Positions 1 to 64,000 of a stretch of DNA of 64,000 nt are shown here, piece by piece (positions within the stretch are counted from its first letter, which is position 1; the number at the start of each line of letters is the position of its first letter). The notes under the pieces are model-generated. The model had not been told where the DNA came from, did not search any database, and saw only the letters and a list, made by a program, of their open reading frames with translations. The position numbers and the translations under genes are program-made. The DNA lies in the IMG/VR virus record IMGVR_UViG_3300036944_001289, positions 1-64,000 of that record. One strand, 5' to 3'.

Positions 1-312
1 ACAGACCCCGGCATAACCAGAGACCCAGGCTTTACCATAGACCTCGGCATTACCACAGACCTTGGCATTACCATAGACCATGGCATTACCAGAGACCCTG
101 GCATTATCACAGACCAAGGCATTACCATAGACCTCGGCATTACCACAGACCTTGGCATTACCATAGACCATGGCATCACCATAGACCTCGGCATCACCGG
201 AGACCCAGGCTTTACCAGAGACCTCGGCATTACCATAGACCATGGCATTACCAGAGACCTTGGCATCACCATAGACCTCGGCATCACCGGAGACCTCGGC
301 ATTATCATAGAC
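1..312 (-). repeat. 18-nt degenerate tandem repeat encoding V[YSC]G[ND]Ax hexapeptides
   Basis: Period-18 units such as accatagacctcggcatt / accagagacccaggcttt. Confidence 0.9.
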
Positions 313-441
313 GAAACAATCTCCTTCTTGGGAGAGGTTGGATTCAGTCTGAATCCAACCTCCGACAAGGTCATCGGAAATGCGCCGGATTTGTTTCAGG
401 CCGTTTTTTTCTTTACCAGTAAATTCGTATTTCTTTTTCAT
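1..441 (-). CDS. Hexapeptide-repeat (left-handed beta-helix) phage protein, truncated by window start
   Basis: ATG at 441 overlaps the stop of the upstream gene; reads MKKKYEFTGKEKNGLKQIRRISDDLVGGWIQTESNLSQEGDCFVYDNAEVSGDAEVYGDAKVSGNAMVYGNA...; missing from the ORF track because it runs off the edge. Confidence 0.85.
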   Translation of the reverse strand, partial: MKKKYEFTGKEKNGLKQIRRISDDLVGGWIQTESNLSQEGDCFVYDNAEVSGDAEVYGDAKVSGNAMVYGNAEVSGKAWVSGDAEVYGDAMVYGNAKVCGNAEVYGNALVCDNARVSGNAMVYGNAKVCGNAEVYGKAWVSGYAGVC

Positions 442-1112
442 TGTTTAGCTGGATTAATATCAACACCGCAACCGATCATATGCTCACCTACAAAAGCGGT
501 AATACCTACATCATTTAGTGCATAAGAGATAGCCTTTTGCTTCTGCTCTTCAGTACCATAATACTGTTTAGCAAACTCTGCACCATCACCTGTCTTACCA
601 GTACCACCAAAGAATTCAGATACTTCTCCAAGATTACCACCACACTGATATTGTCCAAGACCCCAGATTGCTCTGAGATCTACAAAGTACTCTGGCCAGT
701 AACGGTTATTACGGAGCTGTATATGAGAGGTATCTAGCTTATGCTTCCATGCACGACGAATAATATAAGGTAGATCGAACTCAAAAATATTCCAACCAAC
801 GATAGTTAGCTCACCATTGTATCCTTGTTTACAAGTATCTACAAAGTCTTTTATTACTTGATAGTCATCACGATTATCACTCTCTTTAACGTAAAGATCT
901 TTATTACGTTCATAGCCAATAACTGCAACATGACTTAACATTGGGTTAAGTGCAGCATTATCAATCCATTTCTGCTTCTTTTCTTCTATAGCAGCTTGAA
1001 TTTTAGAAGCATCTTTATAATTAGATGGAGCCTCAAATTCAGGCATAAGCTTTTCAAGCTTTTCAGTTAGATATGGAGCAGTTTCAATGTCGAAGTAGAT
1101 GCGATTTTTCAT
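438..1112 (-). CDS. DnaQ/PolB-like 3'-5' exonuclease
   Basis: ExoI FDIET, ExoII GWNIFEFDLPY, ExoIII YALNDV. Confidence 0.8.
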   Translation of the reverse strand: MKNRIYFDIETAPYLTEKLEKLMPEFEAPSNYKDASKIQAAIEEKKQKWIDNAALNPMLSHVAVIGYERNKDLYVKESDNRDDYQVIKDFVDTCKQGYNGELTIVGWNIFEFDLPYIIRRAWKHKLDTSHIQLRNNRYWPEYFVDLRAIWGLGQYQCGGNLGEVSEFFGGTGKTGDGAEFAKQYYGTEEQKQKAISYALNDVGITAFVGEHMIGCGVDINPAKQ

Positions 1113-1423
1113 TTGGTTAGTCCGAGAATTATTTTATCTTCTGCAGTTAGCTTACTAAGTGCAGCTTTAATTTTTTTGTTGTGTTCAATATATTCTTGTT
1201 CCCATGTAGTCTGGGATTCTTGAACAGCAGCCCATAGTGCTCGTAACAACCACCCGCTAGATTTTCTAATGCATACTGAACCGTTATGGATTTCTACTTC
1301 CCATTCACTATGTTCAGTGCGTTCGTGATATATATTGACATAATCGAACTGATCTAGTGATCTTACTAACTCCCTAATATCACAGTCTGATAGTGTCGGG
1401 CATTGACTAGGTTCTATTTTCAT
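1109..1423 (-). CDS. hypothetical protein
   Basis: ORF coupled by 4-nt overlaps to both neighbours. Confidence 0.6.
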   Translation of the reverse strand: MKIEPSQCPTLSDCDIRELVRSLDQFDYVNIYHERTEHSEWEVEIHNGSVCIRKSSGWLLRALWAAVQESQTTWEQEYIEHNKKIKAALSKLTAEDKIILGLTK

Positions 1424-1650
1424 TTTATTATCTCTTCTGAAATACTTTGAATCACATTCATTTCAAACTTTTCTAAATCTTTTTGATTTAGCTGACCGCT
1501 TTGTATATATGCATCTCTAAACTTTTTATAGACTTGTGATACTATATGAGGTAAAGAGTCTGGTGGTAAAAGAATAGGTGATATATCAACAGATATATCA
1601 CTTTTCTCGTTTATTGTGATAATTGCAATCGGATAGTCTGCATCGTTCAT
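1420..1650 (-). CDS. hypothetical protein
   Basis: ORF coupled by ATGA overlaps. Confidence 0.55.
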   Translation of the reverse strand: MNDADYPIAIITINEKSDISVDISPILLPPDSLPHIVSQVYKKFRDAYIQSGQLNQKDLEKFEMNVIQSISEEIIK

Positions 1651-2213
1651 ACTATAGTATATTCTTTAGGTTCAATAGGATTATTATTTTTATCTAGCAT
1701 CCATATACCTGTACGCTCATTAATAGTTAAATTTGGTAGCTTTAGCACTTGCTCCTTTATAAAACACCTATATCGATATTTCTTCTTCAAAACTAATTGG
1801 TAAAGTAAATCACTATTATTTGTTTGTTTTCTTTCTTCTACCTTACGGAGATACTTGGGAGAGGTAACGAAATAACAGTTTTTATCAATATATTCTGGTC
1901 GAATAAAAGAGTTAAAATCAAATTCATCAAAACACTTCCATTTATATTTTCTAAAACAAACAGCAGTATCGATGCATTTATCAGTGATATCTATTAGACT
2001 AATTAATCCAACTTCTTTATATATGCGATTACCGCAATCTATAATAATTTTTTCATTAGCTACTTTACTGCGTATGTGATTTTTTATCGTACTTACATTA
2101 CGTATATTAAACGTACTTATTAAAACAGTATCACCTTTACGTGCCTTATCGATAGCAAAATCGATAAGGCGCTCTGTCTTGCCTGATTGTCTTCCCGATA
2201 TTTCAAGATACAT
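1647..2213 (-). CDS. Small P-loop NTPase-like protein
   Basis: N-terminal SGRQSGKT Walker A; CFDEFD Walker-B-like. Confidence 0.6.
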   Translation of the reverse strand: MYLEISGRQSGKTERLIDFAIDKARKGDTVLISTFNIRNVSTIKNHIRSKVANEKIIIDCGNRIYKEVGLISLIDITDKCIDTAVCFRKYKWKCFDEFDFNSFIRPEYIDKNCYFVTSPKYLRKVEERKQTNNSDLLYQLVLKKKYRYRCFIKEQVLKLPNLTINERTGIWMLDKNNNPIEPKEYTIV

Positions 2214-2523
2214 GCTTTGTTATATTATTGCGTAGGTCTTCTTCGGTGATTATACCTGTAATCTTTTCTACCACCTGTCTGTTCTTTAGAACGACTGTAG
2301 TGGGTAGTGAACGAATATTATGTTCACTCATGAAACTAAACTCATCTGTATTGATTTTACCAAAAACTGCTCTTCCAATAAACTCTTTAGCAACCCTATC
2401 AAATATAGGGCTATAGGCTTTACAAGGACCACACCAGTTAGCGTAATAATCAATCACTACTATATTATTATAATTAATAGTATCTGCAAATGTTTGATCT
2501 GTAATTTGTACAACGTTATTCAT
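2203..2523 (-). CDS. trxA: Thioredoxin
   Basis: WCGPC active site, IRSLPT cis-Pro motif, 106 aa. Confidence 0.93.
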   Translation of the reverse strand: MNNVVQITDQTFADTINYNNIVVIDYYANWCGPCKAYSPIFDRVAKEFIGRAVFGKINTDEFSFMSEHNIRSLPTTVVLKNRQVVEKITGIITEEDLRNNITKHVS

Positions 2524-2547
2524 ATGTCTTCATATTATATGACAGGG

Positions 2548-2581
2548 AAAGAGACTTCAAGATCACTCTTGAAGTCTCTTT
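2548..2581. terminator. Intrinsic terminator-like hairpin
   Basis: aaagagacttcaaga-tcac-tcttgaagtctcttt inverted repeat downstream of the SPFH gene. Confidence 0.6.
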
Positions 2582-2596
2582 CTAACTACCTTAAAC

Positions 2597-3865
2597 TTAT
2601 TTAATAATACCCATACTCTTTAGCAGGGTCAGATTCATTAAGTTCTCATTCACGCTGGCTCCATCATTACCATTAGCTCCAGCACCACCAGTAATAACTG
2701 TACTTGGTACTGCAACTTTAGCAAGCGCCGCAGCAACATCTACGTCACGTCGTGCAGCAATCTCAGCTAGTACCTTCTTCTCTTCTGTGAGAGCACCACC
2801 CAACGCAATGCGTTCCTTTTCAGCTTTCGCAAGTTCAATAACTTGTTTAGCCGTTTCTTCAGCAGCCTGACGTTCAAGTCGTGCCACTTCAAGCTGTTTC
2901 ATGGCCGCAGTCTCAGCAGTTTCTTTATCAAGCTTTGCTACTGATAGGAGCTTTGCAGCTTCAGTTTCAGCAACCTGTTTTTCTTTCTCAGCACGAATAA
3001 CAGCCTCAGCCTTTTCACGATTTGACTTAGCTTCGGTCTCAGCCTTCTCACGAAGACCCTTCTCGATAATCATCAAACGCTGCTGAACCTCACCTTCACG
3101 TTGCGCTTTTGCAGATTCTGCCTGTAAAAATGCTTCCTTCTTTTGTGCAAATTGCTTTCGAGTCTGCTCATCGTATTCAGTCTCAGTAATAGAAAACTGG
3201 GTTACATGAATACCGAGGTGTTTGAGTGGTGAGGTTTGTGAAACGATAGGTTTACCATTCTTATCAACTACTACTTCAGTCGCAAGAACTTTAATTGGGT
3301 TACCCTTTTCGTCAATCTGATCTAGAGTTCGTTCAATACGTCGCATCTCATACAAACCTGCATTCATCTGTTCATATGCAACATTATTAAATTCAGACTT
3401 ACGAGCAGCCTGATTCTCAGATGCACTCATCAGAGGTCCAGAGGCCTTAAGAACGTTTGAAAGATGTCCCCAAACTGAGTTCTTAATAGCATCGTGATTA
3501 CCACCGAAACGGCGATGGAATTCACGCTTATTGTCAACTGTAGGGGGTGATGCAAATGAAATCATAGCATCAACATCTGCGGTACCACCGTCATTAAACG
3601 TTACACGAGTCGACTCATCTGTAGGAGACTCATTCGTGATCTCCCTCGTAAACTCAAACTGCCAGTTACGAGGGTATGTCCAGACAGTGCCGTACCATTT
3701 ACCATACCATCCAGGATTATCAATAATTCGAACCGTTCCATTAGGGTATTGCAGCACCTGCCAATCTTGGTCGTCATTATGACCGACAGCACCACTAAAT
3801 ACAAGGATACCACCAATAACGACAGCACCGACGCTTGCGAGTTTAATTATATTTTTTAGTTCCAT
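2597..3865 (-). CDS. SPFH/band-7 (flotillin-like) membrane protein
   Basis: N-terminal TM helix, SPFH-like core, long AE-rich coiled coil, VAVPSTVITGG tail. Confidence 0.75.
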   Translation of the reverse strand: MELKNIIKLASVGAVVIGGILVFSGAVGHNDDQDWQVLQYPNGTVRIIDNPGWYGKWYGTVWTYPRNWQFEFTREITNESPTDESTRVTFNDGGTADVDAMISFASPPTVDNKREFHRRFGGNHDAIKNSVWGHLSNVLKASGPLMSASENQAARKSEFNNVAYEQMNAGLYEMRRIERTLDQIDEKGNPIKVLATEVVVDKNGKPIVSQTSPLKHLGIHVTQFSITETEYDEQTRKQFAQKKEAFLQAESAKAQREGEVQQRLMIIEKGLREKAETEAKSNREKAEAVIRAEKEKQVAETEAAKLLSVAKLDKETAETAAMKQLEVARLERQAAEETAKQVIELAKAEKERIALGGALTEEKKVLAEIAARRDVDVAAALAKVAVPSTVITGGAGANGNDGASVNENLMNLTLLKSMGIIK

Positions 3866-3909
3866 AATTTATTATATTTAACAATTAAAATTTTACAAAA
3901 TTTCCTTGA

Positions 3910-4149
3910 TTACTTTTTAATATTTGATACTCTATGTTTTTCAGCATTGATCTTTTGCTGTGTTTTATCTAACGTGCTATTATAGTTATTAGCACGTTTA
4001 TTGGCAATATCAAATTCGCTTTGAATTGTAGAAGCATCAGTTTTCTTTGAAAGATTGCTAAGAAAACGGTCAAATGCCGCGCTAGTAAAGATCTTCCAGA
4101 TTGCTACCCCGGTAAGACCTAAAAATAAGAAGAGTAATATGTATCTCAT
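3910..4149 (-). CDS. Small membrane protein with coiled coil, probable SPFH partner
   Basis: N-terminal TM helix; directly upstream of the SPFH gene. Confidence 0.6.
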   Translation of the reverse strand: MRYILLFLFLGLTGVAIWKIFTSAAFDRFLSNLSKKTDASTIQSEFDIANKRANNYNSTLDKTQQKINAEKHRVSNIKK

Positions 4150-4178
4150 ACACCCTTATATTATAGAATTTCCTAGGA

Positions 4179-4409
4179 TTACTTTCTAGGTATTCTTCTT
4201 AAGAATAAAGCATATGTTAGAGATATACCTAACATAATCATACCATATGAATCAGGTTCAGGTACAGGGGGTCTAGGTTTACCTCCAGGCCCCCAACCAT
4301 TACCATTATTATCAAAATACACGATATCTGACCAGTCAGCAGGTATCATATCCTGTGAGTATGTAGTATATGATATACAAAGCAATATACTAAAGAGCAA
4401 TCTCTTCAC
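4179..4409 (-). CDS. Minimal PEP-CTERM protein (signal peptide + VPEP-TM-RR tail)
   Basis: Probable GTG start at 4409 after TAAATA; MKRLLFSILLCISYTTYS...PVPEPDSYGMIMLGISLTYALFLRRIPRK. Confidence 0.8.
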   Translation of the reverse strand: MKRLLFSILLCISYTTYSQDMIPADWSDIVYFDNNGNGWGPGGKPRPPVPEPDSYGMIMLGISLTYALFLRRIPRK

Positions 4410-4417
4410 ATTATTAT

Positions 4418-4999
4418 TTACATTCCTAGACTTATACCACAAGGTACATCATCTTCACCTGCCATACCTAAGTAATCTGACTTAGTTGTGCCGTCAGAAT
4501 ACTCTGTAACACGTGATCTACCACCCATAAAGTCTGAGTAATAAGTTCGGACCGGGGTCGGTTCTGTTATACTATCTTCATACATCTCATCATCGATAGA
4601 TCTACTCCAATTTCTTTTAAAGGTTCTGGGTTGTTCAGTTACTGAGCAATTGGTTTGTGATCGATGAAAAAGGCACTCACCATCTTCATTTCGTTTCATA
4701 TATCTTTCACCTTTGCGTACATACCTACCAGCAACTTTCCAGTCCATATATGTCTGAAACTCATTCTCAATCTTAGACTTTTTAGGCTTACTAGGTTGTA
4801 CCTTCTTACTCTCTCTCAATCTACCTGGAAGTATAACTCTAAGCTCGTTTGGGTTAAAGCAAACATTACACTTACAATTATATGGTCGTACATAGATATT
4901 ATTTGGAGCAATATCTACTACAACACCATCACGTACGTTCTCAGGAAACTCACTACGGGGTGCTTTTTGTGTATAAACTACTATATCTCCTATTTTCAT
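4418..4999 (-). CDS. hypothetical protein (N-terminal SH3/KOW-like)
   Basis: MKIGDIVVY start typical of phage SH3-like domains. Confidence 0.55.
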   Translation of the reverse strand: MKIGDIVVYTQKAPRSEFPENVRDGVVVDIAPNNIYVRPYNCKCNVCFNPNELRVILPGRLRESKKVQPSKPKKSKIENEFQTYMDWKVAGRYVRKGERYMKRNEDGECLFHRSQTNCSVTEQPRTFKRNWSRSIDDEMYEDSITEPTPVRTYYSDFMGGRSRVTEYSDGTTKSDYLGMAGEDDVPCGISLGM

Positions 5000-5000
5000 A

Positions 5001-5357
5001 TTAAAATGGTGGTTTAAGAATATCTGCTAAATTTGCATATTTATACTTAGGTACTGGATTGGATAATATATCCGCAATTGATGTAGATGCAAAATTATCT
5101 AATATAGGTGACTTATGTTGAAACTTATTACTATAATGGTTTAAATAATCGTCAAGTAAAAAAATAGGTATGTTTTTATCTTCAGTACCATACCTATTTT
5201 TCATTACACTAAAAAAAGTATCATGTAACTCAATAATAAGTCCAGCGTGTAGATATGTATTAGTATCATACGCAATTGCATGATCAGATGTTTTAATCTG
5301 TGTACCATCTAATATTAAAGCATATAGTACACCATTTTCAAATTCTTTTATAAGCAT
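5001..5357 (-). CDS. hypothetical protein
   Basis: ORF in co-oriented operon. Confidence 0.55.
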   Translation of the reverse strand: MLIKEFENGVLYALILDGTQIKTSDHAIAYDTNTYLHAGLIIELHDTFFSVMKNRYGTEDKNIPIFLLDDYLNHYSNKFQHKSPILDNFASTSIADILSNPVPKYKYANLADILKPPF

Positions 5358-5533
5358 ATTTTAGTCAAAAAAGCATCAAGCCTCTTCTCAAATTCATCAT
5401 CTTCCATATTGAACATCTTATCCTCTGATCCAAAGATAATAACACATAGCTGACCGAATCTCAAGTCAGGCATAGCTGTCCAGATCTTTTGAAACTTCTC
5501 AATAAGAATTGGTATGCGGTTTGGGTTTCTCAT
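5348..5533 (-). CDS. Conserved small phage protein (MRNPNRI...PDLRFGQL family)
   Basis: Recognisable motif MRxPxRI..W...PDLRxGQL. Confidence 0.65.
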   Translation of the reverse strand: MRNPNRIPILIEKFQKIWTAMPDLRFGQLCVIIFGSEDKMFNMEDDEFEKRLDAFLTKICL

Positions 5534-5537
5534 AAAA

Positions 5538-6710
5538 TTAATCTACTCCTACTCCATCTCTAATACCGATAACGTATGGAAATCTTGGCGCACCTTCAGC
5601 ACCAATACCAAAATACTTTACCTTAGCATACTTACCTTTAAATGTTTGTTTATTATCTAGTAGTTCCTTTAGATATTCATGAGAGCCTTTTACATTTGAG
5701 TTAAACTTATTATCGATATCACTATGGTTGTATCCGTAATTCTTAACAGCGTAGTTAATATCATCGATATCTTTTAGCAAGATAAATCGACCACACATAC
5801 CTGTTTTATTACCTTCACCTTCTTCAATATCAATAATATAATACTCTTTCTCATCGAAATCTTTTCGTTTTAGAAGATTAGAAGAGCGTTTATTTTCATA
5901 TGGCTTATTAAGGCGAATAATCTGCCCTTCATATCCAAGCTCCATAAACTGTTCATAATAGCGATTTACTTCATCTTCATTATTACAGTGATAAGAAGGA
6001 GCAATACAAATTACATTATTAATTATACCAGGCTGCAAACACTCAGATAGAATACTATTAAGCTTTTCTAAACGCTGTGAATAATTAAGTACAGTATCAA
6101 TAATGTCATAGATATGATACTGAATAGTATTAGCAGATTCTTCAATATCAGCTACAGTAGGCTTAGTCTTCTTAATAAGACTCATTATCTTTTCGAAGTT
6201 ATTATTGAGCTTATGACAATAAAGCTCTCCATCGAAAATGATATCAGGATACTTATCAAACACTGGCTGAAGTGCTTTTGAGATATGTTGTGCAGTCTTC
6301 CAAGGCTTGCCGTTTCTCGAAAACGGGCCAGTAATGCCATGTACAGAACGAGCACCATCGTACTTCATATTTACCCATACTGGATACATTACCTTATCTT
6401 TTCTATCAGCCCAATTCTTAGCAAGCATAGGCTCTACAAAATGAACCTTATCGATATCATCGATATTTAGCCAATAGCCAGATTCAAGCTTGCGTTTAAA
6501 GATTGCTTGTGCTTCAAACTCTGCTTGCTCTTCTGCATTACGAGCATTAGCTCTACCTTCATTGGTAGTGTATGTATTATACCATTCTGTGGTTTGAATA
6601 GCACCTCCAAGCTGTCCGTAAACGGTACGGTATTTTGCACCTTCTGTTTCTATATACCAGGTCTGAATAGCACCTGTTGAGGTACGACTATAAAGTGTAG
6701 AGTATTTCAT
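5538..6710 (-). CDS. lig: ATP-dependent DNA ligase
   Basis: EPMLA, motif I KYDGAR, FDGELY, YHIYD, GYEGQIIR, LLKRK, C-terminal PRFP. Confidence 0.92.
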   Translation of the reverse strand: MKYSTLYSRTSTGAIQTWYIETEGAKYRTVYGQLGGAIQTTEWYNTYTTNEGRANARNAEEQAEFEAQAIFKRKLESGYWLNIDDIDKVHFVEPMLAKNWADRKDKVMYPVWVNMKYDGARSVHGITGPFSRNGKPWKTAQHISKALQPVFDKYPDIIFDGELYCHKLNNNFEKIMSLIKKTKPTVADIEESANTIQYHIYDIIDTVLNYSQRLEKLNSILSECLQPGIINNVICIAPSYHCNNEDEVNRYYEQFMELGYEGQIIRLNKPYENKRSSNLLKRKDFDEKEYYIIDIEEGEGNKTGMCGRFILLKDIDDINYAVKNYGYNHSDIDNKFNSNVKGSHEYLKELLDNKQTFKGKYAKVKYFGIGAEGAPRFPYVIGIRDGVGVD

Positions 6711-6740
6711 AATAAGATTATATTAAATTTCCTAGATAGT

Positions 6741-7001
6741 TTATTTGCATACTCCATATTCATCAAATGGAGCAAATTTCGATACCCATCCACAAGTATC
6801 TCCAAAACAAGCCGATCCGGTCCACGCGTAAACTGGAACGATTTCGTGGTCAATCTCCCATTGAAACACTACTTTACCATGTAACATGAGTTGCCGGTAA
6901 AGTTTCTGTTCACACCAAGTATCGTCACATCTACCATACCTGTCTTTTCTTATCGTAATATGATGCCGTGTTACCTTTTTTCTTGAAGTAAATAGTTTCA
7001 T
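6741..7001 (-). CDS. hypothetical protein
   Basis: Likely starts at internal Met (MKLFTSRK), coupled to the upstream stop. Confidence 0.5.
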   Translation of the reverse strand: MKLFTSRKKVTRHHITIRKDRYGRCDDTWCEQKLYRQLMLHGKVVFQWEIDHEIVPVYAWTGSACFGDTCGWVSKFAPFDEYGVCK

Positions 7002-7342
7002 AGTCCAAACCAAAGCTTTCTTTTTCTTTTGATATTTTCCGGTAACAAGTTTATAACAAAGCACATTAGTTTAGCCCAATGTTTAGGTATGAGAATTGTT
7101 CTAGGTTTACCTGGTTGGTCGTAAAATACAACTTTAGTAACGAATACCGCTTTTTTTCCGTTTTGGGTTTTATAGTAGCGATTCCAACGAATCAGTTCTT
7201 TAATCCAATTATCATTTTCATCTATATCAAAGAAATCAAACTTTTCGGCATGGTAGGTAATACCCTTTGCATTATACCTTTCATAATAACCGTTACCATG
7301 CCAGTAACCGCTTTCGTGATATACTCTTAAAGTCTTTTTCAT
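6998..7342 (-). CDS. hypothetical protein
   Basis: Coupled ORF. Confidence 0.55.
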   Translation of the reverse strand: MKKTLRVYHESGYWHGNGYYERYNAKGITYHAEKFDFFDIDENDNWIKELIRWNRYYKTQNGKKAVFVTKVVFYDQPGKPRTILIPKHWAKLMCFVINLLPENIKRKRKLWFGL

Positions 7343-7710
7343 CCTTGTATTTCGTAATAGATAAGATTGCGTTTTAGTTCTTCGGCTCGATCAATGAGTT
7401 CTCTAATATTTCGAGTTAGAATATCCTCGGCAAATTTCTTTGCGGCTTCTAGGTTTGTGAAATATCCATTACGTTCTACATAACAATCATATTTCTCGTC
7501 TTTGTCAAATGGAAATCCATCCCAAGACTGTTCGACTTCACAAACAATGTTAAAGCTATCCTCATCAATCTTTTCCGTGGCGAGATATCTATTGAATGAA
7601 TTAGGTGTGATAAGTTTTTCAACCTCTAGTTTTCTAATACAATTAAGATAACCAGATGGAGCAAAACAGACTTCGTAGCAATAAGTTTTCATGGGAATTT
7701 CAGTTTTCAT
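7339..7710 (-). CDS. hypothetical protein
   Basis: Coupled ORF. Confidence 0.6.
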   Translation of the reverse strand: MKTEIPMKTYCYEVCFAPSGYLNCIRKLEVEKLITPNSFNRYLATEKIDEDSFNIVCEVEQSWDGFPFDKDEKYDCYVERNGYFTNLEAAKKFAEDILTRNIRELIDRAEELKRNLIYYEIQG

Positions 7711-8006
7711 TGTCTAAATCTTTTAATATAAATCGCGTCATAACCTAAATCTCCGTCTAAATGACAATGATATAACCAATCTTCGGCATCATGTCTAGTT
7801 CCATTTTCAATAATGAAAAATTTATCACTGTCAACAATAAATTCAGCAGAGTTATTCTGCATAAACCAGTCGTTATCTTCAACTTTACCGCTACGTTGAA
7901 AATTTATACCGTCCAGATGTTTTAATTCAATTTCTTCAACCTCAACTCCATCCGTTCCATATAAACGACACCTCCATCCACTTATTAGTTTTTTATTTAA
8001 TTTCAT
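7707..8006 (-). CDS. hypothetical protein
   Basis: Coupled ORF, likely start MKLNKK. Confidence 0.55.
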   Translation of the reverse strand: MKLNKKLISGWRCRLYGTDGVEVEEIELKHLDGINFQRSGKVEDNDWFMQNNSAEFIVDSDKFFIIENGTRHDAEDWLYHCHLDGDLGYDAIYIKRFRQ

Positions 8007-8023
8007 ATTTGAATACACGATTA

Positions 8024-8218
8024 TTAATCACCATCAAGCGCTCCAGCACCGTATGCAATCCAAAGAATTATTCCTATAATTGCATGACTAACAAAAACAG
8101 CTTTTAATCCGATTTGTAATTCATACAATGGCAACCACCAGCATACACATAAATATAGAAAAATAGCAAAGATTACCAATCCACCATATTTAGCAAACCA
8201 TTTGAGATGTTTTTTCAT
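8024..8218 (-). CDS. Small two-TM membrane protein
   Basis: GGAGG RBS before MKKHLKW; two hydrophobic helices. Confidence 0.55.
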   Translation of the reverse strand: MKKHLKWFAKYGGLVIFAIFLYLCVCWWLPLYELQIGLKAVFVSHAIIGIILWIAYGAGALDGD

Positions 8219-8222
8219 CTTG

Positions 8223-8789
8223 TTATCCTCCGTAATAACTACCCTTACCTTCAACCCAAAAAGCTCGAACATTCTCTTCAAGCCAATCAAATTTTAGGAG
8301 TGGAGATTCGTCTTTAAAGTCTTCTAAATAAACATGATTTATAAATAGACCATCGTACTTATTACCATCTTCAACACAAGTTACACATGGAAAAGATTTT
8401 GGAAAATCCTCGTTACGCTTTAACGTATTTAAATCAACATCCAAATCAGAAGCAATATATGTAACACCATCACCATCTTCGTCTGGATTGTAAACCAATC
8501 CCAAACTATAAAGAAGTGTTTCAGCAGAATAGCCCTCAAATATACCTCTCCAATAAAACATATCTTCTCCGTATTCTTTCTCTGCCTTTTCATAAACTTC
8601 AAAACATTTCTTCCACTCTTGGAAGTTTTCTTCTCTGAACTCCTTATCATCTACCTTAGAGATAAACGGCATATCTTCTTTTTTCCATACATGTGCTGCC
8701 GCATTATATGCACGCAAATGAGTAAAGATGCAAGCAGTTCTTACAAATTTAATATAATCATGTTCAGTTTGAAATGTTAGTTTGATCAT
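8223..8789 (-). CDS. hypothetical protein
   Basis: 188-aa coupled ORF. Confidence 0.6.
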   Translation of the reverse strand: MIKLTFQTEHDYIKFVRTACIFTHLRAYNAAAHVWKKEDMPFISKVDDKEFREENFQEWKKCFEVYEKAEKEYGEDMFYWRGIFEGYSAETLLYSLGLVYNPDEDGDGVTYIASDLDVDLNTLKRNEDFPKSFPCVTCVEDGNKYDGLFINHVYLEDFKDESPLLKFDWLEENVRAFWVEGKGSYYGG

Positions 8790-9535
8790 AGTACTTTCTT
8801 ATCGTTGTTGTAGTCTTTATAAGGTGAGTCTTCGGGTCCGTTCATAAACTCAGAAGTAAATCCTTCTCTTTTACCGTGATGATCTACAAGACCATGTGGT
8901 CTATTTTTGAGATGAGCTTTTACTTCAGTTAAACTAATGGGCTTTCCAAATGATTCTATACCAACGTCAAGTTGTCTACCGTTACCAGTATTCTTATTTG
9001 ATATAGGGTAATTACCATGACAATGACCAGAAAGATGAATAGAGCCTTTATTTTGACAATTCCAAGAGCCAATAGGGTAATGACTCAATACCATATGCGT
9101 ATCTTTATTTATCCTTAGTTCAATATAGTTTGGTATATATATTACTCTACGTCCTTCAAACTCAGTAACCAATGGAAAGATATCCACTTCAGGTGCAATA
9201 TATGGGTAAAGCTTAAGCTTATTAGTTTTATACATCTGCCTCCAACCTGATGTATGGTTACCAGGTAGAAGAAAAAGAGTATGAAATTTTAGACGTCTAA
9301 ATAGATTTTGAATCTTCTTACCATCTGGATCACCAAATACAAAGTCTCCAAGATGAAAAGCTATAGAGTCATAAGTACATGTTTCATTCCATTTACCGAT
9401 TATACCTTCAAGTGCGTCATTACAAGAAGTATAACCTCTTGGTTTATATACAAAGTCTTTATCATGATGAAAGTGGCAATCACTTACAAAGAATATATCA
9501 TTTTCAGGGTGTGTAATAGTATAGATATCACTCAT
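8786..9535 (-). CDS. Calcineurin-like metallophosphoesterase
   Basis: SDCHF, LGDF, PGNH, SHYP, GHCH motifs. Confidence 0.88.
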   Translation of the reverse strand: MSDIYTITHPENDIFFVSDCHFHHDKDFVYKPRGYTSCNDALEGIIGKWNETCTYDSIAFHLGDFVFGDPDGKKIQNLFRRLKFHTLFLLPGNHTSGWRQMYKTNKLKLYPYIAPEVDIFPLVTEFEGRRVIYIPNYIELRINKDTHMVLSHYPIGSWNCQNKGSIHLSGHCHGNYPISNKNTGNGRQLDVGIESFGKPISLTEVKAHLKNRPHGLVDHHGKREGFTSEFMNGPEDSPYKDYNNDKKVL

Positions 9536-9782
9536 TGATCATACTTTCTAATTTTGTGTATGCAATATCAAAGTCAATTTTACCTTTAGAATCTAATACT
9601 TCAATACTACATGTATAGCTTTTCGTTATGTTATTAAAATCACTCATCATTATACCTACATACGTTTCAAGTACTTGAATATAAATTATTTTAAAGTTAG
9701 CGTATATAGAGAATACTAGCGCATTCTCTCTGTTAGCCAGATAGTCTAATATCAAGGCTCGCTCAAATTCTTGTTTTGTCAT
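9528..9782 (-). CDS. hypothetical protein
   Basis: Coupled ORF. Confidence 0.5.
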   Translation of the reverse strand: MTKQEFERALILDYLANRENALVFSIYANFKIIYIQVLETYVGIMMSDFNNITKSYTCSIEVLDSKGKIDFDIAYTKLESMINE

Positions 9783-9783
9783 A

Positions 9784-10182
9784 TTAGCTTCCTATTACAA
9801 ATTCATAATATTGTAATCCAAATTTATCTTTTCTAACGTTAATATTCTCTAGAAAGATACCACAACCATCGCCTTGCTTCATAATATTATCTAACTCTAT
9901 TATAATATCTTTCCAAGTAGGGTTTTCTAAAGTAAAGTATATAGGCCGCTCAGATATTCTCCAGTAATCAACACAAAATCTACATTCACCTTTGAATACA
10001 GGTTGACTTGAAGTAATATCTGGATATATAATTATCCATTCTTGACCCGCGCCATCACCGTATGATACTGTATCAAAGATACTAAATTGAATGTTTTTAC
10101 ATCCAAAAGACTTTACAGTATCATTCAATGTTTTATAGTTACCAGTTACTACTGGAGTATTAAATCGATCGAGGTTATTCAA
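9784..10182 (-). CDS. hypothetical protein
   Basis: Coupled ORF. Confidence 0.55.
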   Translation of the reverse strand: MNNLDRFNTPVVTGNYKTLNDTVKSFGCKNIQFSIFDTVSYGDGAGQEWIIIYPDITSSQPVFKGECRFCVDYWRISERPIYFTLENPTWKDIIIELDNIMKQGDGCGIFLENINVRKDKFGLQYYEFVIGS

Positions 10183-10381
10183 GGTATTGTCCTTTAGTTG
10201 CTATGTCAATAACAAGGCAGATAATAAGTAGTACCCATGCAACAGGGCCGCATGCGATAAATACAGCTAAAAACTGTAAAGTGTTTGTAGGGAATGGTTT
10301 TGTATTAGACAGATGCTTTAGTATACAAACTCCAACTATACTCCATATAAGAAGAAATAAAATAGATAGAAATATTAACAT
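10175..10381 (-). CDS. Small two-TM membrane protein
   Basis: Two hydrophobic segments; promoter motif upstream. Confidence 0.55.
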   Translation of the reverse strand: MLIFLSILFLLIWSIVGVCILKHLSNTKPFPTNTLQFLAVFIACGPVAWVLLIICLVIDIATKGQYLE

Positions 10382-10402
10382 ACAGAATGATATTTTAGTT
10401 CC

Positions 10403-10438
10403 AAAAAAAAAGGCTCAGACCTTTTATGATCTGAGCCT
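10403..10438 (-). terminator. Intrinsic terminator after NAMPT-like gene
   Basis: aggctcaga...tctgagcct hairpin followed by a U9 tract on the minus strand. Confidence 0.8.
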
Positions 10439-10444
10439 ATATAA

Positions 10445-12031
10445 TCAGAGAGCTTTATTAATGCTCTCATTTACTCGCGCTCGAATATCGGCTAGAGTAT
10501 AATCAATCAACAGCTTACCATCTCGGAAGACCTCTTTAAGATCGCAGTTATCAGCAACGACCTTGGTAACTTCGTCGTGGAGGACATAATCACCTTTGTC
10601 GTTCTTAAACACTGCAAGATAACCCTTAGCAGACTTCTTCATACCACCATCAGTCTTAGGATCCTTAAAGATCGCACGCTCTTCACCATTTACGGTTACC
10701 GATGTTGCCTTCATTGCAAATCCAAGAGTATCACGAGTACAATACTGATAGGTATAAGAACCAACACCGAGAACGACGTTAGTACTTGCGAACCCTTTCT
10801 TCATCAACCCTTCCATGATTTGATAGGCGCGCTCGAGTGTAATCGAGTCACCATAAATCAAACCAATGTGAGAGTCAAGAACTTTGAATCCTTTCTCAGT
10901 TACAGTACCACCGAACGTGTCCCAAAGGCACTGGATAGCTCCTTTGAATTCAGCTTCGGTGATCTCTTTTCCTGGTATCGCTTTAATCAGTGATGTGTTA
11001 TCGTCAAGGAAAATCTTACTGTCCTTTCGAATGACTTCGTCTTCATTGTAACCACAGATGATTCGAATAGGATCGCCAGAGTCAGGTCGGATTACAACCT
11101 TATCTCCAACAGGTCCACCTTTACGAGCGAGAATCTCGTTCTTAAGAGCAGGTAAGAATACTGTGATAACCTGCCAGAAGTCCCAAGTGTCGGATACAAT
11201 TGAGACAATACCTTGTGGATATAACTCAGTAATAAGACGTTTAAAGGTATAGAGTTCATCACCTTGACCACCAGCACACATTACAGAGTGTTCAGTCGCA
11301 GGTACCGAACAACCGACTAGCTCCTTATCAGAGTTAGCATTATAGTAATCTTCGAGTAGATCGATCGCAGGGATCGTATCGGTACCGAGATTACCAGCTG
11401 CAAGGTGAGCAGCACCAGACATTACCGCGTCCTGAGGGCTAGACATACCACGGAAGCTAAAATCGTGAGCTTGGAAGTCAACGAAATTAACATCAGCACC
11501 GGTAAGCTTTGCATATCTCTTAAGAAGAATACGATACTTACGAGCGGTTGTAGCACTGGTACAAGGCTTCCAAATCATATTACTCAAGATAGTCTCGAGA
11601 TAATTAGTAAGCCAAAAAGCACCTGAGGTGGTATTTTCGATAACAAACACCGGAATCTTCTCATCAACTACAGCACCCTCAGGTAGGGCACTAATAGAGA
11701 TTGGAAGATAACCGATGTCGTGTAACTGTTCGATATGATCAATAGGTACAGCTCCAGTACCTAGGTAGTTATCAAGACGGCGCTTATACTTCTTTATAAC
11801 CTTTTCTTTAGGCTGATTGAAGAACTCCTGATTAAAGGTATCAATAAGCAACCACTTTAGAAGATATTGAAGGCCAAAGAATACTACTTTATTATCAACT
11901 CCTTTTACTTTTGCAGCGTGTCTAGTAGAACGCGGGGTAAAGTTAGAGTAAACCAACTCAGTACCTACTGGATATTGACGACGATGGTCGGCTTTATAGC
12001 CATCGATTAGATTTAGCGGATTAGTTTTCAT
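10445..12031 (-). CDS. nadV: Nicotinamide phosphoribosyltransferase-like protein (NadV/Namat)
   Basis: DGYKADH, YSNFTPRS, HDFSFRG, SVPATEHSVM, SIVSDTWD, IRPDSGDP, GLIYGDSIT, KDPKTD..KKSAKG. Confidence 0.93.
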   Translation of the reverse strand: MKTNPLNLIDGYKADHRRQYPVGTELVYSNFTPRSTRHAAKVKGVDNKVVFFGLQYLLKWLLIDTFNQEFFNQPKEKVIKKYKRRLDNYLGTGAVPIDHIEQLHDIGYLPISISALPEGAVVDEKIPVFVIENTTSGAFWLTNYLETILSNMIWKPCTSATTARKYRILLKRYAKLTGADVNFVDFQAHDFSFRGMSSPQDAVMSGAAHLAAGNLGTDTIPAIDLLEDYYNANSDKELVGCSVPATEHSVMCAGGQGDELYTFKRLITELYPQGIVSIVSDTWDFWQVITVFLPALKNEILARKGGPVGDKVVIRPDSGDPIRIICGYNEDEVIRKDSKIFLDDNTSLIKAIPGKEITEAEFKGAIQCLWDTFGGTVTEKGFKVLDSHIGLIYGDSITLERAYQIMEGLMKKGFASTNVVLGVGSYTYQYCTRDTLGFAMKATSVTVNGEERAIFKDPKTDGGMKKSAKGYLAVFKNDKGDYVLHDEVTKVVADNCDLKEVFRDGKLLIDYTLADIRARVNESINKAL

Positions 12032-12154
12032 ATGTTTGTGTTGAGTCTCGATGCTTTTACAGAATCAAATCACTTGAATGATTCATATATACGCATCGAT
12101 CTAACAAAATTATTTTATTAAAGTTCATTTGGAATCAACTACCCAAGCGTGACT

Positions 12155-13207
12155 TTATAGATGTCTATAGAAGTCAATCTGATTGCCGTTATCACGCGTC
12201 ATGGTAAACGTCATATCATCTAGTTTATATATAAAAATACCTTTTTCGGTATCAACATTGATAATATTATCTTCACCAACTTCAACACGGCGGTCAGGTT
12301 TTTTGTCAGCTTTACTATAAACTGTAAAATGGTGGGTCTTACCAAGCGGTAGACCTTCGATAATATTCGGATAAATTGCGTTTTTATCTTGAATTTTACC
12401 TTTAACAGCAAACGTAATACTAAAGTTAGCTTCACTATCACTACCAGGTTTAGCATTGAGCATCTCAAGAGCTTTGATAGGGTCTTCTTTATATCGATTC
12501 ATCTCTTCGACAAGTGCTTTAAGAATATCGAAGTTGAATGAATCAAACAACCCAGAGATACGACAGATAAGCTGAATGTGTTTCTTCTCATTAAGCATCG
12601 CATTACAATACTCGACGATGAAGTTTTGATCAAGTCCACGATAATCGAGCATATAATACAAACGACCAGGGCGATTGCGCATATGCTGGTTAATACGCCA
12701 TTTATCATTACAAGTAATTACAAAAAGCTTCTTCGTAGGGTATACCCCATCAAGAAGCGTCAATACTTGCTCTTGTTTTTCGTCATCGTATATCTTCTCA
12801 AACTCATCAAACATTACAACTGCAGGTTCATCAATATTCTGAATAAGCTGATTAAACTCATCACCGCACCAATCGTTATTAATGATTATGGTAGGATAAC
12901 CAAGTTTAGCACACTCAATCGAAAGACTCTTAGCAAGAAGAGTTTTACCACTGCCTTTTTCTCCAGCGAGTAAAACTCCTGTGCTGCATTCGCGGTCAAG
13001 AAACGTATTGATAATACGTTTAGAACGATCAGGAGTATTGCCAAAAATGTGGCTTGGCATTTTAAATCGATCAACTATTTCAAGGTAAAGCCCGGTCTGA
13101 GGGTGTTCCTTTACGGCATAGTTTCCGACAGGAAGTTTCTTTTCAATCGAAAGAGCAGCTTCGTTTTTGACTGAAACACTGGAACCGGTGATAATATAAT
13201 GGCTCAT
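12155..13207 (-). CDS. AAA+ ATPase
   Basis: GEKGSGKT, MFDEFEK, NRPGR. Confidence 0.88.
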   Translation of the reverse strand: MSHYIITGSSVSVKNEAALSIEKKLPVGNYAVKEHPQTGLYLEIVDRFKMPSHIFGNTPDRSKRIINTFLDRECSTGVLLAGEKGSGKTLLAKSLSIECAKLGYPTIIINNDWCGDEFNQLIQNIDEPAVVMFDEFEKIYDDEKQEQVLTLLDGVYPTKKLFVITCNDKWRINQHMRNRPGRLYYMLDYRGLDQNFIVEYCNAMLNEKKHIQLICRISGLFDSFNFDILKALVEEMNRYKEDPIKALEMLNAKPGSDSEANFSITFAVKGKIQDKNAIYPNIIEGLPLGKTHHFTVYSKADKKPDRRVEVGEDNIINVDTEKGIFIYKLDDMTFTMTRDNGNQIDFYRHL

Positions 13208-13214
13208 AATTGTA

Positions 13215-14102
13215 TTATAATTTTAATTTATTTCCTGGTAGTACATCTTTGGATGCAATAACAGCATCTAACATTTCATTAAGATCGTAGAATATCTTCG
13301 CATCTGGGTTTCTGAGTTTGGTTTGAATTTCTACATCACGTTTACGTTTAAATTCTGGGTGTATGCCAATAAAGTGTGCTTTATATCCAAACAATCCAAG
13401 TCCATATAAAGAAATCGGTGCTAGTGTTTCATTACTAAACCAGAATATTACTTGCTTGGCTGCAACTAAATGTTCGAACTCCCATTTAATTTGTTCTTCT
13501 TCCATCGTGCTATCAAGTACGTTAAAGTCATATCGACGAGGATTAAATACATCGAAATGAGGAGTAAGTTTATCAGCAGCAATTTGTTGCCAATCGACTG
13601 CATTAGATATAGAACCAGCTAAGAAAATAGAATCGAGATCAGAGAGATGACCATTATAGATATCTGTAGGTTTAAGATAAACCTTTTCGCGTCTCTCTTT
13701 TTCGATTCGAGTAACAACCTGCTCTAGTATATAATAGCTAGAGCGAAGACCGGCACGGTCACAAAGGAAGATGTTATAATATATCTTACCTTCGTTTCCA
13801 TATGGGAGAGCGATAGGATTCTTATTGATAGAGTCTATCTCGATACCCTTTTCAGCACAATAAACTCTGATCGATGTATGTCTCTCTACTTTACTAGCAG
13901 TAAATATCACTACGTAAAATCCAAGAGCTTTGCATCTCTTCATGAGATCAATTACAAACTCATGTGTCGTGCCTTTACCGTGCCAATCATATAAGGTATC
14001 ATCATAATCAACTGCTATGATGAGTCTATTATGCTTTTGATATTCTTTGTATAGACGTTCTATACAAAGTTCATTAGAAAGATATGGGTCGCTTTTGGTC
14101 AT
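13215..14102 (-). CDS. HAD-like domain fused to nucleoside 2-deoxyribosyltransferase-like (NDT/TIR-fold) domain
   Basis: N-term IAVDYDDTL...IFTAS...CDRAG; C-term IFLAGSI..DWQ..FNPRR..EQIKWE. Confidence 0.75.
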   Translation of the reverse strand: MTKSDPYLSNELCIERLYKEYQKHNRLIIAVDYDDTLYDWHGKGTTHEFVIDLMKRCKALGFYVVIFTASKVERHTSIRVYCAEKGIEIDSINKNPIALPYGNEGKIYYNIFLCDRAGLRSSYYILEQVVTRIEKERREKVYLKPTDIYNGHLSDLDSIFLAGSISNAVDWQQIAADKLTPHFDVFNPRRYDFNVLDSTMEEEQIKWEFEHLVAAKQVIFWFSNETLAPISLYGLGLFGYKAHFIGIHPEFKRKRDVEIQTKLRNPDAKIFYDLNEMLDAVIASKDVLPGNKLKL

Positions 14103-14166
14103 AAATTTTGTGTAATTTTACGTCTAACATCTATATCAAAGAATATAAATTTATCAGTTATTTTCA

Positions 14167-15033
14167 TTAAAATGTAAGATTATGGATATATAACTTATTT
14201 TTATTCTTCTCTTCGATATTTAAATCGGTACTGTAGCTATTAGTTGTATAAATCTCATCTATACCATTTGCAAATAGAGTATCAACACCTTGACTAAAAA
14301 TACCATGAGTAACGTATAGAATCACATTACCTGCATTCTTTTTCTTAAGAGATTTAGCGAGTTCGATAAAGGTGCGACCACCATCGCAAATATCATCTGC
14401 AATTACTATATCAGCACCATTAAGATCATCCGCAAATATAGAGGTTTCAATAATTTTACCTGTTGCAAGGTCACGAAGTTTATCAGCACGAATAAATCGA
14501 ATATGGTCAAAATACTTAGCAACATTTGCAGTCTTTTTATTTGCACCTGCATCTGGACTTACAAATAGTACACCCTGTAATACACGTTTACAAAACGCTG
14601 TAAAATCATTAATTATTTGTACCTGGTCGATAATTTTAACTCGATCGATTAATGCACCAGTAACATCGCTATGAGGATCACATACGATTACACGATCAAA
14701 ATTCAAATTATTAATAAATTTAGCAAATACCTTTAGGCTATGTGGTTCACCTTTACAGCATGTACGATCTTGTCGGGCATATGGTACATAAGGTATAATA
14801 AGCTCAATACTCGATTTATCACCATAAGTTATCTGTTCATTCTCGATAGCATCCTTAATGAGAGCAAGGGCAAATAAGTCATCGCTATTACGAATACGCG
14901 CTTCAATACGAATTGTATCTTGCGTATTAAAAAACCCAAAGTTTGGTTGAGTTTGTATAAGAACCTCACCACCTGGGAAGGTAGCTTGCTTAATCACAAG
15001 TTCATGTGTTCCTTTATATGTTCGAAAGTTCAT
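14167..15033 (-). CDS. prs: Ribose-phosphate pyrophosphokinase-like protein (PRS/Adps)
   Basis: FPGGE, PYVPYARQDR, DPHS, SPDAGA, DDICDGGRTF, YVTHGIFS. Confidence 0.92.
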   Translation of the reverse strand: MNFRTYKGTHELVIKQATFPGGEVLIQTQPNFGFFNTQDTIRIEARIRNSDDLFALALIKDAIENEQITYGDKSSIELIIPYVPYARQDRTCCKGEPHSLKVFAKFINNLNFDRVIVCDPHSDVTGALIDRVKIIDQVQIINDFTAFCKRVLQGVLFVSPDAGANKKTANVAKYFDHIRFIRADKLRDLATGKIIETSIFADDLNGADIVIADDICDGGRTFIELAKSLKKKNAGNVILYVTHGIFSQGVDTLFANGIDEIYTTNSYSTDLNIEEKNKNKLYIHNLTF

Positions 15034-15097
15034 GTAAGATATTGTAATATTGTTCCCTTGGATTAGTTAAAACTAACACAGAGTAAGCTGAATTATA

Positions 15098-15138
15098 AAA
15101 AAAGGTGGCAGGGCCCGCTACCTCGCGAATGCCCTGCC
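15098..15138 (-). terminator. Intrinsic terminator ending the ncRNA downstream of 15452-16192
   Basis: GGCAGGGC...GCCCTGCC stem followed by a T7 tract on the minus strand. Confidence 0.75.
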
Positions 15139-15450
15139 TGTTGTCATATTTTCATAATATGTGACAAAGAGCGTTTTTTAGCTCTGTTCTTTAAAATGCT
15201 TTGTGTTTTTAGCTTAATACCAGCACTCTACCACTAAGTTACCTGACCATATATACTAACCGGAAATTGGGGGTCAGGAGCTGATTTGAACAGCCGCATC
15301 TGGTTTAAATAGACACTATCTTTTAAAGAACCTTCTTAGTCGGGTTTTGAGCCTCGAGTGAATAGCCTTAGTTTGAACTTGAGCATGACCGGTTTAGACC
15401 CGGATTTCACTTTGAGCCTGGATACTCCCGAAGGAGCCACCCGAAATTGT
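15098..15450 (-). ncRNA. Putative ~350-nt structured RNA with a circularly permuted tRNA-like core (15219-15304)
   Basis: T-arm GGCTG-TTCAAAT-CAGCT, acceptor CCTGACC/GGTCAGG closed by a linker, D-arm ACTT-AGTGGTA-GAGT, closing stems ACCAG/CTGGT and GTTCTTTAAAA/TTTTAAAGAAC. Confidence 0.75.
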
Positions 15451-15451
15451 T

Positions 15452-16192
15452 TTAGTTGAAGATATAGCTAATCAACTTAGCACCGATCTTCTTATTCTTA
15501 TCGACCTCGGTATCGTTAGCACGAGAACGGGCCTGCTTAACTGCACGAGTCAAAGTATCAACTCGACTAAGATACTCAGACTTTTGCGCAGGAGTAATAA
15601 GACCAGACCACTCTTGCTCTTGAATATTACCGATAACCTTGTCTTCATCAACAAGCTGAGTCTGGGCAGGGTGCTTGTCGGTCGCAGGATATAGAACGAT
15701 TACTGACTTTTCCTTCTTCGTACGAGTCTTATTAATTGTACGGGCTTGATAGATACCACCACCACGAGCAGCATCATGTGTAAATCCTTTAGCAGGGTCG
15801 AGAGTAGGAATAGAAAGGATTAAAGAATTAATCTCAATTAGACGCTTCTCAAGTTCAAGAAGAGCGGTAGCAGGTACATCCTTAGCAATTACAGTGCCAT
15901 CTTCAAGAGTAATATCACCGCGAGCTGCAGTATTAGTTTCAGCAACCTGATACGAAGCATCGAGAGCCTTGGTAATAAACCCAGCAATAAGCTTCAATTC
16001 CTTATCAACAGTGGTCTGAATATCAAGCTGAGACTCGACCGTTGACTGACCTTCACCGGAAGGTGTAAATACAATCTTCTTCTCTTCGAAGAGATGACGC
16101 TTCTTTTCAAAGGTCGTGGCGAGTTCGTTACGTACCTTGTTTGTCTGATTTTCGAGAGAATTCTCGACTGCGAGTAGTTCGTGTAGCTTCAT
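15452..16192 (-). CDS. Conserved coiled-coil protein of unknown function (MKLHELLAVE...VPATALLELEK...ATDKHPAQ)
   Basis: 246 aa, high-expression-like codon usage, own promoter motif, followed by structured RNA. Confidence 0.8.
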   Translation of the reverse strand: MKLHELLAVENSLENQTNKVRNELATTFEKKRHLFEEKKIVFTPSGEGQSTVESQLDIQTTVDKELKLIAGFITKALDASYQVAETNTAARGDITLEDGTVIAKDVPATALLELEKRLIEINSLILSIPTLDPAKGFTHDAARGGGIYQARTINKTRTKKEKSVIVLYPATDKHPAQTQLVDEDKVIGNIQEQEWSGLITPAQKSEYLSRVDTLTRAVKQARSRANDTEVDKNKKIGAKLISYIFN

Positions 16193-16252
16193 AATGATAA
16201 TAATTTGTTACATTTTAATTTTATTAAAGTTCCTTAGATTTAATTGTATATC

Positions 16253-16615
16253 TTATGATAAGTTTGCATAGCTCTCAAATTTTAAACTCATTAAACCTTC
16301 TTCTTCTATCATTTTAGTAACGTACTCAATCATGCTGTGGTTAAGAAAATCGTTTAGAATAGCTGCTACTTTCTTATTAAGTTTACCGTTTGTTCTGAGT
16401 GGTATTGCTGCAATTTGTGATTTAAGGTAATAAAGATCTGCTGTTGGCAAACCAATCTTAACAACCTCTTTAAAAACAGGCATAAACTCTTCGAGATGTT
16501 TCTTTTTAGCACCATCTGGTGTTTTGCTACCACAAATCATAAATTGAAATTTAACGCCTTCACCTGTAGCGGCCCACTGATGAAATGTAAAATAGAGTTT
16601 GTAATTATTTGGCAT
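16253..16615 (-). CDS. hypothetical protein
   Basis: Likely start MPNNYK after the pth2 stop. Confidence 0.55.
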   Translation of the reverse strand: MPNNYKLYFTFHQWAATGEGVKFQFMICGSKTPDGAKKKHLEEFMPVFKEVVKIGLPTADLYYLKSQIAAIPLRTNGKLNKKVAAILNDFLNHSMIEYVTKMIEEEGLMSLKFESYANLS

Positions 16616-16616
16616 T

Positions 16617-17021
16617 TTAATATAATGGTAATGTTCCAGTAATCTTATCAATTTCTTCAGGCCACCAAGGCCCAATTGCTAATGCAGTTTTAGTTTTAAC
16701 TCCATTAAATTCTGTAATACCGTTATCCTCAATTAGACAGCAAGGTATTTTAGCTTCTTTAGCTTTAATTTCAAGATCAATAAGTTCTTGCTCGGTTTGA
16801 ACTGTTACAACTACTTTTGCAAATGAACCTTCTAACCAGGCTCTCATCGCTCTATCTATATCACAAATCATGTAGTGACAAGATGTGTTAAAAGGATCTT
16901 CCTGAAAATTAGCTCGTTTGGTAAAAACACCCATAGAAGCATGTGCACCCTGAGATATTTCTTTACCTCTACGCATTTTGAGGTCTTTTCTAATGATAAT
17001 TACTTGTTTGGTTTTACTCAT
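16617..17021 (-). CDS. pth2: Peptidyl-tRNA hydrolase, Pth2 family
   Basis: KQVIIIRKDLKMRRGK..QGAHA, KVVV, DNGITE, TALAIGP, IDKITGTLPL. Confidence 0.9.
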   Translation of the reverse strand: MSKTKQVIIIRKDLKMRRGKEISQGAHASMGVFTKRANFQEDPFNTSCHYMICDIDRAMRAWLEGSFAKVVVTVQTEQELIDLEIKAKEAKIPCCLIEDNGITEFNGVKTKTALAIGPWWPEEIDKITGTLPLY

Positions 17022-17196
17022 ACTACCTTTAATAATGTCCAGGGCTCACCATGCGTAGATCGATCAAATAGATAATTTTTACCATTAAAGTAAGCTTTTA
17101 CTTTAGTAATAGGTCGATCTGGTGTGGATGGAGGTGCAAAATATCTATGTGGTACCGTTTCACCGACATTAATAGAAGCATGTAGAGGTGTATTCA

Positions 17197-17397
17197 TTAT
17201 ACAAAAAAGAAGCTAAACGACTCTTTGATTATAGTAATATTCACATCTTGACAAATAAGCCACTTAGCCCAAGCAATTGGACTGAGGAGAAAGTCCATAC
17301 ACGCCCAAAATAATGGAAATGATGAGTTTAGATGCACATTGACATTATATCCAATAATACCTGTCAATACACAAAATATAAAGTATATAGATTTCAT
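17197..17397 (-). CDS. Small membrane protein
   Basis: Hydrophobic 66-aa ORF. Confidence 0.5.
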   Translation of the reverse strand: MKSIYFIFCVLTGIIGYNVNVHLNSSFPLFWACMDFLLSPIAWAKWLICQDVNITIIKESFSFFFV

Positions 17398-17617
17398 AAA
17401 AAAATTTAAATTTGTTCCTTATTTGATTTCAAATATAATCCGTACATCCGAAATAGTCATGTAAATAGTATCATCACCAGACTCTTCGGTAAGAATACAC
17501 ATAAGGGTTAATGTTTTAGCCAACTTATGTGTATTAGAATGATAGAATTTAGGTTTAGATTGTAATATCTCTTTACATCTTTTGTTTACTTTAGTTGTAC
17601 TTATTCTAATAAATGAT

Positions 17618-17980
17618 TCAGCAGCCATCATATTTTGAAATTTCGTCTTTAGTTTCTTCTCTTAACTGTTTTAACCAACTCTTCTTTTCCTCTTCAGTCA
17701 TGCTAATAAATTTAAGAATAGCTAAAGAATGCACACCATATGGGTTATACCTATTGATCGAGATATTCCATAGTCTAATAAATTCAGCTAACCTATCACT
17801 ATGTTGTGCAAGATCAGCAAAAGGAAACACCGAAGACAACTCACCTATCTTCATTATACATTGCTGAGAGTGCACTCCAGGTTTAGTTTGAACAACCCAA
17901 ACACCATCAGATAGAAACCGAGGTGTTTCATGCCTTTTATGATATTTACCTTTTTCGTCTTTGTAGTAAAATTCGCTCAT
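17618..17980 (-). CDS. hypothetical protein
   Basis: ORF in operon. Confidence 0.55.
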   Translation of the reverse strand: MSEFYYKDEKGKYHKRHETPRFLSDGVWVVQTKPGVHSQQCIMKIGELSSVFPFADLAQHSDRLAEFIRLWNISINRYNPYGVHSLAILKFISMTEEEKKSWLKQLREETKDEISKYDGC

Positions 17981-17994
17981 ATGTTTATATAAAA

Positions 17995-19050
17995 TTAAAC
18001 ACCGAATCCAATCTTACGAACTTGCTTCTCTTTGTATCCAGTATCATCACCGAGATTATACACTTCAGCAAGAGTCATTTCTTTATCAAAGACTACATCT
18101 CTACCAAGCGACTTTGCAAGTTTAGTTGCAGTAGCAGCATCGAGTTTACCAAAAGTATGGTCGATTGCAAGACGTCCTGGGCGAAGAAGTGCTTTATCAA
18201 CCTTATCTTTATCACCGTTATACGTAGCAACAATTTTAATATTGAGCATCGATCCAAGAATACCATCAGAGATATTAAGCAAAGTAGATACAGTGCTTAC
18301 ATTATGATCATCTTGTTCACGACTCTGCACAACCTTCTCTGAATCTTCAAGAATAAGTACCGAATCTTTATGTTCGAGTAGAAGAGACATAAAGTCTGGA
18401 GAGCTCAATTCACCTGCAAATGCTACTGGAATAAAAATAAACTCTTTATCAACAGCATTGGTCAGATACTTGATATATGAGCTTTTACCGCATCCTGGAG
18501 GTCCATGGAAGAACATAATAGAAGACTGCGGCTTATTAAGCTTTGAGACTACATTCTCATGAATCTTATTAAAGTTAGGACCATAGTTGATATTAATATC
18601 TTCTACTTTAATCGGATCAACTTTGATAGAGCGTGCTTCGAGTCCATACGCACCTTTAATTAGAATCGAAACTCTAGATGAGTTATCAGTAATCTTAAAC
18701 TTATCAAATTCGGTTATATCTGGTATAACATCTGTTGCGAAAAATAAGTTTATAGTAATTTCATCATTTGCACCTACGTAGATGATATAGTTTTTATAGT
18801 GAAAGTAGTATGAGTTATCTCTTCCATCTTGTTCATATACACGATATCTAATAAGCTTAGCTCGCTCACAAAGATAATCTAATAGTTTAACCTTATACTT
18901 TGTATCTGGCTTATAAGAACTTGCAAACTTATTTGTTAAACTAGAAATTAAGAATAAAGCAGGAAACTCATGACTGTCAATTTTAGCGGCATCGATAGGT
19001 AACAGAGTAGGGAAGTCTGTAAAAACTTCAGGTTGTTCGTTGAAGATCAT
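17995..19050 (-). CDS. AAA+ ATPase
   Basis: GPPGCGKS, ILEDSE, LLNISDG, DKALLRPGR. Confidence 0.9.
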   Translation of the reverse strand: MIFNEQPEVFTDFPTLLPIDAAKIDSHEFPALFLISSLTNKFASSYKPDTKYKVKLLDYLCERAKLIRYRVYEQDGRDNSYYFHYKNYIIYVGANDEITINLFFATDVIPDITEFDKFKITDNSSRVSILIKGAYGLEARSIKVDPIKVEDININYGPNFNKIHENVVSKLNKPQSSIMFFHGPPGCGKSSYIKYLTNAVDKEFIFIPVAFAGELSSPDFMSLLLEHKDSVLILEDSEKVVQSREQDDHNVSTVSTLLNISDGILGSMLNIKIVATYNGDKDKVDKALLRPGRLAIDHTFGKLDAATATKLAKSLGRDVVFDKEMTLAEVYNLGDDTGYKEKQVRKIGFGV

Positions 19051-19084
19051 GTGTATATGTTAATTAAGTTCCGTTGAGTACTTT

Positions 19085-19621
19085 TTAGTTCAAGTACCAT
19101 TCAGGCGTTGTAGTATTTGTCCAGGTAGCAAATTCTTTATCGTGTTTAATGTATAGGCGATATCTTTGCTGAGTATTAGAATCTTTAAAGGTAGGTAATG
19201 ATGTGCATTTAGAATTTTTAGTAAATGCTTCAGCGAAAGGAGTCAACCCTTTGTCAGATAATTTTGTTGATGTATTATTACATAAGCACCAATCTATAAA
19301 ATCTTCTGTAAAGTGCTTTTTACTATTGGGAAATCTATTACGCCTCTCATCACACATAGCTTTTGCATGTAAGCAAAGCCATACATAATTTGTTACCGAC
19401 TCTCTAACCCATTTAGAACATGGATGGTTATAATATCCTCCTCCACTTTTTCTTACACTACCTGCAAGAGTTCTTGGGCATGAAGAGGATGCAAGCGTTT
19501 CATTAGAAAAACAATGCTGTAACATTATAGCAGATTCAATAATCATTTTTGATTTGATATACTGATCTGGTAATTCGTATGCTGACTTAGCAGCCTCTTC
19601 GTGTATACAAAAGATGTTCAT
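19085..19621 (-). CDS. Pyrimidine-dimer DNA glycosylase-like protein
   Basis: MNIF...KMIIESA.ML...NHPCSKWVRES..NY.WL...TPFA...YR.Y motif set. Confidence 0.75.
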   Translation of the reverse strand: MNIFCIHEEAAKSAYELPDQYIKSKMIIESAIMLQHCFSNETLASSSCPRTLAGSVRKSGGGYYNHPCSKWVRESVTNYVWLCLHAKAMCDERRNRFPNSKKHFTEDFIDWCLCNNTSTKLSDKGLTPFAEAFTKNSKCTSLPTFKDSNTQQRYRLYIKHDKEFATWTNTTTPEWYLN

Positions 19622-20031
19622 TCGCTATACTTCATTTTCAGCCAATATTTAACCACATCTAATAAAATAGGGTGCATATAATGTGCGCAATTCTTCTTTA
19701 TTGCACGTAGATGTGCTCTTTTAAACGTAAAGATAGGTTTCCAAGCTAGAGGTTGTTTACCATCTTTACCACGAGTACCCCAAAGTGCCATAGTACGTAT
19801 TTCATCTAGATTGTTAAAATCACTATCAGTACACCAGTTCATAACTATACCTTCTTTATATAGTTCCAAGTTACCACCAACACGGATATAATCACTACCA
19901 CCATCTATAAATATATATCTACCATCATCGTGTGTATATGTTATAAAGTCATGCCGATGATAAGAAACTAAGAATAAGTTCTTATGTGGTATATGAATAG
20001 CGTTCTGTTTAAATCTTACTTTTGTTTGCAT
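19618..20031 (-). CDS. Conserved phage protein (HRHDF...IDGG.DY.R family)
   Basis: SYHRHDF, IFIDGGSDYIR, WGTRGKDG motifs. Confidence 0.65.
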   Translation of the reverse strand: MQTKVRFKQNAIHIPHKNLFLVSYHRHDFITYTHDDGRYIFIDGGSDYIRVGGNLELYKEGIVMNWCTDSDFNNLDEIRTMALWGTRGKDGKQPLAWKPIFTFKRAHLRAIKKNCAHYMHPILLDVVKYWLKMKYSE

Positions 20032-20392
20032 AGTTGTATGTTAATTCTGTTCCTTTACTGTCCTTTATTGTTTCAAAACCATATTCGTCTGGATGCTGGA
20101 TAAACATACTAGACGAATCTGTTAACTTACCCTCATACATATGTGTAACAGGATAACCGATTATAAAATAATCTTCTTCAAGAATATTAAATTCATCTGA
20201 ACTATCTATATATTTACCAATCACATCATCTGTAATAGTACCTTCTACATCGGTATGCTCTTTAAACCATATACCGGTATACCTCTTAAAGAAATATAAG
20301 ATATCAGTGCAATCAAACTCACCGAGATATTCACAGTGACTATTATGTACGATTTTACGAATGCGAATTTTAGGTATCGATATACGACTCAT
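20009..20392 (-). CDS. hypothetical protein
   Basis: ORF in operon. Confidence 0.5.
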   Translation of the reverse strand: MSRISIPKIRIRKIVHNSHCEYLGEFDCTDILYFFKRYTGIWFKEHTDVEGTITDDVIGKYIDSSDEFNILEEDYFIIGYPVTHMYEGKLTDSSSMFIQHPDEYGFETIKDSKGTELTYNYANKSKI

Positions 20393-20541
20393 ATATGTTT
20401 ATATTTGTACCATCTGCATGTTTACGTATAATATGTCTGCGTTTTTCAGGTACTGCAGATAAAGAAGGTACTGAGGCTGCCTTTGATTGAGCAGCCTCAT
20501 AATCCTTTTCTTTTTTAGATTTGTAATAGCTTTTCTTTTGT

Positions 20542-21024
20542 TTAGCCATTAACTATTTGTAGGTCTTCGTGATTTAATACATAACCACCAGAATCACCTT
20601 GTTTGTATTTTTCTTCTTCACGTACTGTATATTCACCAGTATTTTCTTTAAACGAAGTAATGATGCATTTTTTACCCTTAACACTACTATACGGTCTGGT
20701 AACGACTACCTTTGTACCAACAGTATATGGTTGTATAGGGTTATTAATAAACCATTGTTCGAGCGCTTGTTTATAATGTTTGTCTAAAATAGACCAACCA
20801 TTGTCAAGTGCCTCGCATAATGGAAAATCTACAATCCAACCATCGTAATCTAATGCCTTGGCAAAATCATATGCATCTTGATGGTAAGATTTAATTAGTG
20901 AGTCAATAGCTTCATCTTCTTCTCCAAAGTCATCGAGTTTTGCTAGATGCTTTGTATAGAGCTCTTTCATTGCAGGCTCTAAAATCTCTTTATCAAGCTT
21001 AGTTGGTCTTTTGGTCATTTTCAA
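20542..21024 (-). CDS. hypothetical protein
   Basis: ORF in operon. Confidence 0.6.
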   Translation of the reverse strand: MKMTKRPTKLDKEILEPAMKELYTKHLAKLDDFGEEDEAIDSLIKSYHQDAYDFAKALDYDGWIVDFPLCEALDNGWSILDKHYKQALEQWFINNPIQPYTVGTKVVVTRPYSSVKGKKCIITSFKENTGEYTVREEEKYKQGDSGGYVLNHEDLQIVNG

Positions 21025-21454
21025 TTACCTTTTCGGTTTCAAGTACAATTACCCGTACAGGTTCTTTTGTTTTAATTTTTACGTTTACTTCTTGCTCTTT
21101 AGTAGTCTTTGACTTAATATAAGCAAATACATCTCTCCAAAGCTCAACAGCCCACTTCTTTTTCTTAAGGTTATTATTGTGTTTTGCTGTAGCAATCTTG
21201 AGTCTATCTACTAAAGTAGAGTCATCTTGCTCTTCTGGTGTCTGTACAATCCAGGCTTGTTGAATAACTTTCGCTACTTCAGCATCACCACGAATTAATA
21301 CAGTAAACTTAGACTTCTGTCTAGGTGCCTTCTCTTTATCTTCTTTTTCTGCATCAGCAGCCTCTTTGATATCTTTAATGATAGCAGAGCGCTTTTCTGG
21401 TTCAATTCCGTTTTGAATTAGTACTTCTTGAATATCGTCGATGTTTATTGCCAT
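20999..21454 (-). CDS. hypothetical protein
   Basis: 151-aa ORF. Confidence 0.65.
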   Translation of the reverse strand: MAINIDDIQEVLIQNGIEPEKRSAIIKDIKEAADAEKEDKEKAPRQKSKFTVLIRGDAEVAKVIQQAWIVQTPEEQDDSTLVDRLKIATAKHNNNLKKKKWAVELWRDVFAYIKSKTTKEQEVNVKIKTKEPVRVIVLETEKVIENDQKTN

Positions 21455-21473
21455 ATTAAAATTTTAAATTAGT

Positions 21474-21869
21474 TTATTTTGAAATCAACATTCTTTCAGG
21501 TGTTTCGAATTTATTACCTATAACTTCGATATTCGAAATACCGTAATCAGTAAACCAATTCCACACTACATTATTTTTACCTACACCAAATGCTGCATTT
21601 TTGCTATCATAAATAACTTCTGCAACTAATGTTTGTATATCTCCATGTTCATGAAGCTTTTCAGTAAATTTTACTATATCACCTTCATATATCTCTATAT
21701 CGTTCTTATCCTTAAATCCAGTATATTGTTGTAGAATATAGTCTTTACCACCTGCCCCGTTTTGTAGGTTATACACAGACCCATTTAGATCTATTGTAAT
21801 ATGGTAATTATCAGTGTATTGATGTGCAGGTACATCCCATACTCTAAACTTAATTTCTCTATTACTCAT
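21474..21869 (-). CDS. YopX-family protein
   Basis: REIKFRVWD, QYTGFKDKN..EIYEGDIV, EVIGNKFE.PE. Confidence 0.88.
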   Translation of the reverse strand: MSNREIKFRVWDVPAHQYTDNYHITIDLNGSVYNLQNGAGGKDYILQQYTGFKDKNDIEIYEGDIVKFTEKLHEHGDIQTLVAEVIYDSKNAAFGVGKNNVVWNWFTDYGISNIEVIGNKFETPERMLISK

Positions 21870-22900
21870 ATCTTTCTCCATTGAACATCTTTTAAAGCAG
21901 TTAAATCATTACCACCTGCATATGAAATTTGACTTTGAACAGCATCTTTAATTTGATCATATTTTTCTGCATAAGTTAAACTATTACCCTCAAGAACAAT
22001 GCTCTTACCTTCAACGTGTTTTACTTCTTGACCGGTCTTCTTTTTGGATTCAGCAGAAGCTGATCCGTAGTAATTTTTCCATACTCTTCCATTAATAATA
22101 ATATCATCACCAGGAGCATCAATACAAGCAGCAAAGATACTACCAGCCATAATCATCGGAACGTTAAGTGGTTCTCTCCATTGTTTATTACCGCATTTAA
22201 AAGGATTTCCATAAACAGCTTGAAACTGATTGGATAAGAATGCAACAATAGCTTTTGCAATATCTCCATTATGTCTAATACCTCCATCAAGAATTACTGG
22301 TACCTTTGCGTTAACACCAGCTTCAAAAGCAGCACTAAACATTGGTGAACCAAATCCAGTCTCATTAAATGTAGAGCATCCTGCACCGCAACTTAAACCT
22401 ACTTTAATTGCATCTGCTCCTGCGTTTTGTAGAAATTCTATAGACTGTTTATCACCCCATATATTACCAGCGATTACTTTAGTATTGGGTAACTTATTTT
22501 TGATATACCTAACCATCACTGCAACAGACTCTGCAAAACCGTGAGCAATATCAATTGTAATAAAGTCTACTTTATATTTAGTAATCTCAAGCCAATCAAT
22601 TAGCATAGTATCACTAGGTTGTACACCAATAGAAATACTTACGAGAGGCCAACGCTCAAAATTAGAACGACTAATAAAATCACGAGTATCTCCAAAGCGA
22701 TGATAGATATAGAAATGCTTATTAAACGCTAACCATTTAGCATTATTTATGTCGATAACCGATGCCATGTTTGCAGGTACTACTGGTAAGTTAAATATGT
22801 AACCACAAAAATTAATCGTAGTATCACATTGAGAGCGTGAGTTAACTACACACTTATTAGGTATAAGTGTTACTTGATTATAATAAAGTGCTTCTTTCAT
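21866..22900 (-). CDS. guaC: GMP reductase (IMPDH/GMPR family)
   Basis: SRSQCD, PVVPANM, ITIDIAHG, IAGN, GADAIKVG...C.T, DGGIRHNGDIAKA, YYGSAS, VEGK, ISYAGG. Confidence 0.88.
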   Translation of the reverse strand: MKEALYYNQVTLIPNKCVVNSRSQCDTTINFCGYIFNLPVVPANMASVIDINNAKWLAFNKHFYIYHRFGDTRDFISRSNFERWPLVSISIGVQPSDTMLIDWLEITKYKVDFITIDIAHGFAESVAVMVRYIKNKLPNTKVIAGNIWGDKQSIEFLQNAGADAIKVGLSCGAGCSTFNETGFGSPMFSAAFEAGVNAKVPVILDGGIRHNGDIAKAIVAFLSNQFQAVYGNPFKCGNKQWREPLNVPMIMAGSIFAACIDAPGDDIIINGRVWKNYYGSASAESKKKTGQEVKHVEGKSIVLEGNSLTYAEKYDQIKDAVQSQISYAGGNDLTALKDVQWRKI

Positions 22901-23229
22901 GCGATTTTATATTCTTTTTTAAGTAATGCAATTACAACAGCTCTACCTACAGTTTCATGTTGATATTCATAAACATTACTATTTTCGTACAGTCTTATTG
23001 TATACAACTTCCCTTGCTTGAAAAACTCATATCTTTCACAGACATTTAACTGCTTCCATAATTCACCACTGATATAGTTATGGCAAAAGCTAGGTGGAGG
23101 AAATTCATATATACATCGAGAGTCTATATCTACCTGCTCAGTATACTCGTAAGGTATATTAGCTACATCTCTACAAAAGCTTTCATCAAGCTCTTTATCA
23201 GTATACTGTTCAATTATTTTACTTTTCAT
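22897..23229 (-). CDS. hypothetical phage protein
   Basis: Coupled ORF. Confidence 0.5.
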   Translation of the reverse strand: MKSKIIEQYTDKELDESFCRDVANIPYEYTEQVDIDSRCIYEFPPPSFCHNYISGELWKQLNVCERYEFFKQGKLYTIRLYENSNVYEYQHETVGRAVVIALLKKEYKIA

Positions 23230-23401
23230 AGTGCATACCATAATCCATCCCATACTTAGCTAAATCTTCAAACGAAGTCACCTCGTTATCATCAATAAGA
23301 GAAATTAAACAATCAAACTCACGCGAACCTACATCATAGATATAGTCTTTTTTAAACTTGTAGCAGTATTCTATAAGTTGTTCTTTAACTGTTAAACACA
23401 T
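23219..23401 (-). CDS. hypothetical protein
   Basis: Coupled ORF. Confidence 0.5.
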   Translation of the reverse strand: MCLTVKEQLIEYCYKFKKDYIYDVGSREFDCLISLIDDNEVTSFEDLAKYGMDYGMHYEK

Positions 23402-23609
23402 TTTTATTTGAATCTAAGAATTCCTTAATATCTGATCTGTATTCGAGATAGTCTTTTGATTTATCAGCAGCATGATCTACCAATACTTGATAACCGTATA
23501 TTGTCTTCTGAAGGAGTCTACCAATACGACCTGTATATCTATCAGGGTTAAAGACAATATCTTCTTGTAACTCTATCAATTCTTCATCTGTAACTCTGGC
23601 GATTTTCAT
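23385..23609 (-). CDS. hypothetical protein
   Basis: ORF in operon. Confidence 0.5.
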   Translation of the reverse strand: MKIARVTDEELIELQEDIVFNPDRYTGRIGRLLQKTIYGYQVLVDHAADKSKDYLEYRSDIKEFLDSNKNVFNS

Positions 23610-23645
23610 AAAATAAAAGAGGAGAGCTATAGTATAGCTCTCCTC
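23610..23645 (-). terminator. Intrinsic terminator after DUF2828-like gene
   Basis: gaggagagctata-g-tatagctctcctc hairpin plus T-rich tail on the minus strand. Confidence 0.75.
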
Positions 23646-23653
23646 AAATCTAA

Positions 23654-25183
23654 TTAAGCTTTGATTACTTCATAACGGTCACTACAAACTGTATCGATCA
23701 TCATGTTATAAGGTGTTGTTGATTTGTTAGACAAAACACTCTTCAAGATTGAAGGTGAACAGCCTGATACTAAGCAAGTACCTTTATCGTCATATTTAAC
23801 CGGTACATCACTATAAGAGTTAACATTCCAATATACAATTTGAGGCACGTTGTAACCAGCTGCAGCGTACTTTGCCTTAATAGCAGCATGATTAGTTACT
23901 TCACCGCTATTAAGAGAGTCTGGCCCGGTAGCACAATCAAATTGCATATCTGAGATAATATATACATGGGATGGCATTTCAGATTGCGGCACTTTATTAC
24001 TTACGCCTTTATCAAGTATAAGATCAAATACAGATTGTAGATTAGTATTAGCAACCTCACGTCTACCAAGAACATCAGTTACATTTTGTATTAGACTTGT
24101 ACCTGTAATCTTTAAAAGTTTAGCATTATGGGAGAAGATCATAAAATGATCTTTGAATGCACCTTCGTTTCGTTCAGCAAAATAAATTGCAATTGATACA
24201 GCAACATCAATAGGTGCTATGTTATTACCAATATTAGCATTATAATAGTTACAAGAGTCCATTGAAGCTGAAACGTCAGCTACAACAATACCATTATGCT
24301 TATTACCGGCAAGATAATCTGGTAAGGCCTTCCATTGGGCCTCTAGAGTACGATCTACGGACCGTATATTACGAACTGAACGTACAATATCATATGGGTA
24401 CAATACTGAAGCGTTAATCTTTTCTTCACCTTTCTCGACATTAGTTAAAAACTTTGAGTAACGGTCACCGTCATGTTCTTTGAATGCTTTACGGTAAGTG
24501 CTTGCAGCCTTTGAAGGTACCGCAGGATAATTGATCTTGTCCCATTCACCTACACACATTTTGCGTTCCACTACATCGATCTTTTTACGAAGAGCTGATA
24601 GAAGCTTACGATATTGCTTTGGAGAGTAATCTAAAGTAGTACGTACTTTCTTTGCAAGACGTTTGGTTACAGAAGATGAAGCCTGTTCACTTGGTGCCCA
24701 TTTAGCACATAGTGAAGGATTCTTTTCAGATGCATCTTCAATAAGTTTATCAGCAACAAATTTAAGTGCGATTTTTTCAAGAGATGTACCTTCAAGCGTC
24801 TCAAGTACGTTGTCCCAACGAGTAAACTCAGGGATCTGGATCAAGAGGTTCTTAGCTACTTTCTCATCGTTTTGCGCAAGCCACTTAAAGCAGTTACGGA
24901 AGAGCTTACGCTCACCTTGACCTTCACGTACATCTACTAGATAGAAGAGAATCTTAAGAGCGATAGTCTTATCCTCATTATAAGCGGAGCGGAAAAGTGT
25001 AATAGATGCATCATCTGGTTGTGAACGCATTGAACCACCTTTACCAAAAAAATCGAGCAAAGAAGTACCAGTAGTCGAATGACTTACCGCACCATTATGC
25101 GTCTTGATATCTCCTGTAGTTAAAGCACTGATAAGTGCGTTTTGCTTAGGAGCTGTCTTTTTGATTGTTTTTTTAGTTGCCAT
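23654..25183 (-). CDS. DUF2828/TROVE (Ro60-like) protein with C-terminal vWA domain
   Basis: T.NGA.SHSTTG..LLDFF, D.R.GQGER, SLCAKWAPSE, VE.KMC..W..INY..VPS.A, LYPYDIV, MIDAS DVSASM, ISDMQFD, IVYWN. Confidence 0.8.
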   Translation of the reverse strand: MATKKTIKKTAPKQNALISALTTGDIKTHNGAVSHSTTGTSLLDFFGKGGSMRSQPDDASITLFRSAYNEDKTIALKILFYLVDVREGQGERKLFRNCFKWLAQNDEKVAKNLLIQIPEFTRWDNVLETLEGTSLEKIALKFVADKLIEDASEKNPSLCAKWAPSEQASSSVTKRLAKKVRTTLDYSPKQYRKLLSALRKKIDVVERKMCVGEWDKINYPAVPSKAASTYRKAFKEHDGDRYSKFLTNVEKGEEKINASVLYPYDIVRSVRNIRSVDRTLEAQWKALPDYLAGNKHNGIVVADVSASMDSCNYYNANIGNNIAPIDVAVSIAIYFAERNEGAFKDHFMIFSHNAKLLKITGTSLIQNVTDVLGRREVANTNLQSVFDLILDKGVSNKVPQSEMPSHVYIISDMQFDCATGPDSLNSGEVTNHAAIKAKYAAAGYNVPQIVYWNVNSYSDVPVKYDDKGTCLVSGCSPSILKSVLSNKSTTPYNMMIDTVCSDRYEVIKA

Positions 25184-25189
25184 AATTCT

Positions 25190-25219
25190 AAGTATATTTT
25201 TTGTTTGCTGTCGATACTT
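25190..25219 (-). promoter_or_regulatory. CAGCAA-motif hairpin filling the 5' UTR of the DUF2828-like gene
   Basis: AAGTAT-CGA-CAGCAA-ACAAAAAAT-ATACTT, ending 6 nt before the ATG; same motif as four RNAs in the tRNA array. Confidence 0.7.
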
Positions 25220-25249
25220 CAGTTTTATTTTATATATGTTCCTTATTAA

Positions 25250-25489
25250 TCAAGTGCTTTTGTTGAAGAAATTTTCGTTAATACGTTTACTGTATTCATC
25301 TTGCATAGCTTTAGAATATGCAAATCTCCAGCGGACTAAATAGTCCATCTGTGGCTCGAACATCTTCTTTGTAACTTGATGTTTCCAACCTGGCTTACCA
25401 GGCATATCTTCCACAACATTTTCATACCATACAAGTCGTTCGAACCAATCTGGAATAGGTGGTGCGTGTGTTAGAAATTCAATATTCAT
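25250..25489 (-). CDS. hypothetical phage protein
   Basis: HAPPIPDWF...WRFAYSKAM motif. Confidence 0.6.
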   Translation of the reverse strand: MNIEFLTHAPPIPDWFERLVWYENVVEDMPGKPGWKHQVTKKMFEPQMDYLVRWRFAYSKAMQDEYSKRINENFFNKST

Positions 25490-25695
25490 TGTTTAATTTT
25501 CTTTCTAAGAACGGATTGTGAGCAATGACCATTAAGATAATCTAATACCCAATCACTATCATATTCATTACTGTTATTAGGATCAATATTGAGTAGTTTA
25601 CATGCTTTATCTTCAATTTCTATAAGAGAATTCAGATGAGCTCTATAATTCTCTTTAAGCGATGTTAATTCTTTACTTTGTTGTTTTTGATTCAT
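25486..25695 (-). CDS. hypothetical protein
   Basis: Coupled ORF. Confidence 0.5.
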   Translation of the reverse strand: MNQKQQSKELTSLKENYRAHLNSLIEIEDKACKLLNIDPNNSNEYDSDWVLDYLNGHCSQSVLRKKIKQ

Positions 25696-25697
25696 AA

Positions 25698-26951
25698 TTA
25701 TTCGTAGTCAGATAACTTAAATATTTTAGACTCTTTTGGTATATAATGTCTATAATTATCAGATAAAAACCAGTACCAACGTTCTGGCTTCTCTGGTTTA
25801 ACTGTATCACCATAACCATCAGTGATTAAAAATACAGCTTTAGGGTATTTAATCTTTTCAGATTTAATAGTATTTTGTATCTTAGATTCTATAATACTAA
25901 AAGAAGTACCTCCACCGCCGTACACTTTATTCTGTTTGATATCAATCTCTACAACAGAGGTATCAAAGCAAAATAAACGAACATTAAACCTATTAGGATT
26001 TAAACTACGTGCAGCAGTAAAGAAGCGATCTTTTAACCCAATACAAGAACCAGATGTATCTAAAAAGAACCATACATCAATCTTATGATTGTCTTTAAAA
26101 TCATCTAAGATCCAATTCTCAGTAGGTAGTGATATATCACTAGATAGTAATTGAGAGTATTTAGGAGTTACTCTCTCCCATCGTTCTAACGTATTGATAG
26201 TATCTTTATTAAACTGACTTTCCCATTTCTTAATAACAGTCTCCCACTTGTACTTCTTTTTTCTTAACGAATTTACAGTAAGCCATGAACCTGTGCCTTT
26301 ACCTGCAGCAGAGTTCTTTAATTTTTGCGTATCAACAGTTGATGGTAGTTTATTGGTAAATGATTCATCTAGTTTATCAAGAATACCAGAAGCATCTATC
26401 AAATCTTTCATCTGTTGTTGCTGTTCGGGAGTTAATACTTTATGAGAGTCTATAGCAAAGTATTTGTTCTCTTTATCTTTAGGTAGTCTATTAAAATAGT
26501 ATTCTGTAGATTGATTAGGTAAGCAATTTTTATCATTTTTGAATACCGTATCCATCCAGCAACCTTTTTCACTTAGATCATTATTCAGTTCAATTCTCTT
26601 AAAACTAAATGAACTTACTAAAGTCTCGTTAATAACTACATCGGCAGCTATATTCATATTACTAAATTCTTGTGTACCTATATACTCAGAGAATCTATAA
26701 CCATGCTCTAATAGAATGTGTAAAATCTCATGACAAACTAAAAAGAGTTTAGTTTCTTCGTTTAGAGAATTCCAAAAATCTTCATTTATCATCAAGTTAA
26801 GATGATTGCCTTGATCATCAAAGGTAATCGCAGCAGTAGGTAAATCATCAAACTTACCTACTATGGGGTTACCTATATCCCAAAAAGCTCTAAAGAAATA
26901 GTGATAACTTTGGAGCTTTTGAGATATTTCTAACCGTTCTTGATAGTTCAT
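25698..26951 (-). CDS. Metallopeptidase-like (HExxH) + vWA protein (DUF2201-like)
   Basis: PTAA, CHEILH, NIAADVVIN, DTSGSC, GGGGTSF, ITDGYG. Confidence 0.82.
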   Translation of the reverse strand: MNYQERLEISQKLQSYHYFFRAFWDIGNPIVGKFDDLPTAAITFDDQGNHLNLMINEDFWNSLNEETKLFLVCHEILHILLEHGYRFSEYIGTQEFSNMNIAADVVINETLVSSFSFKRIELNNDLSEKGCWMDTVFKNDKNCLPNQSTEYYFNRLPKDKENKYFAIDSHKVLTPEQQQQMKDLIDASGILDKLDESFTNKLPSTVDTQKLKNSAAGKGTGSWLTVNSLRKKKYKWETVIKKWESQFNKDTINTLERWERVTPKYSQLLSSDISLPTENWILDDFKDNHKIDVWFFLDTSGSCIGLKDRFFTAARSLNPNRFNVRLFCFDTSVVEIDIKQNKVYGGGGTSFSIIESKIQNTIKSEKIKYPKAVFLITDGYGDTVKPEKPERWYWFLSDNYRHYIPKESKIFKLSDYE

Positions 26952-28522
26952 TTTATATTAGAAGATAGAGCAACAAGCATACTAGCCTCGTTTACTTTCT
27001 TTTCAAAGTCTTCAGATATAATAACACTCGTTTCATCTGAATCACCCCGTAAATAGTTTATAAATTCGTTATAGTGTGTATCTCCAATCTTAGCCTTATT
27101 AATATGTATCTGGGATCTTATTTGCTTTTGCTCATCTGTATTTAGCTTTTGTTTAGCTAACATACAGCATGTACCAATTAGAGGTAGTAGTTTAGATTTA
27201 TATTTAGTAAATGTGGTGGTTTGAAACGATCCAACCATAGTACATGTAAAGTTAATTACATCATAATGATTGGGTACATTACTCCAAGACTTAACTAAGT
27301 CCTCCATTAGACTTATATAAACGTTAGTACCTAGACTTCTATATACAGTAAAATCTATCTTCTTAGTTTTGCCTGCTACTAATATAGCAGGATTAACTGA
27401 GAATAAATCGTTTGTTGTGACTGAAGGTGGTAAAGATGTAAGTAGGTTGTTGGTAGATTGAGTTGTAATCTCAAACTTACTAATATCGAGATTTTGCGCT
27501 TCTAGTAGCTTAAGAACCTTTAATAAATCATTATTCATAGTTGAATTTGATACCGCTGTAATTGCAGCAGTAAAGGTTACATCCTTCTTTAACCCCTGTA
27601 ATATAGCATAGTTCTTATAAATACCACTATTCTTTATATTAGCACAGATATACTCTTGCTTGAGGTATTTATGGAATTTCCAGAAACGAGGCTCATTCAA
27701 CTTATCCTTATACTTGAGATAGTTCTGATCACCGAGTAAGAATAGCTTCATTACATCTTCTGTAGGATTAGCAAATACACTATGTAACAATGCGTCTTCT
27801 TTCTTGGTAGCAAGTTTAGTTACAAGATCTTTTGTATTAGCTGATACCGGTAGAAGATCATATACATCTCCTCCTTTATTGAAAAACTCTCCAATATAAT
27901 CTAATCTACGAGGACTTAGAATCTTCTTAGCATCATCTGATTGATCTTTCCACCAGTTAATAAGAATATTACCATGATGATCACCATACTTATCTACAAA
28001 GTATTTCTTATCAGGAGCATTTGGAAGCTCAACAATAACATGAAAACGGTCGAGTTGTGCAGGATCAAGTTGCTCTACATCATAGTCTTGTGAGTTAGCA
28101 TCGCTATCAGACTTAGGTGGATTAATAGCAGCCCAAACCATCTTAAGCTTAGGAAACTTACGACCGTTAATTGACTTAAACTGTTGAAGCTCAAGAAGAG
28201 CGTTCTTTACAAGTTTATGAGTTCTATTATATTCGTCAATAAATAATGCTTCAATATCTTCATCAAGGTTAGAAGGTAGAATAAAATCCATCTTCTCTTG
28301 ACCTTCTGCACCTCTTACTTTTGGGATACCAATCAAATGAATCCAAGGATCAAGAGTAGAACCAGAAAAATAAGCAAACTTAAGATTATTGCGTTTAAAT
28401 GCATCTATAACGCGCTGTGTCTTGCCAACACCCTTCTCGCCAATAAGAAGAACATTTACACCAAGTTGAACCCATTGATCGAGTTTAGCAGGGGTAGCAT
28501 TTACTTTATTGAATTGTAGCAT
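26948..28522 (-). CDS. MoxR/dynein-related AAA+ ATPase
   Basis: GEKGVGKT, FIDEYNR, AAINP, LDPAQLDRF, SPRRL; paired with vWA gene. Confidence 0.82.
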   Translation of the reverse strand: MLQFNKVNATPAKLDQWVQLGVNVLLIGEKGVGKTQRVIDAFKRNNLKFAYFSGSTLDPWIHLIGIPKVRGAEGQEKMDFILPSNLDEDIEALFIDEYNRTHKLVKNALLELQQFKSINGRKFPKLKMVWAAINPPKSDSDANSQDYDVEQLDPAQLDRFHVIVELPNAPDKKYFVDKYGDHHGNILINWWKDQSDDAKKILSPRRLDYIGEFFNKGGDVYDLLPVSANTKDLVTKLATKKEDALLHSVFANPTEDVMKLFLLGDQNYLKYKDKLNEPRFWKFHKYLKQEYICANIKNSGIYKNYAILQGLKKDVTFTAAITAVSNSTMNNDLLKVLKLLEAQNLDISKFEITTQSTNNLLTSLPPSVTTNDLFSVNPAILVAGKTKKIDFTVYRSLGTNVYISLMEDLVKSWSNVPNHYDVINFTCTMVGSFQTTTFTKYKSKLLPLIGTCCMLAKQKLNTDEQKQIRSQIHINKAKIGDTHYNEFINYLRGDSDETSVIISEDFEKKVNEASMLVALSSNIK

Positions 28523-28554
28523 AATGTATAATAATATTGTTCCAGGTTACATTT

Positions 28555-28869
28555 TTAAGCCGTGACTTGAACATAATTTGAGTGTTCAATAATTTCAGCT
28601 TCGGCTTGAGCAAGAGCTTGCTCTAATTTTTCTATTTGACTTCTCAGTTCACTATTTTCTTCATCAAGTTTATCACGTTCATCGGTAACATCACTTAACT
28701 TGCTTTCAAGTCTTCCAGCTTCTACTTCCCATTCACGTCCCCATTCCCGTAATTCTTCATGAATACTTCGTGCCTTTTCTACTTCATGCCTTACTGTATT
28801 AGCTGCTTGTTCAGCTGCACTGATAGCCTCATCGAGATGCGGACAACTATATTTAGGTTCTTTTGTCAT
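28555..28869 (-). CDS. Coiled-coil phage protein
   Basis: CPHLD...LREWG plus heptad repeats. Confidence 0.6.
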   Translation of the reverse strand: MTKEPKYSCPHLDEAISAAEQAANTVRHEVEKARSIHEELREWGREWEVEAGRLESKLSDVTDERDKLDEENSELRSQIEKLEQALAQAEAEIIEHSNYVQVTA

Positions 28870-29165
28870 TTACCATCCTCCCAAAGATTTAAAGTTTTAA
28901 GAAAAGCCTCGGCGCGTTGGGTGGCGGTGGCAAATATATCTGCACCTGCAAGAACATAAACAAGTTCTGTTCGGTATCGTTCACGTTGCATAGGATCGAG
29001 CACCTTCTCCGCCTCGTGCATGGCATCCAGACTGTTGAAATAATCCGGTGGTTCTTTTAGATAACCTCCGCTACCGGAGTGATACCAACTATAGTCTTCT
29101 CGGTGCTTCAGAAACTTCCACCCGCAGGCGTGAGTGATGGCTAAGTTTTGTTCTTGTTGGTTCAT
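28866..29165 (-). CDS. Phage protein (ABA-sandwich-like)
   Basis: ACGW...PDYFNSLDAMHEAEKVL...ATATQRAEAFL; visibly GC-richer than flanks. Confidence 0.6.
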   Translation of the reverse strand: MNQQEQNLAITHACGWKFLKHREDYSWYHSGSGGYLKEPPDYFNSLDAMHEAEKVLDPMQRERYRTELVYVLAGADIFATATQRAEAFLKTLNLWEDGK

Positions 29166-29168
29166 ACA

Positions 29169-29357
29169 TCAACATTCAAATTCTTGTAGAGCTTGACTTA
29201 AATTATATAGTGCTTGTACAGGTACAGTTATAGTAGCATCATCACTGGATAGATTGACATACTTATTATTATCAGGGTTTGTTGTTATAACATACTCGAT
29301 ATGTTCTGAACCAGTATCTGCGACTAATTTAATTGTTTTAGTTTTTGTAATTTGCAT
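29169..29357 (-). CDS. hypothetical protein
   Basis: ORF in operon. Confidence 0.5.
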   Translation of the reverse strand: MQITKTKTIKLVADTGSEHIEYVITTNPDNNKYVNLSSDDATITVPVQALYNLSQALQEFEC

Positions 29358-29358
29358 A

Positions 29359-29772
29359 TTATATTGTATTTCCTGTTTCTAAAATTACCTTCCAGAATTC
29401 CTCTGGAAGGATTACATTAATTGGAATACACCACTTTGCAAAAAGCTTTGCAATTTGTTCCACTTTATAACCAGCTAATCCACAGCCTATCTTAGTAACA
29501 ATAAATTCATACTGTCTATTATTGTCAGCGAAATTCAAGAAAGTAAAGATCTCCGCTTCTATATCTACAAGAGATAATGTATTTACTTCAAAGTCTTTTG
29601 TAGGTAAAGCATAAGATTGCCCTTGTAATCCTCTACCTACACCATATCTTGCACCATATTTATTAAGTGCAATTTTAGCAGCACCCTTTCCGTGCCTACC
29701 AGCGAGGTTAGAACCGAATACAAACACCTGATTCGGTTCTAACCTATTAACATTCTCTGGTGTATATTTCAT
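29359..29772 (-). CDS. Macrodomain-like phage protein (A1S_2505-type)
   Basis: VFVFGSNLAGRHGKGAA, GLQGQSYALPT, VTKIGCGLAG. Confidence 0.8.
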   Translation of the reverse strand: MKYTPENVNRLEPNQVFVFGSNLAGRHGKGAAKIALNKYGARYGVGRGLQGQSYALPTKDFEVNTLSLVDIEAEIFTFLNFADNNRQYEFIVTKIGCGLAGYKVEQIAKLFAKWCIPINVILPEEFWKVILETGNTI

Positions 29773-30158
29773 CCGGTTATGATAAGTACTTTTGTACCAG
29801 ATACAAGTTTCCTATTTAAAGATGTGCTCTGAATAAAGATATCGTAATCTACGGTATGTAGTGGTGTTACTCTTGTAGTTTCTTCAGATATACCTAAAAG
29901 GGATCGAGCATATACACCTTGAAACACATCTTTAGTTTTTTTATTTTGAATAAAAATCTGCTTATGTTTTTGTATGATCTCTTGCTTAGTTAACATGTAA
30001 AAAGTGCTACCTTTTACATAAGGGTTACCTGTAACACTTGCAACAAAATCATCGATTCTAGATGTACAATTAACTAGTGTAACTATGTATTCATTAGGAG
30101 GTACAACCGTTAAACAGTCCTTAACTGCATCATCTGTAACTTTTTGCGTAAATCTCAT
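29769..30158 (-). CDS. hypothetical protein (domain often found C-terminal to phage vWA proteins)
   Basis: YVKG..FY.LTK.E.IQ..K...FIQSTS.NRKL..GT. Confidence 0.55.
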   Translation of the reverse strand: MRFTQKVTDDAVKDCLTVVPPNEYIVTLVNCTSRIDDFVASVTGNPYVKGSTFYMLTKQEIIQKHKQIFIQNKKTKDVFQGVYARSLLGISEETTRVTPLHTVDYDIFIQSTSLNRKLVSGTKVLIITG

Positions 30159-30439
30159 TTAGATTTCTTAGTAGCTTTAGTATTTAAAGAATCTATTTTT
30201 TCAAGAACAGCTACCACTCCAGTACTCTCTCGACTCTTAGAATTGCTTGTATCGATTTTAACTGCAAAATATTTTGCAAGATCTCGCATTTCATGAGCTT
30301 TTAACTCATTCTTACGATAGTCTATGTTGTAAACCACCATAGACTCTATCATACGTTTAAGTATGCGTTTAAATCCATGTGAGGCAAATCTTTTTTGTTT
30401 TGCGAAACTATTTTTTTCTTGTGAATTGTCTTTGTTCAT
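30155..30439 (-). CDS. hypothetical protein
   Basis: Coupled ORF. Confidence 0.5.
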   Translation of the reverse strand: MNKDNSQEKNSFAKQKRFASHGFKRILKRMIESMVVYNIDYRKNELKAHEMRDLAKYFAVKIDTSNSKSRESTGVVAVLEKIDSLNTKATKKSK

Positions 30440-30920
30440 AAATTTGAATAATTATTTAGCAGGCTCATTAATACAAGTAATCCAAAGATTGTATTTTTGT
30501 AATCCAATCTCTCCATTTTTCCTCTAAACGTGAGATCTATAGGTAGATTTGTTTTTTCTACTTTTAGAGAGACCACATTAAGTATATATCTTTTTTACTC
30601 ATATTGATATTTTATTTTCGTTCCAAAGCATATTTGCGTATTCGCGTGCATCCTGAGATGACCAACCTTCATCTATACATTTCTTCCATGTTTCAAATAC
30701 AAATCTCTTATAATCAGGGTCTAGAAATAGATATGTAGCAGGTTTATTTTCTTTTACCATAGCTTAAGATTTCTTCCATTATTTGCGATAATAAAAAAGC
30801 ATGTAATAATATGTACTAACCACCAGAACGTTCTGATAATAGCAGCAATATCTGCTTCTCTATCATCTTCGCTTATTTTATTACCCATTGTTTTAACCCA
30901 TATTATCCAAATGCGTTTTA

Positions 30921-31910
30921 TCATACCTTAGAAAGTATATTACTTCCTGAGCTAATATAATCAGCTGTTAGATCTTTGTCGGTGATTACATCCCAGAAGT
31001 TATTCTTGGCAGCGCGTCCAAGACCAAACTCAGATGATACAAACTGTGCACCAACGTTAACACCACTACCGCGTGTTGATTCATGAGTATAATAGTCTGT
31101 TACAGCGCTAAATGCATCAGCACAATTTTCACCACGATTACCAGCACCAGATGAGAATAGTTCAGTAAGACGATTTACCTTGTTCAAGAACTTTGTAGAG
31201 GGTTCTTTTTCAGGTGTTGTACGGTTCAACCAGCCAGTAAATAGATATTTTGCATCACGCTGTGTAAGTGGTTCAGCCATCAATCGTTCAAATTCAAGCT
31301 TGAAATTAGCTTGTGAGCCTAGATGAATATCAATAACCTCTTTAAAGTTTTCAATTCTTACTTCAATGTTACCTTTGTGAGGGATTCTGAGATTGATATC
31401 TCCAGATTTATTATTGAGATTTGCAGAGAATGTGTTATTGCATACCGTGCATATATTTGTATTATTTGCCCAGAGAACAGATGACTGGTCATGACCATTA
31501 CCAAAGTTTAAGTAGTCGTTAAACTCTCTGTTACCGATTTTATAAACTGATGTATCTTTTAGAGAGATAGATACAAATACCCTTCCTCGATTACAAACTG
31601 AACCCACCGATTCAATCTTTGCACCATCGATCTCTTTAAGCACATCTTTGATCATCTTCAAAAACTGCGTATTCGAGATAGGCTTATAAGTTTCTGCAAA
31701 CGGCTTACCGATAACTTTATTATCATCGGTTGCAGTCAGAATATAAAAATCGGTTTCAATACCATCACCAATGAATAGACGAGATGATTTAATCTCCCAT
31801 TCAGATAAAAAGCAATTATCAAGATCGATATGTTCTAATACTTGCGTCAGACCATGCCAAGCTTGCTTGATGCCTTGTTGTTTGTCTCGTTTTGTAATAT
31901 GGTGAGCCAT
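30921..31910 (-). CDS. DUF932/DUF945-family phage protein
   Basis: MAH...AWHGL, Y.PISN, GRVFVS, NGHD.S, VCNNT, AFSAVTDY..H. Confidence 0.8.
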   Translation of the reverse strand: MAHHITKRDKQQGIKQAWHGLTQVLEHIDLDNCFLSEWEIKSSRLFIGDGIETDFYILTATDDNKVIGKPFAETYKPISNTQFLKMIKDVLKEIDGAKIESVGSVCNRGRVFVSISLKDTSVYKIGNREFNDYLNFGNGHDQSSVLWANNTNICTVCNNTFSANLNNKSGDINLRIPHKGNIEVRIENFKEVIDIHLGSQANFKLEFERLMAEPLTQRDAKYLFTGWLNRTTPEKEPSTKFLNKVNRLTELFSSGAGNRGENCADAFSAVTDYYTHESTRGSGVNVGAQFVSSEFGLGRAAKNNFWDVITDKDLTADYISSGSNILSKV

Positions 31911-31965
31911 AATAATATGTTTGGTTGTAAAAACATATTATTAAAGTTCCCGCGATTTAAAAATA

Positions 31966-32211
31966 TTATAGCCAAACCCTACACGGTGTTGCTGGTGTAA
32001 TGGTGTATTGCTGAAATACTTCAGGTAGTTCTGAACCATCTATTATACGTAAATTAACATGCCACCCAACAACACCGTCGATGTTGCCGATAACATCAAA
32101 TGCATATTTATGATTGAAGCTTACACTTCCTACAGTGTCAAGGTTACTAATAGATTGTAATATACCAATAAATGTATCTTCTGAATTAAATTTTAGGCAA
32201 TAATCGTTCAT
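31966..32211 (-). CDS. Small tail-fibre-associated protein
   Basis: D..L.F...DVIG.I...GWHVNLR...P.TP.RVW motif, coupled to the upstream fibre-like gene. Confidence 0.6.
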   Translation of the reverse strand: MNDYCLKFNSEDTFIGILQSISNLDTVGSVSFNHKYAFDVIGNIDGVVGWHVNLRIIDGSELPEVFQQYTITPATPCRVWL

Positions 32212-34001
32212 GTTGAGATAATTTGAATGCTAGCGTTGGGTAAGCGGCGGTTGTAAAAACGGATACGAGCAATGGTGCCGCACAAATTGCTGGTGCCGAT
32301 CAAAAGCTCCGTGTTTACGTTTGTCGTCGGCGAAACTGAGCTAGTCGTAGCGGCAGTCGCATTGTATGATTGTGCATGCCCAGACACATCCCACGCAAAG
32401 GCATACGCCATGCTGGACGACTGCGGAACTGCCGCGCTAGATCCGATAAACACGCCACCTCGAAAAACCTGAGTTTGATAATTCAAAGTGCTGCCGCCAT
32501 TGAGTAAGCCCCAGCGTTCGGCGCTAGGGCCAAATCTAAAGACGGACTCAAAACGAGGCGACGAAGGAAACGGAATAGGTGGCGGGGCATAATTAACTGC
32601 TATGGTTCCAGCTGCCTGCTTAAACCATGATGAGAAGTTGGGGCCCGTAATCGTGGCCACGTCGGCGGCGCGGGTGGCTGATGCGGTGGTTGTAGCGATG
32701 TAAGAAGTTACGAACGACCCTGCTTCCGCGCCCGCTCCCCAAATAAAAAGGCCGCTAGTTCCGTCGCCCGTGTAACTGGTATTAGTTCCGGTGTCAACCA
32801 GCTTTAAGTATAGCGTTCCGGTTGCTGTTGCATTTGCTGTTGCGGTTAGAACGCAGCGATAAAACCCATTGGGTAGAGCACTAATGGACGCCGTTGCAGC
32901 CGCCCCCGTTGAAACAACCGTCCCAGCGTCCGCGTCAAAAACAGCAGAAGCCCCCGCTGGGAAGCTAAACGGAAGCTCCATTGAGACGCGTGATCGTTCA
33001 GCCTTCTTTATGAAAATAGAAAACGTGTATGCTTGCCCAGATGTTACATTTATTGCTCGGCTAATTTCATGGCTACCTGTTGACGTGTCCTCAACCAACT
33101 TGTCCGCCGTAACCACCCCGTCTGGTGCTGTTGTAGCATTTGCAGAAATCGACAACCTTGTTTTTGTCCAGTAGGCGTCACTAAACTCTTCGCTTCTGGC
33201 AAAAAGGTTTGTCCGCGCCTCCTCGATAAGCAGGCCTTGAGACGCAAGCGTAACGGGATTATGTGCAAATCGTGGGCCATACACAGCAGAGGTAGTTGTT
33301 ATTATATATGCAGTTGGTGATGTACCCCTTTGAATCTGTGCACCATAAAGTAAAACTCCCGACACCCCATTACCTGTATAAGAAGTGGTATCATTATTAA
33401 CAAGGAGTATGTTTACACTTGAAGCCAAAACAGTGGAAGTCCCGGTAACGGATACCCTCCACCAATCGTTTGAAAACTGCTGCACAGACGCACTACCAAT
33501 AACCGAGCTTAAAGCGCCCGTGCTTAGGTCTACGTTTACTCTTCCAAAGCTGCCATTAGTGGCGTTAAACAACAAAAGTTGGCAGCTAGTCCGCCCCGCA
33601 GCTTTAATAAAGATCGAAAAAGTTTGAACACCTATGGCGGTGTTTAGTGTCTGAAAAATTTGATGATTACCACTCGCGGTGTTTTCTACAAAACTATAGG
33701 CAGCAAGACCGTCGGTAGGATCTAAGACGGTAGTTGGTGTCGCAGTTCCGTTTAATGTAGCCCAAGGCGCGGTATTAAACTCCCCGCTTCGTGTTAGTAG
33801 ATTCTCAGGAGCCCACTCAACCAAACCTGCAGGGCCGATGTTTGTTGCTCCACTTGAGCGTGAGAATGTTACTCTAGGTTCTAACGTTTTTGTTAGAGCA
33901 AAATTTAAATCTAAAGAAAGATAGTCATCGTAACCAATACCACCATCGGTATTGTTAAAGCTTAGACCATTAAATCCCGGTACTGTAGGAAATATTCTCA
34001 T
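32208..34001 (-). CDS. Virion fibre/head-spike-like protein with repeated carbohydrate-binding modules
   Basis: FSRSSGAT, GLLIEEARTNL, two NLL..SEEF..W modules, TSYIATT...TRAAD; GC-rich core. Confidence 0.7.
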   Translation of the reverse strand: MRIFPTVPGFNGLSFNNTDGGIGYDDYLSLDLNFALTKTLEPRVTFSRSSGATNIGPAGLVEWAPENLLTRSGEFNTAPWATLNGTATPTTVLDPTDGLAAYSFVENTASGNHQIFQTLNTAIGVQTFSIFIKAAGRTSCQLLLFNATNGSFGRVNVDLSTGALSSVIGSASVQQFSNDWWRVSVTGTSTVLASSVNILLVNNDTTSYTGNGVSGVLLYGAQIQRGTSPTAYIITTTSAVYGPRFAHNPVTLASQGLLIEEARTNLFARSEEFSDAYWTKTRLSISANATTAPDGVVTADKLVEDTSTGSHEISRAINVTSGQAYTFSIFIKKAERSRVSMELPFSFPAGASAVFDADAGTVVSTGAAATASISALPNGFYRCVLTATANATATGTLYLKLVDTGTNTSYTGDGTSGLFIWGAGAEAGSFVTSYIATTTASATRAADVATITGPNFSSWFKQAAGTIAVNYAPPPIPFPSSPRFESVFRFGPSAERWGLLNGGSTLNYQTQVFRGGVFIGSSAAVPQSSSMAYAFAWDVSGHAQSYNATAATTSSVSPTTNVNTELLIGTSNLCGTIARIRFYNRRLPNASIQIIST

Positions 34002-34294
34002 CTCTGATTTAAATTACTATAATATGCAGTGCGACAATATATTGTACCTGAACCTGCTGTAGTTAATACACTTAATTGATCACTATTAGTAATACCTCTA
34101 AATACTACACCTTCAAGGCTACCTAAAAGAAAGGATCTACTAGCGTCAGTAGTATTAGCATCATATATAATAATATCTTGACCTGTTTTATTAGTTATAA
34201 GGATTTCACTACATTCAAAGCTAGACAGTTTCTTTAATGCTGTTGTTGCTATAAGATTAAATGAATAACAAAGGTTTAGATTTGTAAATGACAT
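33998..34294 (-). CDS. Late (probably virion) small protein
   Basis: TAAATA upstream. Confidence 0.55.
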   Translation of the reverse strand: MSFTNLNLCYSFNLIATTALKKLSSFECSEILITNKTGQDIIIYDANTTDASRSFLLGSLEGVVFRGITNSDQLSVLTTAGSGTIYCRTAYYSNLNQR

Positions 34295-34336
34295 GTTAAT
34301 ATTTATTCACTTGTAAGAAAACCCGCAATGTTAACT

Positions 34337-34951
34337 TTAAGTTGATACAGCCCAGGTACCTACACTAGCCGTAGGAGATGACCTAACTACATCATTTGTT
34401 GGTGTAATCTTAAAAGAGCCCACGCCTGCGCTTCCGACTAAGAAGGTTGCGGTATACCCGTAACCTTCAGAATATGTATTGATTGTACCTACGATGCTTT
34501 GTATTCTATTTGTAAAATCACTATCACTTACATCTCCAGGGTCAGCAATGTAATAATCTTCTGCACCTGGTACTGGTTCTATAGCGCCACTACCATCCCA
34601 ACCTAATGAAATTCCCCAAATTACCCCTGGTATACCAATTTCTAAAGTAAAGTATTGTTCAGTCATCCTAGTATCATTTCCAGCCTGAGCAAGTGTTACT
34701 GTGTATGTGTAAGATATAAGACTAGGCGGTGGTATCACTCTCTTATTAGAATCACCAGCGTTTAAATCTCCACCATGTTTTTCTAATAGATCATATTCTG
34801 CTCTTCTTTTTTCAAAAATAGTACGTTGCTCAGCTTCAAATTGTGCAGCAGCATCAAACGCTAACTTTTGTTGCAAACTACGTGGTATTGCTATTGTCTT
34901 TCCAGAAGAATAGTATGGTTGTCTTTGTAATTCTTTTAAATAGTGTTGCAT
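34337..34951 (-). CDS. Late protein, hypothetical
   Basis: TATAAATA upstream. Confidence 0.55.
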   Translation of the reverse strand: MQHYLKELQRQPYYSSGKTIAIPRSLQQKLAFDAAAQFEAEQRTIFEKRRAEYDLLEKHGGDLNAGDSNKRVIPPPSLISYTYTVTLAQAGNDTRMTEQYFTLEIGIPGVIWGISLGWDGSGAIEPVPGAEDYYIADPGDVSDSDFTNRIQSIVGTINTYSEGYGYTATFLVGSAGVGSFKITPTNDVVRSSPTASVGTWAVST

Positions 34952-34969
34952 TTGTAATAATAATAATAT

Positions 34970-35422
34970 TTATAGACCCACTCTTGTTATTGTTATTGGC
35001 ATAGGGTAACCACCAGAAGCAAGGAACCATTCATATACGTTCCATACATTTGATTCAGGACTATTTCCGTCCAGTGTCTGAGAATCTATTAAATCCCCTA
35101 TAGTCCAAAAACCTGGTCTCTCTTCTATAGGTGGATCTGGATAGAATCTCCAAAATATAGTTACAGTACCGTCGTTATTTTTATAAAAAGGTTTCTCATT
35201 GGTTAGACCACTTTGTAAGTAATATCTACCACTAAAATCTAGTCCATCATCAATATAAGCTCCTTTTACAAGCAAATAAGGGCGTGTATCTATATCTTTA
35301 TTAAGAGCTATCTTAAATTTTTTTAAACCACCTGGTGGTGTTGTTCTTCCTAGAGGTGGCGGTACACTCGATCCTTGTGTTCTAGGTACTATAGCCAGGC
35401 TCTGATTGTTAAACTTTACCAT
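34970..35422 (-). CDS. Late protein, hypothetical
   Basis: TAAATA upstream; G.Y...G..NEKPFY module shared with 45398-46021. Confidence 0.55.
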   Translation of the reverse strand: MVKFNNQSLAIVPRTQGSSVPPPLGRTTPPGGLKKFKIALNKDIDTRPYLLVKGAYIDDGLDFSGRYYLQSGLTNEKPFYKNNDGTVTIFWRFYPDPPIEERPGFWTIGDLIDSQTLDGNSPESNVWNVYEWFLASGGYPMPITITRVGL

Positions 35423-35440
35423 ATATGTTATTTACTATAT

Positions 35441-35986
35441 TTAGAACTTTTTCAAATAGATACTTGCCTGTTGTTTTTCTGTTAGTATTATTTGTTTTCC
35501 AGTCTGAGGTTCAAAAAATACTAAACCTTTATTAGTTAATGCAGCAACTATAGCATGATTATATTTTGCTGTTTTTGTTTCCTTTTCTGTAAACCATATT
35601 TCTGCTAAAGCGAGAGCTTGAGGTTTATTATTTCCCCATGTTATTTTAAAATATTCGATCTGTGCTCGAGCAATATAAGATGTTGCAAATTTGTTACAAT
35701 CAAATTTATCATCCCATTTTATAACATTCTGCGCAAATATTTCATCTCTCCATACTTCATAAAATTCAAATAACCAATCATAATTAACAACAGCGTAGTC
35801 TTTATCACCAGTAAAAGGAAATGATCCGCTGTTCTGAACTTTTGATAACAATTTCCATTGTGTATCTATAAAGTACGCAGGTATAGAGTCGTTTGTATAA
35901 GGTAAAGCATTAGTAGATTTCTTTGAGCATGAGCTTAAAGATATAACTAGTATGAGTAGAGTTATAAATGTAAGTAATTTCTTCAT
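35441..35986 (-). CDS. Lipoprotein with transglutaminase/cysteine-protease-like domain
   Basis: Lipobox LSSC; FDCNKFA, NHAI, FFEPQT (Cys-His-Glu). Confidence 0.65.
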   Translation of the reverse strand: MKKLLTFITLLILVISLSSCSKKSTNALPYTNDSIPAYFIDTQWKLLSKVQNSGSFPFTGDKDYAVVNYDWLFEFYEVWRDEIFAQNVIKWDDKFDCNKFATSYIARAQIEYFKITWGNNKPQALALAEIWFTEKETKTAKYNHAIVAALTNKGLVFFEPQTGKQIILTEKQQASIYLKKF

Positions 35987-36050
35987 ACGTATATTTAGTG
36001 GAACTTTAACCTAATAATACATATTATTAGTTATTTGATTAAATAATACT

Positions 36051-37478
36051 ATGGGATCATTTGATTCAAATGTAGTGGTAAATTATCAGACTTTAGAATA
36101 TAATAAGTTTATACAAATAACTAACAATACTCAATTCCCTCCTGTTTCTGTAGTACGATTTAGTTCGCCTGATACAGTAGGGGTACAACCAGTTAGTTCA
36201 ATGGATGTATATTCTAAATACGCTGTTCTGGTTAAAAATGTTGATAACACTACTGCAAATTATACCGGTAACTTGAATATGGCAAGTGATGCGTTTGGTC
36301 GTACAAGAACATCTAGTCCATTAACTCTTTTTGATTCATCATTTAGATATGGTGATAACAGTCTTTGGTCTAATCTTACAGGTGGTACTACATCGACATC
36401 TGCTTCTGCTCAATTTATTCAAGCTCAAGGATTAATAGAGTTAAGAGTCGATGCATTAAGTGGTTCAAAAATATATAGAGAGACAACAAAAGTATTTTCT
36501 TATCAACCGGGTAAGAGTCTTCAAATAATGAATTCATTTAGTTTCAATCAAGCTAAATCTAATTTAAGACAGCGCACTGGTTATTTTGGTAATGATAACG
36601 GTATATATCTAGAATTAGATGATAGTACGCTTTATATGGTTGAACGTAGCATTACAAGCGGTTCAGTTGTATCTAATCGTATATCACAATCACAATGGAA
36701 TGTAGATCGACTTGATGGTACAGGTCCATCAGGTATTATTTTAGATATTACTAAATCACAAATTTTGTTTGTAGATATAGAGTGGCTTGGTTTAGGTACA
36801 GTTAGAACAGGCTTTATTATAAATGGTCAGTTTATACCTTGTCACTATTTTCATCATGCTAACGTAATTGATGTCACTTATATAACTACAGCTTCACTAC
36901 CTCTTAGATATGAGATAGAAAATAAAGCTGCTACAGCAAGTCCTAGTAAATTGAAGCAAGTATGTAGCACAGTAATATCTGAAGGTGGTTACGAATTAAG
37001 AGGTTTACAACAATCTGTTGGTACATTAATAACCGCACCAAAGAGTCTTGTTACAGCAGGCACATACTATCCTGTAATAACCATAAGATTGAGACCAAGT
37101 AGATTAGATGCTATTGTCATTCTAACAGCAATATCGTTAATGGGTGATGGTACAGGTATTTATAGTTGGAAGGTTATTGCTAGTGGTGTTTCAGCAGGTG
37201 GTACCGGTACATGGATAGATGCAGGTGGTAGCTCTTCTGTACAGTATAAACTTGACGCCACTAGTATAACAGGTGGTAGGGTACTAGCATCTGGTTACTT
37301 TAGTTCTAACGCTCAAGGTTCTACAACAATAGATATATTGAAAGAAGCTTTATTTAAGTTCCAACTTGAGAGAAATAGTTTTACCGGTGAATCTTATGAA
37401 CTAACACTTGCTGTAACAGCAAGTACTGATGTTGAGGTTGTTTACGGTTCTGTTGATTGGGAAGAGGTAAGTAGATAA
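36051..37478 (+). CDS. Virion structural protein
   Basis: DAFGRTRTSSPLTLFDS, YQPGKS, WNVDRLDGTGPSG, EWLGLG.VR.GF motifs; TAAATA upstream. Confidence 0.75.
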   Translation: MGSFDSNVVVNYQTLEYNKFIQITNNTQFPPVSVVRFSSPDTVGVQPVSSMDVYSKYAVLVKNVDNTTANYTGNLNMASDAFGRTRTSSPLTLFDSSFRYGDNSLWSNLTGGTTSTSASAQFIQAQGLIELRVDALSGSKIYRETTKVFSYQPGKSLQIMNSFSFNQAKSNLRQRTGYFGNDNGIYLELDDSTLYMVERSITSGSVVSNRISQSQWNVDRLDGTGPSGIILDITKSQILFVDIEWLGLGTVRTGFIINGQFIPCHYFHHANVIDVTYITTASLPLRYEIENKAATASPSKLKQVCSTVISEGGYELRGLQQSVGTLITAPKSLVTAGTYYPVITIRLRPSRLDAIVILTAISLMGDGTGIYSWKVIASGVSAGGTGTWIDAGGSSSVQYKLDATSITGGRVLASGYFSSNAQGSTTIDILKEALFKFQLERNSFTGESYELTLAVTASTDVEVVYGSVDWEEVSR

Positions 37479-37491
37479 TTTATTCTTTGTT

Positions 37492-37568
37492 TGGTGCTCA
37501 GGGAGGGATTTGAACCCATCACTATTCGGCTTCTAAGACCGACGCCTCTACCGTTGGGCTACCTGAGC
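37492..37568 (-). tRNA. tRNA-Leu(UAG), short variable loop
   Basis: Cloverleaf, TCGGT-CT TAG AA-GCCGA, CCA encoded. Confidence 0.85.
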
Positions 37569-37697
37569 ATATCCGTTACTTATCGGGCGAACGGAACGAA
37601 GGCCATATCCGAAGCCATAAGGCTTGGAGGTTACGGTTACAGAAGGCGAACTGCTGGACTTGCCTTGTTGAGTCGAACTCAGCCATTACCGTCAAAT

Positions 37698-37773
37698 TGG
37701 TCAGGAGCCAGAGAATCAAACTCTGCCACCCAGGTTCACAGCCTAGTATGCTAATCACTACATCATCTCCTGA
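37698..37773 (-). tRNA. tRNA-His(GUG)
   Basis: CTAGG-CT GTG AA-CCTGG; U-1/A73 rather than G-1/C73. Confidence 0.8.
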
Positions 37774-37871
37774 TAAAAGCTTTCGGTAAGTTTCTTCCCC
37801 TATACGGCTGAAATTGAAGTCATTCAGTTGTTCCAAGGTTTACACCACCAGCTTCAATTCTGGTCCGAAAG

Positions 37872-37947
37872 TGGAGCACCAGGTCGGATTTGAACCGACA
37901 TGAATCAGGGTTGCAATCTGAGCCGTAGCCTTTCCGGTCACTGGTGC
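37872..37947 (-). tRNA. tRNA-Cys(GCA)
   Basis: TCAGA-TT GCA AC-CCTGA, U73, CCA. Confidence 0.85.
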
Positions 37948-38022
37948 ATATTCTTTCGGATTGCAATTCCATCCGCCGAACTCAACGGCAGCATGCCTTG
38001 GTGCCAGATGGCCGAAAGAAAG

Positions 38023-38101
38023 TGGTGGGGGCAACCGGAATGCGAGCCGGCATTTTACCTGTGAGAGAGGTATGTCCTTTACGTTTTTAGACGATGTCCC
38101 C
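38023..38101 (-). tRNA. tRNA-Glu(CUC), atypical T-loop
   Basis: TACCT-CT CTC AC-AGGTA, CCA. Confidence 0.75.
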
Positions 38102-38329
38102 ATAAATTGAGAACTTTTCAGTAGTATCGGTGATTAGACTTTCTGAAAAGAAAGAACAGACTTAAATCTAAAGATATACATCTTGGTTTCACCTACCATT
38201 GTTCTATTCTCAAATTTGTAGTTCGACCGACGGGATTCGCACCCGCGGGCAGACACTTTGCCAGCTTCTCTGCCTTACTAAACGGCGTCACGATCGAACA
38301 TACTCGAAGATAATTAGTCTTCGAGAAAG

Positions 38330-38405
38330 TGGTGTCCCGTGGAAGAGTCGAACTTCCATCGTTCGGTCCGTAGCCGAAGGTTCTGATCCATTGAACTAAC
38401 GAGAC
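38330..38405 (-). tRNA. tRNA-Arg(ACG)
   Basis: TTCGG-CT ACG GA-CCGAA, CCA. Confidence 0.9.
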
Positions 38406-38411
38406 ATAAAG

Positions 38412-38487
38412 TGGTGGAGAATACCGGCTTTGCTCCGGTCACCTATTGCTTGCAAAGCAATTGCTCTACTGAATGAGCTAACTCCCC
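38412..38487 (-). tRNA. tRNA-Ala(UGC)
   Basis: G3:U70, TTGC-TT TGC AA-GCAA, CCA. Confidence 0.88.
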
Positions 38488-38518
38488 AATAAACTCTCCC
38501 TGAATTATGCTTCAATGC

Positions 38519-38554
38519 TATAATGTAAGTAATTGCGCAATTACTTACATTATA
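38519..38554. repeat. Perfect 36-bp palindrome
   Basis: tataatgtaagtaattgc|gcaattacttacattata. Confidence 0.9.
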
Positions 38555-38588
38555 TTATGCATGAGAGGCACAGAGAGACTACTAAAAA

Positions 38589-38936
38589 TTATTGCTCTTT
38601 AAGCTTTCTATCAACATACGTTTTAAGATACTCTTTTAATTGAGATTTGTCTTGCCTTTTATCTCTCTCGATTATATTATCTATATATGTAAATAAAAAC
38701 TTTTGAGCTTCTTCTAAGCTACTTGTTGTAAACGTCTCACCATATGGCACGTTACGGAAATCATTAGATCCATTGACCAAAGGTAAGTACGTACCATCAT
38801 CTTTTTTTGTAACAGAGAGACGTCGACATTTATAATCTGGATACACCCAATTGAAAGGTTGTTGTTCTATATCAAGAACAACATGCCATTGATTTGGTTT
38901 ATCGAGTAAAGGACATCTGTATCTAGCTTTTCCCAT
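38589..38936 (-). CDS. hypothetical protein
   Basis: GGAAC-N5-TAAAAT motif upstream. Confidence 0.6.
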   Translation of the reverse strand: MGKARYRCPLLDKPNQWHVVLDIEQQPFNWVYPDYKCRRLSVTKKDDGTYLPLVNGSNDFRNVPYGETFTTSSLEEAQKFLFTYIDNIIERDKRQDKSQLKEYLKTYVDRKLKEQ

Positions 38937-38959
38937 ACCAAATTTTATTTTTGTTCCTT

Positions 38960-39148
38960 CTAACAGTGGTAATTAATAAATCTATTTGCTTGTTTCTTAG
39001 TAAGTGTGTCTCTACTTGAAGTAAAAGATCTTGCTTTAGAACAAGTTATCTTACCTTTACCAAAGCGTTTAGTTACCTTTGCTTTAAATCTTCCAGGATG
39101 TCTAGCTTTATGTATATTGGCTTCAAAAAATAAACTAAACGTGATCAT
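38960..39148 (-). CDS. Small basic protein, possible internal head protein
   Basis: MITFSLFFEA N-terminus; K/R-rich. Confidence 0.55.
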   Translation of the reverse strand: MITFSLFFEANIHKARHPGRFKAKVTKRFGKGKITCSKARSFTSSRDTLTKKQANRFINYHC

Positions 39149-39543
39149 TTTATTCTTAGACCTTCTGCTCTTAGAAATTTAAAGAAACTGGGTGCATCGT
39201 TTTCATATTTATCGTTAATTTCTATACTCATCTTATCTGTAGTCTTAGGGTTTGTACCTACTAATATCATCGTTATCTCTCTACTATCTTCAAAAGTATC
39301 TATAGCGTAAAATATGTTTAGAGGTTTTTCTTCTAGTTTTTTAATGATTGCTTGCTTTTTATCGTGTCTATTCAAACCGACAATACTTACTGTATCTTCT
39401 AAACTTTTACTAAAAAGACGTTGTATAGTGTTGTCGTAATCATCAGCCATCCAGAACATTATATAATAATCATCTGTTGTATCGTATCTTTTTGTAAACG
39501 CTATTTCAGTTAGATACTTTTCACTTATAATCTTGTCTTCCAT
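39145..39543 (-). CDS. Late protein, hypothetical
   Basis: TAAATA before MEDKIISE. Confidence 0.55.
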   Translation of the reverse strand: MEDKIISEKYLTEIAFTKRYDTTDDYYIMFWMADDYDNTIQRLFSKSLEDTVSIVGLNRHDKKQAIIKKLEEKPLNIFYAIDTFEDSREITMILVGTNPKTTDKMSIEINDKYENDAPSFFKFLRAEGLRIK

Positions 39544-39578
39544 ACTATTATTTATTAGATACAGTATCAATACAAAAA

Positions 39579-39673
39579 TGGCGGAGGGTGAGGGAATTTA
39601 ACCCTCACCGGCTTTTAAGGTCCGGTTTTGTTTAGCAAACAAATGTAGCAAGAACAATATCTACCTACCCTCC
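39579..39673 (-). tRNA. tRNA-Ser(GCU)
   Basis: TTTGT-TT GCT AA-ACAAA, long V-arm, G73, CCA. Confidence 0.85.
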
Positions 39674-39676
39674 AAA

Positions 39677-40009
39677 TTATTTTAGCTTAATAAGGCACTC
39701 ACCGTATGCTTCAAGTTCACCTGTTACTTTTTGAAATTCAGCCTGTGTCATACTCTTCCAACTTCTCAGTTTAGAAAAGCATTGATCTGCTTTAGATTCA
39801 ATAAATTTTGGATTCTCTATATTTTTAATACATTCTTTGTATGGTATTTCTTTTGCTTTAAAGTGTTGAGCTGTAAGCAGTGATGGACCACCTTTTGCTC
39901 TTGCAGATGCTTCTATCTTTTTTGCACCTTTAGATCTAACATTGAAAAATTCTTGATTCTTTGCATCAAGGTTGGATAGAGTCTTTTCTATTAGAAGATC
40001 AAAATTCAT
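39677..40009 (-). CDS. Late protein, hypothetical
   Basis: TAAATA before MNFDLLIEKTL. Confidence 0.6.
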   Translation of the reverse strand: MNFDLLIEKTLSNLDAKNQEFFNVRSKGAKKIEASARAKGGPSLLTAQHFKAKEIPYKECIKNIENPKFIESKADQCFSKLRSWKSMTQAEFQKVTGELEAYGECLIKLK

Positions 40010-40020
40010 TTAATTATTTA

Positions 40021-40350
40021 TTAATCTATCTTTTGCAAAGCTATTCTATACATGAAAGATGTTGCACCGCCAGGGTATATATTAAGATGTATTACCTTTA
40101 GTTTCACTCCTTGCTCTTCAGCTAATTTAAGTATATTTTTTGTATATAAATTACCTGCTTTTGCAGCAACTGCATAATGCTTTTTAACTGTCTCTTCTTT
40201 ATTTTTACGTTTAGCTAAACTTCTGATTATATTAGAATCCGGATTATCAGGGTTAATATAAAGATTACTATCAGGTGTTATATAATCTTCATACTTTTTA
40301 AGTACGCTACCTTCGCGTGATAACATACTTTGTATCATGTGTTTACCCAC
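40021..40350 (-). CDS. Late protein, hypothetical
   Basis: TAAATA upstream. Confidence 0.5.
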   Translation of the reverse strand: MGKHMIQSMLSREGSVLKKYEDYITPDSNLYINPDNPDSNIIRSLAKRKNKEETVKKHYAVAAKAGNLYTKNILKLAEEQGVKLKVIHLNIYPGGATSFMYRIALQKID

Positions 40351-40376
40351 TATTATATTTAGTTAAGAAATAAAAA

Positions 40377-40450
40377 CATCCAGCGTAAGAATCGAACTTA
40401 CCGCATTGAGTTTTGGAGACTCTATCGCCTACCTTGGAACATGGCTGGAT
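40377..40450 (-). tRNA. tRNA-Trp(CCA), CCA end not encoded
   Basis: GAGT-CT CCA AA-ACTC, T-arm GTAAG-TTCGATT-CTTAC. Confidence 0.8.
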
Positions 40451-40453
40451 AAA

Positions 40454-40527
40454 TGGTTGGCCTAGAGGGAATTAAACCCCCATTTCTCGCTAATCAGGCA
40501 AGCACACTATCATTGTGTTATAGGCCA
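40454..40527 (-). tRNA. tRNA-Ile(GAU)
   Basis: CTTGC-CT GAT TA-GCGAG (U37), CCA. Confidence 0.8.
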
Positions 40528-40528
40528 G

Positions 40529-40604
40529 TGGCTGGAGCTCTCGGTATCGATCCGAGATCTTCTGCTCTTCATGCAGACGTGAGCACCTGCTTCACCAAAC
40601 TCCA
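40529..40604 (-). tRNA. tRNA-Phe(GAA)
   Basis: TCTGC-AT GAA GA-GCAGA, CCA. Confidence 0.8.
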
Positions 40605-40796
40605 ATATGAGTTATTTAATAATCTACAGTGTCAACTCATCCACTGCAATGTCGTTCAATCTCTCCGAACTGTCAAGCCTTCTCTTCGTTGGATCAACGG
40701 CGGCTTTCCCTAAATTATTCCAATATTCAGACTTTTACTGCACTCTTTGATCATCACGACTATTGGAAATCGATGTGTTTTCTTTGTTAACAAAAA

Positions 40797-41087
40797 TTAT
40801 TTAAATTCCGAACTATCATATACATTACATAATAATGTAGCAAGTTCTTCTACTACATCTATTCTTTTTTCGTTTATTGGAGCATAATGACATCCAACAA
40901 ACTCTAAATCATCTATTAATTCACCAAGTAATCTATCCTGACTTTTTTCTCCATTTATAAAAACGGAATATGTTATTGCTCCAAAATTTATAGGATCTCG
41001 TTTTGCAACGAATTCAACATCTTTTATAGATGGATTTTTTTCCTTCATTTTGACTTTAATACGTTCAAGCGTTTCGTTTCTATTCAT
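40797..41087 (-). CDS. hypothetical protein
   Basis: ORF directly downstream of tmRNA. Confidence 0.55.
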   Translation of the reverse strand: MNRNETLERIKVKMKEKNPSIKDVEFVAKRDPINFGAITYSVFINGEKSQDRLLGELIDDLEFVGCHYAPINEKRIDVVEELATLLCNVYDSSEFK

Positions 41088-41091
41088 AAAA

Positions 41092-41479
41092 TGGTGGAGG
41101 TGGCGGGAATTGAACCCGCGTGTTTAACCCAAACCTCACTATTATCTACAAGCTTAGTAGTATTTAATAACTATTTTAAGGTATACTACAACCTGTAGAT
41201 AGTGGTATACATTTATATACTAGAGAATCCCAATGTATAACTGACTCTCTAATCTCACTATATAACGAAATTAAATTTTAGTGAGAATCAAATCTAGTTT
41301 CGATCGCTGTTTATTAAGCAGCGAATGCAAGGGCCTCAACAGGAGCAGCGCTCTTGAAGAAGTTCTTGATGTAATTTACAATGTTGCCATTTGTAGTTTT
41401 GATACTAGTTATAGAGATAATATCAATCTCTGCTTGCAAATAGAGCTGTATCGAATTAAGTCGAATCCTGTACACCCCC
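41092..41479 (-). ncRNA. ssrA: tmRNA
   Basis: 5' GGGGGTGTACAGGATTCGAC, 3' CGCGGGTTCAATTCCCGCCACCTCCACCA with G3:U70; internal tag ORF ...GNIVNYIKNFFKSAAPVEALAFAA*. Confidence 0.93.
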
Positions 41480-41604
41480 ATAAATTGGTCCCAAGTAAGG
41501 GTCGTCAATCTTACAATCCTACTATTACGTTTGGATGCCCTCTACCAGAGCCCAATCGAAAAGGGTCTAGTTTTTCCGGATTTCTACCGTACAACCTGAG
41601 AAAA

Positions 41605-41682
41605 TGGTAGGAGATAAGGGGCTCGAACCCTTCTGTTAATCGCTATGTAAAAGCGGTGACCAACCCTGCAGTCCCATCTCCT
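41605..41682 (-). tRNA. tRNA-Val(UAC)
   Basis: CGCT-TT TAC AT-AGCG, CCA. Confidence 0.8.
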
Positions 41683-41688
41683 GTAAAT

Positions 41689-41767
41689 TGGTGCATCAGA
41701 TGGGATTTTAACCCATGTAAATCTCGTTAAGAGCGAGGACCGTTAAACGAACTCCGGGCACTGATGC
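41689..41767 (-). tRNA. tRNA-Lys(CUU)
   Basis: CTCG-CT CTT AA-CGAG, CCA. Confidence 0.8.
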
Positions 41768-41858
41768 ATAAAGGTAGCAACATTAGGTCTTTGCTTTCCT
41801 ATAATTTCCTTATACCTGACTTAGCGCTGAGTATTATAGGTTAGTTGCTTTCGCAAAA

Positions 41859-41934
41859 TGGAGCATCGTGTGAGATTCGAACTCACGGAATCCTCTTTGG
41901 AAGAGAGGCGCACTAACCACTATGCGAACGATGC
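41859..41934 (-). tRNA. tRNA-Gly(UCC)
   Basis: CCTCT-CT TCC AA-AGAGG, U73, CCA. Confidence 0.9.
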
Positions 41935-41994
41935 ATAAATTACACGTACCCATTATTCACATTGATAACAAGAGGTATAGTACGTATGTTAAAG

Positions 41995-42087
41995 TGGAGG
42001 AGAGTGAGGGATTTGAACCCGTCGGGGCTTTTGAGGACCCTTCTATTTTCAAGATAGATGCCATAAACCGTACTCGGCCAACTCTCC
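41995..42087 (-). tRNA. tRNA-Ser(UGA)
   Basis: TCTAT-CT TGA AA-ATAGA, long V-arm. Confidence 0.85.
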
Positions 42088-42094
42088 ATAAAAA

Positions 42095-42169
42095 TGGCTG
42101 CCCGCCGTGGTTACGATCCACGCTCACCTGATTAACAGTCAGGGGTACTCGCCAGAATACGAGCAGGCA
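42095..42169 (-). tRNA. tRNA-Asn(GUU)
   Basis: CCTGA-CT GTT AA-TCAGG, G73, CCA. Confidence 0.85.
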
Positions 42170-42176
42170 ATAAAAA

Positions 42177-42266
42177 TTTATATCTAATGTTCTACCATGT
42201 TGAACTATCCTCCTTGTTCTATTGGGTAAGAGAGGAGCGGACCTTGAACCCGCATCTTTAGATAAA
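42177..42266 (-). ncRNA. Circularly permuted tRNA-like RNA without anticodon
   Basis: ATCTAA, T-arm GCGGG-TTCAAGG-TCCGC, TCCTC/GAGGA acceptor closed by a loop, D-arm GTTC-AACATGGTA-GAAC, TTAGAT. Confidence 0.7.
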
Positions 42267-42326
42267 GAGACTGGGTCTGCATAACAGACCCGAAAGCTCA
42301 CTGTACGCTTGGTACATGAACAAAAA

Positions 42327-42401
42327 TGGCGCTCCCAGTAGGGCTCGAACCTACATAATACGGCTTAGAAGACCGGTGCCTATCCATTAGACTATAGGAG
42401 C
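42327..42401 (-). tRNA. tRNA-Arg(UCU)
   Basis: CGGT-CT TCT AA-GCCG, CCA. Confidence 0.88.
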
Positions 42402-42406
42402 AAAAA

Positions 42407-42493
42407 TGGTGCGTCGGGAGGGACTCGAACCCTCGATGGGTTTAAACCGTGAGCTTAAAAGGCTCGACCTTTCGCCGCTAAGGGAACCGACGC
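42407..42493 (-). tRNA. tRNA-Lys(UUU) with long variable arm
   Basis: GAGC-CT TTT AA-GCTC, then CGGTTTAAACCCATC extra arm. Confidence 0.75.
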
Positions 42494-42502
42494 GTAAAAA
42501 AC

Positions 42503-42640
42503 TAAGTATATTTTTTGCGTTTACTGTGCTACCGTTACACTACTCTCCAATAAAGTATAAATTGGGTGGAGAGGTGGGAATTGAACCCACACTAGCATCT
42601 GTATATGATGATTGCGTTTTATTTTTGCTGTATATACTTA
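42503..42640 (-). ncRNA. Y-RNA-like (YrlA-architecture) RNA: CAGCAA terminal stem + permuted tRNA domain
   Basis: TAAGTATA/TATACTTA stem, TACAGCAA, T-arm GTGGG-TTCAATT-CCCAC, CTCTCCA/TGGAGAG acceptor closed by a loop, D-arm GTGT-AACGGTA-GCAC. Confidence 0.8.
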
Positions 42641-42643
42641 AAG

Positions 42644-42722
42644 TGGTACCCTAGGTGAGATTCGAACTCACACTGAAGAGTGTTTAAGACTCTGGCCATA
42701 CTACCAATTGGGCTACTAGGGC
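42644..42722 (-). tRNA. tRNA-Leu(UAA), short variable loop
   Basis: AGAGT-CT TAA AC-ACTCT, CCA. Confidence 0.85.
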
Positions 42723-42731
42723 GTAAAAAAA

Positions 42732-42807
42732 TGGAGTCTCGTATAGGAATTGAACCTATGTAATTTCTTTTGCAGAGAAAAGCCTGTAACCACTCGACCA
42801 ACGAGAC
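42732..42807 (-). tRNA. tRNA-Cys(GCA), second copy
   Basis: TTTCT-CT GCA AA-AGAAA, U73, CCA. Confidence 0.87.
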
Positions 42808-42813
42808 ATAAAA

Positions 42814-42890
42814 TGGTACCGATGAGCGGGATCGAACCGCCAAGCTTCTCCGTGAAAGGGAGGTGTCCTAACCAATTAGACGACATCGGC
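42814..42890 (-). tRNA. tRNA-Glu(UUC)
   Basis: CTCC-CT TTC AC-GGAG, CCA. Confidence 0.87.
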
Positions 42891-42902
42891 ATAAAAAATT
42901 TC

Positions 42903-42964
42903 AAAGTCCGTTTTTAGCTTGTATTGATTAATATTCAATTGCTTTTGATTGCTGTGCGGACTTT
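42903..42964 (-). ncRNA. CAGCAA-motif small RNA 1
   Basis: AAAGTCCG-CA-CAGCAA...AAAAA-CGGACTTT. Confidence 0.7.
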
Positions 42965-42970
42965 TATTAC

Positions 42971-43024
42971 TAAGTTCAGCTTTTTGTTGTATTCAATGAC
43001 ATTTAGTATTGCTGGATGAACTTA
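42971..43024 (-). ncRNA. CAGCAA-motif small RNA 2
   Basis: TAAGTTCA-TC-CAGCAA...AAAAAGC-TGAACTTA. Confidence 0.7.
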
Positions 43025-43027
43025 AAT

Positions 43028-43099
43028 TGGGTGCAGCGCTGGTACTCGAAACCAGAGAAGGTAGCTTATGAGACTCCTTGGGCAACCTGCCTCACTGCA
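43028..43099 (-). tRNA. tRNA-Met(CAU), atypical short D-arm
   Basis: CT CAT AA loop, TGCAGTG/CGCTGCA acceptor, CCA. Confidence 0.65.
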
Positions 43100-43167
43100 A
43101 TAAATTGGCGATGTAACTAATCTGAAATATTGACTTGTAAGCGTTCTTACCGTTACATTATTAAATA

Positions 43168-43243
43168 TGGTGGTAGAGGTGAGACTTGAACTCACAAATA
43201 AGAGCTTATGAAACTCTTGCCTAAACCGTTCGGCCTCTCTACC
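43168..43243 (-). tRNA. tRNA-Met/Ile2(CAU)
   Basis: AGAGT-TT CAT AA-GCTCT, CCA. Confidence 0.85.
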
Positions 43244-43244
43244 A

Positions 43245-43338
43245 TGGTAGTCAGGGAGGGAATTGAACCCTCGCTCGGCACCAATCTAGTGCTCACGGTT
43301 TATAAGGCCGTCGATGCTTCCAATTACATTACCTGACT
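43245..43338 (-). tRNA. tRNA-Ile(UAU) with long variable arm
   Basis: ACGG-C-CT TAT AA-A-CCGT, V-arm GCACTA-GAT-TGGTGC, CCA. Confidence 0.8.
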
Positions 43339-43344
43339 ATAAAA

Positions 43345-43418
43345 TGGCTGAGATGGCTGGTAACGCTCCAACTTCTTCGGGGTCAAAGTCCGAGGTAATA
43401 CTTTTATACGACATCTCA
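43345..43418 (-). tRNA. tRNA-Gln(UUG)
   Basis: U1:A72, CT TTG AC loop, G73, CCA. Confidence 0.82.
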
Positions 43419-43425
43419 ATAAAAT

Positions 43426-43511
43426 TGGTACGGTGTGAAGGAGTTGAACCTTCAAGGCTCATGCAGTCTAAATGCATACTGTCTGCCAAATTCCAGCTTA
43501 ACCAACACCGT
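43426..43511 (-). tRNA. tRNA-Leu(UAG), second copy, enlarged D region, no long V-arm
   Basis: ATGCA-TT TAG AC-TGCAT, CCA. Confidence 0.72.
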
Positions 43512-43518
43512 AATAAAA

Positions 43519-43592
43519 TGGTCCTCCACCTCGGTTACGCTCCGAGTCCTTTCCGCCCCAAACGGGAAATGCTACTATAACACCTGTGAAGG
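43519..43592 (-). tRNA. tRNA-Pro(UGG)
   Basis: CCG-TT TGG GG-CGG, C1:G72, A73, CCA. Confidence 0.78.
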
Positions 43593-43599
43593 ATAAAAA

Positions 43600-43675
43600 T
43601 GGCGATGGTACGGGGAAATTGAACCCCGACTTGAACAGTGACAGTGTTCTGTGCAAACCTTTACACTATACCATC
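43600..43675 (-). tRNA. tRNA-Asp(GUC)
   Basis: GAACA-CT GTC AC-TGTTC, G73, CCA. Confidence 0.88.
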
Positions 43676-43683
43676 GTAAAAAC

Positions 43684-43737
43684 TAAGTCCATTTATTTAC
43701 CTTATTGTAGTATTTTAATGGTTGCTGTCTGGACTTA
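43684..43737 (-). ncRNA. CAGCAA-motif small RNA 3
   Basis: TAAGTCCA-GA-CAGCAA...AATAAA-TGGACTTA. Confidence 0.7.
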
Positions 43738-43741
43738 AAAA

Positions 43742-44545
43742 TTATTTGATAGAGAAGTATTTTTTCCATTGTTTATATCTTGGAGATCCACCTTCTCGTT
43801 TATTAGCACCTTTATAAAATTGAGATAGTGAATGGCAGTTTGGACACAACAACTCTAAATTATCTGGAATGTTATTAATGCAATTACCATCTTTATGTTC
43901 TAACTCGATCGGTACTTTACCTGAAAAAGGATTTACTTCGGACCAACCACATTTCATACACCTTGGTCCAAATTTGCGAATTAAGTATCTTCTATATATT
44001 GTGTTATTTGTTTCAATATTTTGAGAAATAACCTTTCCTTCGATTAATAGTGGTTCTAATTCTTTTTCACGCTGGTTTTTTCTGTGTTCAGAAGAGCATA
44101 TTTGTTCACAAAATATTGACGTTTTTGCTACCGGTAAGAAGTCTCGTTCACAATTTAAACACTTTTTGTATTCTTTATATCTTAATGCAGGACCTCTTTT
44201 AAGGAAGCGATTATTGCTAATAAAATTTTCTGTATTTTTATGAACTTTGTTACAAACTCTTGTCTTGTTGATTGTTGTAGCAGCACAACTATTAGAGCAA
44301 AATTTATTTTCGTAACTAAAAAAGGAAATGTTACATGTCAGGCATACTTTTGTATTTTCTTCTATTATTTTTTGCTTTTCTTTTTCTTTACAAGAAGGAC
44401 AATCAAATTTATCTACGTTATGTTTTATATTATGCTTAATATAAATTTTAAGTCTTTTGGTTTCTGTTCCACAATCTTTACACCAGCAAGTAACTGAATC
44501 TTTATTTGTCGCGTTATCGAATTCTTCTTGGTTGAATTTATACAT
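43742..44545 (-). mobile_element. Free-standing HNH homing endonuclease in the tRNA array
   Basis: Multiple CxxC motifs; C..CGW...ELEHKDGN..NN...NLELLCPNCHS. Confidence 0.85.
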
Positions 44546-44591
44546 TTAATTATTTATTCATAAAATGGAGCTTTCAAGAGATAGTAATAAG

Positions 44592-44668
44592 TGGATCCCC
44601 CAGTCAGGTTCGAACTGACAACTTCCCGCTTACAAGGCGGGTACTCTACCAATTAAAGTTATGAGGGA
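44592..44668 (-). tRNA. tRNA-Thr(UGU)
   Basis: CCCGC-CT TGT AA-GCGGG, CCA. Confidence 0.88.
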
Positions 44669-44758
44669 ACAAAAAGGCAAGAAATGAATTTTTGAGAGTT
44701 TTATCGACAATATTCGTCGCATATTCAGCTAAAAGCGGTGTAGTCGCTCCCAAAAAAA

Positions 44759-44844
44759 TGGTGCCGCTGGCAGAATTCGAATCTGCAAAAACTCTACGTT
44801 CTCAACGTAGTAACTGTACCAATTTGTATTATTGTCACAGCGGC
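44759..44844 (-). tRNA. tRNA-Leu(GAG), enlarged D region, no long V-arm
   Basis: CTACG-TT GAG AA-CGTAG, CCA. Confidence 0.75.
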
Positions 44845-44850
44845 GAAAAA

Positions 44851-44944
44851 TGGTAGGAGTAGCAGGAATTGAACCTGCGATGTTTACCCAGAGGGACTTG
44901 ATTTACAGTCAAGTGCAGCACGACCCAGCAGCTACCTTACTCCT
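44851..44944 (-). tRNA. tRNA-Tyr(GUA)
   Basis: CTTGA-CT GTA AA-TCAAG, V-arm, A73, CCA. Confidence 0.85.
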
Positions 44945-45141
44945 ATAACCCGGCTATTTATAGCGTCCGGGGCCGCTAACGACGTTTAATAATGTCGTCA
45001 AACCAAACAAAGAACTCTACTCTCAACCTCTCTCACTTACCTTTCTCAGGTGTGGTTTAGGATGCTGATGGATTTTCTTCAGCGTTCGTTGATTTACCTT
45101 CGCTCAACTTTAAAGCGTTGTATTAACTAAATTGTAAAAAT

Positions 45142-45157
45142 ATTTTAAGTATGTTCC
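45142..45157 (-). promoter_or_regulatory. GGAAC-N5-TAAAAT promoter motif heading the tRNA array
   Basis: Same motif at 11 other intergenic positions on the minus strand. Confidence 0.65.
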
Positions 45158-45164
45158 TTGGCTA

Positions 45165-45200
45165 AATAAAAAACCCTAAGCTTTTCTTAGGCTTAGGGTT
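45165..45200 (-). terminator. Intrinsic terminator (candidate attenuator)
   Basis: AACCCTAAGC-CTAAGAAAA-GCTTAGGGTT-TTTTATTT. Confidence 0.85.
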
Positions 45201-45223
45201 ATCATATAGAATATGGAAATTCT

Positions 45224-45322
45224 TTATTCTAACCCTAGGTAATCGCATATAGGTAGATTACCATAAAACGCTTCACTTGGGCGTCTTTGTAATTTACTTG
45301 TAATGGACCATATTGTTGTCAT
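45224..45322 (-). CDS. Putative 32-aa leader peptide MTTIWSITSKLQRRPSEAFYGNLPICDYLGLE
   Basis: Starts just after TAAATA; its 3' end (TAGGGTTA) is complementary to the terminator 5' arm. Confidence 0.6.
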   Translation of the reverse strand: MTTIWSITSKLQRRPSEAFYGNLPICDYLGLE

Positions 45323-45397
45323 ATGTTTAATTATTTATTCAAAAGAACTAACTTTCAACACCACTATTTTAAAAAAAGTTCCTTCTTTGAAAATTTA

Positions 45398-46021
45398 TTA
45401 TTGTATTGGATATGGAGTAACAGTAGGTGCAGGAGAGGCGCCAAATACTGAAGTAAAAGATCTAGTCCATGGGTTGATTATATTATATGGAGAAATCAAT
45501 CCAGACAAATTGTTTTCATATAGTTGTGTAGCTTCAGAAGCTATAATCCATACGCCATTTGCTCCTGAATCAGACTTATAGATACTGTAAAATACGTTTC
45601 CATCCATAACATAAAAAGGAAAATTATTATAGACACCGTCAAAAATGTATATTCCATTTGCCGCGGCTGTTCCTGCTCCAGATACTTGAACAGAATATGC
45701 AACTGATACTTCAACTGGTGGTGGGTTGAATGCATCTAAAGTAGATTGCCATGTAGTATTCAATGGAGTTGTTAAATTTGGTTGTGTGGTTACATACAAT
45801 ATTTCTGTTGATACCTCTATTACCCATTTTGCATCAAATGATCTGTAATAAATTTCATAATTTGATAAATTAGTGTAATAAGGTTTATCATTGCGTGTCC
45901 CAGTAAGAGTATATAAACCATTTCCTAAAGCAACACCAGCACCTGATACCATGATATATGTATATTCCACTGTAGAATCTTGTTGGTTACAACAGAAAAC
46001 ATAAAAGTCTTTAATAGTCAT
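45398..46021 (-). CDS. Virion-associated protein with two VSGAG...NG.Y modules
   Basis: Internal duplication; TAAATA upstream. Confidence 0.6.
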   Translation of the reverse strand: MTIKDFYVFCCNQQDSTVEYTYIMVSGAGVALGNGLYTLTGTRNDKPYYTNLSNYEIYYRSFDAKWVIEVSTEILYVTTQPNLTTPLNTTWQSTLDAFNPPPVEVSVAYSVQVSGAGTAAANGIYIFDGVYNNFPFYVMDGNVFYSIYKSDSGANGVWIIASEATQLYENNLSGLISPYNIINPWTRSFTSVFGASPAPTVTPYPIQ

Positions 46022-46113
46022 GTGATTAAAATATTTATGATATAGCTGTTAGTATTGTTTTTAATACTTGACCACGACAGATTATAAAAAATTCTTTAGG
46101 TATCATAAAATTC

Positions 46114-47556
46114 TTAATTAAACTTTCCGATACCGTATAGAGCATTATTTGTTTTATATATGTATATACCGCTAAATTGTGTACTATTTTTATTACTTGT
46201 AGCACATAAATTATTTACTTGTGTAGATGATATGTAAACTGTATTTGTACCAATATTTGTTATTCCCACGTTAAATCCGTTTGGCAAGATACCTGGAAAG
46301 ATTGCTGATATTGATCCAGATGCAGTGTTAAAGTTGAATATCTTAGAGTTGTCTGCAGAATAGCTAAATGTTTTAGTGGTTGTTATATTGGTTACGTTTA
46401 CGTCAGATATAACCTCTCGTGCTGTTAATGTATTTATATTTGCATTAGCAGCTGTTATTACACTTACATTTGCATTAGTAGTTGTTAGATTATTGGTATC
46501 TACAGATGAAGCTACTAATCTATTTATATTTGCATCAAATGCTGTCAAACCTTTAGATGAAACACCTATACTATACGTATTACCGTTTACAAAAATAGTA
46601 TATGTTACATCTGTTAGTTCTGATAGTGTTGTGGTATCAAATAATGTTGGTCCATCTATATATATTTGGCCATCTTGAAGATTATATGCATTTGCACTAA
46701 TTTTAGGTGAAAACCTATTATATCCGTTCCATTCTAAATCCCTTCCTACATTTATATTAGTTGCTGTAAGTGTCTGAGCGGATAGACTTTTTACATTTAT
46801 ATTAGTTGCTGTAAGTGTCTGAGCGGATAGACTTTTTACATTTATATTAGTTGCTGTAAGTGTTTGGGTAGATAAATTGTTAGTAATTGTAGTGCCGCTT
46901 AATACAGGATTTAAAATTGGTGCTTTGAGAGCTAATTGCTCTGTTGTTGCTAAAGTACCACTTTCAGTTGGGAGAGTAACTACGACATTACTATTTGCTG
47001 AACCATATAATTCTGTGACATTAAGTCCAAGCCTTATACTTAATATATCAGCCTGTCCATATAGAGATAAAAAATTGGTCAATACTGCCGGTGTGTAAAC
47101 GCTACTTAATGCAATTACTTCACCATCTACTGTAAGGGTTTGAGCAGATAGGCTCCTTACATTTATATTAGTTGCTGTAAGTGTTTGGGTAGATAAATTG
47201 TTAGTAATTGTAGTACCGCTTAATACAGGGTTCAGAATTGGTGCTTTGAGAGCTAATTGATCTGTTGTTACTAAAGTACCACTTTCAGTTGGGAGAGTAA
47301 CTTCAACACTACTGTTTGCTGAACCATATAATTGAGTAGCATTAAGACCTATTTGGGCAGTTAAAAACTGAGCCTGACCGTATATTTGTATAAGCCCGGC
47401 CTGAACAACACCACTTACAACAGCGCTACCTGGTATATAAAGCGTATTAAATGTAACATCATCATTAGCTCCAACCCCAAGGTTAGTGCGCGCTGCAGCT
47501 TTATTAGCTGCTTGCATAAAGTTATCGATATCTTGAGATACAATTACATCGGACAT
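46114..47556 (-). CDS. Tail fibre-like protein with internal repeats
   Basis: AARTNLGVG, TLPTESGTL x2, LSAQTLTATNINV repeats. Confidence 0.7.
   Translation of the reverse strand: MSDVIVSQDIDNFMQAANKAAARTNLGVGANDDVTFNTLYIPGSAVVSGVVQAGLIQIYGQAQFLTAQIGLNATQLYGSANSSVEVTLPTESGTLVTTDQLALKAPILNPVLSGTTITNNLSTQTLTATNINVRSLSAQTLTVDGEVIALSSVYTPAVLTNFLSLYGQADILSIRLGLNVTELYGSANSNVVVTLPTESGTLATTEQLALKAPILNPVLSGTTITNNLSTQTLTATNINVKSLSAQTLTATNINVKSLSAQTLTATNINVGRDLEWNGYNRFSPKISANAYNLQDGQIYIDGPTLFDTTTLSELTDVTYTIFVNGNTYSIGVSSKGLTAFDANINRLVASSVDTNNLTTTNANVSVITAANANINTLTAREVISDVNVTNITTTKTFSYSADNSKIFNFNTASGSISAIFPGILPNGFNVGITNIGTNTVYISSTQVNNLCATSNKNSTQFSGIYIYKTNNALYGIGKFN
46747..47330 (-). repeat. 45-nt tandem repeat (x3, about 46747-46875) plus ~170-nt duplication (46837-47007 vs 47158-47328)
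   Basis: Direct reading of the sequence. Confidence 0.85.
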
Positions 47557-47589
47557 ATAATTTATTTATTATATGTCCGATGTAATTGT
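47540..47589 (-). promoter_or_regulatory. 22-bp perfect hairpin sequestering the start codon, late promoter TAAATA at the loop
   Basis: acaattacatcggacatataat-ttattt-attatatgtccgatgtaattgt. Confidence 0.8.
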
Positions 47590-47596
47590 GTGGGTA

Positions 47597-48244
47597 TTAT
47601 TCAAGATATAAATAAGGTCGCCACTCTTCTCTTAAGATAGGTGTATTTTGTACTAAAATTGCCTGAGGTGCAATACGTCTAGGTTTTACTTCTTCACCAT
47701 TTACATTAAAAAAGGGGAAAATATTATCCTTTTCGTTATTACATTGCTTACAAGCTAAAACAAGATTAAAATCATCGTTAGTACCACCTTTTGATTTTGG
47801 AAATGCATGATCTTTTGTTGCTGTGTGATATGGTATACGCTCTAAACAATATTGACACACACCTTTATATAAATTGTATAACATTTTTAATGATGTATTA
47901 CCGTTCTTTCTTACGTGAAAACCGAAGTGGTGTGTACATCTCAGTATAGTTGGTATAGCCCAATTAGTATCTTCACCGGTAACGGGATTAGGTGCAGATC
48001 TAAGACAAGGTTGATCTTCAAATAGTTCTACTCTATTACCATACCAAGATAATGTAGCTCTTATAGCACCGTTTTTATCGTGATCAGCACCAGACCATGA
48101 AACTAAGTTACCGGATGCATCGATACCAGAGGCTCTACCAGTTATAAGATGACGTAAGGCAGCCCGAGCATTACAGAATGCAAATGCTTGATAATTCTTA
48201 TTAAGTAATAAGGTTGTCTTTGTTTCTGGTTGTACTACTTTCAT
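47597..48244 (-). CDS. HNH endonuclease (McrA-like)
   Basis: LLLNKNY, CQYC, TKDHAFPKSKGG, NLVLACKQCNNEK, EEW.PYL. Confidence 0.85.
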   Translation of the reverse strand: MKVVQPETKTTLLLNKNYQAFAFCNARAALRHLITGRASGIDASGNLVSWSGADHDKNGAIRATLSWYGNRVELFEDQPCLRSAPNPVTGEDTNWAIPTILRCTHHFGFHVRKNGNTSLKMLYNLYKGVCQYCLERIPYHTATKDHAFPKSKGGTNDDFNLVLACKQCNNEKDNIFPFFNVNGEEVKPRRIAPQAILVQNTPILREEWRPYLYLE

Positions 48245-48259
48245 ACAGCCAAGTATATA

Positions 48260-48685
48260 TTAGTTCCTATATTTCTCAAAAACCCTATTATAAAACTGCT
48301 CAAAACTGAGTTCAAGTTGTTTTGCTGTAACTGGTTTACTCTCAATTTTATCTTGATTACTTTGAGTTTTAGGATTATCTTCAACTAACTCATAATTAAA
48401 ATATTTATAAACAACAGATTTAATAATACCAAATTTGTCACGTAAGTTTGGGTTAGCATTAATAAACTTATTTGTTATATATCTATCTAAATATTGTACT
48501 AATTCAGTTTCTTTTTTTGGATCGTAAGCCTTATTTATCTCAATAGGTGTTATGGATAATTTTTTAACAAAATTAATAACGCGTTGACCTAGACTATCTT
48601 GTATAGTTGCAATTGGTTTACCGGTTACTTTATTATTTTTTAAACCAATATCTTCATATCTACGATCTCTAATGCGAATTTTCAC
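48260..48685 (-). CDS. Late protein, hypothetical
   Basis: TAAATA upstream. Confidence 0.55.
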   Translation of the reverse strand: MKIRIRDRRYEDIGLKNNKVTGKPIATIQDSLGQRVINFVKKLSITPIEINKAYDPKKETELVQYLDRYITNKFINANPNLRDKFGIIKSVVYKYFNYELVEDNPKTQSNQDKIESKPVTAKQLELSFEQFYNRVFEKYRN

Positions 48686-48701
48686 AAAAATATTTAATAA
48701 A

Positions 48702-48732
48702 AAAAGGCTAGGTTTGCAAACCTAGCCTTTTT
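48702..48732. terminator. Bidirectional intrinsic terminator
   Basis: aaaaaggctaggttt-gc-aaacctagccttttt. Confidence 0.8.
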
Positions 48733-48733
48733 G

Positions 48734-48958
48734 TTAAAGAGCTGTAATTCTGCTCTTATTTAAGGTTGATGCTAAGTTCCGTGCATCAACCTTAACTACC
48801 TTTGCTTGATGCTGATTTACAGCCTCGAGCATGATTGCTGAGTTTCCTATGATTCTAAATGTACCGTCATCGTTTCTTTCAAATGTTACATTGAAACACT
48901 TTGGCCGGACATTTGGGTTATTTAGGTACTCATTCCATGTTACTTTTGCGTCTTTCAT
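48734..48958 (-). CDS. hypothetical protein
   Basis: Likely start MKDAKV. Confidence 0.55.
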   Translation of the reverse strand: MKDAKVTWNEYLNNPNVRPKCFNVTFERNDDGTFRIIGNSAIMLEAVNQHQAKVVKVDARNLASTLNKSRITAL

Positions 48959-48991
48959 AAACAGGTCTATAGTAAGTGAAGAATACAAAAA

Positions 48992-49225
48992 TCAACTAAT
49001 ATCTTCGTCTAGGTTTATGTTTTTGTATTTTTCACTTGAATGTATATATAGTACTTCTAAATCAAAGTCTTTCTTAGAACTGCAAGTACATTTTACACTC
49101 TTAATACATTGAACAGTTGGGTCTTCAATGTTATTGTTGTCATATACATGTATAAACCCGTATCGATCATATACATATACATAACCATTAACGTTATGTC
49201 TATAAACAATATCTTCCTTATTCAT
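48992..49225 (-). CDS. hypothetical protein
   Basis: Coupled ORF. Confidence 0.5.
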   Translation of the reverse strand: MNKEDIVYRHNVNGYVYVYDRYGFIHVYDNNNIEDPTVQCIKSVKCTCSSKKDFDLEVLYIHSSEKYKNINLDEDIS

Positions 49226-49703
49226 TATTATCTTTAAAACCTGTAAATAACTTACCAGTTTTTGATGTTAGTAGTTTATCTTTAAATATCTTCATTTTAC
49301 CGTAAAGTTTGCATGAATTAGTCAAGTGATCGTCTAGAAAGTTTTTTACATCTACTTCTAGAGGGCTGTTAATATAATCTTCATAAGTTGCATCATTGTA
49401 TGTAGTATCGTCAAATACTACATGAAATATTTTATCTTGTAAAAAATGTCTAAACTCATGTAAGAAATATTTAATAAAAGAACTATCGTTTTTTAAATTT
49501 GTTACTATTTTAATTGTTAATCTACCTCTCGCACCACGTTGATACTGACACTCGCTTCCCTTAACTCCTTTGACATGAATCGTATAATTTCTTTTATTAG
49601 TCTTATTAGACGTATACAATATATTACATATATGTTCCAGTAGATGAAAATCTACTGTTTTGTATTTTGTTTTAATAAGCTTATCAGGCTTTATATGTAT
49701 CAT
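49218..49703 (-). CDS. HExxH metallopeptidase-like protein
   Basis: FLHEFRHFLQ...Y.NSPLEVD. Confidence 0.6.
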   Translation of the reverse strand: MIHIKPDKLIKTKYKTVDFHLLEHICNILYTSNKTNKRNYTIHVKGVKGSECQYQRGARGRLTIKIVTNLKNDSSFIKYFLHEFRHFLQDKIFHVVFDDTTYNDATYEDYINSPLEVDVKNFLDDHLTNSCKLYGKMKIFKDKLLTSKTGKLFTGFKDNNE

Positions 49704-50070
49704 TTAAGTGATTTAATATGTCTTTATTAAAATGCTTTTCAAAGCGTTCTGAGCAAACAAACTTAGAATATTCATCATTCTTTTTAACTGCATCATTGTA
49801 ACATATAATCAAATAGTATGCATATATGTTCAATTTATATTTATCTTGATTATGTAATTCTTGCTCTTCTTTTTTAGCAGAAGGTGATATAAAAGTATCT
49901 ACAAACAACTTGAAGTTATTTTTATACTTAGTTTCTATTAGTTTGACAAGATTTTTATGGTAATACACAACCTTTTCACCTGAAACTATACATGTAGCAG
50001 TATACGTTGCAGGTATTTTATACTCTCCATCGTCAAAAGTGTAGTTTATGAACTTTTTATCACGTGCCAT
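49684..50070 (-). CDS. hypothetical protein
   Basis: Coupled ORF. Confidence 0.55.
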   Translation of the reverse strand: MARDKKFINYTFDDGEYKIPATYTATCIVSGEKVVYYHKNLVKLIETKYKNNFKLFVDTFISPSAKKEEQELHNQDKYKLNIYAYYLIICYNDAVKKNDEYSKFVCSERFEKHFNKDILNHLNDTYKA

Positions 50071-50084
50071 GATTAAATAATATT

Positions 50085-50327
50085 ATGGAGAATCTTGTCA
50101 AGATTGTGGATATCGTTAAAGAGTATACTAAAGATGTTCATATCGACTATGATCGGGGTACGGTTCTTCTATTTTTACAAGAAAAGTTTTTACAGGATTT
50201 TCTTGTAAAAATAGATAAGACACCTTATGATATAATGTTTAAGTTACCAATTGACGGTAAGTTAATTTGTATTGTTTTAGGATACGAACCTATACTTGAA
50301 CTTATGGATGAATTTGATGATGATTAA
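50085..50327 (+). CDS. hypothetical late protein
   Basis: TAAATA upstream on the + strand. Confidence 0.5.
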   Translation: MENLVKIVDIVKEYTKDVHIDYDRGTVLLFLQEKFLQDFLVKIDKTPYDIMFKLPIDGKLICIVLGYEPILELMDEFDDD

Positions 50328-50329
50328 TT

Positions 50330-50539
50330 TCAAGTTCTCCAAGAGTCATCTACGTCTCTATCAAATAATTCAACCGTACCTAGAATAGTACCGCTATGTG
50401 AATTGATTAGAATTCCTGGTTGATATTTTTTATCAGGATGAAAAAACCATATTTCATCCATTCCAATTACCTCACTAACACTAGTGGTAGGCAAATTACC
50501 GTTTCTTACGTTTTTGATTAAAAAGTCACCGACTGTCAT
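50330..50539 (-). CDS. hypothetical protein
   Basis: GGAAC motif upstream. Confidence 0.5.
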   Translation of the reverse strand: MTVGDFLIKNVRNGNLPTTSVSEVIGMDEIWFFHPDKKYQPGILINSHSGTILGTVELFDRDVDDSWRT

Positions 50540-50704
50540 AATTAGTTATTATTATCTTGTTCCTTTGATGATTTTTGTTGATTTAACCAAATACCGAATT
50601 TGCATCAAACCAATTTTTCTTTGTCATCTCAATTATAATAATATATGAAAACATAAAATCAAATTCAAAGTTGATTAAAAATCATTTGAAATTACAATAT
50701 ATAT

Positions 50705-51388
50705 GTGATTAATTTTGATCCTCAAACACATACTTATTCGAATAATAATGGTGAAGTATACCAATCTGTTTCGCAACTTTTAGGTAAATATAAGAAACCG
50801 TTTGATGTTGATTTTTTTAGTAGAATAGTAGCTAAGAAACGAGGTGTATCACAGCAAGTAGTAAAAGAGGAGTGGAAACAAAATACAGAAAACGCTTGTG
50901 CTTTTGGTAAAGATGTTCACTCAGTCGTAGAGAACTACTTAAAGAACGGTACTGTTGACGAACAGAATATTATAAATGAGTTCCAAAAAGTATTCCCATA
51001 TAAAAGAATAGATGTGCGTAGTGAAGTTATGTTGTGGAATGATACATACAAAATAGCGGGAACGTCGGATATTATCGTAGATATTGATGATAAATCTTTT
51101 GATGTCTTAGACCTTAAAACGAATAAGAAGTTTGATTTTTATAACAAATACAATGAAACTTTGTTAAAACCTCTAGAACACCTGCACAACTGTAAGTATA
51201 CTACATACAGCCTTCAATTATCATTATATGCATATATATACTCTATAATGACAGGTAAGAAACCTAGACAGTTAGTGGTTTTATATTGGAATAAGGTTTC
51301 TTTTGAAAGGTACTACACACCGTATATGTTTTGGGATGTAAGTGTATTATTAAAACACTATAGCAAACCACCTAACATAAATAATTAA
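50705..51388 (+). CDS. PD-(D/E)XK (Cas4/RecB-like) exonuclease
   Basis: H.Y...SVSQ, G..VH, SE, IAGTSD, DLKT, Y.LQLSLYAY. Confidence 0.85.
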   Translation: MINFDPQTHTYSNNNGEVYQSVSQLLGKYKKPFDVDFFSRIVAKKRGVSQQVVKEEWKQNTENACAFGKDVHSVVENYLKNGTVDEQNIINEFQKVFPYKRIDVRSEVMLWNDTYKIAGTSDIIVDIDDKSFDVLDLKTNKKFDFYNKYNETLLKPLEHLHNCKYTTYSLQLSLYAYIYSIMTGKKPRQLVVLYWNKVSFERYYTPYMFWDVSVLLKHYSKPPNINN

Positions 51389-51389
51389 T

Positions 51390-53216
51390 ATGGCTCTGGA
51401 CAATACCGATTTCACGTTACCTAGAAACAGTTACGCTACTTTTGATGCTTTAACCCTCAAGCAGCTTATAAAAGATAGGCTAACAAAAGGAGGCGTTTTT
51501 ACGGATCAAAATTACGAAGGTAGTAATCTCTCTGCAATAATAGACGTTATTGCATATTCTTACCATACTCTTTTATTTTATCTAAACCAAACTTCTTCTG
51601 AATCTACATTTTCAGAAAGCTCTATTTATGAAAATATGAATAGAATTGTTAAGCTTATAGGTTATAAACCTACAGGTTACAAAACAGCGCTATTAAGCTT
51701 TCAAGCAAATGCTAATGCAAACTTAACACAAGGTGTTTACACTATAAAAAGATACTCATTTTTTAATATAAACGGTATTAAATATTCATTCTTAAAAGAT
51801 ATAACATTTGCAAAAAATACCAATGATGCAGAGTATCTTGAAGGTCTATCAACGGATAACATATTATATCAGGGTTCGGTATTTGAATATACACCTCAAA
51901 CTGCAATAGGTGAAGATTTTGAAACAATTACATTAGTAGTTAAAGATACAATAACCAATAAACCCATTAATATAGAAGACAGCAGCATAGGTGTTTTTGT
52001 TAAATTTGGCTCACCAGACGCGGATGGTATTAGTTTTTCAGAAGTTGATTCAATTTTTAATGCTAAAACTACATCATTTTCTTTCGAAAAACGTATAAAT
52101 GAAAATGGATTTTATGAAATAAAATTCGGTAACGGTGTTTATGGTAGAAGATTAAATGCAGGAGATACAGTATATATCTATTATTTAAAAAGCGATGGGT
52201 TAACCGGTATAGTTTCAGCTAATCAATTAAACAATAACTCACTAAATACATACGCAACACCTCAATTTAATGACTTAACTAAGAATACATACAATAACAC
52301 AACATTATTGAACGGTGTTGATGTTACAAATATTATATTTTCAAATAATTCAGGTTCATCTTCATCTGCAGAACCTGAATCAGTCGATAAAATAAGACAA
52401 AATGCACCTAAGATGTTATTTTCTCAAAATAGAATAGTGACATCAGAAGATCTTGAAACATATATAAATAAAAATTACTCCAATATAGTATCAAGTATAA
52501 AGGTTGTTAATAATCTAAGCTATATCGATAATGTAATCAAGTACTATTATAGTTTAGGATTAGATAGACCTAATGATGATTCAAGGGTGTTGTTCAATGA
52601 AGTAAACTTCTCGACATGTGGACAAACCAACAACGTTTATGTCTTTATGGTACCTGGTATAAAGGCTGTAGATGAAAATAACAACCTGTTTTTCTTATCA
52701 CAATCACAGAAGTCTGAAATACTGAACGGTGCAGAGAGTATCAAAATGTTAAACATGGAAATAATACCACAGGACCCTGTTTATACAGCAGTAACTATTG
52801 GACTAACCTTTTTAGGTGATATACCTACACAACAAGACGTTAATGATACAGTATTAGTGGTTGAAAAATCACTCACAAATAAGATTAGTACACAGAAAAT
52901 AATAGAAAATGTTAATAATATATTCGTTGAATACTTTAATAAAACTAACACACAGCTCGGTTTATTAATAGATACAACTGCATTACAAACTAAGATACTA
53001 CAGCTACCAGGTGTTGTAGGTATTAAAACTAGAAAAGTTTCAAATGGCCGTATATTTGAAGTACCATACATAAACTTAATTATATATAACCCAGTTTATC
53101 CGGACGTTGATATAGTATCAACGTCCAACAGCACACAATTACCTTATTTTAAGTATCCATTCTTACTCAACAGTTCAATTTTAAATAAAATAGTAGTGGA
53201 GAACGTAAATGCCTAA
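51390..53216 (+). CDS. Baseplate wedge subunit (T4 gp6-like)
   Basis: FTDQNYEGSNLSAIIDVIAY, IGYKP, EIKFGNGVYG, ESVDKIR.NAP..F..QNRIVT..D. Confidence 0.88.
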   Translation: MALDNTDFTLPRNSYATFDALTLKQLIKDRLTKGGVFTDQNYEGSNLSAIIDVIAYSYHTLLFYLNQTSSESTFSESSIYENMNRIVKLIGYKPTGYKTALLSFQANANANLTQGVYTIKRYSFFNINGIKYSFLKDITFAKNTNDAEYLEGLSTDNILYQGSVFEYTPQTAIGEDFETITLVVKDTITNKPINIEDSSIGVFVKFGSPDADGISFSEVDSIFNAKTTSFSFEKRINENGFYEIKFGNGVYGRRLNAGDTVYIYYLKSDGLTGIVSANQLNNNSLNTYATPQFNDLTKNTYNNTTLLNGVDVTNIIFSNNSGSSSSAEPESVDKIRQNAPKMLFSQNRIVTSEDLETYINKNYSNIVSSIKVVNNLSYIDNVIKYYYSLGLDRPNDDSRVLFNEVNFSTCGQTNNVYVFMVPGIKAVDENNNLFFLSQSQKSEILNGAESIKMLNMEIIPQDPVYTAVTIGLTFLGDIPTQQDVNDTVLVVEKSLTNKISTQKIIENVNNIFVEYFNKTNTQLGLLIDTTALQTKILQLPGVVGIKTRKVSNGRIFEVPYINLIIYNPVYPDVDIVSTSNSTQLPYFKYPFLLNSSILNKIVVENVNA

Positions 53217-53979
53217 TTTGCAATATAATTTTGTTAATAGTTATGATAATCTATCTGTTGTTACTATACCTTTATGTGTATTAAACTATACTTATCAAAA
53301 CACAACATCATGTTACTGTGGTGATATAGATACAGTTGTGTGTTACCCGATATTTGACAATTTACCGTCTCAGTTGAATTTTATTGAAAATTGGGGGTAT
53401 TATATAGATTTTGGAGATGGTACCATAAGCAATAGCTTAACAGCTACACATAAATATCAGGTTCCAGGTACATATAATATAACACTCGTTGTTGCTGATA
53501 GTGGTGGTAACCTATACAAATCGGCTATAATACCTACTTTAGAAGCATATAATTTAATACCTGATAAACTAACCTTTACGTACTTAAGTGGTAATTCTGC
53601 TTATTCTTCGAGTGCAAGTATACCTCTCCAGATAACACGTATGAATTCATTTCAGACATATACATCTCTGTCTGCTGAAGGTTATAGTGTACGGTTATCA
53701 GTATCAGGAAATAAATCACAACTACAATCTATATCTTCATATGAGACAGATCAATACTCACACTTAAAATTATTTTCGATGTTTACATTAAGTGGTGATT
53801 TATTTCCTATAAGTGAAGTAACAACTACTTGTGATAAAATATATGCACAGCTAAACCCATTAACAAATCAAGTAGTACTATTTAGTAATGAAGCATCTGG
53901 GTTTGCAGGTGTAACTACTGTGTTTGTAGGTACATCAGGAATTGCAAGCATATACTACTATGAAGATTTTAAACCTTAA
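53209..53979 (+). CDS. PKD-domain virion protein
   Basis: DFGDGT...THKYQVPGTYNITLVV. Confidence 0.75.
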   Translation: MPNLQYNFVNSYDNLSVVTIPLCVLNYTYQNTTSCYCGDIDTVVCYPIFDNLPSQLNFIENWGYYIDFGDGTISNSLTATHKYQVPGTYNITLVVADSGGNLYKSAIIPTLEAYNLIPDKLTFTYLSGNSAYSSSASIPLQITRMNSFQTYTSLSAEGYSVRLSVSGNKSQLQSISSYETDQYSHLKLFSMFTLSGDLFPISEVTTTCDKIYAQLNPLTNQVVLFSNEASGFAGVTTVFVGTSGIASIYYYEDFKP

Positions 53980-53987
53980 ATATTAGA

Positions 53988-55385
53988 ATGACCAGCGCTT
54001 ATCCAGTAATAATATTTGCACATCTCAATACATCTAAAATAAAAGATGCTGAATCATATTTTATAAATTACGATAACAGTGAAGTAATAAATCCTACATA
54101 CTACTACACCACATTTAAAATAGTAGAGAACGTTATTTCTGCAGATAGTAAGTTAGTTATAACATCGAACGGTATAGACGGTGTAGGTTATACTGATAAT
54201 ACCTTTAATATTGATATTAATAAGTTTAATAACACAAAAGTATATTTTGTAGTGAGAGTTAAAACTGCTAACGACGTACCTATAAAGAGTATACCTTTAA
54301 TACCACTATCATCTATAGATCTTAAAATTGTAGACAGCAACGGTACTGATTTAAGTGCAACATTTAATAGCAATTTTCAAGATTTATCTTCTGAAGAGTA
54401 TGGTGGTTTCTTTAAGGGTTATTTTGTATCTACTTTAACAGGTAGTGATGTAAAAATACAGGCTATATATAATGACACGTATTCACTTACTGGTTATTCA
54501 AATACATTTAATATATATCCTAGCGCAGGTATATATAATATAAGAATTATAAATGAAGATAATAATCAAAGCGCACAATATGAGTCTCTTGCATTACAGC
54601 AGATATTACAAGACAAAACATCATTTTTTAGAGACTTTTTAGGTCAAATAGTAGGTGATTCTTCTAGCGATCCAAATACGCTAGGAATAGAGATATATGA
54701 AAAGATATCGAATTTTGTACAAAATAATAGCGATGTTGTTTATTCTAACTTGCCTCAGTTTACATCAATGCTAGACAGTATAAAAGACGTTTATACAAAC
54801 TATAACCTACAATACCCACCAAGCCTTCAAAGACTTATCAATATATTTTGCGTACCATTATCATATCAAATAGGTGGTAAAAATCAATATAACTTTAATT
54901 TTGATAATAAAGGTTTTGTAAATAGCACTGTTTACGGTCTAAATAAAGGTAATAAAATAGATTTTCTTACTGGTGTTTTATACAGAAATACGAACCCAAG
55001 TTACTATAAACCTGTAATAGCTCACGAAAAATTTAGCGGTAACTATACATTAGTATCACCTTTAATTCCCGATGCTTTAAATGTGGTTTATATAGACCCG
55101 GTTCTTAAATCTTACGCATTATCTTCATACAACACAGATTGGGGCTGGGGATTAATATTACCTAACGACTTTGAAAACGTAGATATACCTAAGTATTATG
55201 AATTTTATGAGTATATAGATAGAGTTGATAATACTCTTTTACAAAAATACATAGATTTCGACAACCCAAAGAATACATATCTAAATAACTGCAGCTCATA
55301 TAGACAATATGCAGAAGATGGTGGTATTATAGATAATATATTAGTTTATCATCTATACACGAATACAGGTATCATATCTACCTGA
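53988..55385 (+). CDS. Virion/baseplate structural protein
   Basis: Late operon context, TAAATA upstream. Confidence 0.6.
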   Translation: MTSAYPVIIFAHLNTSKIKDAESYFINYDNSEVINPTYYYTTFKIVENVISADSKLVITSNGIDGVGYTDNTFNIDINKFNNTKVYFVVRVKTANDVPIKSIPLIPLSSIDLKIVDSNGTDLSATFNSNFQDLSSEEYGGFFKGYFVSTLTGSDVKIQAIYNDTYSLTGYSNTFNIYPSAGIYNIRIINEDNNQSAQYESLALQQILQDKTSFFRDFLGQIVGDSSSDPNTLGIEIYEKISNFVQNNSDVVYSNLPQFTSMLDSIKDVYTNYNLQYPPSLQRLINIFCVPLSYQIGGKNQYNFNFDNKGFVNSTVYGLNKGNKIDFLTGVLYRNTNPSYYKPVIAHEKFSGNYTLVSPLIPDALNVVYIDPVLKSYALSSYNTDWGWGLILPNDFENVDIPKYYEFYEYIDRVDNTLLQKYIDFDNPKNTYLNNCSSYRQYAEDGGIIDNILVYHLYTNTGIIST

Positions 55386-55399
55386 TAAATATATTTGTA

Positions 55400-57766
55400 A
55401 TGTCATTGACACAAAAAAATATTACTACGTTTGAGGTACTTAATAGTATCACAAATGATATAGATGATCAAAAATATGATTCTGTAAAGCTATTTTCGTT
55501 TATTGAGTTTCTCAATTATGCAAAAGCTGTTACAAATAGTGTAATAAATTTTGATCAATATACTATTTACATTAAAAACTGGAACGAAAAAATAAAGCAA
55601 AATAATGACTCTACATTTTCTGATACACAGAACCAGTTCTTAAATCTTCTAACAGAAATAAAAATAAAATATACTTCTGCTGAAGAAAAGAAATACATAT
55701 CTAATTTAGATGTTAATAACCCAGAAAATCTAGAAATTATTATACCGTTTTTTGCAAGAAAAATAAAAGAAATATGTTTATATTTTGCAAATAAAAAGAA
55801 AACTTTTAATAAAAATTTAAGTTTTGTATCTCAAAAAGGCAACGTACAGAGTATAGAAGAGGTTATAAAAGATACTGTAATTTCTTTATTCTCAACTGAT
55901 GATAACTCATTAAATCTAACAACTACTCAATCCCTATCTTCAATAATACGAGATTTAGTAATAGAAGTAGAGAGACAATATGACGTTTTTAATGATTACT
56001 ATGATTTAGATCCCAATAAAACACCAGACTTTTATAATGCTACAGGCAAACGTAAGCAATACTTTACGTCAAATACAAATAATATCGTTTCTGAGTATTT
56101 TTTTGATATAGATACTGCTATAAGAAAGTTAATATCTAGTAAAGTAATAACCTTAAAAGAATTGACTAGTTTAGCAGTAAATATAAATTCTACAGAATTA
56201 TCATACTTAGATATTACAGATACTATTGATTATACCCAACCAACTAGAACTAACTTAAAATACAACATTGATGTCGAATTAGTAAAAAATTATATTGGTA
56301 CAGATTTTTACTACGTATCATCCAACTCACTAGGTGAGGTATTGTCAGGTAAACTCTTTAGTAATGGCAAGTATCATCGTAACCTCTTAAACATTTTTAA
56401 TCCCTCAACTTTAACAGTAGATAATGATGAAATATTAACAGAGAGACAAATTGGATTATTTTTTAAACCAACGTATCAAGGTATAATTAAGATGGATTCG
56501 CATTTTGATTATTTTATAGATAAGTCTCAAATAGAATCAAATAAGATCTATGTATTCCCTGACCCATCGAAGTATGGTAATATAAGTAATACATCAAAAA
56601 CACAAAACTATATACCACTAACGTTTATATTAGATGATGCTAGCGTTGCTAGAAATATATCTACCTCTTTTGGTTCTAATTTACCTAAAACATATGTAGG
56701 TACTCAACAGTTTACTTCTTATACAGCCTTAGAAAATAAAAACTTTATTCCTGACTATAGTGGTAATTTTAATAGTATAGAACAATTTACAGATAAAGGT
56801 GATATATATAGTAAAGATACGGATATTTTTGGTAATATCTTTATTAGTTTTGCACAGGACTCTTATTTTAAACAAGACGTTGAAGGTAGCTTTATAGGTG
56901 GTACACCCTCTAATTTAAACTTTAATAACACAACTACACAGTTTACAACCGAAACACCTGATGGTAAAGAAACACTGTCTTTTAAACAGTTATCTACTAA
57001 AAACTATTTTATTATCGACATAACTACTGAAAATGTAACACCTTTATCAGGTGGTTTTGAAAATGTCTTTAAAAAATACGTAGGTAACTCAGTATTGTAT
57101 GAGCAGTTGAATAATTCTGTCTTAGACTTAGCAATGTTCGGTAATGTATATTTTATTAAGACGTTGAATTATGTTGTCATAGATAGATTTACATATGATA
57201 CAAAATTAAAAGCAACAGGTGATATACCTGTAATATTAGAATACAACAGACAACCAAGTGTCGGTGCCGATATAACTGCTATTACCAACCCATATAGAGT
57301 AGGTGATGATATATATTATATTAAATTAGAAACAAAAAATAACGTAAACACCAAATATGTTATTCATTCTATATACAAATATAATCTAAAGACGGCTACA
57401 AGGTTTACAATACTGGATAACAGAACAACAAATGAAAGTACTTTTGCTGAAATATTTACGTTTGATAGTATGACTACGAATATTGTAAAGATAAGACAGT
57501 CAAAGTTAATATTTAACACAAAAACTAATGCGTTTTGTTTGGTTACAAATTACGTGGATCTTAATTTCATGCCTCTAATACATGTGCTGATATTTAGAAT
57601 AAAGAATAGCGAGCTTAGTATATTTACTAACCGATATTTCAGCCCTTTAAACCACAATGTTACGGAAAACTTTTACACTGAAAATGTATTATCTAGTGAT
57701 TTTGCAACCCAAACAATAGTATCTACACCAACTCAAACTTTTACAGATGGAACAATTAACTTCTAA
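55400..57766 (+). CDS. Virion/baseplate structural protein
   Basis: 788 aa, late operon, TAAATA upstream. Confidence 0.6.
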   Translation: MSLTQKNITTFEVLNSITNDIDDQKYDSVKLFSFIEFLNYAKAVTNSVINFDQYTIYIKNWNEKIKQNNDSTFSDTQNQFLNLLTEIKIKYTSAEEKKYISNLDVNNPENLEIIIPFFARKIKEICLYFANKKKTFNKNLSFVSQKGNVQSIEEVIKDTVISLFSTDDNSLNLTTTQSLSSIIRDLVIEVERQYDVFNDYYDLDPNKTPDFYNATGKRKQYFTSNTNNIVSEYFFDIDTAIRKLISSKVITLKELTSLAVNINSTELSYLDITDTIDYTQPTRTNLKYNIDVELVKNYIGTDFYYVSSNSLGEVLSGKLFSNGKYHRNLLNIFNPSTLTVDNDEILTERQIGLFFKPTYQGIIKMDSHFDYFIDKSQIESNKIYVFPDPSKYGNISNTSKTQNYIPLTFILDDASVARNISTSFGSNLPKTYVGTQQFTSYTALENKNFIPDYSGNFNSIEQFTDKGDIYSKDTDIFGNIFISFAQDSYFKQDVEGSFIGGTPSNLNFNNTTTQFTTETPDGKETLSFKQLSTKNYFIIDITTENVTPLSGGFENVFKKYVGNSVLYEQLNNSVLDLAMFGNVYFIKTLNYVVIDRFTYDTKLKATGDIPVILEYNRQPSVGADITAITNPYRVGDDIYYIKLETKNNVNTKYVIHSIYKYNLKTATRFTILDNRTTNESTFAEIFTFDSMTTNIVKIRQSKLIFNTKTNAFCLVTNYVDLNFMPLIHVLIFRIKNSELSIFTNRYFSPLNHNVTENFYTENVLSSDFATQTIVSTPTQTFTDGTINF

Positions 57767-58376
57767 ACCAACATATACCATATACATATCAGGATATGAA
57801 CCTGTATCTATGTCGTATACTCTCTACCAAACACACAGTATACAGGGTAGTACAAATTTAATATTCAATCTTACTGGTATTGATATAGGCACATACGGTG
57901 TATATAGAGTAAAATGTACTACACCTGAATTAAATATTTTTGATATTACAACATCTATTTCTGGTAATACGGTTTTCATATCTAATCCTATAATAAACTA
58001 TACATATTATCCTAAAAATAAAAACGATTATATCACTGTAGATGTTTTATACAGAAACGGATATAAAACTACATTTGGTATTACTCTATGCACAGTTGCA
58101 GAGAATATACTAGACAAGGACTTAACGTTACTAAACACGCAAATGCTTTATTATAGCGGTGTTTATATACCATTCTTTAATTTTGAAAGTAATGAAAATA
58201 TCATATACCCTGTTGCATACTCAACAGTACTAGTACAACAGCAAACATCATCGGCAGTTATTTATTTAAAGACAGACCCTGAAATAGACACATCTGTATC
58301 AGAAACAACATTTTATGGTCTCAGTGCATCCAACTTTATTAATACTGAAAATTCAGAGCGTATTGTAGGAGTATAA
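57747..58376 (+). CDS. Virion protein, hypothetical
   Basis: Late operon. Confidence 0.55.
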   Translation: MEQLTSKPTYTIYISGYEPVSMSYTLYQTHSIQGSTNLIFNLTGIDIGTYGVYRVKCTTPELNIFDITTSISGNTVFISNPIINYTYYPKNKNDYITVDVLYRNGYKTTFGITLCTVAENILDKDLTLLNTQMLYYSGVYIPFFNFESNENIIYPVAYSTVLVQQQTSSAVIYLKTDPEIDTSVSETTFYGLSASNFINTENSERIVGV

Positions 58377-58384
58377 ATATTCTT

Positions 58385-61009
58385 ATGTCAACAGATATCA
58401 AGATTTCAGAACTTAACGAGATTAGTGTTAATAAAACTATTAATCAGTTGATTGTTAATGATAGGGCTAATAGTTCAGATCCTGGAATAACAAGAAAGAT
58501 TTCAATCAGTAATCTGTTACCTACCTATAACGCAGCTGATTCAAGTAGAAGGGCAATAGTAGGTAATGAACAGTTAATATCAACACAACAGTCTCCGGGT
58601 TCTGAAGCTGTAAATACTAATGTTATAAGAGATAGCGCAATAACAGAGTCGAAAATTGCAAGTCAATCTGTTACAGGTTCTAAAATAGCTAACAGTACTA
58701 TAACAAATACAAACATAGCTGATGGTACATTATTAGGTTCAAAAATATCTACAACAACAAGTATTACTGTTAACTCTCTAAACGCAACAACATTACAAGG
58801 TAGTACACTAAATGTTACAGGTAATACAACGTTTAATACAAAACAGTATACATGGCCAAGTTCTTATACGGGTGATAGATATTTAAGAGTTGATGGTGCA
58901 GGTAATCTTTCATGGTCTCAACCTATACAGGGGTCTGGAACATCACTAGTGTTTGCTGATGCTATACCGATTGGTGCTATAATGCCATGGGCTTCTGCAT
59001 CTACTCCTTCAAACTATCTTCTATGTAATGGTGGTACTTTTAATGGTACTCAATATCCAGGGTTATCATCAATTTTAGGTGAAACATATGGTCCAAAAGT
59101 TGGTGATCTTTATAAACTACCTGATTTAAGAGGTAAAATAGCGGTAGGTTCTGGTACTAATGTACGTGACGTATCCGGAAATACAGCCACATTTACATTA
59201 GGCACTTCAGGTGGTGAATACGTTCATACACTAACTATTGCAGAGATACCACCCCACAAACACGATTTAACAATTAGGACTACTGGTTCTCAAGGAGATA
59301 GTACGGTACCTTGGGGTCTTAATAATTCTGGTACTACAGGTAATGCAGATTCATCAATAACTATGGGATTAACAGGTGGTGGTGAATCACATACAAATAC
59401 TCAGCCATATTTAGTAACAAACTACATTATAAAAGCACTACCAGATCCAAAAGTAAACTTTAATTTAATTGTAGGACCTGGTTTATCTGCTAATACAGCC
59501 ACAGGTAATATAGATCTTTCAGGTGGTACATTACAAGTACGTGTTGATAATACATCAATAGGTTTTGATGGTCTAAATAGACTAACTTTAGTAAATCAAC
59601 CGGTACCGCAAATTGTAAGACAATTTCCTGAAAATTCTAACAATCGCAGATTTGTAGGTGATGGTTTTGCTTTTGTTGATTACGAAGGTAATGCTAGAGT
59701 GATAGGTGAAAATTCTGCTTATAATAGATTTGGTACACTAAATGTATATGCACCAGGTGCTATAGTCCCACTACCAAATAACGTAAAAGTTAGTAAATTA
59801 TTTACAACTGACGATAAAACATTTATTTTAACAACAGCTGGAAATGTTTATGCTATGGGTAGAAACGATTACGGTCAGTTGGGTGTAGGAGGTACAACCA
59901 GTACTATATCATACCCTACGCAATGTAATCTCTCTAATATTACAAAAATGATATTATCTTACGATGACCGAAATCTATCAACCATGGCATTAGATTCAAA
60001 TGGACGCCTTTATAGCTTTGGCCATAATGGTTTTGGCCAACTAGGTAATGGAACAACAACAAATACTGGTATAGGTAATCCAGGTTTAGTGCTTGGGTCA
60101 GTTATACCGGTTGTTGATGTAGTTGCTGCGGGTGGTTATAATCTTAGTACTGTACCTGAAACATACTGCGCATTGCTTGCGAATAGTCAAGTACGCATGG
60201 TAGGTTATGGTGGTTACGGTCAAATGGGTAACAATACAACAACCAGTACAAATACAACCTGGTTATCTGTCGTTAATCCTCTAGCGACTACACAACCATT
60301 ATCAGGTATAGTAGCTGTTTATGCAGGAGGTTATGATGCATCCACTGCATTCTATGCATTAAGCGCTGGTAATAACCTTTCACTTAGTGGTGGTAGATTA
60401 TATGGCTGGGGGCGCGGTGAATGGGGTAACTTTGGTAACAATTCTGTCACCGAAACAAATAGTATACCTGTACTAGTAACAACAAATGTACTAAGTGCAT
60501 GGGTGGGTGGTGGTAATGGTCAACCTCCTTTTTTAATTGTTAAGAGACGTGAGGCTAACGGTAGTACTCGTATTTATGGTTGTGGTGAGAATAGCAGTGG
60601 CCAGTTAGGTACAGGTGTTACTACAAATGCAAGACAACTATCAGCTATAACATCTTTAGATGGTATAGATATTGAGCAAATATATATCTCCGGGGTAAAT
60701 AGTCCAGAACCACATGTATTTGCTAAAGAAAAAAATACTAATAGAATATTTGCTACAGGTTACAACGCTCAAGGTCAGCTAGGTCTTGGAGATTACGTTC
60801 AGCGTAATTCATTTACACCGGTAAACTTCAATATAACATCATCAATCGTTGATATATATTGCAACTTTACTGATGCAATAGGTGGTACAACAACTATCTT
60901 AACAGCGGATGGTCAGACATACATTACAGGTAAATGTAGATGGGGTGCAGGTACAATAACAGATACTAACAGAGTATTTTTTGCACGAAACACACAGCTA
61001 TTGTGTTAA
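58385..61009 (+). CDS. Tail fibre with tail-collar domain and C-terminal RCC1-like beta-propeller
   Basis: IKISEL; PIGAIMPW...LLCNG...LPDLRG...QPYLVTNYIIK collar; repeated G.N..GQLG.G. Confidence 0.85.
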   Translation: MSTDIKISELNEISVNKTINQLIVNDRANSSDPGITRKISISNLLPTYNAADSSRRAIVGNEQLISTQQSPGSEAVNTNVIRDSAITESKIASQSVTGSKIANSTITNTNIADGTLLGSKISTTTSITVNSLNATTLQGSTLNVTGNTTFNTKQYTWPSSYTGDRYLRVDGAGNLSWSQPIQGSGTSLVFADAIPIGAIMPWASASTPSNYLLCNGGTFNGTQYPGLSSILGETYGPKVGDLYKLPDLRGKIAVGSGTNVRDVSGNTATFTLGTSGGEYVHTLTIAEIPPHKHDLTIRTTGSQGDSTVPWGLNNSGTTGNADSSITMGLTGGGESHTNTQPYLVTNYIIKALPDPKVNFNLIVGPGLSANTATGNIDLSGGTLQVRVDNTSIGFDGLNRLTLVNQPVPQIVRQFPENSNNRRFVGDGFAFVDYEGNARVIGENSAYNRFGTLNVYAPGAIVPLPNNVKVSKLFTTDDKTFILTTAGNVYAMGRNDYGQLGVGGTTSTISYPTQCNLSNITKMILSYDDRNLSTMALDSNGRLYSFGHNGFGQLGNGTTTNTGIGNPGLVLGSVIPVVDVVAAGGYNLSTVPETYCALLANSQVRMVGYGGYGQMGNNTTTSTNTTWLSVVNPLATTQPLSGIVAVYAGGYDASTAFYALSAGNNLSLSGGRLYGWGRGEWGNFGNNSVTETNSIPVLVTTNVLSAWVGGGNGQPPFLIVKRREANGSTRIYGCGENSSGQLGTGVTTNARQLSAITSLDGIDIEQIYISGVNSPEPHVFAKEKNTNRIFATGYNAQGQLGLGDYVQRNSFTPVNFNITSSIVDIYCNFTDAIGGTTTILTADGQTYITGKCRWGAGTITDTNRVFFARNTQLLC

Positions 61010-61686
61010 GCAACACGGCGCCAAATATACAGACCAAAATATGGTGGTATATTATTGTGCGGTACTGCGGGTGTTAATCCACCTATAGCACTTAACCCAG
61101 TTATAGTAATAGTAGAGTAGCTTATGTTACGATTAGCAGTAAGTACTCTACTACCACTTGCAGCATCATCACTAGTTACACGTTCTGTAGCTTGTATTGC
61201 GTGGTTGTGTGGTGGTAGTTCACTAGCGGATAATCCGTGAGTATATTCACCTACGGTATCACTACCTGCACATACACTGACGCTAAATGTATTCCCATTT
61301 TTATCAGTACCAGTACCTACACCTGCTATAAATCTACCTTGAGAAATTTGAACCCATGTAAACCCCAAAAAGCTAGCAAAACTTGAGTTAGAAGTAGTAA
61401 AGTATACACTATTTATAGGATATATAGTATTTAATATCGACTGAAACGCACCGGATGACGTGGGTATATCAAAATTACTGGCAGAGATAGTACCAACCAC
61501 GTTAAAGGGACCTGTAACTCTAGCACCGTTATTTATCGTACTTATAGAAAAAGAACTTTCATTACCCATACCATCGGTTATAACTGAAAGCTTCGATGTT
61601 AATGTGTTATTAGGTGCTGCTTCAGTACCGATATTTAAAACAGATTTGTATGTTTGTTCGATTGTTTTGGTCGATAAATTACTCAT
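61006..61686 (-). CDS. Baseplate/short-fibre collar protein
   Basis: IYPINSVY, W.QISQGRF..GVG, GEYTH.L...ELP.H.H, HNNIPPY...YIWRRVA. Confidence 0.78.
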   Translation of the reverse strand: MSNLSTKTIEQTYKSVLNIGTEAAPNNTLTSKLSVITDGMGNESSFSISTINNGARVTGPFNVVGTISASNFDIPTSSGAFQSILNTIYPINSVYFTTSNSSFASFLGFTWVQISQGRFIAGVGTGTDKNGNTFSVSVCAGSDTVGEYTHGLSASELPPHNHAIQATERVTSDDAASGSRVLTANRNISYSTITITGLSAIGGLTPAVPHNNIPPYFGLYIWRRVA

Positions 61687-61694
61687 AATATTAT

Positions 61695-63398
61695 TTAATT
61701 AAATGGTATAACTTGTGTTGTTGAATACTTGGTATTAATAATTGTTGGTTCAATAATACTTAATATTGTATGTTGATAATCAAGTATTTTCTTAAAAACA
61801 CGATTTACAACTTGGGGTGATATATTTTCATTTACACCTACAAAATAATCGAGTGTCTTTTCTTTTCTTATATTAGATACATCGTCTACAGATAGTACAG
61901 AAACGCTATCGAGTAGTAGATCATAATTTGTATAATTATATGATAACTTAGACTGAATAAAAGATACAAATATATCATGATTGTATAGCAACTTATATAA
62001 CATTCTATTAAACGTTATGTTATTAACGTAATCTTTTTGTAGTAAAATATTACTCTCATTGTATATACTAAAATGGTTCTTTTGTAATGTACTTGTTAGA
62101 TCATTTTGCTCTTGAAACAGCATAAATCTATTGGTATCATATATCATGATATAATCGTAATTATTATCTGTAATTATACTAGAAAATGAAAGGCTTGATA
62201 CAGAAGATATGGTGGTATTACCCCATATAAATTTGCCTATTTTATTCTGTAATTTGTTTAAGAATAGCTTATATACATTTTTAGTTGTACTAACATATAC
62301 AATGTTACTATCATTATATGATATTTTGATTTTATTACAATATTCGCCTATATCAAGAATGATATTCGTACTAACAACCTCTGCTGTAGTATCTAATAAA
62401 GGTGACGATTTTACAATTACACCTGTTTTGGTCAGTATATATAAGTTTCCATTTACATCTTTCTCTATATAACAGGGTTCGTTTGTTTGAAATACTTTAC
62501 TATTAACGTATTTTGTAGTAAACGTCATCTTTGAGTTGTATATGTATACTGTAAAAGAAGATCTATCATAGACGTATAATAAATCGTCAATATAACGTAC
62601 AACAGATGGTTCAATCAAACCACCTATTATGTGCACTAATTTCGGGTTATTTAAAGAAACTCTACTATTATTGAGTGTTGAGTTAATACTAATCTTATAA
62701 ACCTGTTTATTATCCTTATCTGCAATATATAAGTTACCGTTGCTATCTGCATCTATTGAAGATATATTTAAGAAGTTTATTTTTGAAGTTGCGTCTACCG
62801 CAGTTGCAGATGCAACTGCTCTAAATGTATTAAATTGATTATTAAAATTAAATATGAAATATGCGCTTGGTGTCTGTGTTACTACGTTTAGATTATCACC
62901 GTAAAAATTCTTTACTAATAATATATCACTTATTGCAGTTAGTTGCGGGTTTACAGACTGTATACCATATGCACCGGAGTTAGCTGATGATTTCCAGTTT
63001 AATAAGGTGCCTCCGTTTGAAGTAACAGACGCATAGGCGGTATAACCATTCGGTAAGTTATTAGTTAATGCAGAGCATCGTCTGTATAAATCGAAAAAAT
63101 TACTAATGATTTTACCAATTTTTAAATTAATCGAATTCGAATTTACGATTTCATTACTGCTAAAGGTTATATCCTGTTCGTTATACGGTAACGATGTATC
63201 TGTGAGCGGGGTATAGTTAAAATATCCTTCGTTGATAATAAAATCATTTAAAATGTTAGATTGGTTCTGTAATTGTGCGGAAGTATTTGTATAATATCTA
63301 TTAACATATGCAATATTGTCTTTCAGGTTATAAAAACCTGTATATGCAGACCCGTTATAGGTAAACGTATCACCTTCTGTGTAATTATAAATGTTCAT
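61695..63398 (-). CDS. Virion protein with beta-propeller (NHL-like) segment
   Basis: IDADSNGNLYIAD, IEKDVNGNLYI repeats. Confidence 0.6.
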   Translation of the reverse strand: MNIYNYTEGDTFTYNGSAYTGFYNLKDNIAYVNRYYTNTSAQLQNQSNILNDFIINEGYFNYTPLTDTSLPYNEQDITFSSNEIVNSNSINLKIGKIISNFFDLYRRCSALTNNLPNGYTAYASVTSNGGTLLNWKSSANSGAYGIQSVNPQLTAISDILLVKNFYGDNLNVVTQTPSAYFIFNFNNQFNTFRAVASATAVDATSKINFLNISSIDADSNGNLYIADKDNKQVYKISINSTLNNSRVSLNNPKLVHIIGGLIEPSVVRYIDDLLYVYDRSSFTVYIYNSKMTFTTKYVNSKVFQTNEPCYIEKDVNGNLYILTKTGVIVKSSPLLDTTAEVVSTNIILDIGEYCNKIKISYNDSNIVYVSTTKNVYKLFLNKLQNKIGKFIWGNTTISSVSSLSFSSIITDNNYDYIMIYDTNRFMLFQEQNDLTSTLQKNHFSIYNESNILLQKDYVNNITFNRMLYKLLYNHDIFVSFIQSKLSYNYTNYDLLLDSVSVLSVDDVSNIRKEKTLDYFVGVNENISPQVVNRVFKKILDYQHTILSIIEPTIINTKYSTTQVIPFN

Positions 63399-64000
63399 CG
63401 TATGTCAAGATTGTATGTAATATCGCTTATATTTGAAGGTAGTATAGATCTAACTCTATCATTAACTACACTTGTCAAAGAGCTTGCGGTTGTACTATCA
63501 ACGTCTAATCCTTTAATATAAACTAATACTTTATTAGATAATCTACCAGGTATGTTATACTTGAAGATATTATCTACGGTTTCTATAGAATTTCTATCAT
63601 CACAAGTGAAGTCGATGTTTATATTGTCTATAGTTATACCTCTCATATAGAGATACTTAATAAAGTCATCTGATAAGGATATGTTGTATATATTAAAATC
63701 TGATACATCGAAACCTGTTGCAATTATTTTTTGATTTGTTATGTAGTCTGTTATTGACTTGTCACTATAATTCTGATTACCTAAGTATAGAATATTTTTA
63801 ACTATAGTGTCAATAGATAATAAATTAGTAGGTGTACTAATGGAATTAGTTAGTACACCATTAACGTAAACATTAATTACACCGTCGAGTAAATTAAAGT
63901 CCATATCAATATGGTTATCTAGGTATTGTAATGGTATTACGTCAATAATTGAATTATCGTTCAGTACATTAACTGAAGAGTAATTAAACGCCCAATACGA
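63395..64000 (-). CDS. C-terminal part of a LamG-like virion protein, truncated at window end
   Basis: Frame open to 64000; INVYVNG...LYLG...DFNIYNISLS. Confidence 0.6.
   Translation of the reverse strand, partial: SYWAFNYSSVNVLNDNSIIDVIPLQYLDNHIDMDFNLLDGVINVYVNGVLTNSISTPTNLLSIDTIVKNILYLGNQNYSDKSITDYITNQKIIATGFDVSDFNIYNISLSDDFIKYLYMRGITIDNINIDFTCDDRNSIETVDNIFKYNIPGRLSNKVLVYIKGLDVDSTTASSLTSVVNDRVRSILPSNISDITYNLDIR

What the first reader, a model, noticed from the sequence alone, without database searches (positions are those of the whole stretch)
4179..4420. Phage-encoded, late-expressed minimal PEP-CTERM protein
Seen: a 76-aa protein made of a signal peptide, ~30 residues of passenger and a VPEP-TM-basic tail, preceded by TAAATA. 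Established: PEP-CTERM is the exosortase sorting signal of EPS-producing Gram-negatives (abundant in Verrucomicrobia, Planctomycetes, some Proteobacteria and Cyanobacteria). Inference: a decoy that saturates host exosortase or remodels the surface (superinfection exclusion, receptor masking, release). It is also a host-range clue.
Basis: partly seen in the sequence, partly recalled or inferred. Interest (0 to 1): 0.6.

Follow-up and report, generated by a model that had tools for sequence, protein, structure and literature searches.

The report
Phage-borne miniature PEP-CTERM protein family
A 209-kb T4-like phage from a shale-gas metagenome encodes a 76-residue exported peptide that is little more than a signal peptide plus a bacterial PEP-CTERM (exosortase) sorting tail. 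It belongs to a rare, unnamed family found so far only on contigs of uncultured phages, which suggests these phages engage their hosts' surface-protein sorting enzyme.

Summary
On the minus strand, GTG 4409 to stop 4179-4181 encodes 76 aa: a signal peptide, about 30 unstructured residues, then VPEP, a transmembrane helix and RRIPRK. The tail passes both curated models (PF07589 22.5 vs 20.7 bits; TIGR02595 16.3 vs 16.0). It is the only such hit in the complete 209,282-bp genome (E 2e-5).

The protein is not an orphan. It belongs to a rare family of about 29 clusters of 44-97-aa proteins sharing ADWS, GWGxGG, KPKPVVPEPxxYG, a helix and RR. Every member with at least 5 kb of context (10 contigs plus this genome) sits in phage-like DNA of several lineages. 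The mini-gene is the only gene these loci share.

The "TAAATA" is part of a genome-wide signature. TAAATA-N5-ATG occurs 51 times against 7.5 expected, on capsid, baseplate and fibre genes. A gp55 late sigma factor is present. The closest relative keeps ATAAATA-N5-GTG.

Late expression from GTG 4409 is therefore plausible, possibly as a leaderless mRNA.

The tail resembles the VPEPxxY tails of Beta- and Gammaproteobacteria. The host is unidentified, the phage has no exosortase, and the decoy or surface-remodelling function is untested.

The parts
4179..4409 (-). CDS of the 76-aa mini PEP-CTERM protein (GTG start 4409-4407, TAA stop 4181-4179)
   Evidence: ORF. Homologues align from residues 1-7 of this form. 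tblastn aligns residue 1 to the GTG at L013:2929.
4356..4409 (-). Signal peptide, residues 1-18 (K-R, hydrophobic core, T-Y-S before the predicted cleavage site)
   Evidence: Hydropathy segment 1-16. AF2 helix 2-17. An N-terminal hydrophobic segment is present in 17 of 22 family members, and those shown have a small-x-small site at the aligned position. The cleavage itself is inferred.
4266..4355 (-). Passenger, residues 19-48: family motif A-D-W-S near the mature N-terminus, a G/N-rich linker with GWGxGG, and a basic/proline run before VPEP
   Evidence: Alignments A1 and A4. No secondary structure, pLDDT 49-67. The match of 'VYFDNNGNG' to SdrD_B/GEVED repeat proteins is at motif level only.
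4182..4265 (-). PEP-CTERM sorting domain, residues 49-76: VPEP, transmembrane helix, RRIPRK
   Evidence: PF07589 22.5 bits vs 20.7; TIGR02595 16.3 vs 16. Genome scan hit at 4194-4268. P50, E51, P52 and G56 are invariant, and V49 and Y55 are at least 90% conserved, in 22 sequences.
4415..4421 (-). GTAAATA, a T4-type late-promoter-like element exactly 5 nt upstream of the GTG. It overlaps the stop codon of the upstream gene.
   Evidence: The relative L013 has ATAAATA-N5-GTG at the same place. The T4 late promoter lies at -13..-6 (PMC1524935).
5038..5045 (-). Perfect TATAAATA 38 nt upstream of the 193-aa gene that directly precedes the PEP gene (possible co-transcription)
4418..4999 (-). Upstream 193-aa gene of unknown function. 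It is syntenic in the two closest relatives only.
   Evidence: Not found next to the mini-gene in the other lineages.
3910..4149 (-). Downstream 79-aa protein with one N-terminal transmembrane segment. It is conserved next to the PEP gene in the closest relatives (65% identity).
   Evidence: No PHROG match.
2597..3865 (-). SPFH/Band_7 membrane protein (422 aa), third gene of the cassette conserved in the closest relatives (90% identity)
   Evidence: phrog_11908 E 2e-54. Band_7. Identity.
4172..4190 (.). 7-bp-stem inverted repeat over the stop codon of the PEP gene, function unknown

Best explanation
The gene encodes a member of a previously undescribed, phage-borne family of miniature PEP-CTERM proteins.

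Shown:
- The 76-aa product is a signal peptide, about 30 unstructured residues and a bona fide PEP-CTERM tail.
- The family is conserved but fast-evolving.
- It occurs on phage-like contigs of several unrelated lineages as a stand-alone, moron-like gene.
- In this phage the start codon carries the same NTAAATA-N5 signature as the virion genes, and a gp55 late sigma factor is encoded.

Inferred:
- The protein is made late, probably from a leaderless or near-leaderless mRNA starting at GTG 4409. Read-through from the TATAAATA upstream of the preceding gene is also possible.
- It is exported by Sec and cut after T-Y-S. That leaves a type-I membrane peptide with about 30 residues in the periplasm, a helix in the inner membrane and RRIPRK in the cytoplasm.
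- Its PVPEPxxYG junction is then presented to the host's exosortase.

The passenger is too small and too variable to be an enzyme or adhesin, and selection is strongest on the recognition junction. I therefore take the exosortase interaction itself to be the function. Either the peptide occupies the enzyme as a competitive substrate or decoy, which lowers sorting of host PEP-CTERM matrix proteins and loosens EPS or floc around the infected cell before lysis. Or the peptide is processed and placed on the envelope, which alters the surface.

I favour the competitive-substrate version, but the evidence does not separate the two.
For: - Tail identity: PF07589 and TIGR02595 both score over their curated cut-offs. 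It is the only hit in the genome, at E 2e-5. Every NCBIfam family listed for this protein is a PEP-CTERM family. The nearest protein-language-model cluster is an 84-aa 'PEP-CTERM sorting domain-containing protein' of Pseudomonadota.
- Family: 20 HMMER hits and 29 profile hits among billions of proteins. PEP and G56 are invariant across 22 sequences. 20 of 22 members hit TIGR02595 and 15 of 22 hit PF07589.
- Phage contexts.
- The mini-gene is the only gene shared across these loci.
- Tail type: the tail matches ordinary PEP-CTERM proteins of exosortase-bearing Burkholderiales, Rhodocyclales and Gammaproteobacteria. One example is a 127-aa Aromatoleum protein ending PPVPEPDTYAMLL....
- Late signal: TAAATA-N5-ATG occurs 51 times against 7.5 expected, and 49 of 51 sites open ORFs. 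It sits on capsid, baseplate wedge, adaptor, tail fibre and virion protein genes. It is absent from polymerase, ligase, NAMPT, clamp loader and HNH genes.
- gp55 lies at genome position 122373-122822. T4 late promoters lie at -13..-6.
- The GTG start and the motif are both conserved in L013.
- The passenger is unstructured.
Against: - The host is unknown, so no exosortase partner has been shown. The phage itself has none.
- Shine-Dalgarno motifs are not enriched upstream of this phage's ORFs (19 of 309 against a 5.5% background). This is unusual for phages of typical Proteobacteria and leaves the proteobacterial host clue unconfirmed.
- The HMM margins are small because the models have only 24 positions.
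- The promoter element has G where most sites have A. Its neighbours are DNA-metabolism genes rather than virion genes.
- A GTG start on a leaderless mRNA is inefficient in E. coli (established knowledge).
- Five distant family members lack a signal peptide. They would need YidC-type insertion of the N-tail.
- No RNA data exist.
- The biochemistry of exosortase is itself largely unproven.
Confidence: 0.6

Rival explanations
1. It is a plain small membrane protein. The PEP-CTERM-like tail serves only as a transmembrane anchor with a positive-inside tail. The protein acts in the inner membrane, for example in superinfection exclusion like T4 Imm or as a partner of the adjacent 79-aa and SPFH membrane proteins, with no exosortase involved.
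For: The cassette PEP gene - 79-aa TM protein - SPFH is conserved in the two closest relatives. No exosortase is known for the unidentified host. The HMM margins are small. Small two-segment membrane proteins are common in T4-like phages (established knowledge).
Against: In the other lineages the mini-gene occurs without the SPFH or 79-aa neighbours. A bare anchor does not explain the invariant P-E-P..G and near-invariant V and Y across 22 divergent sequences. Nor does it explain hits to many independent PEP-CTERM models.
Confidence: 0.25
2. It is a lysis protein: a class II holin or pinholin-like protein (two hydrophobic segments and a charged C-terminus), or a unimolecular spanin (N-terminal outer-membrane signal plus C-terminal transmembrane segment).
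For: The protein is small (76 aa), has two hydrophobic segments, a basic C-terminus and a late-promoter-like signal. The 79-aa neighbour has an N-terminal TM segment followed by a hydrophilic region rich in charged residues, which superficially resembles an i-spanin.
Against: - The loop between the hydrophobic segments is 30-60 residues, low-complexity and variable in length, unlike holin hairpins.
- Five members have no first segment at all.
- There is no lipobox. The residue before the Cys is L or V, and several members have no Cys.
- About 30 periplasmic residues are too few to span the periplasm (inference).
- No adjacent endolysin is present in the window locus.
Confidence: 0.07
3. It is not a real gene, or the PEP-CTERM match is a chance resemblance in an AT-rich genome.
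For: The protein is short and the HMM has only 24 positions. The public gene call differs (56 aa, ATG 4349).
Against: Full-length homologues at 29-53% identity lie on independent phage contigs, including syntenic ones. The genome-wide E-value is 2e-5. The start signal is conserved.
Confidence: 0.02

Closest known systems
PEP-CTERM / exosortase protein-sorting system (TIGR02595, PF07589; EpsH/Xrt enzymes)
   Same: N-terminal signal peptide and a C-terminal P-E-P motif, transmembrane helix and basic cluster at the extreme C-terminus. Both curated HMMs score over their cut-offs.
   Different: It is encoded by a phage, as a single copy, with no exosortase in the same genome. The passenger is only about 30 unstructured residues. 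The junction PVVPEPxxYG is far more conserved than is usual between bacterial PEP-CTERM proteins.
Small bacterial PEP-CTERM proteins of floc-forming Beta-proteobacteria (PepA type, NF033554; e.g. the 127-aa Aromatoleum protein in L021 next to a SurA-like gene)
   Same: Low-complexity Gly/Asn/Ser-rich passenger and a tail of the PPVPEP[AD][TS]Y type. Six family members hit the floc_PepA model through the tail.
   Different: No homology outside the tail. The bacterial proteins are longer (127-353 aa) and sit in EPS/exosortase loci of cellular genomes.
PEP-CTERM domain protein HOG10 of Dehalococcoides IME1 elements (bioRxiv 10.64898/2026.09.15.751708)
   Same: A mobile, virus-like element reported to carry a PEP-CTERM domain protein with a signal peptide or TM segment.
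   Different: It belongs to a filamentous or budding-virus-like integrative element, not a tailed lytic phage. I did not compare the sequences.
T4 Imm and other small T4-type membrane proteins; Pf3/M13 coat-like N-out, C-in peptides
   Same: Size, one or two hydrophobic segments and a positive-inside C-terminus. The signal-less family members would insert like Pf3 coat (inference).
   Different: No sequence similarity was found to any deposited phage genome. Those proteins have no PEP motif.
T4-type late promoters (TATAAATA at -13..-6; CTAAATA in phage Aeh1; PMC1524935)
   Same: An NTAAATA element in front of virion genes, with gp55 present.
   Different: Here the element lies exactly 5 nt from the start codon at 51 ATG sites, which would make the late mRNAs leaderless. 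I have not seen this described for T4-like phages (my knowledge; I ran no literature search on this point).

Membership tests
PEP-CTERM sorting domain (TIGR02595 / PF07589) | Score over the curated cut-off of the domain HMM | tested here: met
   PF07589 22.5 vs 20.7 bits. TIGR02595 16.3 vs 16.0 for the 76-aa form and 15.9 for the 87-aa form. Among 22 family members, 20 hit TIGR02595 at E<=0.1 and 15 hit PF07589 at E<=0.01.
PEP-CTERM sorting domain (TIGR02595 / PF07589) | P-E-P motif, then a hydrophobic helix, then a basic cluster, at the extreme C-terminus | tested here: met
   PEP at residues 50-52 with 24 residues after it. Hydrophobic segment at 54-70 and 4 K/R in the last 12 residues. AF2 helix 52-72 with block-mean pLDDT about 80-90.
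PEP-CTERM sorting domain (TIGR02595 / PF07589) | N-terminal signal peptide (the protein must cross the inner membrane) | tested here: met
   K-R plus a hydrophobic core at 1-16 and a T-Y-S site. The feature is present in 17 of 22 members. No dedicated signal-peptide predictor was available. Five distant members lack it.
PEP-CTERM sorting domain (TIGR02595 / PF07589) | An exosortase (EpsH/Xrt) in the same cell | not testable with these tools
   No PF09721 match in the phage. The host is unidentified. Bacteria with the most similar tails do carry exosortases (Aromatoleum, Aquincola MAG).
PEP-CTERM sorting domain (TIGR02595 / PF07589) | Exosortase-dependent processing of the tail | not testable with these tools
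   This needs an experiment. The in-silico complex with an Aromatoleum exosortase gave no verdict.
T4-type late gene (gp55-dependent promoter) | TATAAATA-like element at the right distance, as on the genome's virion genes | tested here: met
   GTAAATA-N5-GTG. The NTAAATA-N5-start signature occurs 51 times against 7.5 expected, on structural genes. There is one mismatch to the commonest form (G for A). G, C and T also occur at real gene starts.
T4-type late gene (gp55-dependent promoter) | The phage encodes the late sigma factor and its co-activator | tested here: inconclusive
   A gp55 homologue was found (phrog_234, E 8e-28; genome 122373-122822). The gp33 Pfam model found nothing, but it also rang in no control genome.
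T4-type late gene (gp55-dependent promoter) | A transcript appearing late in infection and starting downstream of the element | not testable with these tools
   No RNA run holds this DNA.
Class II holin / pinholin | Two transmembrane segments joined by a short turn | tested here: not met
   The loop is 30-60 residues, of variable length and low complexity. The first segment is absent in 5 of 22 members.
Unimolecular spanin | N-terminal lipoprotein signal with a lipobox ([ILMFTV]-x-[GAS]-C) | tested here: not met
   The residue before the Cys is L here, and V or L in relatives. Several members have no Cys.

The most novel reading that the evidence does not exclude
Phages of exosortase-bearing bacteria carry a dedicated, horizontally mobile 'anti-exosortase' or exosortase-hijacking peptide. 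It is a minimal natural substrate, made late, that jams or exploits the PEP-CTERM sorting pathway. The effect would be to dismantle or re-label the EPS and floc matrix around the infected cell. This would be a new class of phage host-takeover gene. It would also supply a roughly 30-residue natural probe for the still unproven chemistry of exosortases.
Probability: 0.3. Interest if true: 0.75.

Novelty: new variant of a known kind. Interest (0 to 1): 0.6.

Why it matters
PEP-CTERM/exosortase is one of the most widespread bacterial surface-sorting systems. It has been linked to EPS, flocs and biofilms. Even so, what the enzyme does to its substrates is still mostly inference.

I found no report of a tailed phage encoding such a substrate. 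No family member exists in 50,697 deposited phage genomes.

A family of phage genes reduced to signal peptide, linker and PEP-CTERM tail implies that the sorting step itself is a target during infection. It also provides a minimal natural substrate whose fate can be followed by mass spectrometry.

The tail type could serve as a marker for linking uncultured phages to exosortase-bearing hosts.

As a by-product, the genome suggests that a T4-like phage can place its late promoters so that late mRNAs are leaderless.

Tried and rejected
- **Complex prediction.** The mature peptide (residues 21-76) with an Aromatoleum exosortase (L032:1441-2367:-) returned 'no answer', score 0.00. This is not evidence either way.
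- **Single-sequence word search.** It found only the protein itself.
- **IMG/VR scans.** Scans with the protein, the SPFH neighbour and alignments A2, A3 and A5 found no family member. The one hit was an ordinary 331-aa PEP-CTERM protein on a 7-kb high-GC contig.
- **Deposited phage genomes.** tblastn with four family members gave no match.
- **Host identification.** This failed.
  - The closest cultured phages are only 30-34% identical in polymerase, portal and capsid (cyanomyophages, Pelagibacter phage Mosig).
  - There is no psbA.
  - Relatives cannot be drawn for a virus record.
  - Markers from L019 and L014 hit no phage with an informative host.
  - The shale Verrucomicrobium 'Ca. Marcellius' has 62% GC, so it is an unlikely host for a 33% GC phage.
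- **Large repeat proteins.** The hits P0003, P0004, P0007 and P0009 were rejected as relatives. They share only the 'VYFDxNGNG' loop motif of SdrD_B/GEVED repeats, and the score accumulates over many repeats.
- **Microdiversity.** A second contig is 100% identical, so it gives no test of the start codon.
- **Sigma-70 promoter and terminator scan.** Uninformative.
- **Bacteroidota-type TAnnTTTG and sigma-70 TTGACA-N17-TATAAT motifs.** Not enriched upstream of ORFs.
- **Read laying.** Not used: no RNA run holds the locus, and contigs cannot show transcript ends.

Full report
**What is there.**
- The feature lies on the minus strand. The open frame runs 4179..4442.
- Three starts are possible: TTG 4442 (87 aa), GTG 4409 (76 aa) and ATG 4349 (56 aa, the public gene call).
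Residues 1-18 are K-R plus a hydrophobic core ending T-Y-S. Residues 19-48 are the passenger. V-P-E-P is at 49-52, a hydrophobic helix at about 54-70, and RRIPRK at the end.
- AlphaFold2 with the family alignment gives two helices (2-17 and 52-72). Nothing is ordered between them.

**Is the tail a PEP-CTERM signal?**
- PF07589 scores 22.5 bits against a gathering score of 20.7.
- TIGR02595 scores 16.3 against 16.0 for the 76-aa form, and 15.9 if the 87-aa frame is used.
- All further NCBIfam hits to this protein are PEP-CTERM families, matched through the tail.
- A six-frame scan of the whole genome finds this single site at E 2e-5. No control genome scored over the cut-off.
- The margins are small because the models have 24 positions. 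The family evidence below removes the doubt.

**The genome.**
- The window is the first 64 kb of an IMG/VR virus record of 209,282 bp with a direct terminal repeat (118 bp by my count), 33% GC and 24 tRNA genes.
- It is a T4-like myovirus. It has a gp43-type polymerase, sheath, gp20-type portal, gp23-type capsid, baseplate wedge, SbcCD, UvsY and the gp55 late sigma factor.
- It is only 30-34% identical to the nearest cultured phages, which are cyanomyophages and Pelagibacter phage Mosig.
- It carries no psbA and no exosortase.
- The DNA is held completely by two 'shale gas metagenome' runs. Small parts are held by lake-water and unlabelled metagenome runs. No RNA run holds it.

**A family, and it is phage-borne.**
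- The word search found only the protein itself, so I spent the one exhaustive HMMER search.
- That search returned small full-length homologues (43-55% identity over the aligned parts). It also returned large repeat proteins, which share only a 'VYFDxNGNG' loop motif and were set aside.
- A profile search brought the family to 29 clusters of 44-97 aa. All are metagenomic, and the only source annotation is 'hypothetical protein'.
- The common plan is: signal peptide, A-D-W-S/G, a variable low-complexity linker often containing GWGxGG, K-P-K-P-V-V-P-E-P-x-x-Y-G, a helix and RR.
- P, E, P and the G four residues on are invariant in 22 sequences. V49 and Y55 are at least 90% conserved.
- 17 of 22 members have the N-terminal hydrophobic segment. 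Five distant ones have none, with a stop codon directly upstream in the one checked.
- Every member with at least 5 kb of context lies among densely packed, co-oriented small genes with phage hallmarks:
  - two contigs syntenic with the window;
  - another T4-like contig with gp2, gp59 and a gp33-type co-activator;
  - a 60-kb contig with RNA ligase and radical-SAM/QueC genes;
  - a 39-kb contig with a faint SU10-type portal hit, GP88 and Thy1;
  - a 185-kb contig with ribonucleotide reductase, NAD-ligase and a methylase;
  - 55-56-kb contigs;
  - a contig with NAMPT and NUDIX;
  - an 18-kb contig with ThyX, an exonuclease and a methyltransferase.
- GC content of these loci ranges from 37 to 54%.
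- tblastn of all window neighbours against these loci shows that, outside the close relative L013, the mini-gene is the only shared gene. It therefore behaves as a mobile, self-contained unit.
- No member is present in 50,697 deposited phage genomes, or in IMG/VR apart from this record.

**Start codon and 'late-expressed'.**
- Homologues align from residues 1-7 of the 76-aa form. tblastn aligns residue 1 to a GTG in L013 that Prodigal had missed.
- In this genome, TAAATA followed by exactly 5 nt and ATG occurs 51 times against 7.5 expected. There is a sharp spike at spacing 5, and 49 of the 51 sites open ORFs of at least 50 aa.
- Genes carrying the signature include capsid, baseplate wedge, head-tail adaptor, tail fibre and a virion protein.
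- Polymerase, ligase, NAMPT, clamp loader, HNH and RNA-binding genes lack it.
- T4 late promoters are TATAAATA at -13..-6, with variation at the first two positions in other T4-like phages (PMC1524935).
- The PEP gene has GTAAATA-ATAAT-GTG. L013 has ATAAATA-TTTCT-GTG.
- The signal therefore supports both the GTG start and late transcription. The N5 spacing would put +1 on the first base of the start codon, which means a leaderless mRNA.
- A perfect TATAAATA also lies 38 nt upstream of the preceding 193-aa gene.
- Caveats: there is one mismatch to the commonest form, a GTG start, DNA-metabolism neighbours and no RNA data.

**Host clue.**
- A scan of one genome per 185,579 species with the patterns ADWS[ND]I[TV]Y and [PDN]PVPEP[AD][TS]Y gave nine confirmed matches.
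- All nine records are Pseudomonadota: six Burkholderiales, Aromatoleum, and two MAGs labelled only Gammaproteobacteria or Pseudomonadota.
- The four I inspected are ordinary, longer PEP-CTERM proteins sharing only the tail.
- Aromatoleum and the Aquincola MAG carry exosortases.
- Two family members hit the PEPxxWA-CTERM model; I did not check which.
- The tail is therefore of the proteobacterial 'PEP-x-x-aromatic-small' kind.
- Against a typical proteobacterial host, Shine-Dalgarno motifs are not enriched upstream of this phage's ORFs. They are only patchily present in the relatives.

**Mechanism.**
- Shown: the architecture, the conservation pattern, the phage context and the start signal.
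- Inferred: Sec export, cleavage after T-Y-S, an N-out/C-in peptide, presentation of the junction to the host exosortase, and an effect on sorting or on the surface.
- The strongest constraint lies on the junction PVVPEPxxYG and on a short N-terminal motif. The linker changes in length and composition. For example, the SPFH neighbour is 90% identical between the window and L013, against 38-54% for this protein.
- This pattern fits a peptide whose job is the interaction with the sorting enzyme. It fits a structural passenger less well.
- Rivals are a plain membrane anchor working with the 79-aa and SPFH neighbours, a holin or spanin, and chance. They are weighed in their own sections.

**Verdict.**
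It is untested on function and host.
- The finding is a new, phage-restricted variant of a known sorting-signal family.

Noticed in passing
whole genome; in the window e.g. 36051, 51390, 53988, 58385 (+) and 4409, 35986, 61686 (-): NTAAATA lies exactly 5 nt upstream of the start codon at 51 ATG sites (7.5 expected, with a sharp spike at spacing 5), mostly on virion genes. T4 late promoters lie at -13..-6, so this predicts that the late mRNAs of this T4-like phage are leaderless. The gp55 gene is at genome position 122373-122822.
   Followed up: partly
window 14-31 kb (e.g. upstream of 15033, 17397, 19050, 20031, 28522) and genome 184-206 kb: A second motif, GGAAC, lies mostly 16-19 nt upstream of the ATG in about 30 ORFs of the early/DNA-metabolism regions. 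GGAACAA occurs 14 times against 1.8 expected. It may be an early or middle promoter or a regulatory site.
   Followed up: no
whole genome: Shine-Dalgarno-like motifs are not enriched upstream of ORFs (19 of 309 against a 5.5% background), and G is depleted at -15..-1. This is unusual for a T4-like phage of a typical proteobacterium and bears on the host.
   Followed up: partly
window 37492-44944: A cluster of 24 tRNA genes, all on the minus strand, covering 20 amino acids.
   Followed up: no
window 1-441 (-), continuing at the other end of the contig: A 228-aa ORF spans the contig junction. It has about 25 tandem hexapeptide repeats V-[YSC]-G-[ND]-A-x, as in beta-helix proteins. The opposite and shifted frames stay open through the repeat.
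   Followed up: partly
window 36051-37475 (+): A virion structural protein (phrog_1645) is 60-62% identical to proteins of marine cyanomyophages and of Puniceispirillum phage HMO-2011. The core genes are only 30-34% identical to any cultured phage, which suggests a recently exchanged structural gene.
   Followed up: partly
window 2597-4149 (-): An SPFH/Band_7 protein (422 aa, phrog_11908, 90% identical in relative L013) and a 79-aa single-TM protein form a conserved cassette with the PEP gene in the closest relatives only.
   Followed up: partly
window 10445-12031 (-), 2203-2523 (-), 5538-6710 (-), 8786-9535 (-): Auxiliary and DNA-metabolism genes surround the locus: NAMPT, thioredoxin, ATP-dependent DNA ligase and a phosphoesterase.
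   Followed up: no
window 4172-4190: A 7-bp-stem inverted repeat overlaps the stop codon of the PEP gene.
   Followed up: no
window 58385-61009 (+): An 874-aa tail-fibre-like protein has RCC1-type repeats in its C-terminal half, with a TATAAATA element 5 nt before its ATG.
   Followed up: no
L033:7001-7159, and P0030, P0032, P0038: Distant family members have the PEP-CTERM tail but no signal peptide. In L033 a stop codon lies directly upstream. They would need signal-independent (YidC-type) insertion of a short N-tail.
   Followed up: partly

What the first reader, a model, noticed from the sequence alone, without database searches (positions are those of the whole stretch)
15098..16192. Unknown coiled-coil protein followed by a ~350-nt RNA with a circularly permuted tRNA core
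Seen: between the stop codon at 15452 and a strong terminator (15098-15138) there is no ORF, only structure. The 5' part has short hairpins and repeated GCTCAA/GTTCAA/CTAAG words. Next an 11-bp stem (GTTCTTTAAAA/TTTTAAAGAAC) encloses, in order, a T-arm, the acceptor 3' strand followed by C-CCA, a linker, the acceptor 5' strand and a D-arm; the anticodon loop is replaced by the long stem. Gene and RNA form one unit with its own promoter motif, located between pth2 and the NAD module. Inference: a ribonucleoprotein in which the protein binds the repeated words and the tRNA mimic acts as a decoy for tRNA-targeting defence nucleases or recruits tRNA-processing enzymes. It lacks the CAGCAA motif, so it appears to be a separate system.
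Basis: partly seen in the sequence, partly recalled or inferred. Interest (0 to 1): 0.8.

Follow-up and report, generated by a model that had tools for sequence, protein, structure and literature searches.

The report
Phage tRNA-mimic RNA paired with DUF7873
A phage gene of unknown function (DUF7873) is almost always followed by a long structured RNA whose centre is a tRNA with its two halves swapped, a Y-RNA-like molecule with a new protein partner that is widespread in phages and some bacteria but is not annotated in the records checked.

Summary
Window 15097-15452 (minus strand) has no ORF and folds into a long rod carrying a circularly permuted tRNA: T-arm, 7-bp acceptor 3' strand, C-CCA, 19-nt linker, acceptor 5' strand, D-arm.

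- **Protein:** a full-length Pfam DUF7873 member. It is a confident alpha/beta fold with no structural match, not a plain coiled coil.
- **Conservation:** the RNA follows the gene in 78 of 80 viral contigs, in cultured Rhizobium, Vibrio, Gordonia and Ralstonia phages, and in 28 of 55 bacterial loci.
- **Structure:** covariation is decisive (94.7% of cells paired against 60% shuffled).
- **Neighbours:** no other neighbouring gene is conserved.
- **5' domain:** a stem that starts right after the stop codon encloses hexamer-spaced YUNAR words, 2.4-fold enriched.

The closest known thing is YrlA, the bacterial Y RNA. My model cross-detects a Ro-linked phage YrlA. Even so, this RNA lacks the Ro-binding motif, fails Rfam's YrlA model, usually has an open 7-bp acceptor with CCA, and occurs in a complete phage genome with no Ro-like gene.

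Best reading: a self-contained protein-RNA module with a tRNA-mimicking head. Protein binding and any decoy role are inferred. No transcript data could be obtained. I rate it a new variant of a known kind.

The parts
15452..16192 (-). DUF7873 protein gene (246 aa, stop codon included)
   Evidence: Pfam PF25283 E 9e-68 over the full length. More than 1,600 homologues. AF2 model pLDDT 91 with no structural match.
16250..16278 (-). Promoter-like site TTGAGA-17-TAAGAT upstream of the gene (weak)
   Evidence: Such sites are no more frequent here than in shuffles.
15439..15444 (-). P1 stem, 5' strand (UCGGGU), starting 8 nt after the stop codon
   Evidence: MFE fold. P1 of 6-12 bp in 18 of 18 close relatives, and the pair flanking the GGG/CCC core covaries: CG 9, UA 7, AU 1, UG 1.
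15424..15438 (-). Small hairpin inside P1 (GGCUCC-UUCG-GGAGU). GNRA-type hairpins occupy this place in relatives.
15335..15417 (-). Array of RYUHAR words (GCUCAA x3, GUUCAA, ACUAAG x2), partly at 6-nt spacing. It also holds the P1 3' strand ACCCGA (15345-15340), with an alternative CACUCGA at 15360-15354.
   Evidence: Word positions. 240 words against 101 +/- 10 in shuffles across 51 loci, with spacing peaks at 6 and 12 nt. Present in distant members.
15311..15331 (-). Rod, 5' strand (GUUCUUUAAAA plus the GUGU segment)
15209..15307 (-). Permuted tRNA-like core: AC-stem 3' strand 15304-15300, T-arm 15295-15279, acceptor 3' strand 15278-15272, C-CCA 15271-15268, linker 15267-15249, acceptor 5' strand 15248-15242, D-arm 15239-15225, AC-stem 5' strand 15223-15219
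   Evidence: Model R1 79.7 bits. Covariation on 57 sequences. 102-member alignment.
15212..15218 (-). Internal-loop word AUUAAGC (U-Y-A-R) just 3' of the AC-stem equivalent
   Evidence: Recurs at this place in most relatives.
15186..15196 (-). Rod, 3' strand (UUUUAAAGAAC)
15143..15185 (-). Two small 3' hairpins (AGAGC-UAAAAAAC-GCUCU at 15185-15168, and GUCACAUAU...AUAUGAC at 15165-15143)
   Evidence: A similar A-rich hairpin is seen in L021 and L024.
15097..15138 (-). Terminal hairpin plus T-run, with apical motif UCGCGAGGUAGCGG. Relatives have either this hairpin or an ordinary tRNA here.
   Evidence: terminator-like. The motif occurs exactly once in the window. It is conserved in L010, L021, L024, L042 and L044.

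Best explanation
This is a self-contained two-part module: the DUF7873 protein gene and, transcribed right behind it, a Y-RNA-like non-coding RNA of about 350 nt. The RNA has three parts. (1) A 5' domain closed by a stem that starts a few bases after the stop codon and displays tandem, hexamer-spaced YUNAR words. (2) A long interrupted rod formed by the 5' and 3' flanks. (3) At the tip of the rod, a tRNA-shaped head in permuted order (T-arm, acceptor stem, D-arm), which is the topology known from YrlA. In most copies, including this one, the acceptor stem is exactly 7 bp, is followed by N-CCA and an unpaired linker, and usually has U at -1. The head is therefore most likely cut by RNase P and trimmed to CCA, leaving a nicked two-piece RNA held together by its helices, as was shown for the M. 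smegmatis YrlA. A minority of copies keep a closed acceptor hairpin, so the tRNA shape matters more than a free end. Flanking tRNAs or a terminator hairpin set the outer ends. The protein most likely binds the repeated words in several copies. The resulting particle would present a tRNA look-alike to tRNA-binding machinery of the host or phage, playing the part that Ro60 plays for Y RNAs. Shown here: the anatomy, its conservation and covariation, the exclusive gene-RNA linkage, and independence from a phage Ro gene. Inferred: processing, protein binding, and the cellular target.
For: The RNA lies directly downstream of the gene in 78 of 80 IMG/VR loci, in cultured phages TM30, D497, Phendrix, phiRSL1 and Ziko, and in 28 of 55 genome loci. 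No other neighbouring gene recurs in 134 loci. Core covariation: 94.7% paired against 59.8% shuffled and 35-45% slid, with 385 double-sided changes; the D-arm was not selected for and is 97% paired. Of 102 elements, 97 have a perfect 7-bp acceptor, 77 have NCCA with an open linker, 64 have U at -1, and the tRNA tertiary nucleotides are conserved. The rod is supported by duplex energies of -25.9 kcal/mol for true flanks against -17.0 +/- 5.9 for mismatched flanks. P1 is present in 18 of 18 close relatives with a covarying flank pair. The hexamer words are 2.4-fold enriched with a 6-nt spacing peak and occur in distant members. In four loci a tRNA sits between the gene and the RNA, and in 14 a tRNA starts 33-45 nt after the core, so the RNA can be released as its own molecule. 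Model R1 cross-detects the Ro-linked YrlA of phage Snenia at 49 bits. [quoted passage not shown]
Against: The protein has no recognisable RNA-binding domain and no structural relative. About half of the chromosomal genes, including the one on a complete Bernardetia chromosome, have no RNA nearby. Similar permuted cores also occur without the gene, for example at window 42510-42602. The acceptor and T stems were part of my selection pattern for the seed alignment, which inflates their pairing scores.
Confidence: 0.6

Rival explanations
1. It is an ordinary YrlA Y RNA whose real partner is the phage's Ro-like protein (window 23654-25183), and DUF7873 is only a neighbouring passenger.
For: The topology is the same as YrlA, and R1 cross-detects a Ro-linked YrlA. 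The window encodes a DUF2828/DUF7788 protein of the 'Ro-like RNA binding protein' family with no YrlA beside it.
Against: Rfam's YrlA model gives no hit at E<=10. The GNCGAAN0-1G Ro-binding motif is absent at the expected place. The complete Ziko genome has the gene and the RNA but no Ro-like homologue. Linkage to DUF7873 holds in 78 of 80 loci, while no other gene recurs. A host-encoded Ro60 was not excluded.
Confidence: 0.17
2. It is a cis-acting 3' element of the DUF7873 mRNA: a tRNA-like processing and stability signal that sets and protects the mRNA 3' end, with no role in trans.
For: The RNA starts 1-15 nt after the stop codon with no promoter or terminator in between. The features expected of an RNase P substrate are present.
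Against: In four loci a tRNA separates the gene from the RNA, so the two would be cut apart. The elaborate conserved 5' word array and long rod are unnecessary for end protection. Closed-acceptor variants would not be cut. Similar elements stand alone in the tRNA array.
Confidence: 0.13
3. It is a permuted tRNA gene that is matured, through ligation of its ends and opening of the acceptor, into a working tRNA, as in the red alga Cyanidioschyzon.
For: 3' half-linker-5' half order with CCA. A U-Y-A-R word follows the anticodon-stem strand and AA precedes the other strand, loosely like a split anticodon loop.
Against: The word sits at variable distance from the stem. A 20-30 bp rod, not a bulge-helix-bulge, separates the ends. 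Closed-acceptor variants exist. According to bioRxiv 10.1101/312249, no bacterial equivalent of the splicing endonuclease has been reported. Acceptor and discriminator identities vary freely.
Confidence: 0.04
4. It is a two-piece (permuted) tmRNA.
For: Permuted order with the CCA-bearing piece upstream.
Against: No Rfam family, tmRNA families included, matches the region, and ARAGORN finds nothing there. G3:U70 and A73 are not conserved. I saw no conserved tag reading frame, though I did not test for one formally. There is a true D-arm and an anticodon stem. The phage already has a canonical tmRNA at 41092-41479.
Confidence: 0.02
5. It is a decaying remnant of two tandem tRNA genes without function.
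For: YrlA-type cores are thought to derive from dimeric tRNAs.
Against: All 21 pairs are maintained by compensatory change over about 100 diverged loci and several phyla of hosts.
Confidence: 0.01

Closest known systems
YrlA (Rfam RF02553), the tRNA-like bacterial Y RNA bound by Ro60/Rsr
   Same: A stem formed by the 5' and 3' ends carries a tRNA-like domain in the order V, T-arm, acceptor stem, D-arm, with the tRNA tertiary nucleotides. It is encoded just downstream of its protein gene in phage Snenia. It sometimes occurs as two tandem RNAs. A 7-bp acceptor version (M. smegmatis) is cut by RNase P and receives CCA. My model detects a Ro-linked YrlA at 49 bits.
   Different: The partner gene is DUF7873, not Ro60/TROVE. 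There is no GNCGAAN0-1G Ro-binding module. It fails Rfam's YrlA model. An exact 7-bp acceptor with encoded NCCA is the rule rather than the exception. It has an extra 5' domain of hexamer-spaced words and a much longer rod. It is present in a phage genome without any Ro-like gene.
Circularly permuted tRNA genes of Cyanidioschyzon merolae and Thermofilum
   Same: 3' half, linker, 5' half in one transcript, with the acceptor opened by RNase P and 3' processing.
   Different: Those are matured into real tRNAs through a bulge-helix-bulge cut and ligation. Here there is no anticodon loop to rebuild, the rod is long, and closed-acceptor variants exist.
Two-piece tmRNA of alpha-proteobacteria and others
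   Same: Permuted tRNA-like domain, and two RNA pieces held by base pairing with a CCA end.
   Different: No alanine identity, no tag frame seen, a true D-arm and anticodon stem, and no tmRNA model match.
tRNA-like 3' processing elements (MALAT1 mascRNA, plant mitochondrial t-elements)
   Same: A tRNA shape used to recruit RNase P and define RNA ends.
   Different: Those are in normal, not permuted, order and have no dedicated protein partner.

Membership tests
YrlA / bacterial Y RNA | tRNA-like domain in permuted order (T-arm, acceptor stem, D-arm) with tRNA tertiary nucleotides, set in a stem made by the RNA's ends | tested here: met
   R1 cross-hits the Snenia YrlA at 49.2 bits.
YrlA / bacterial Y RNA | Ro60-binding module with GNCGAAN0-1G in the 5' strand | tested here: not met
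   The motif occurs anywhere 5' of the T-arm in only 10 of 57 loci, mostly in GNRA hairpin loops, and is absent from the window RNA.
YrlA / bacterial Y RNA | Encoded next to a Ro60/TROVE gene | tested here: not met
   The adjacent gene is DUF7873. No other neighbour recurs. The window's Ro-like gene is 8 kb away. The complete Ziko genome has none.
YrlA / bacterial Y RNA | Scores against Rfam RF02553 | tested here: not met
   No hit at E<=10 in 15000-15550. The positive control, Snenia, scores 39 bits.
YrlA / bacterial Y RNA | Physically bound by Ro60/Rsr | not testable with these tools
   Needs immunoprecipitation. A host Ro60 was not excluded.
Two-piece tmRNA | Alanine identity (G3:U70, A73), tag reading frame, match to tmRNA models | tested here: not met
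   The acceptor and discriminator vary freely. No Rfam or ARAGORN hit. No conserved tag frame was seen by eye; it was not tested formally.
Permuted tRNA gene (matured to a tRNA) | Ends that can be cut and joined to restore a 7-nt anticodon loop (bulge-helix-bulge) | tested here: not met
   A long irregular rod, a variable distance of the UYAR word from the stem, and closed-acceptor variants.
Pfam DUF7873 (PF25283) | Full-length match above the gathering score | tested here: met
   229 bits against a cut-off of 27, covering residues 2-245.
Cas7/RAMP RNA-backbone proteins (considered for the protein) | Significant structural similarity to a RAMP fold | tested here: not met
   Cas7 chains top the Foldseek list only at E 0.02-0.2 with TM below 0.2. 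This is a lead, not a match.

The most novel reading that the evidence does not exclude
DUF7873 and its RNA form a new class of ribonucleoprotein, independent of Ro60. Several protein copies would coat a hexamer-periodic RNA track while a nicked, CCA-ended tRNA head engages tRNA-handling machinery (RNase P, the CCA enzyme, elongation factors, synthetases, or tRNA-directed immune nucleases). Phages with tRNA arrays would use it to protect or manage their tRNA supply during infection.
Probability: 0.2. Interest if true: 0.9.

Novelty: new variant of a known kind. Interest (0 to 1): 0.72.

Why it matters
Y RNAs and their tRNA-like YrlA relatives have so far been defined by Ro60. Here the same tRNA-mimicking module is tied to a different, uncharacterised protein family. 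That family has more than 1,600 members in phages of Proteobacteria, Actinobacteria and cyanobacteria, and sits in Bacteroidota and Burkholderiales chromosomes. This gives DUF7873 its first functional lead, namely a dedicated RNA partner. It defines an RNA family that Rfam does not detect, and in the GenBank records inspected the region is left blank or given small hypothetical ORFs. It also offers cultured systems (Gordonia, Rhizobium and Vibrio phages) in which the long-open question of what the tRNA-like domain of Y-like RNAs does could be tested.

Tried and rejected
- Rfam at gathering and permissive thresholds found nothing in the region, and ARAGORN found nothing there.
- Nucleotide search of GenBank phages gave no match.
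- PHROGs, PADLOC and NCBIfam gave nothing for the protein.
- PDB by sequence profile gave nothing. Foldseek against PDB and BFVD gave nothing significant.
- Literature searches for DUF7873, permuted tRNA in phages, and DUF2828/TROVE found no description of this pair. The last query was too unspecific.
- A single-sequence IMG/VR scan for the Ro-like protein returned only the window's own contig, so co-occurrence could not be measured that way.
- Reading the U-Y-A-R word as an anticodon (it would always be a Leu anticodon) was rejected: its distance from the stem varies, and the body is a class I tRNA shape with a 4-5 nt variable region.
- Read-through translation of the repeat region was rejected informally: the window frame hits TGA after 14 codons, and the hairpin region differs in length between relatives.
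- The tandem-tRNA junction artefact was considered. Such junctions score below about 40 bits and lack complementary acceptor strands.

Full report
**What is in the window.** On the minus strand, a 246-aa ORF (16192 to 15452) is followed by about 355 nt without any ORF of 40 aa or more on either strand, ending in a hairpin plus T-run at 15138-15097. The stretch folds much better than shuffles (-106.5 kcal/mol, z = -4.0). Read 5' to 3', the parts are:

- a stem strand UCGGGU, starting 8 nt after the stop codon;
- a small hairpin;
- a run of GCUCAA, GUUCAA and ACUAAG words;
- the matching stem strand ACCCGA;
- the 11-nt strand GUUCUUUAAAA;
- a 5-nt anticodon-stem strand and a 4-nt variable region;
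- a T-arm with loop UUCAAAU;
- a 7-nt acceptor 3' strand, then C-CCA and a 19-nt linker;
- the perfectly complementary acceptor 5' strand;
- a D-arm with the GG dinucleotide;
- the other anticodon-stem strand and an internal-loop word AUUAAGC;
- the strand UUUUAAAGAAC, two small hairpins and the terminal hairpin.

ARAGORN and Rfam report nothing here, even at E<=10.

**The protein.** It is a full-length member of Pfam DUF7873 (E 9e-68). It has no PHROG, PADLOC or NCBIfam match. More than 1,600 homologues exist in metagenomes, many on contigs of 100-200 kb. The window itself comes from a 209-kb IMG/VR contig. AlphaFold2 on a 50-sequence alignment gives a confident model (pLDDT 91, pTM 0.77). 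It is an alpha/beta fold with three helix-hairpin units and one long beta hairpin, so it is not simply a coiled coil. Foldseek finds nothing significant in PDB or BFVD. The weak top of the PDB list is mostly Cas7/RAMP backbone subunits at E 0.02-0.2 and TM below 0.2, which I treat only as a lead. The ESM Atlas shows only DUF7873 clusters and a shorter look-alike, DUF6847.

**Conservation of the gene-RNA pair.** tblastn finds the protein in 75 cultured phages of very different hosts: Vibrio, Rhizobium, Gordonia, Klebsiella, Serratia, Arthrobacter, Ralstonia phiRSL1 and cyanophages. In the four records I opened, the gene is followed by an unannotated gap of about 450-500 nt (in D497 partly occupied by one tiny hypothetical ORF), and in three of them the locus lies among tRNA genes. 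A strict pattern for the permuted core (T-arm, 7 nt, N, CCA, linker, perfect 7-nt complement) hits 65 of 80 IMG/VR loci within 700 nt downstream, against 8 hits in 657 kb elsewhere in the same loci. I aligned 57 non-redundant cores (A4) and built a covariance model, R1. It finds the element directly downstream in 78 of 80 viral loci; one of the other two is truncated. It also finds it in phiRSL1, TM30, D497, Phendrix (two copies) and Ziko, and in 28 of 55 bacterial genome loci. An all-against-all comparison of the ORFs in 134 loci finds no other recurrent neighbour. The next cluster occurs in 8 loci, and its example overlaps the DUF7873 gene on the opposite strand, so it may be an artefact. 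The RNA is the gene's only conserved partner.

**Structure evidence.** On A4, 94.7% of cells form standard pairs, against 59.8% after shuffling and 35-45% with partners slid by 1-3 columns. All 21 pairs show changes on both sides (385 cells). The acceptor and T stems were part of my selection pattern. The D-arm (97% paired) and four of the five anticodon-stem pairs (about 90%) were not.

The flanks form a long interrupted rod. True 5'/3' flank pairs give -25.9 kcal/mol, against -17.0 +/- 5.9 for flanks paired across different loci, and 33 of 57 loci beat 95% of their mismatched partners.

The 5' stem P1 is present in 18 of 18 close relatives (6-12 bp, starting 1-15 nt after the stop codon). 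The pair flanking its GGG/CCC core is C-G in 9, U-A in 7, A-U in 1 and U-G in 1.

The words YUHAR occur 240 times in the 5' domains of 51 loci, against 101 +/- 10 in shuffles. Their spacing peaks at 6 and 12 nt. Tandem hexamers are obvious in distant members too, such as L069, Vibrio phage D497, chromosomal L135 and Planctomycetota L090.

**Features that bear on processing.** In a 102-member model alignment, 97 elements have a perfect 7-bp acceptor stem and 77 have N73 plus CCA followed by an unpaired linker. The base before the acceptor 5' strand is U in 64. From my own knowledge, not checked here, U is the base bacterial RNase P favours at that position. The discriminator varies (C 24, U 21, G 18, A 14). 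U8, A14, G18G19 and the T-loop are conserved.

The 25 elements without a canonical CCA fall into two groups. Some are chromosomal Bacteroidota copies, with A followed by a non-CCA sequence. In the others the linker is itself a hairpin. Four of these score as a direct closed extension of the acceptor stem (L031, L070, L073, L110). By eye, phiRSL1 and the second Burkholderiales copies also carry a hairpin linker that starts just after the discriminator. A free end is therefore common but not obligatory, which points to the tRNA shape as the conserved function.

In 33 of 60 viral loci, ordinary tRNAs lie within 2.5 kb, always on the same strand. In 14 loci a tRNA starts 33-45 nt after the core, just past the rod. 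In four loci a tRNA sits between the gene and the RNA. tRNA processing would then release the RNA as a separate molecule, which argues against a purely cis-acting 3' UTR.

**Comparison with YrlA.** Chen et al. 2014 (PMC4201824) and Wang et al. 2018 (bioRxiv 10.1101/312249) describe YrlA as follows:

- a Ro60-binding stem with GNCGAAN0-1G, plus a tRNA-like domain in the order T-arm, acceptor stem-loop, D-arm;
- usually a closed acceptor stem that is not 7 bp, with no CCA;
- encoded next to Ro60;
- an M. smegmatis version with a 7-bp stem that is cut by RNase P and gains CCA in vivo.

As a positive control, Rfam finds YrlA (39 bits, below its gathering score of 69) right after the Ro-like gene of mycobacteriophage Snenia. 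My model R1 hits the same element at 49 bits, E 3e-15. The cores are therefore the same kind of module.

The DUF7873-linked RNA nevertheless fails the defining tests. It gives no RF02553 hit. The GNCGAA motif is not at the expected place (10 of 57 loci, mostly in GNRA loops). The adjacent gene is DUF7873. The window does encode a Ro-like protein: a 509-aa DUF2828+DUF7788 protein at 23654-25183, 34-37% identical to proteins annotated 'Ro-like RNA binding protein', with TROVE and vWA signals in the Atlas. That gene has no YrlA beside it. The complete genome of Gordonia phage Ziko has DUF7873 and the RNA but no Ro-like homologue (best tblastn E 1.4). A host Ro60 cannot be excluded.

**Other readings.** Four alternatives were weighed.

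- **Two-piece tmRNA:** contradicted by the absence of alanine identity and of any tmRNA model hit, and I saw no conserved tag frame. The phage has a canonical tmRNA at 41092-41479.
- **A permuted tRNA gene matured to a real tRNA:** unlikely, because there is no anticodon loop to rebuild and closed-acceptor variants exist.
- **A decayed tandem-tRNA remnant:** refuted by the covariation.
- **A decoy for anticodon nucleases:** unlikely without an anticodon loop. A decoy or platform for factors that read the elbow, acceptor stem or CCA end remains possible.

**Limits.** About half of the chromosomal DUF7873 genes have no RNA nearby. The window contains two further permuted tRNA-like elements in its tRNA array that are not next to DUF7873 and carry different loop motifs. 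The permuted tRNA unit is therefore broader than this gene. What is specific here is its fusion to the hexamer-word domain and its linkage to DUF7873.

**Verdict.** It works like a YrlA-type Y RNA but is not a member of that family by the tested criteria, so I rate it a new variant of a known kind. Protein binding to the words and the biological target remain inferences.

Noticed in passing
window 42510-42602 (-), closing stem about 42640-42632 with 42504-42496: A second permuted tRNA-like element lies in an unannotated gap of the tRNA array, between tRNA-Leu and tRNA-Lys. It has a perfect 7-bp acceptor, C-CCA, a 13-nt linker and its own 9-bp closing stem AAGTATATA/TATATACTT. Its loops carry CAGCAA and AAACGCAA repeats instead of YUNAR words. 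It scores 61.6 bits with R1, and there is no DUF7873 gene nearby.
   Followed up: partly
window 42173-42265 (-): A third, more degenerate permuted tRNA-like element (45.5 bits) lies between tRNA-Arg and tRNA-Asn. It has a 3-nt insertion before CCA and a hairpin just upstream.
   Followed up: partly
window 23654-25183 (-): A 509-aa DUF2828+DUF7788 protein belongs to the family annotated 'Ro-like RNA binding protein' in mycobacteriophages (705 phage records). It has no YrlA beside it here, so the window's only Y-like RNAs lie elsewhere.
   Followed up: partly
window 41092-41479 (-): A canonical one-piece tmRNA (Rfam 133.9 bits) lies inside the phage tRNA array. ARAGORN did not report it.
   Followed up: no
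window 41692-41767, 38026-38101, 43348-43418 (-): Rfam calls three further tRNAs that ARAGORN did not list.
   Followed up: no
window 15097-15138 (-); L010, L021, L024, L042, L044: The terminal hairpin has a conserved apical sequence (YCGCGWGSUAGCGR) in several relatives, although the stem varies. It may be more than a terminator.
   Followed up: partly
L038 4080-4152; L074 3650-3724: In two related viral contigs ARAGORN calls a suppressor-type tRNA (anticodon UUA). In L074 it starts about 40 nt after the DUF7873-linked RNA; in L038 it lies about 270 nt downstream.
   Followed up: no
L006 3851-3935 and 4002-4087; L145 16398-16478 and 16543-16655; L123, L128, L137, L140; L051; L067: Some carriers have two permuted cores in tandem after the gene, reminiscent of YrlA/YrlB pairs. 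In Burkholderiales the first has a Leu-type D-arm, and the linkers are hairpins.
   Followed up: partly
L145 16130-16243 and 16389-16598 (Ziko gp125, gp126); L005 3925-4020: Small 'hypothetical protein' ORFs annotated in GenBank records lie in, or overlap, the region occupied by the RNA and may be miscalls.
   Followed up: no
L100, L103 (Bernardetia sp. OM2101 chromosome) and other Cytophagales loci: Chromosomal DUF7873 genes are followed directly by a terminator, with no RNA within 6 kb. The RNA may be elsewhere in the genome or absent.
   Followed up: partly
D-arm of the cores (e.g. window 15239-15234) compared with the 5' words: The repeated words (GCUCAG, ACUUAG and similar) resemble the 5' strand of the tRNA D-arm. 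It is unclear whether this is coincidence, ancestry or mimicry.
   Followed up: no

What the first reader, a model, noticed from the sequence alone, without database searches (positions are those of the whole stretch)
25184..25242. Probable translational autoregulation of the Ro-like gene by an RNA-mimic leader
Seen: the promoter motif (25227-25242) puts the transcript start near 25220, so almost the whole 5' UTR is AAGTAT-CGA-CAGCAA-ACAAAAAAT-ATACTT, ending 6 nt before the ATG. It shares a 16-nt exact match (CAAAAAATATACTTAG) with the 3' end of the Y-like RNA about 17 kb away (42502-42517). Inference: excess protein binds its own leader and blocks initiation, and the array RNAs titrate it, as in ribosomal-protein autoregulation by rRNA mimicry.
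Basis: partly seen in the sequence, partly recalled or inferred. Interest (0 to 1): 0.75.

Follow-up and report, generated by a model that had tools for sequence, protein, structure and literature searches.

The report
Mini Y-RNA hairpin leading Ro-like gene
The short hairpin in front of this phage's Ro-like gene is a stripped-down copy of the small Y-like RNAs that partner such proteins. The same hairpin sits in front of related genes in many phages, which makes feedback control of the protein's own synthesis plausible but still unproven.

Summary
The leader (25219-25188, minus strand) shares both arms and an invariant CAGCAA motif with a full Y-like RNA in the tRNA array (42639-42502). The array also holds three further stem-only copies.

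The gene (23654-25183) encodes a DUF2828/DUF7788 protein. Its predicted fold matches only Ro60/TROVE proteins over its full length.

In the three closest relatives that differ, the same leader position holds a complete Y-like RNA with a permuted tRNA-like module. The leader is therefore a homologue (a "mini-Y"), not an independent mimic.

Across 79 distinct homologous loci, 53 carry the hairpin upstream on the sense strand, against 0-5 in controls. Covariation is strong: 95% of cells paired and all 8 pairs compensated.

In about half of these loci the hairpin ends 4-13 nt from the ATG. It abuts the Shine-Dalgarno sequence in some clades and encloses both SD and AUG in KVP40-like phages.

The hairpin is thermodynamically weak (-1.1 kcal/mol), so any block of initiation would need bound protein.

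Binding and repression are inferred, not shown, and no RNA data were listed. Verdict: a new variant of the Ro-Y RNA system. Autoregulation is plausible at about 0.5. The main rival is a co-transcribed small-RNA gene.

The parts
25227..25242 (-). Promoter-like motif GGAACATATATAAAAT. It ends 7 nt before the first base of the hairpin.
   Evidence: The motif GGAAC-N4-6-TAAAAT occurs 11 times in the genome, all on the minus strand, against 0.7 in shuffles. It mostly lies 5-9 nt before an ATG. It is conserved at the same place in L084-L088.
25188..25219 (-). Leader hairpin ('mini-Y'). Arms AAGTAT (25219-25214) and ATACTT (25195-25190), invariant CAGCAA (25210-25205), and a trailing AG whose G is conserved.
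   Evidence: The covariance model R1 hits it at 33 bits. Homologous hairpins show covariation. It is 31/32 identical in L086, although third codon positions nearby are only 70-80% identical.
25184..25187 (-). 4-nt spacer (AATT) between the element and the ATG. There is no Shine-Dalgarno sequence.
   Evidence: The spacing element-NNNN-ATG is kept in the window and in L084-L088. Only 10 of 197 long ORFs in the genome have an SD.
23654..25183 (-). Ro60-like protein gene (509 aa), DUF2828 + DUF7788.
   Evidence: Pfam hits at 3e-39 and 4e-44. The AF2 model has pLDDT 78.8. The top 13 Foldseek PDB hits are all Ro60/TROVE over more than 510 columns. The MIDAS residues D303, S305 and S307 are invariant.
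42502..42639 (-). Full-length Y-like RNA (Y2), between tRNA-Leu(taa) and tRNA-Lys. It has the same arms as the leader, plus CAGCAA and a permuted tRNA-like module.
   Evidence: The fold is -28.7 kcal/mol, z = -2.8, with a terminal stem, T arm, closed 7-bp acceptor-like stem and D arm. Its 3' half aligns with the leader Y RNAs of L084, L085 and L087.
42969..43025 (-). Stem-only Y-like hairpin in the tRNA array (AAGTTCA...CAGCAA...TGAACTTAG).
   Evidence: R1 hit at 28 bits. Sequence. Fold -6.6 kcal/mol.
42901..42965 (-). Stem-only Y-like hairpin in the tRNA array (AAGTCCG...CAGCAA...CGGACTTTG).
   Evidence: R1 hit at 34.7 bits. Sequence. Fold -11.5 kcal/mol, z = -3.2.
43682..43738 (-). Stem-only Y-like hairpin just upstream of tRNA-Asp (AAGTCCA...CAGCAA...TGGACTTAG).
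   Evidence: R1 hit at 30.1 bits. Sequence. Fold -11.6 kcal/mol, z = -2.7.
42170..42326 (-). A second, different YrlA-like RNA (Y1), between tRNA-Arg(tct) and tRNA-Asn. It lacks the CAGCAA motif.
   Evidence: Rfam YrlA RF02553 scores 28.8 bits, below the gathering score of 69, with T arm, acceptor-like stem and D arm aligned.

Best explanation
The leader is a minimal, stem-only member of a conserved family of Y-like RNAs. These RNAs accompany the DUF2828 class of Ro60-like phage proteins.

The family signature is a terminal helix, here AAGU-NNN paired with NNN-ACUU. An invariant CAGCA(A) follows immediately 3' of the 5' arm. Next comes an A/C-rich loop, which may or may not contain a permuted tRNA-like module. 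A conserved unpaired G follows the 3' arm.

Inferred mechanism:
1. Transcription from the GGAAC...TAAAAT promoter starts at about the first base of the helix.
2. The DUF2828 mRNA therefore begins with this module, which ends 6 nt before the AUG.
3. The free hairpin is too weak to hinder the ribosome.
4. When the Ro-like protein is in excess over its free Y-like RNAs (one full-length and three stem-only copies in the tRNA array), it binds the leader copy and occludes the initiation region. This lowers its own synthesis.
5. The more stable array RNAs compete for the protein and relieve the repression.

Shown:
- homology of the leader with the Y-like RNAs
- family-wide conservation and covariation of the helix
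- its recurrent placement against the start codon or SD
- the Ro60 fold of the protein

Inferred:
- the transcript start
- protein binding
- repression
- titration
For: Protein:
- Full-length Foldseek matches go only to Ro60/TROVE (E from 5e-8 to 1e-3).
- The MIDAS motif is invariant.

RNA identity:
- The leader shares both arms, CAGCAA and the 3' AG with Y2. The chance expectation is about 1e-9 jointly.
- Only five such elements exist in the 209-kb genome. All are on the gene's strand.

Close relatives:
- L084, L085 and L087 have a full Y-like RNA at the same place, between the same promoter motif and the ATG.
- L086, L088, L089, L004 and L005 have stem-only versions whose arms changed in a compensatory way: GT/AC, GCT/AGC, TCG/CGA, AAT/ATT.

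Family-wide:
- 95% of cells are paired, 101 cells are doubly changed, and all 8 pairs covary. Slid controls give 20-40%.
- The element lies upstream on the sense strand in 53 of 79 distinct loci, against 0-5 in controls.
- CAGC is invariant and the 3' G is at least 90% conserved.

Placement:
- About 30 loci have the helix ending 4-13 nt from the ATG.
- In the AAGTTGAT clade and in phage DLP_6, the conserved 3' G is the first G of the SD sequence GGAG.
- In KVP40, nt-1, VH7D, 1.081.O and VS2 the 3' arm contains the AUG and the loop contains the SD.

Selection:
- The intergenic region is 63/66 identical to L086, against 70-80% at third codon positions. The binomial p is 1e-5 to 3e-4.

Context:
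- Other genes with this promoter type have only 5-9 nt between motif and ATG. This gene has 43 nt, nearly all of it hairpin.
- The leader helix (-1.1 kcal/mol) is weaker than the array copies (-6.6 to -11.6). This is the affinity order expected of a feedback operator.
Against: - No binding, transcript-end or expression data exist. No RNA run was listed.
- The element also occurs as free-standing copies. They lie in tRNA arrays or downstream of the gene in Felixounavirus VpaE1 and mycobacteriophage JoeDirt, or 40-140 nt upstream of the ATG in L004, L089, Bacillus PJN02 and others. Its basic role is therefore that of a small RNA, and closeness to the ATG could partly reflect tight phage gene packing.
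- In L084, L085 and L087 the leader is a complete Y-like RNA. This looks like a co-transcribed sRNA gene that may be cut off the mRNA.
- The leader helix has only 6 A-U-rich pairs and z = -0.15.
- The KVP40-type arms are invariant, so they give no covariation.
- Aeromonas phages phiAS5 and PX29 show no element in the leader.
Confidence: 0.5

Rival explanations
1. Co-transcribed small-RNA gene only. The leader is a mini Y-like RNA (comparable to YrlB beside YrlA) made from the same promoter as the protein gene. It is released by processing and acts in trans with the protein. It has no effect on translation of the downstream ORF.
For: - Y RNA genes normally lie next to their Ro gene on the same strand. 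Examples are Chen et al. 2014, PMC4201824, and Thermus phage phiLo Yrl1/Yrl2 upstream of the Ro60 gene, PMC12135203.
- Close relatives carry a full Y-like RNA in the leader.
- Identical elements stand free in tRNA arrays.
- The distance to the ATG is variable across the family.
Against: - Nothing separates the element from the ATG. There is no promoter, no terminator and only 4-6 nt. Any mRNA for the gene must carry the element or be cut within 6 nt of the AUG.
- The element repeatedly abuts or overlaps the SD or AUG in unrelated clades.
- In KVP40-like phages the AUG is part of the helix, so the element cannot be removed without destroying the start.
Confidence: 0.3
2. 5'-terminal stabiliser. 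The helix, with or without bound Ro-like protein, sits at the very 5' end of the mRNA and protects it from 5'-end-dependent decay. The effect would be positive or neutral rather than repressive.
For: - The promoter-like motif places the start at about the first base of the helix.
- From general knowledge, Ro binding stabilises Y RNAs, and 5' stem-loops protect bacterial mRNAs.
Against: - The helix is very weak on its own (-1.1 kcal/mol).
- In clades where the gene lies inside a tRNA/Y-RNA polycistron, the element is not 5'-terminal (L038).
- The overlap with SD and AUG in other clades argues for an effect on initiation.
Confidence: 0.1
3. Evolutionary remnant. The hairpin is what is left or shared after exchange of the tRNA-like module between the leader copy and the array copy Y2. 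It has no present function.
For: - Leader and Y2 have identical arms. The other three copies differ, which suggests recent duplication or gene conversion.
- The helix is short and weak.
Against: - The region is 63/66 identical to L086, where neutral sites are 70-80% identical.
- Independent stem-only leaders keep pairing through compensatory changes.
- The protein tree places the stem-only forms basal to the full forms, so they are long-lived.
Confidence: 0.07
4. Chance or a DNA-level signal. The region scores as a sigma-70-like promoter: TCGACA, 18 nt, TAGAAT.
For: The consensus scan gives 10 of 12 matches at 25214-25185. L086 reads TTGACA at the same place.
Against: - Four such sites were found in the 800-nt region against 3.3 expected.
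- The -10 hexamer ends 1 nt before the ATG, so transcripts would start inside the ORF.
- The -35 likeness is a by-product of the invariant ACAGCA motif.
- Covariation of the arms is an RNA-level signal.
Confidence: 0.03

Closest known systems
Bacterial Ro60 (Rsr) with YrlA/YrlB or Yrn1 Y RNAs (Salmonella, Deinococcus, mycobacteria; Chen et al. 2014, PMC4201824)
   Same: - A ring-shaped HEAT-repeat plus vWA protein.
- Small RNAs encoded beside it on the same strand.
- One RNA type has a terminal protein-binding stem plus a permuted tRNA-like module (compare YrlA). Another lacks the module (compare YrlB).
- The full-length forms here give sub-threshold Rfam YrlA hits.
   Different: - The protein belongs to Pfam DUF2828/DUF7788, not TROVE. 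It is only 10-16% identical to solved Ro60s.
- The stem motif is CAGCA(A) with an AAGU/ACUU-type closing helix, not GNCGAA.
- Most copies are stem-only.
- One copy forms the mRNA leader directly against the start codon.
- No autoregulation of Ro through its own mRNA was found in the held literature.
Thermus phage phiLo Ro60 with Yrl1/Yrl2 (PMC12135203; PDB 9KOP, 9L5Y)
   Same: A phage-encoded Ro60-type protein, which is the best structural match to the model. Two Y-like RNAs lie upstream of its gene and bind it in vitro.
   Different: - The phiLo protein is a canonical TROVE protein.
- Its RNAs were found through the CGAA motif.
- They are described as separate small RNAs, not as a translational operator.
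Autoregulation of ribosomal proteins and phage RNA-binding proteins through an mRNA site resembling their main RNA ligand (L1, S8, L20, S15; T4 gp32 and RegA; MS2 coat protein). This comparison rests on general knowledge.
   Same: - The mRNA site resembles the main ligand.
- It lies on the translation initiation region.
- It is predicted to be weaker than the primary ligand.
- Competing free RNA would relieve repression.
   Different: - Here the mRNA site is a true homologue (paralogue) of the ligand, not a convergent mimic.
- Binding and repression are untested.
Felixounavirus Bas63 gp130 (PMC11482910)
   Same: - A Ro60-like phage protein next to a tRNA array. The related Felixounavirus VpaE1 gene is 38% identical to the window protein.
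- The authors speculated that some 'tRNA genes' are Y RNAs.
   Different: - The paper identified no Y RNAs.
- Here three stem-only and one full Y-like RNA with the CAGCAA motif are located in the array gaps of VpaE1.
- In that lineage they lie downstream of the gene, not in its leader.

Membership tests
Ro60 / TROVE proteins | Ring of HEAT-like helical repeats followed by a vWA domain | tested here: met
   In the AF2 model, helices span residues 41-285 and an alpha/beta domain spans 298-499. The top 13 Foldseek PDB hits are all Ro60/TROVE over 510-588 columns.
Ro60 / TROVE proteins | MIDAS motif (DxSxS) in the vWA domain | tested here: met
   D303, S305 and S307 are invariant in 29 homologues.
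Ro60 / TROVE proteins | Sequence membership in Pfam TROVE (PF05731) | tested here: not met
   Only DUF2828 and DUF7788 are hit at E <= 0.01. There is no sequence hit to any PDB chain at E <= 1.
Y RNA, YrlA type (Rfam RF02553) | Encoded next to a Ro-type gene on the same strand | tested here: met
   The leader element ends 4 nt before the ATG. The array copies are 17-18 kb away on the same strand.
Y RNA, YrlA type (Rfam RF02553) | Terminal helix formed by the 5' and 3' ends | tested here: met
   The helix covaries across 51 distinct sequences, with 95% of cells paired.
Y RNA, YrlA type (Rfam RF02553) | GNCGAA(N)G Ro-binding motif near the 5' end | tested here: not met
   The invariant motif is CAGC(A), as shown in the alignments. 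No conserved CGAA is present.
Y RNA, YrlA type (Rfam RF02553) | tRNA-like module (T arm, closed acceptor stem, D arm) | tested here: not met
   The module is absent from the leader (32 nt). It is present in Y2 and in the leaders of L084, L085 and L087.
Y RNA, YrlA type (Rfam RF02553) | Score at or above the Rfam gathering threshold (69 bits) | tested here: not met
   The leader gives no hit. The best related scores are 28.8 bits (Y1), 38.2 (L065) and 33.6 (L017).
Y RNA, YrlA type (Rfam RF02553) | Bound by the Ro-type protein | not testable with these tools
   Needs EMSA, RIP or a similar assay.
Translational operator resembling the protein's main RNA ligand | The mRNA site shares the ligand's recognition features | tested here: met
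   Both arms, CAGCAA and the 3' AG are shared with Y2 and with the family consensus.
Translational operator resembling the protein's main RNA ligand | The site overlaps or abuts the ribosome-binding region | tested here: met
   The helix ends 6 nt before the AUG here. It abuts the SD or includes the AUG in other clades.
Translational operator resembling the protein's main RNA ligand | The protein binds the site and lowers translation; free ligand relieves it | not testable with these tools
   No RNA or expression data could be obtained.

The most novel reading that the evidence does not exclude
DUF2828 Ro-like proteins are encoded in more than 700 sequenced phages. Among them are Felixounaviruses, KVP40-like vibriophages, Listeria, Bacillus and Campylobacter phages and mycobacteriophages.

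The proposal is that these proteins recognise a previously undescribed RNA module: a closing helix plus CAGCAA. In many lineages a stem-only copy of this module placed on the gene's own initiation region would act as a feedback operator, titrated by the free Y-like RNAs of the tRNA array.

This would be the first case of a Ro-family protein controlling its own translation through a Y-RNA-derived site.
Probability: 0.4. Interest if true: 0.78.

Novelty: new variant of a known kind. Interest (0 to 1): 0.68.

Why it matters
- **An RNA partner for an unstudied family.** Ro60-Y RNA particles are known from animals, bacteria and a few phages. The large DUF2828 branch of phage Ro-like proteins had no identified RNA partner. 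One member (Bas63 gp130) was recently reported to counter an anti-phage defence, with Y RNAs only guessed at. The work here gives that family a concrete, testable RNA signature.
- **Modular RNAs.** The RNAs come in stem-only and tRNA-like forms.
- **Possible self-limitation.** One copy is often built into the protein's own initiation region. If the feedback loop is real, it would show how a phage balances a Ro-type protein against its RNA partners. It would also add Ro to the RNA-binding proteins that regulate themselves through a copy of their ligand.
- **Ready test systems.** Laboratory phage-host pairs carrying the element are available: nt-1 on V. natriegens, Felixounaviruses on E. coli K-12, PJN02 on B. 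subtilis and JoeDirt on M. smegmatis.

Tried and rejected
- **DNA search against phages.** blastn of the locus against the phage collection gave no match.
- **Single-protein locus search.** The search of IMG/VR with one protein found nothing. The alignment-based search worked.
- **Sequence search of the PDB.** No hit. Only the fold search showed the Ro60 relationship.
- **Rfam.** No family hits the leader. YrlA hits on the full-length RNAs are all below threshold.
- **Thermodynamics.** Leader hairpins here and in KVP40, nt-1 and DLP_6 fold no better than shuffles. Stability alone gives no support.
- **Mismatch-tolerant pattern search.** With 3 mismatches, the count of 16-mer matches is not above shuffles (6 versus 3.4). 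Only the exact and 1-mismatch copies are informative.
- **Deletion hypothesis.** I first read the window's leader as a deletion derivative of a full leader Y RNA, through AACAAAAA direct repeats seen in L085. The protein tree puts the stem-only forms (P0006, P0004, P0001) outside the clade of full forms (P0002, P0003, P0005), with weak inner support. Gain of the module, for example by exchange with an array copy, is at least as likely, so the direction is left open.
- **Broad MAFFT alignment A4.** It is out of register between clades on the 3' arm. It was used only for the invariant CAGC and G columns, not for pair counts.
- **Sigma-70-like match inside the hairpin.** Rejected, because the count is not above chance and it would start transcription inside the ORF.
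- **RNA evidence.** Two DNA runs from a shale-gas metagenome hold the sequence, but no RNA run was listed.
- **Closest long relative.** The whole record behind L089 could not be searched.

Full report
**Observation**

The gene at 23654-25183 (minus strand, 509 aa) is preceded by a 66-nt intergenic region. Read on the minus strand, the region contains in order:
- GGAACATATATAAAAT (25242-25227)
- seven bases
- AAGTAT (25219-25214)
- CGA
- CAGCAA (25210-25205)
- an A-rich stretch
- ATACTT (25195-25190)
- AG
- AATT
- ATG at 25183

The 16-mer CAAAAAATATACTTAG is found exactly twice in the window and in the whole 209-kb genome, at 25203-25188 and 42517-42502. There is also one 15/16 copy inside an ORF at 40142-40127. 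From base composition, 0.0003 further exact copies are expected.

AAGTAT-NNN-CAGCAAA occurs at 25219-25204 and at 42639-42624. The leader therefore looks like the array RNA with its middle removed.

**The protein**

Pfam assigns DUF2828 and DUF7788. There is no sequence match in the PDB.

An AlphaFold2 model built on 29 homologues has pLDDT 78.8. Its 13 best Foldseek matches in the PDB are all Ro60/TROVE proteins aligned over 510-588 columns:
- Thermus phage phiLo Ro60, E = 5e-8, TM 0.56-0.61
- Xenopus Ro
- Deinococcus Rsr
- human Ro60

The vWA MIDAS residues D303, S305 and S307 are invariant. 'Ro-like' is therefore right at the level of fold, although the protein is not a Pfam TROVE member.

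tblastn finds homologues in 705 phage records, all below 60% identity. Several are annotated 'Ro-like RNA binding protein'.

**Y-like RNAs in the window**

The minus strand between 37.4 and 45 kb carries 24 tRNA genes and a tmRNA.

Between tRNA-Leu(taa) and tRNA-Lys lies a 138-nt RNA, Y2 (42639-42502). It has a terminal helix, a T arm with a GTTCAATTC loop, a 7-bp acceptor-like stem closed by a loop, and a D arm. This is the circularly permuted tRNA layout of YrlA-type Y RNAs. It folds at -28.7 kcal/mol with z = -2.8.

I built a covariance model of the stem-only element (R1). It finds the leader and three more copies in the array, at 43025-42969, 42965-42901 and 43738-43682. It finds nothing else in the 209-kb genome.

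All five copies read AAGT-NNN...CAGCAA...NNN-ACTT-(A/T)G. The variable triplets are complementary within each copy: ATA/TAT, TCA/TGA, CCG/CGG and CCA/TGG.

A further YrlA-like RNA without this motif, Y1, lies at about 42326-42170. Rfam scores it 28.8 bits, below threshold.

**Close relatives**

The protein database gave a graded series of relatives. Their contigs show the following:
- **L084 (86% aa identity), L085 (83%) and L087 (79%).** A complete Y-like RNA of about 110 nt lies between the same promoter-like motif and the ATG. It has the terminal helix, CAGCA, a T arm, a short stem closed by a tetraloop, and a D arm (consensus fold). It ends with ...ACTTAG, four bases before the ATG.
- **L086 (85%).** It has the window's short form with one loop change.
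- **L088 (71%), L089 (65%), L004 (56%) and L005 (55%).** They have short forms whose arms differ but remain complementary: AAGTGT/ACACTT, AAGTGCT/AGCACTT, AAGTTCG/CGAACTT and AAGTAAT/ATTACTT.

The leader hairpin is therefore a homologue of a Y-like RNA, not a separately evolved look-alike.

The protein tree places the short-leader phages outside the clade with full leaders, though inner support is weak. I leave open whether the tRNA-like module was lost here or gained there. The identical arms of the leader and Y2 suggest a recent exchange between the two sites.

**Family-wide conservation**

- In 18 hand-picked leaders the 8-bp helix is 92% paired, with 17 doubly changed cells.
- In the 51 distinct R1 matches it is 95% paired, with 101 doubly changed cells. 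Every one of the eight pairs shows compensatory types. When the partner column is slid, pairing falls to 20-40%.
- A rule-based scan asked for an arm of at least 7 perfect pairs, followed within 4 nt by CAGC. It finds the element upstream on the sense strand in 53 of 79 distinct loci. Controls give 1 on the antisense strand, 2-5 inside the gene and 0-5 in shuffles.
- CAGC is invariant, and the following A and the 3' G are at least 90% conserved.
- In five IMG/VR records, including a complete 258-kb genome, all R1 matches lie next to the DUF2828 gene on its strand.

The element also occurs beside the gene in well-known phages:
- E. coli Felixounavirus VpaE1: three short and one full copy in the tRNA-array gaps downstream.
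- Listeria LP-124: three upstream.
- Campylobacter CP30A: two upstream.
- Bacillus PJN02: six upstream.
- Mycobacteriophage JoeDirt: three downstream, one with a tRNA-like module.

**Placement relative to the start codon**

By my start-codon assignments, about 30 loci have the helix ending 4-13 nt from the ATG. In the rest the distance is 17-143 nt.
- In the window's clade the spacing element-NNNN-ATG is kept in both short and full forms.
- In the AAGTTGAT clade, in Synechococcus phage B23 and in Stenotrophomonas phage DLP_6, the element ends at or just before the Shine-Dalgarno sequence. The conserved 3' G is the first G of GGAG in the AAGTTGAT clade and in DLP_6.
- In KVP40, nt-1, VH7D, 1.081.O and VS2 a sigma-70-type promoter is followed by GACATT-NN-ACAGCAA. 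The SD lies in the loop and the 3' arm AATGTC contains the AUG. These arms are invariant, so they give no covariation.
- Aeromonas phages phiAS5 and PX29 show nothing comparable.

**Promoter and translation context**

GGAAC-N4-6-TAAAAT occurs 11 times in the genome, always on the minus strand, against 0.7 expected. In most cases only 5-9 nt separate it from an ATG, which implies leaderless or near-leaderless mRNAs. The DUF2828 gene is the exception among those with a nearby ORF, with 43 nt, almost all of it hairpin.

Only 10 of 197 long ORFs have a Shine-Dalgarno sequence. Initiation here probably depends on an open 5' region.

The intergenic region is 63/66 identical between the window and L086, while third codon positions of the flanking genes are 70-80% identical. 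The binomial p is 1e-5 to 3e-4.

**Stability**

The leader helix alone is marginal, at -1.1 kcal/mol with z = -0.15. The array copies fold at -6.6 to -11.6 kcal/mol. Leader hairpins of other phages are similarly weak.

A weak helix cannot block the ribosome by itself. Any repression must come from a bound factor. A leader site weaker than the free RNAs is the order expected for feedback control, but it is equally what a decaying copy would look like.

**Mechanism and rivals**

My best reading, at about 0.5, is as follows. The mRNA begins with a stem-only Y-like module. The Ro-like protein binds it when not occupied by the array RNAs. Binding 6 nt from the AUG lowers initiation.

The identity of the element as a Y-like RNA module under selection is well supported (about 0.85). 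Binding and repression are inference.

The rivals are:
- **Co-transcribed small-RNA gene with no effect on translation (0.3).** This fits the canonical position of Y RNA genes and the free-standing copies. It explains less well the repeated overlap with SD and AUG.
- **5'-end stabiliser (0.1).**
- **Functionless remnant (0.07).** The conservation argues against it.
- **Sigma-70-like promoter match inside the hairpin (0.03).** It is not above chance and would start inside the ORF.

**Comparison with what is known**

Ro60-Y RNA systems, YrlA-type tRNA mimicry, and Y-like RNAs upstream of phage Ro60 genes are already described (PMC4201824, PMC12135203).

A Ro60-like protein of the Felixounavirus Bas63, next to its tRNA array, counters the ppl defence. 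Its Y RNAs were only conjectured (PMC11482910).

The held literature has five papers mentioning DUF2828, none about phages. It has none describing Ro autoregulation through its own mRNA.

Three things appear new:
- the CAGCAA-helix signature of the DUF2828 branch
- the abundance of stem-only forms
- the copy built into the gene's initiation region

I file this as a new variant of a known kind.

**Limits**

The phage comes from a shale-gas metagenome. Two DNA runs hold it and no RNA run was listed. Transcript ends, processing and expression are therefore unknown.

Start codons in the metagenomic loci were assigned by rule. The closest long relative could not be searched beyond 10 kb.

Noticed in passing
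window 41092-41479 (-): A phage-encoded tmRNA (Rfam RF00023, 133.9 bits, full length) sits inside the tRNA array. The array holds 24 tRNA genes (37492-44944).
   Followed up: no
window 42170-42326 (-): A second kind of YrlA-like RNA (Y1) has a T arm, closed acceptor-like stem and D arm, but lacks the CAGCAA motif. Its 5' part contains an extra 7-bp hairpin. The Rfam YrlA score is 28.8 bits, below threshold, and the alignment's terminal stem runs into tRNA-Asn.
   Followed up: partly
window 40127-40142 (-): A 15/16 copy of the shared 16-mer lies inside a small ORF between tRNA genes, with no matching 5' arm. The expected number of such copies is 0.013, so it may be a relic of another element.
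   Followed up: partly
whole genome G000; e.g. window 38957, 30624, 16233, 45157, 45382 (-): The promoter-like motif GGAAC-N4-6-TAAAAT is confined to the minus strand at 3.8-51 kb and 183-206 kb. It usually lies 5-9 nt before an ATG, which implies leaderless mRNAs. Two copies precede the tRNA array. Only 10 of 197 long ORFs have a Shine-Dalgarno sequence. Many plus-strand genes have ATAAATA-type motifs directly before the ATG.
   Followed up: partly
window ~43745-44545 (-): An ORF inside the tRNA array reads like an HNH endonuclease (...EHKDGN...CPNCH...). This was seen by eye in the sequence and not checked with a profile search.
   Followed up: no
L038:3071-3188 and L038:3360-3478: Two tRNA-shaped genes score 44-47 bits on the Rfam tRNA model. 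Each has an insertion of about 45 nt in place of the anticodon arm. The insertion carries the Y-stem motifs (...ATCTAG, loop, AGAT..ACAGCAA). They look like non-permuted versions of the full Y-like RNA. In this phage the DUF2828 gene lies inside the tRNA array.
   Followed up: partly
L091:2952-3006 (KVP40), L096, L097, L098, L099: In KVP40-like vibriophages the DUF2828 leader follows a near-consensus sigma-70 promoter. It forms a CAGCAA hairpin whose loop holds the SD and whose 3' arm holds the AUG. The arrangement is conserved in five phages.
   Followed up: partly
L090:4216-4992 (E. coli phage VpaE1): Three stem-only and one full Y-like RNA (GAAGACC..ACAGCAA..GGTCTGG) lie in unannotated gaps of the tRNA array, just downstream of the DUF2828 gene. 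This is the same genus as Bas63, whose homologue counters the ppl defence.
   Followed up: partly
L019:1474-1525 and relatives (L026, L030, L038, L045): In the AAGTTGAT clade, the loop begins with AATCAAC directly after CAGCA. This can pair with the 5' arm instead of the distal 3' arm, so two mutually exclusive helices are possible (MFE).
   Followed up: no
L092:5812-7023 (Listeria LP-124); fO4ZZVDQ (no-DNA contig) 10960-11364: RNA-repair and translation-rescue genes lie near DUF2828 genes. An RtcB-like ligase is 1.3 kb downstream in LP-124. A Pth2-family hydrolase lies about 6 kb downstream in the no-DNA contig of P0004. NADAR lies upstream in L085.
   Followed up: no
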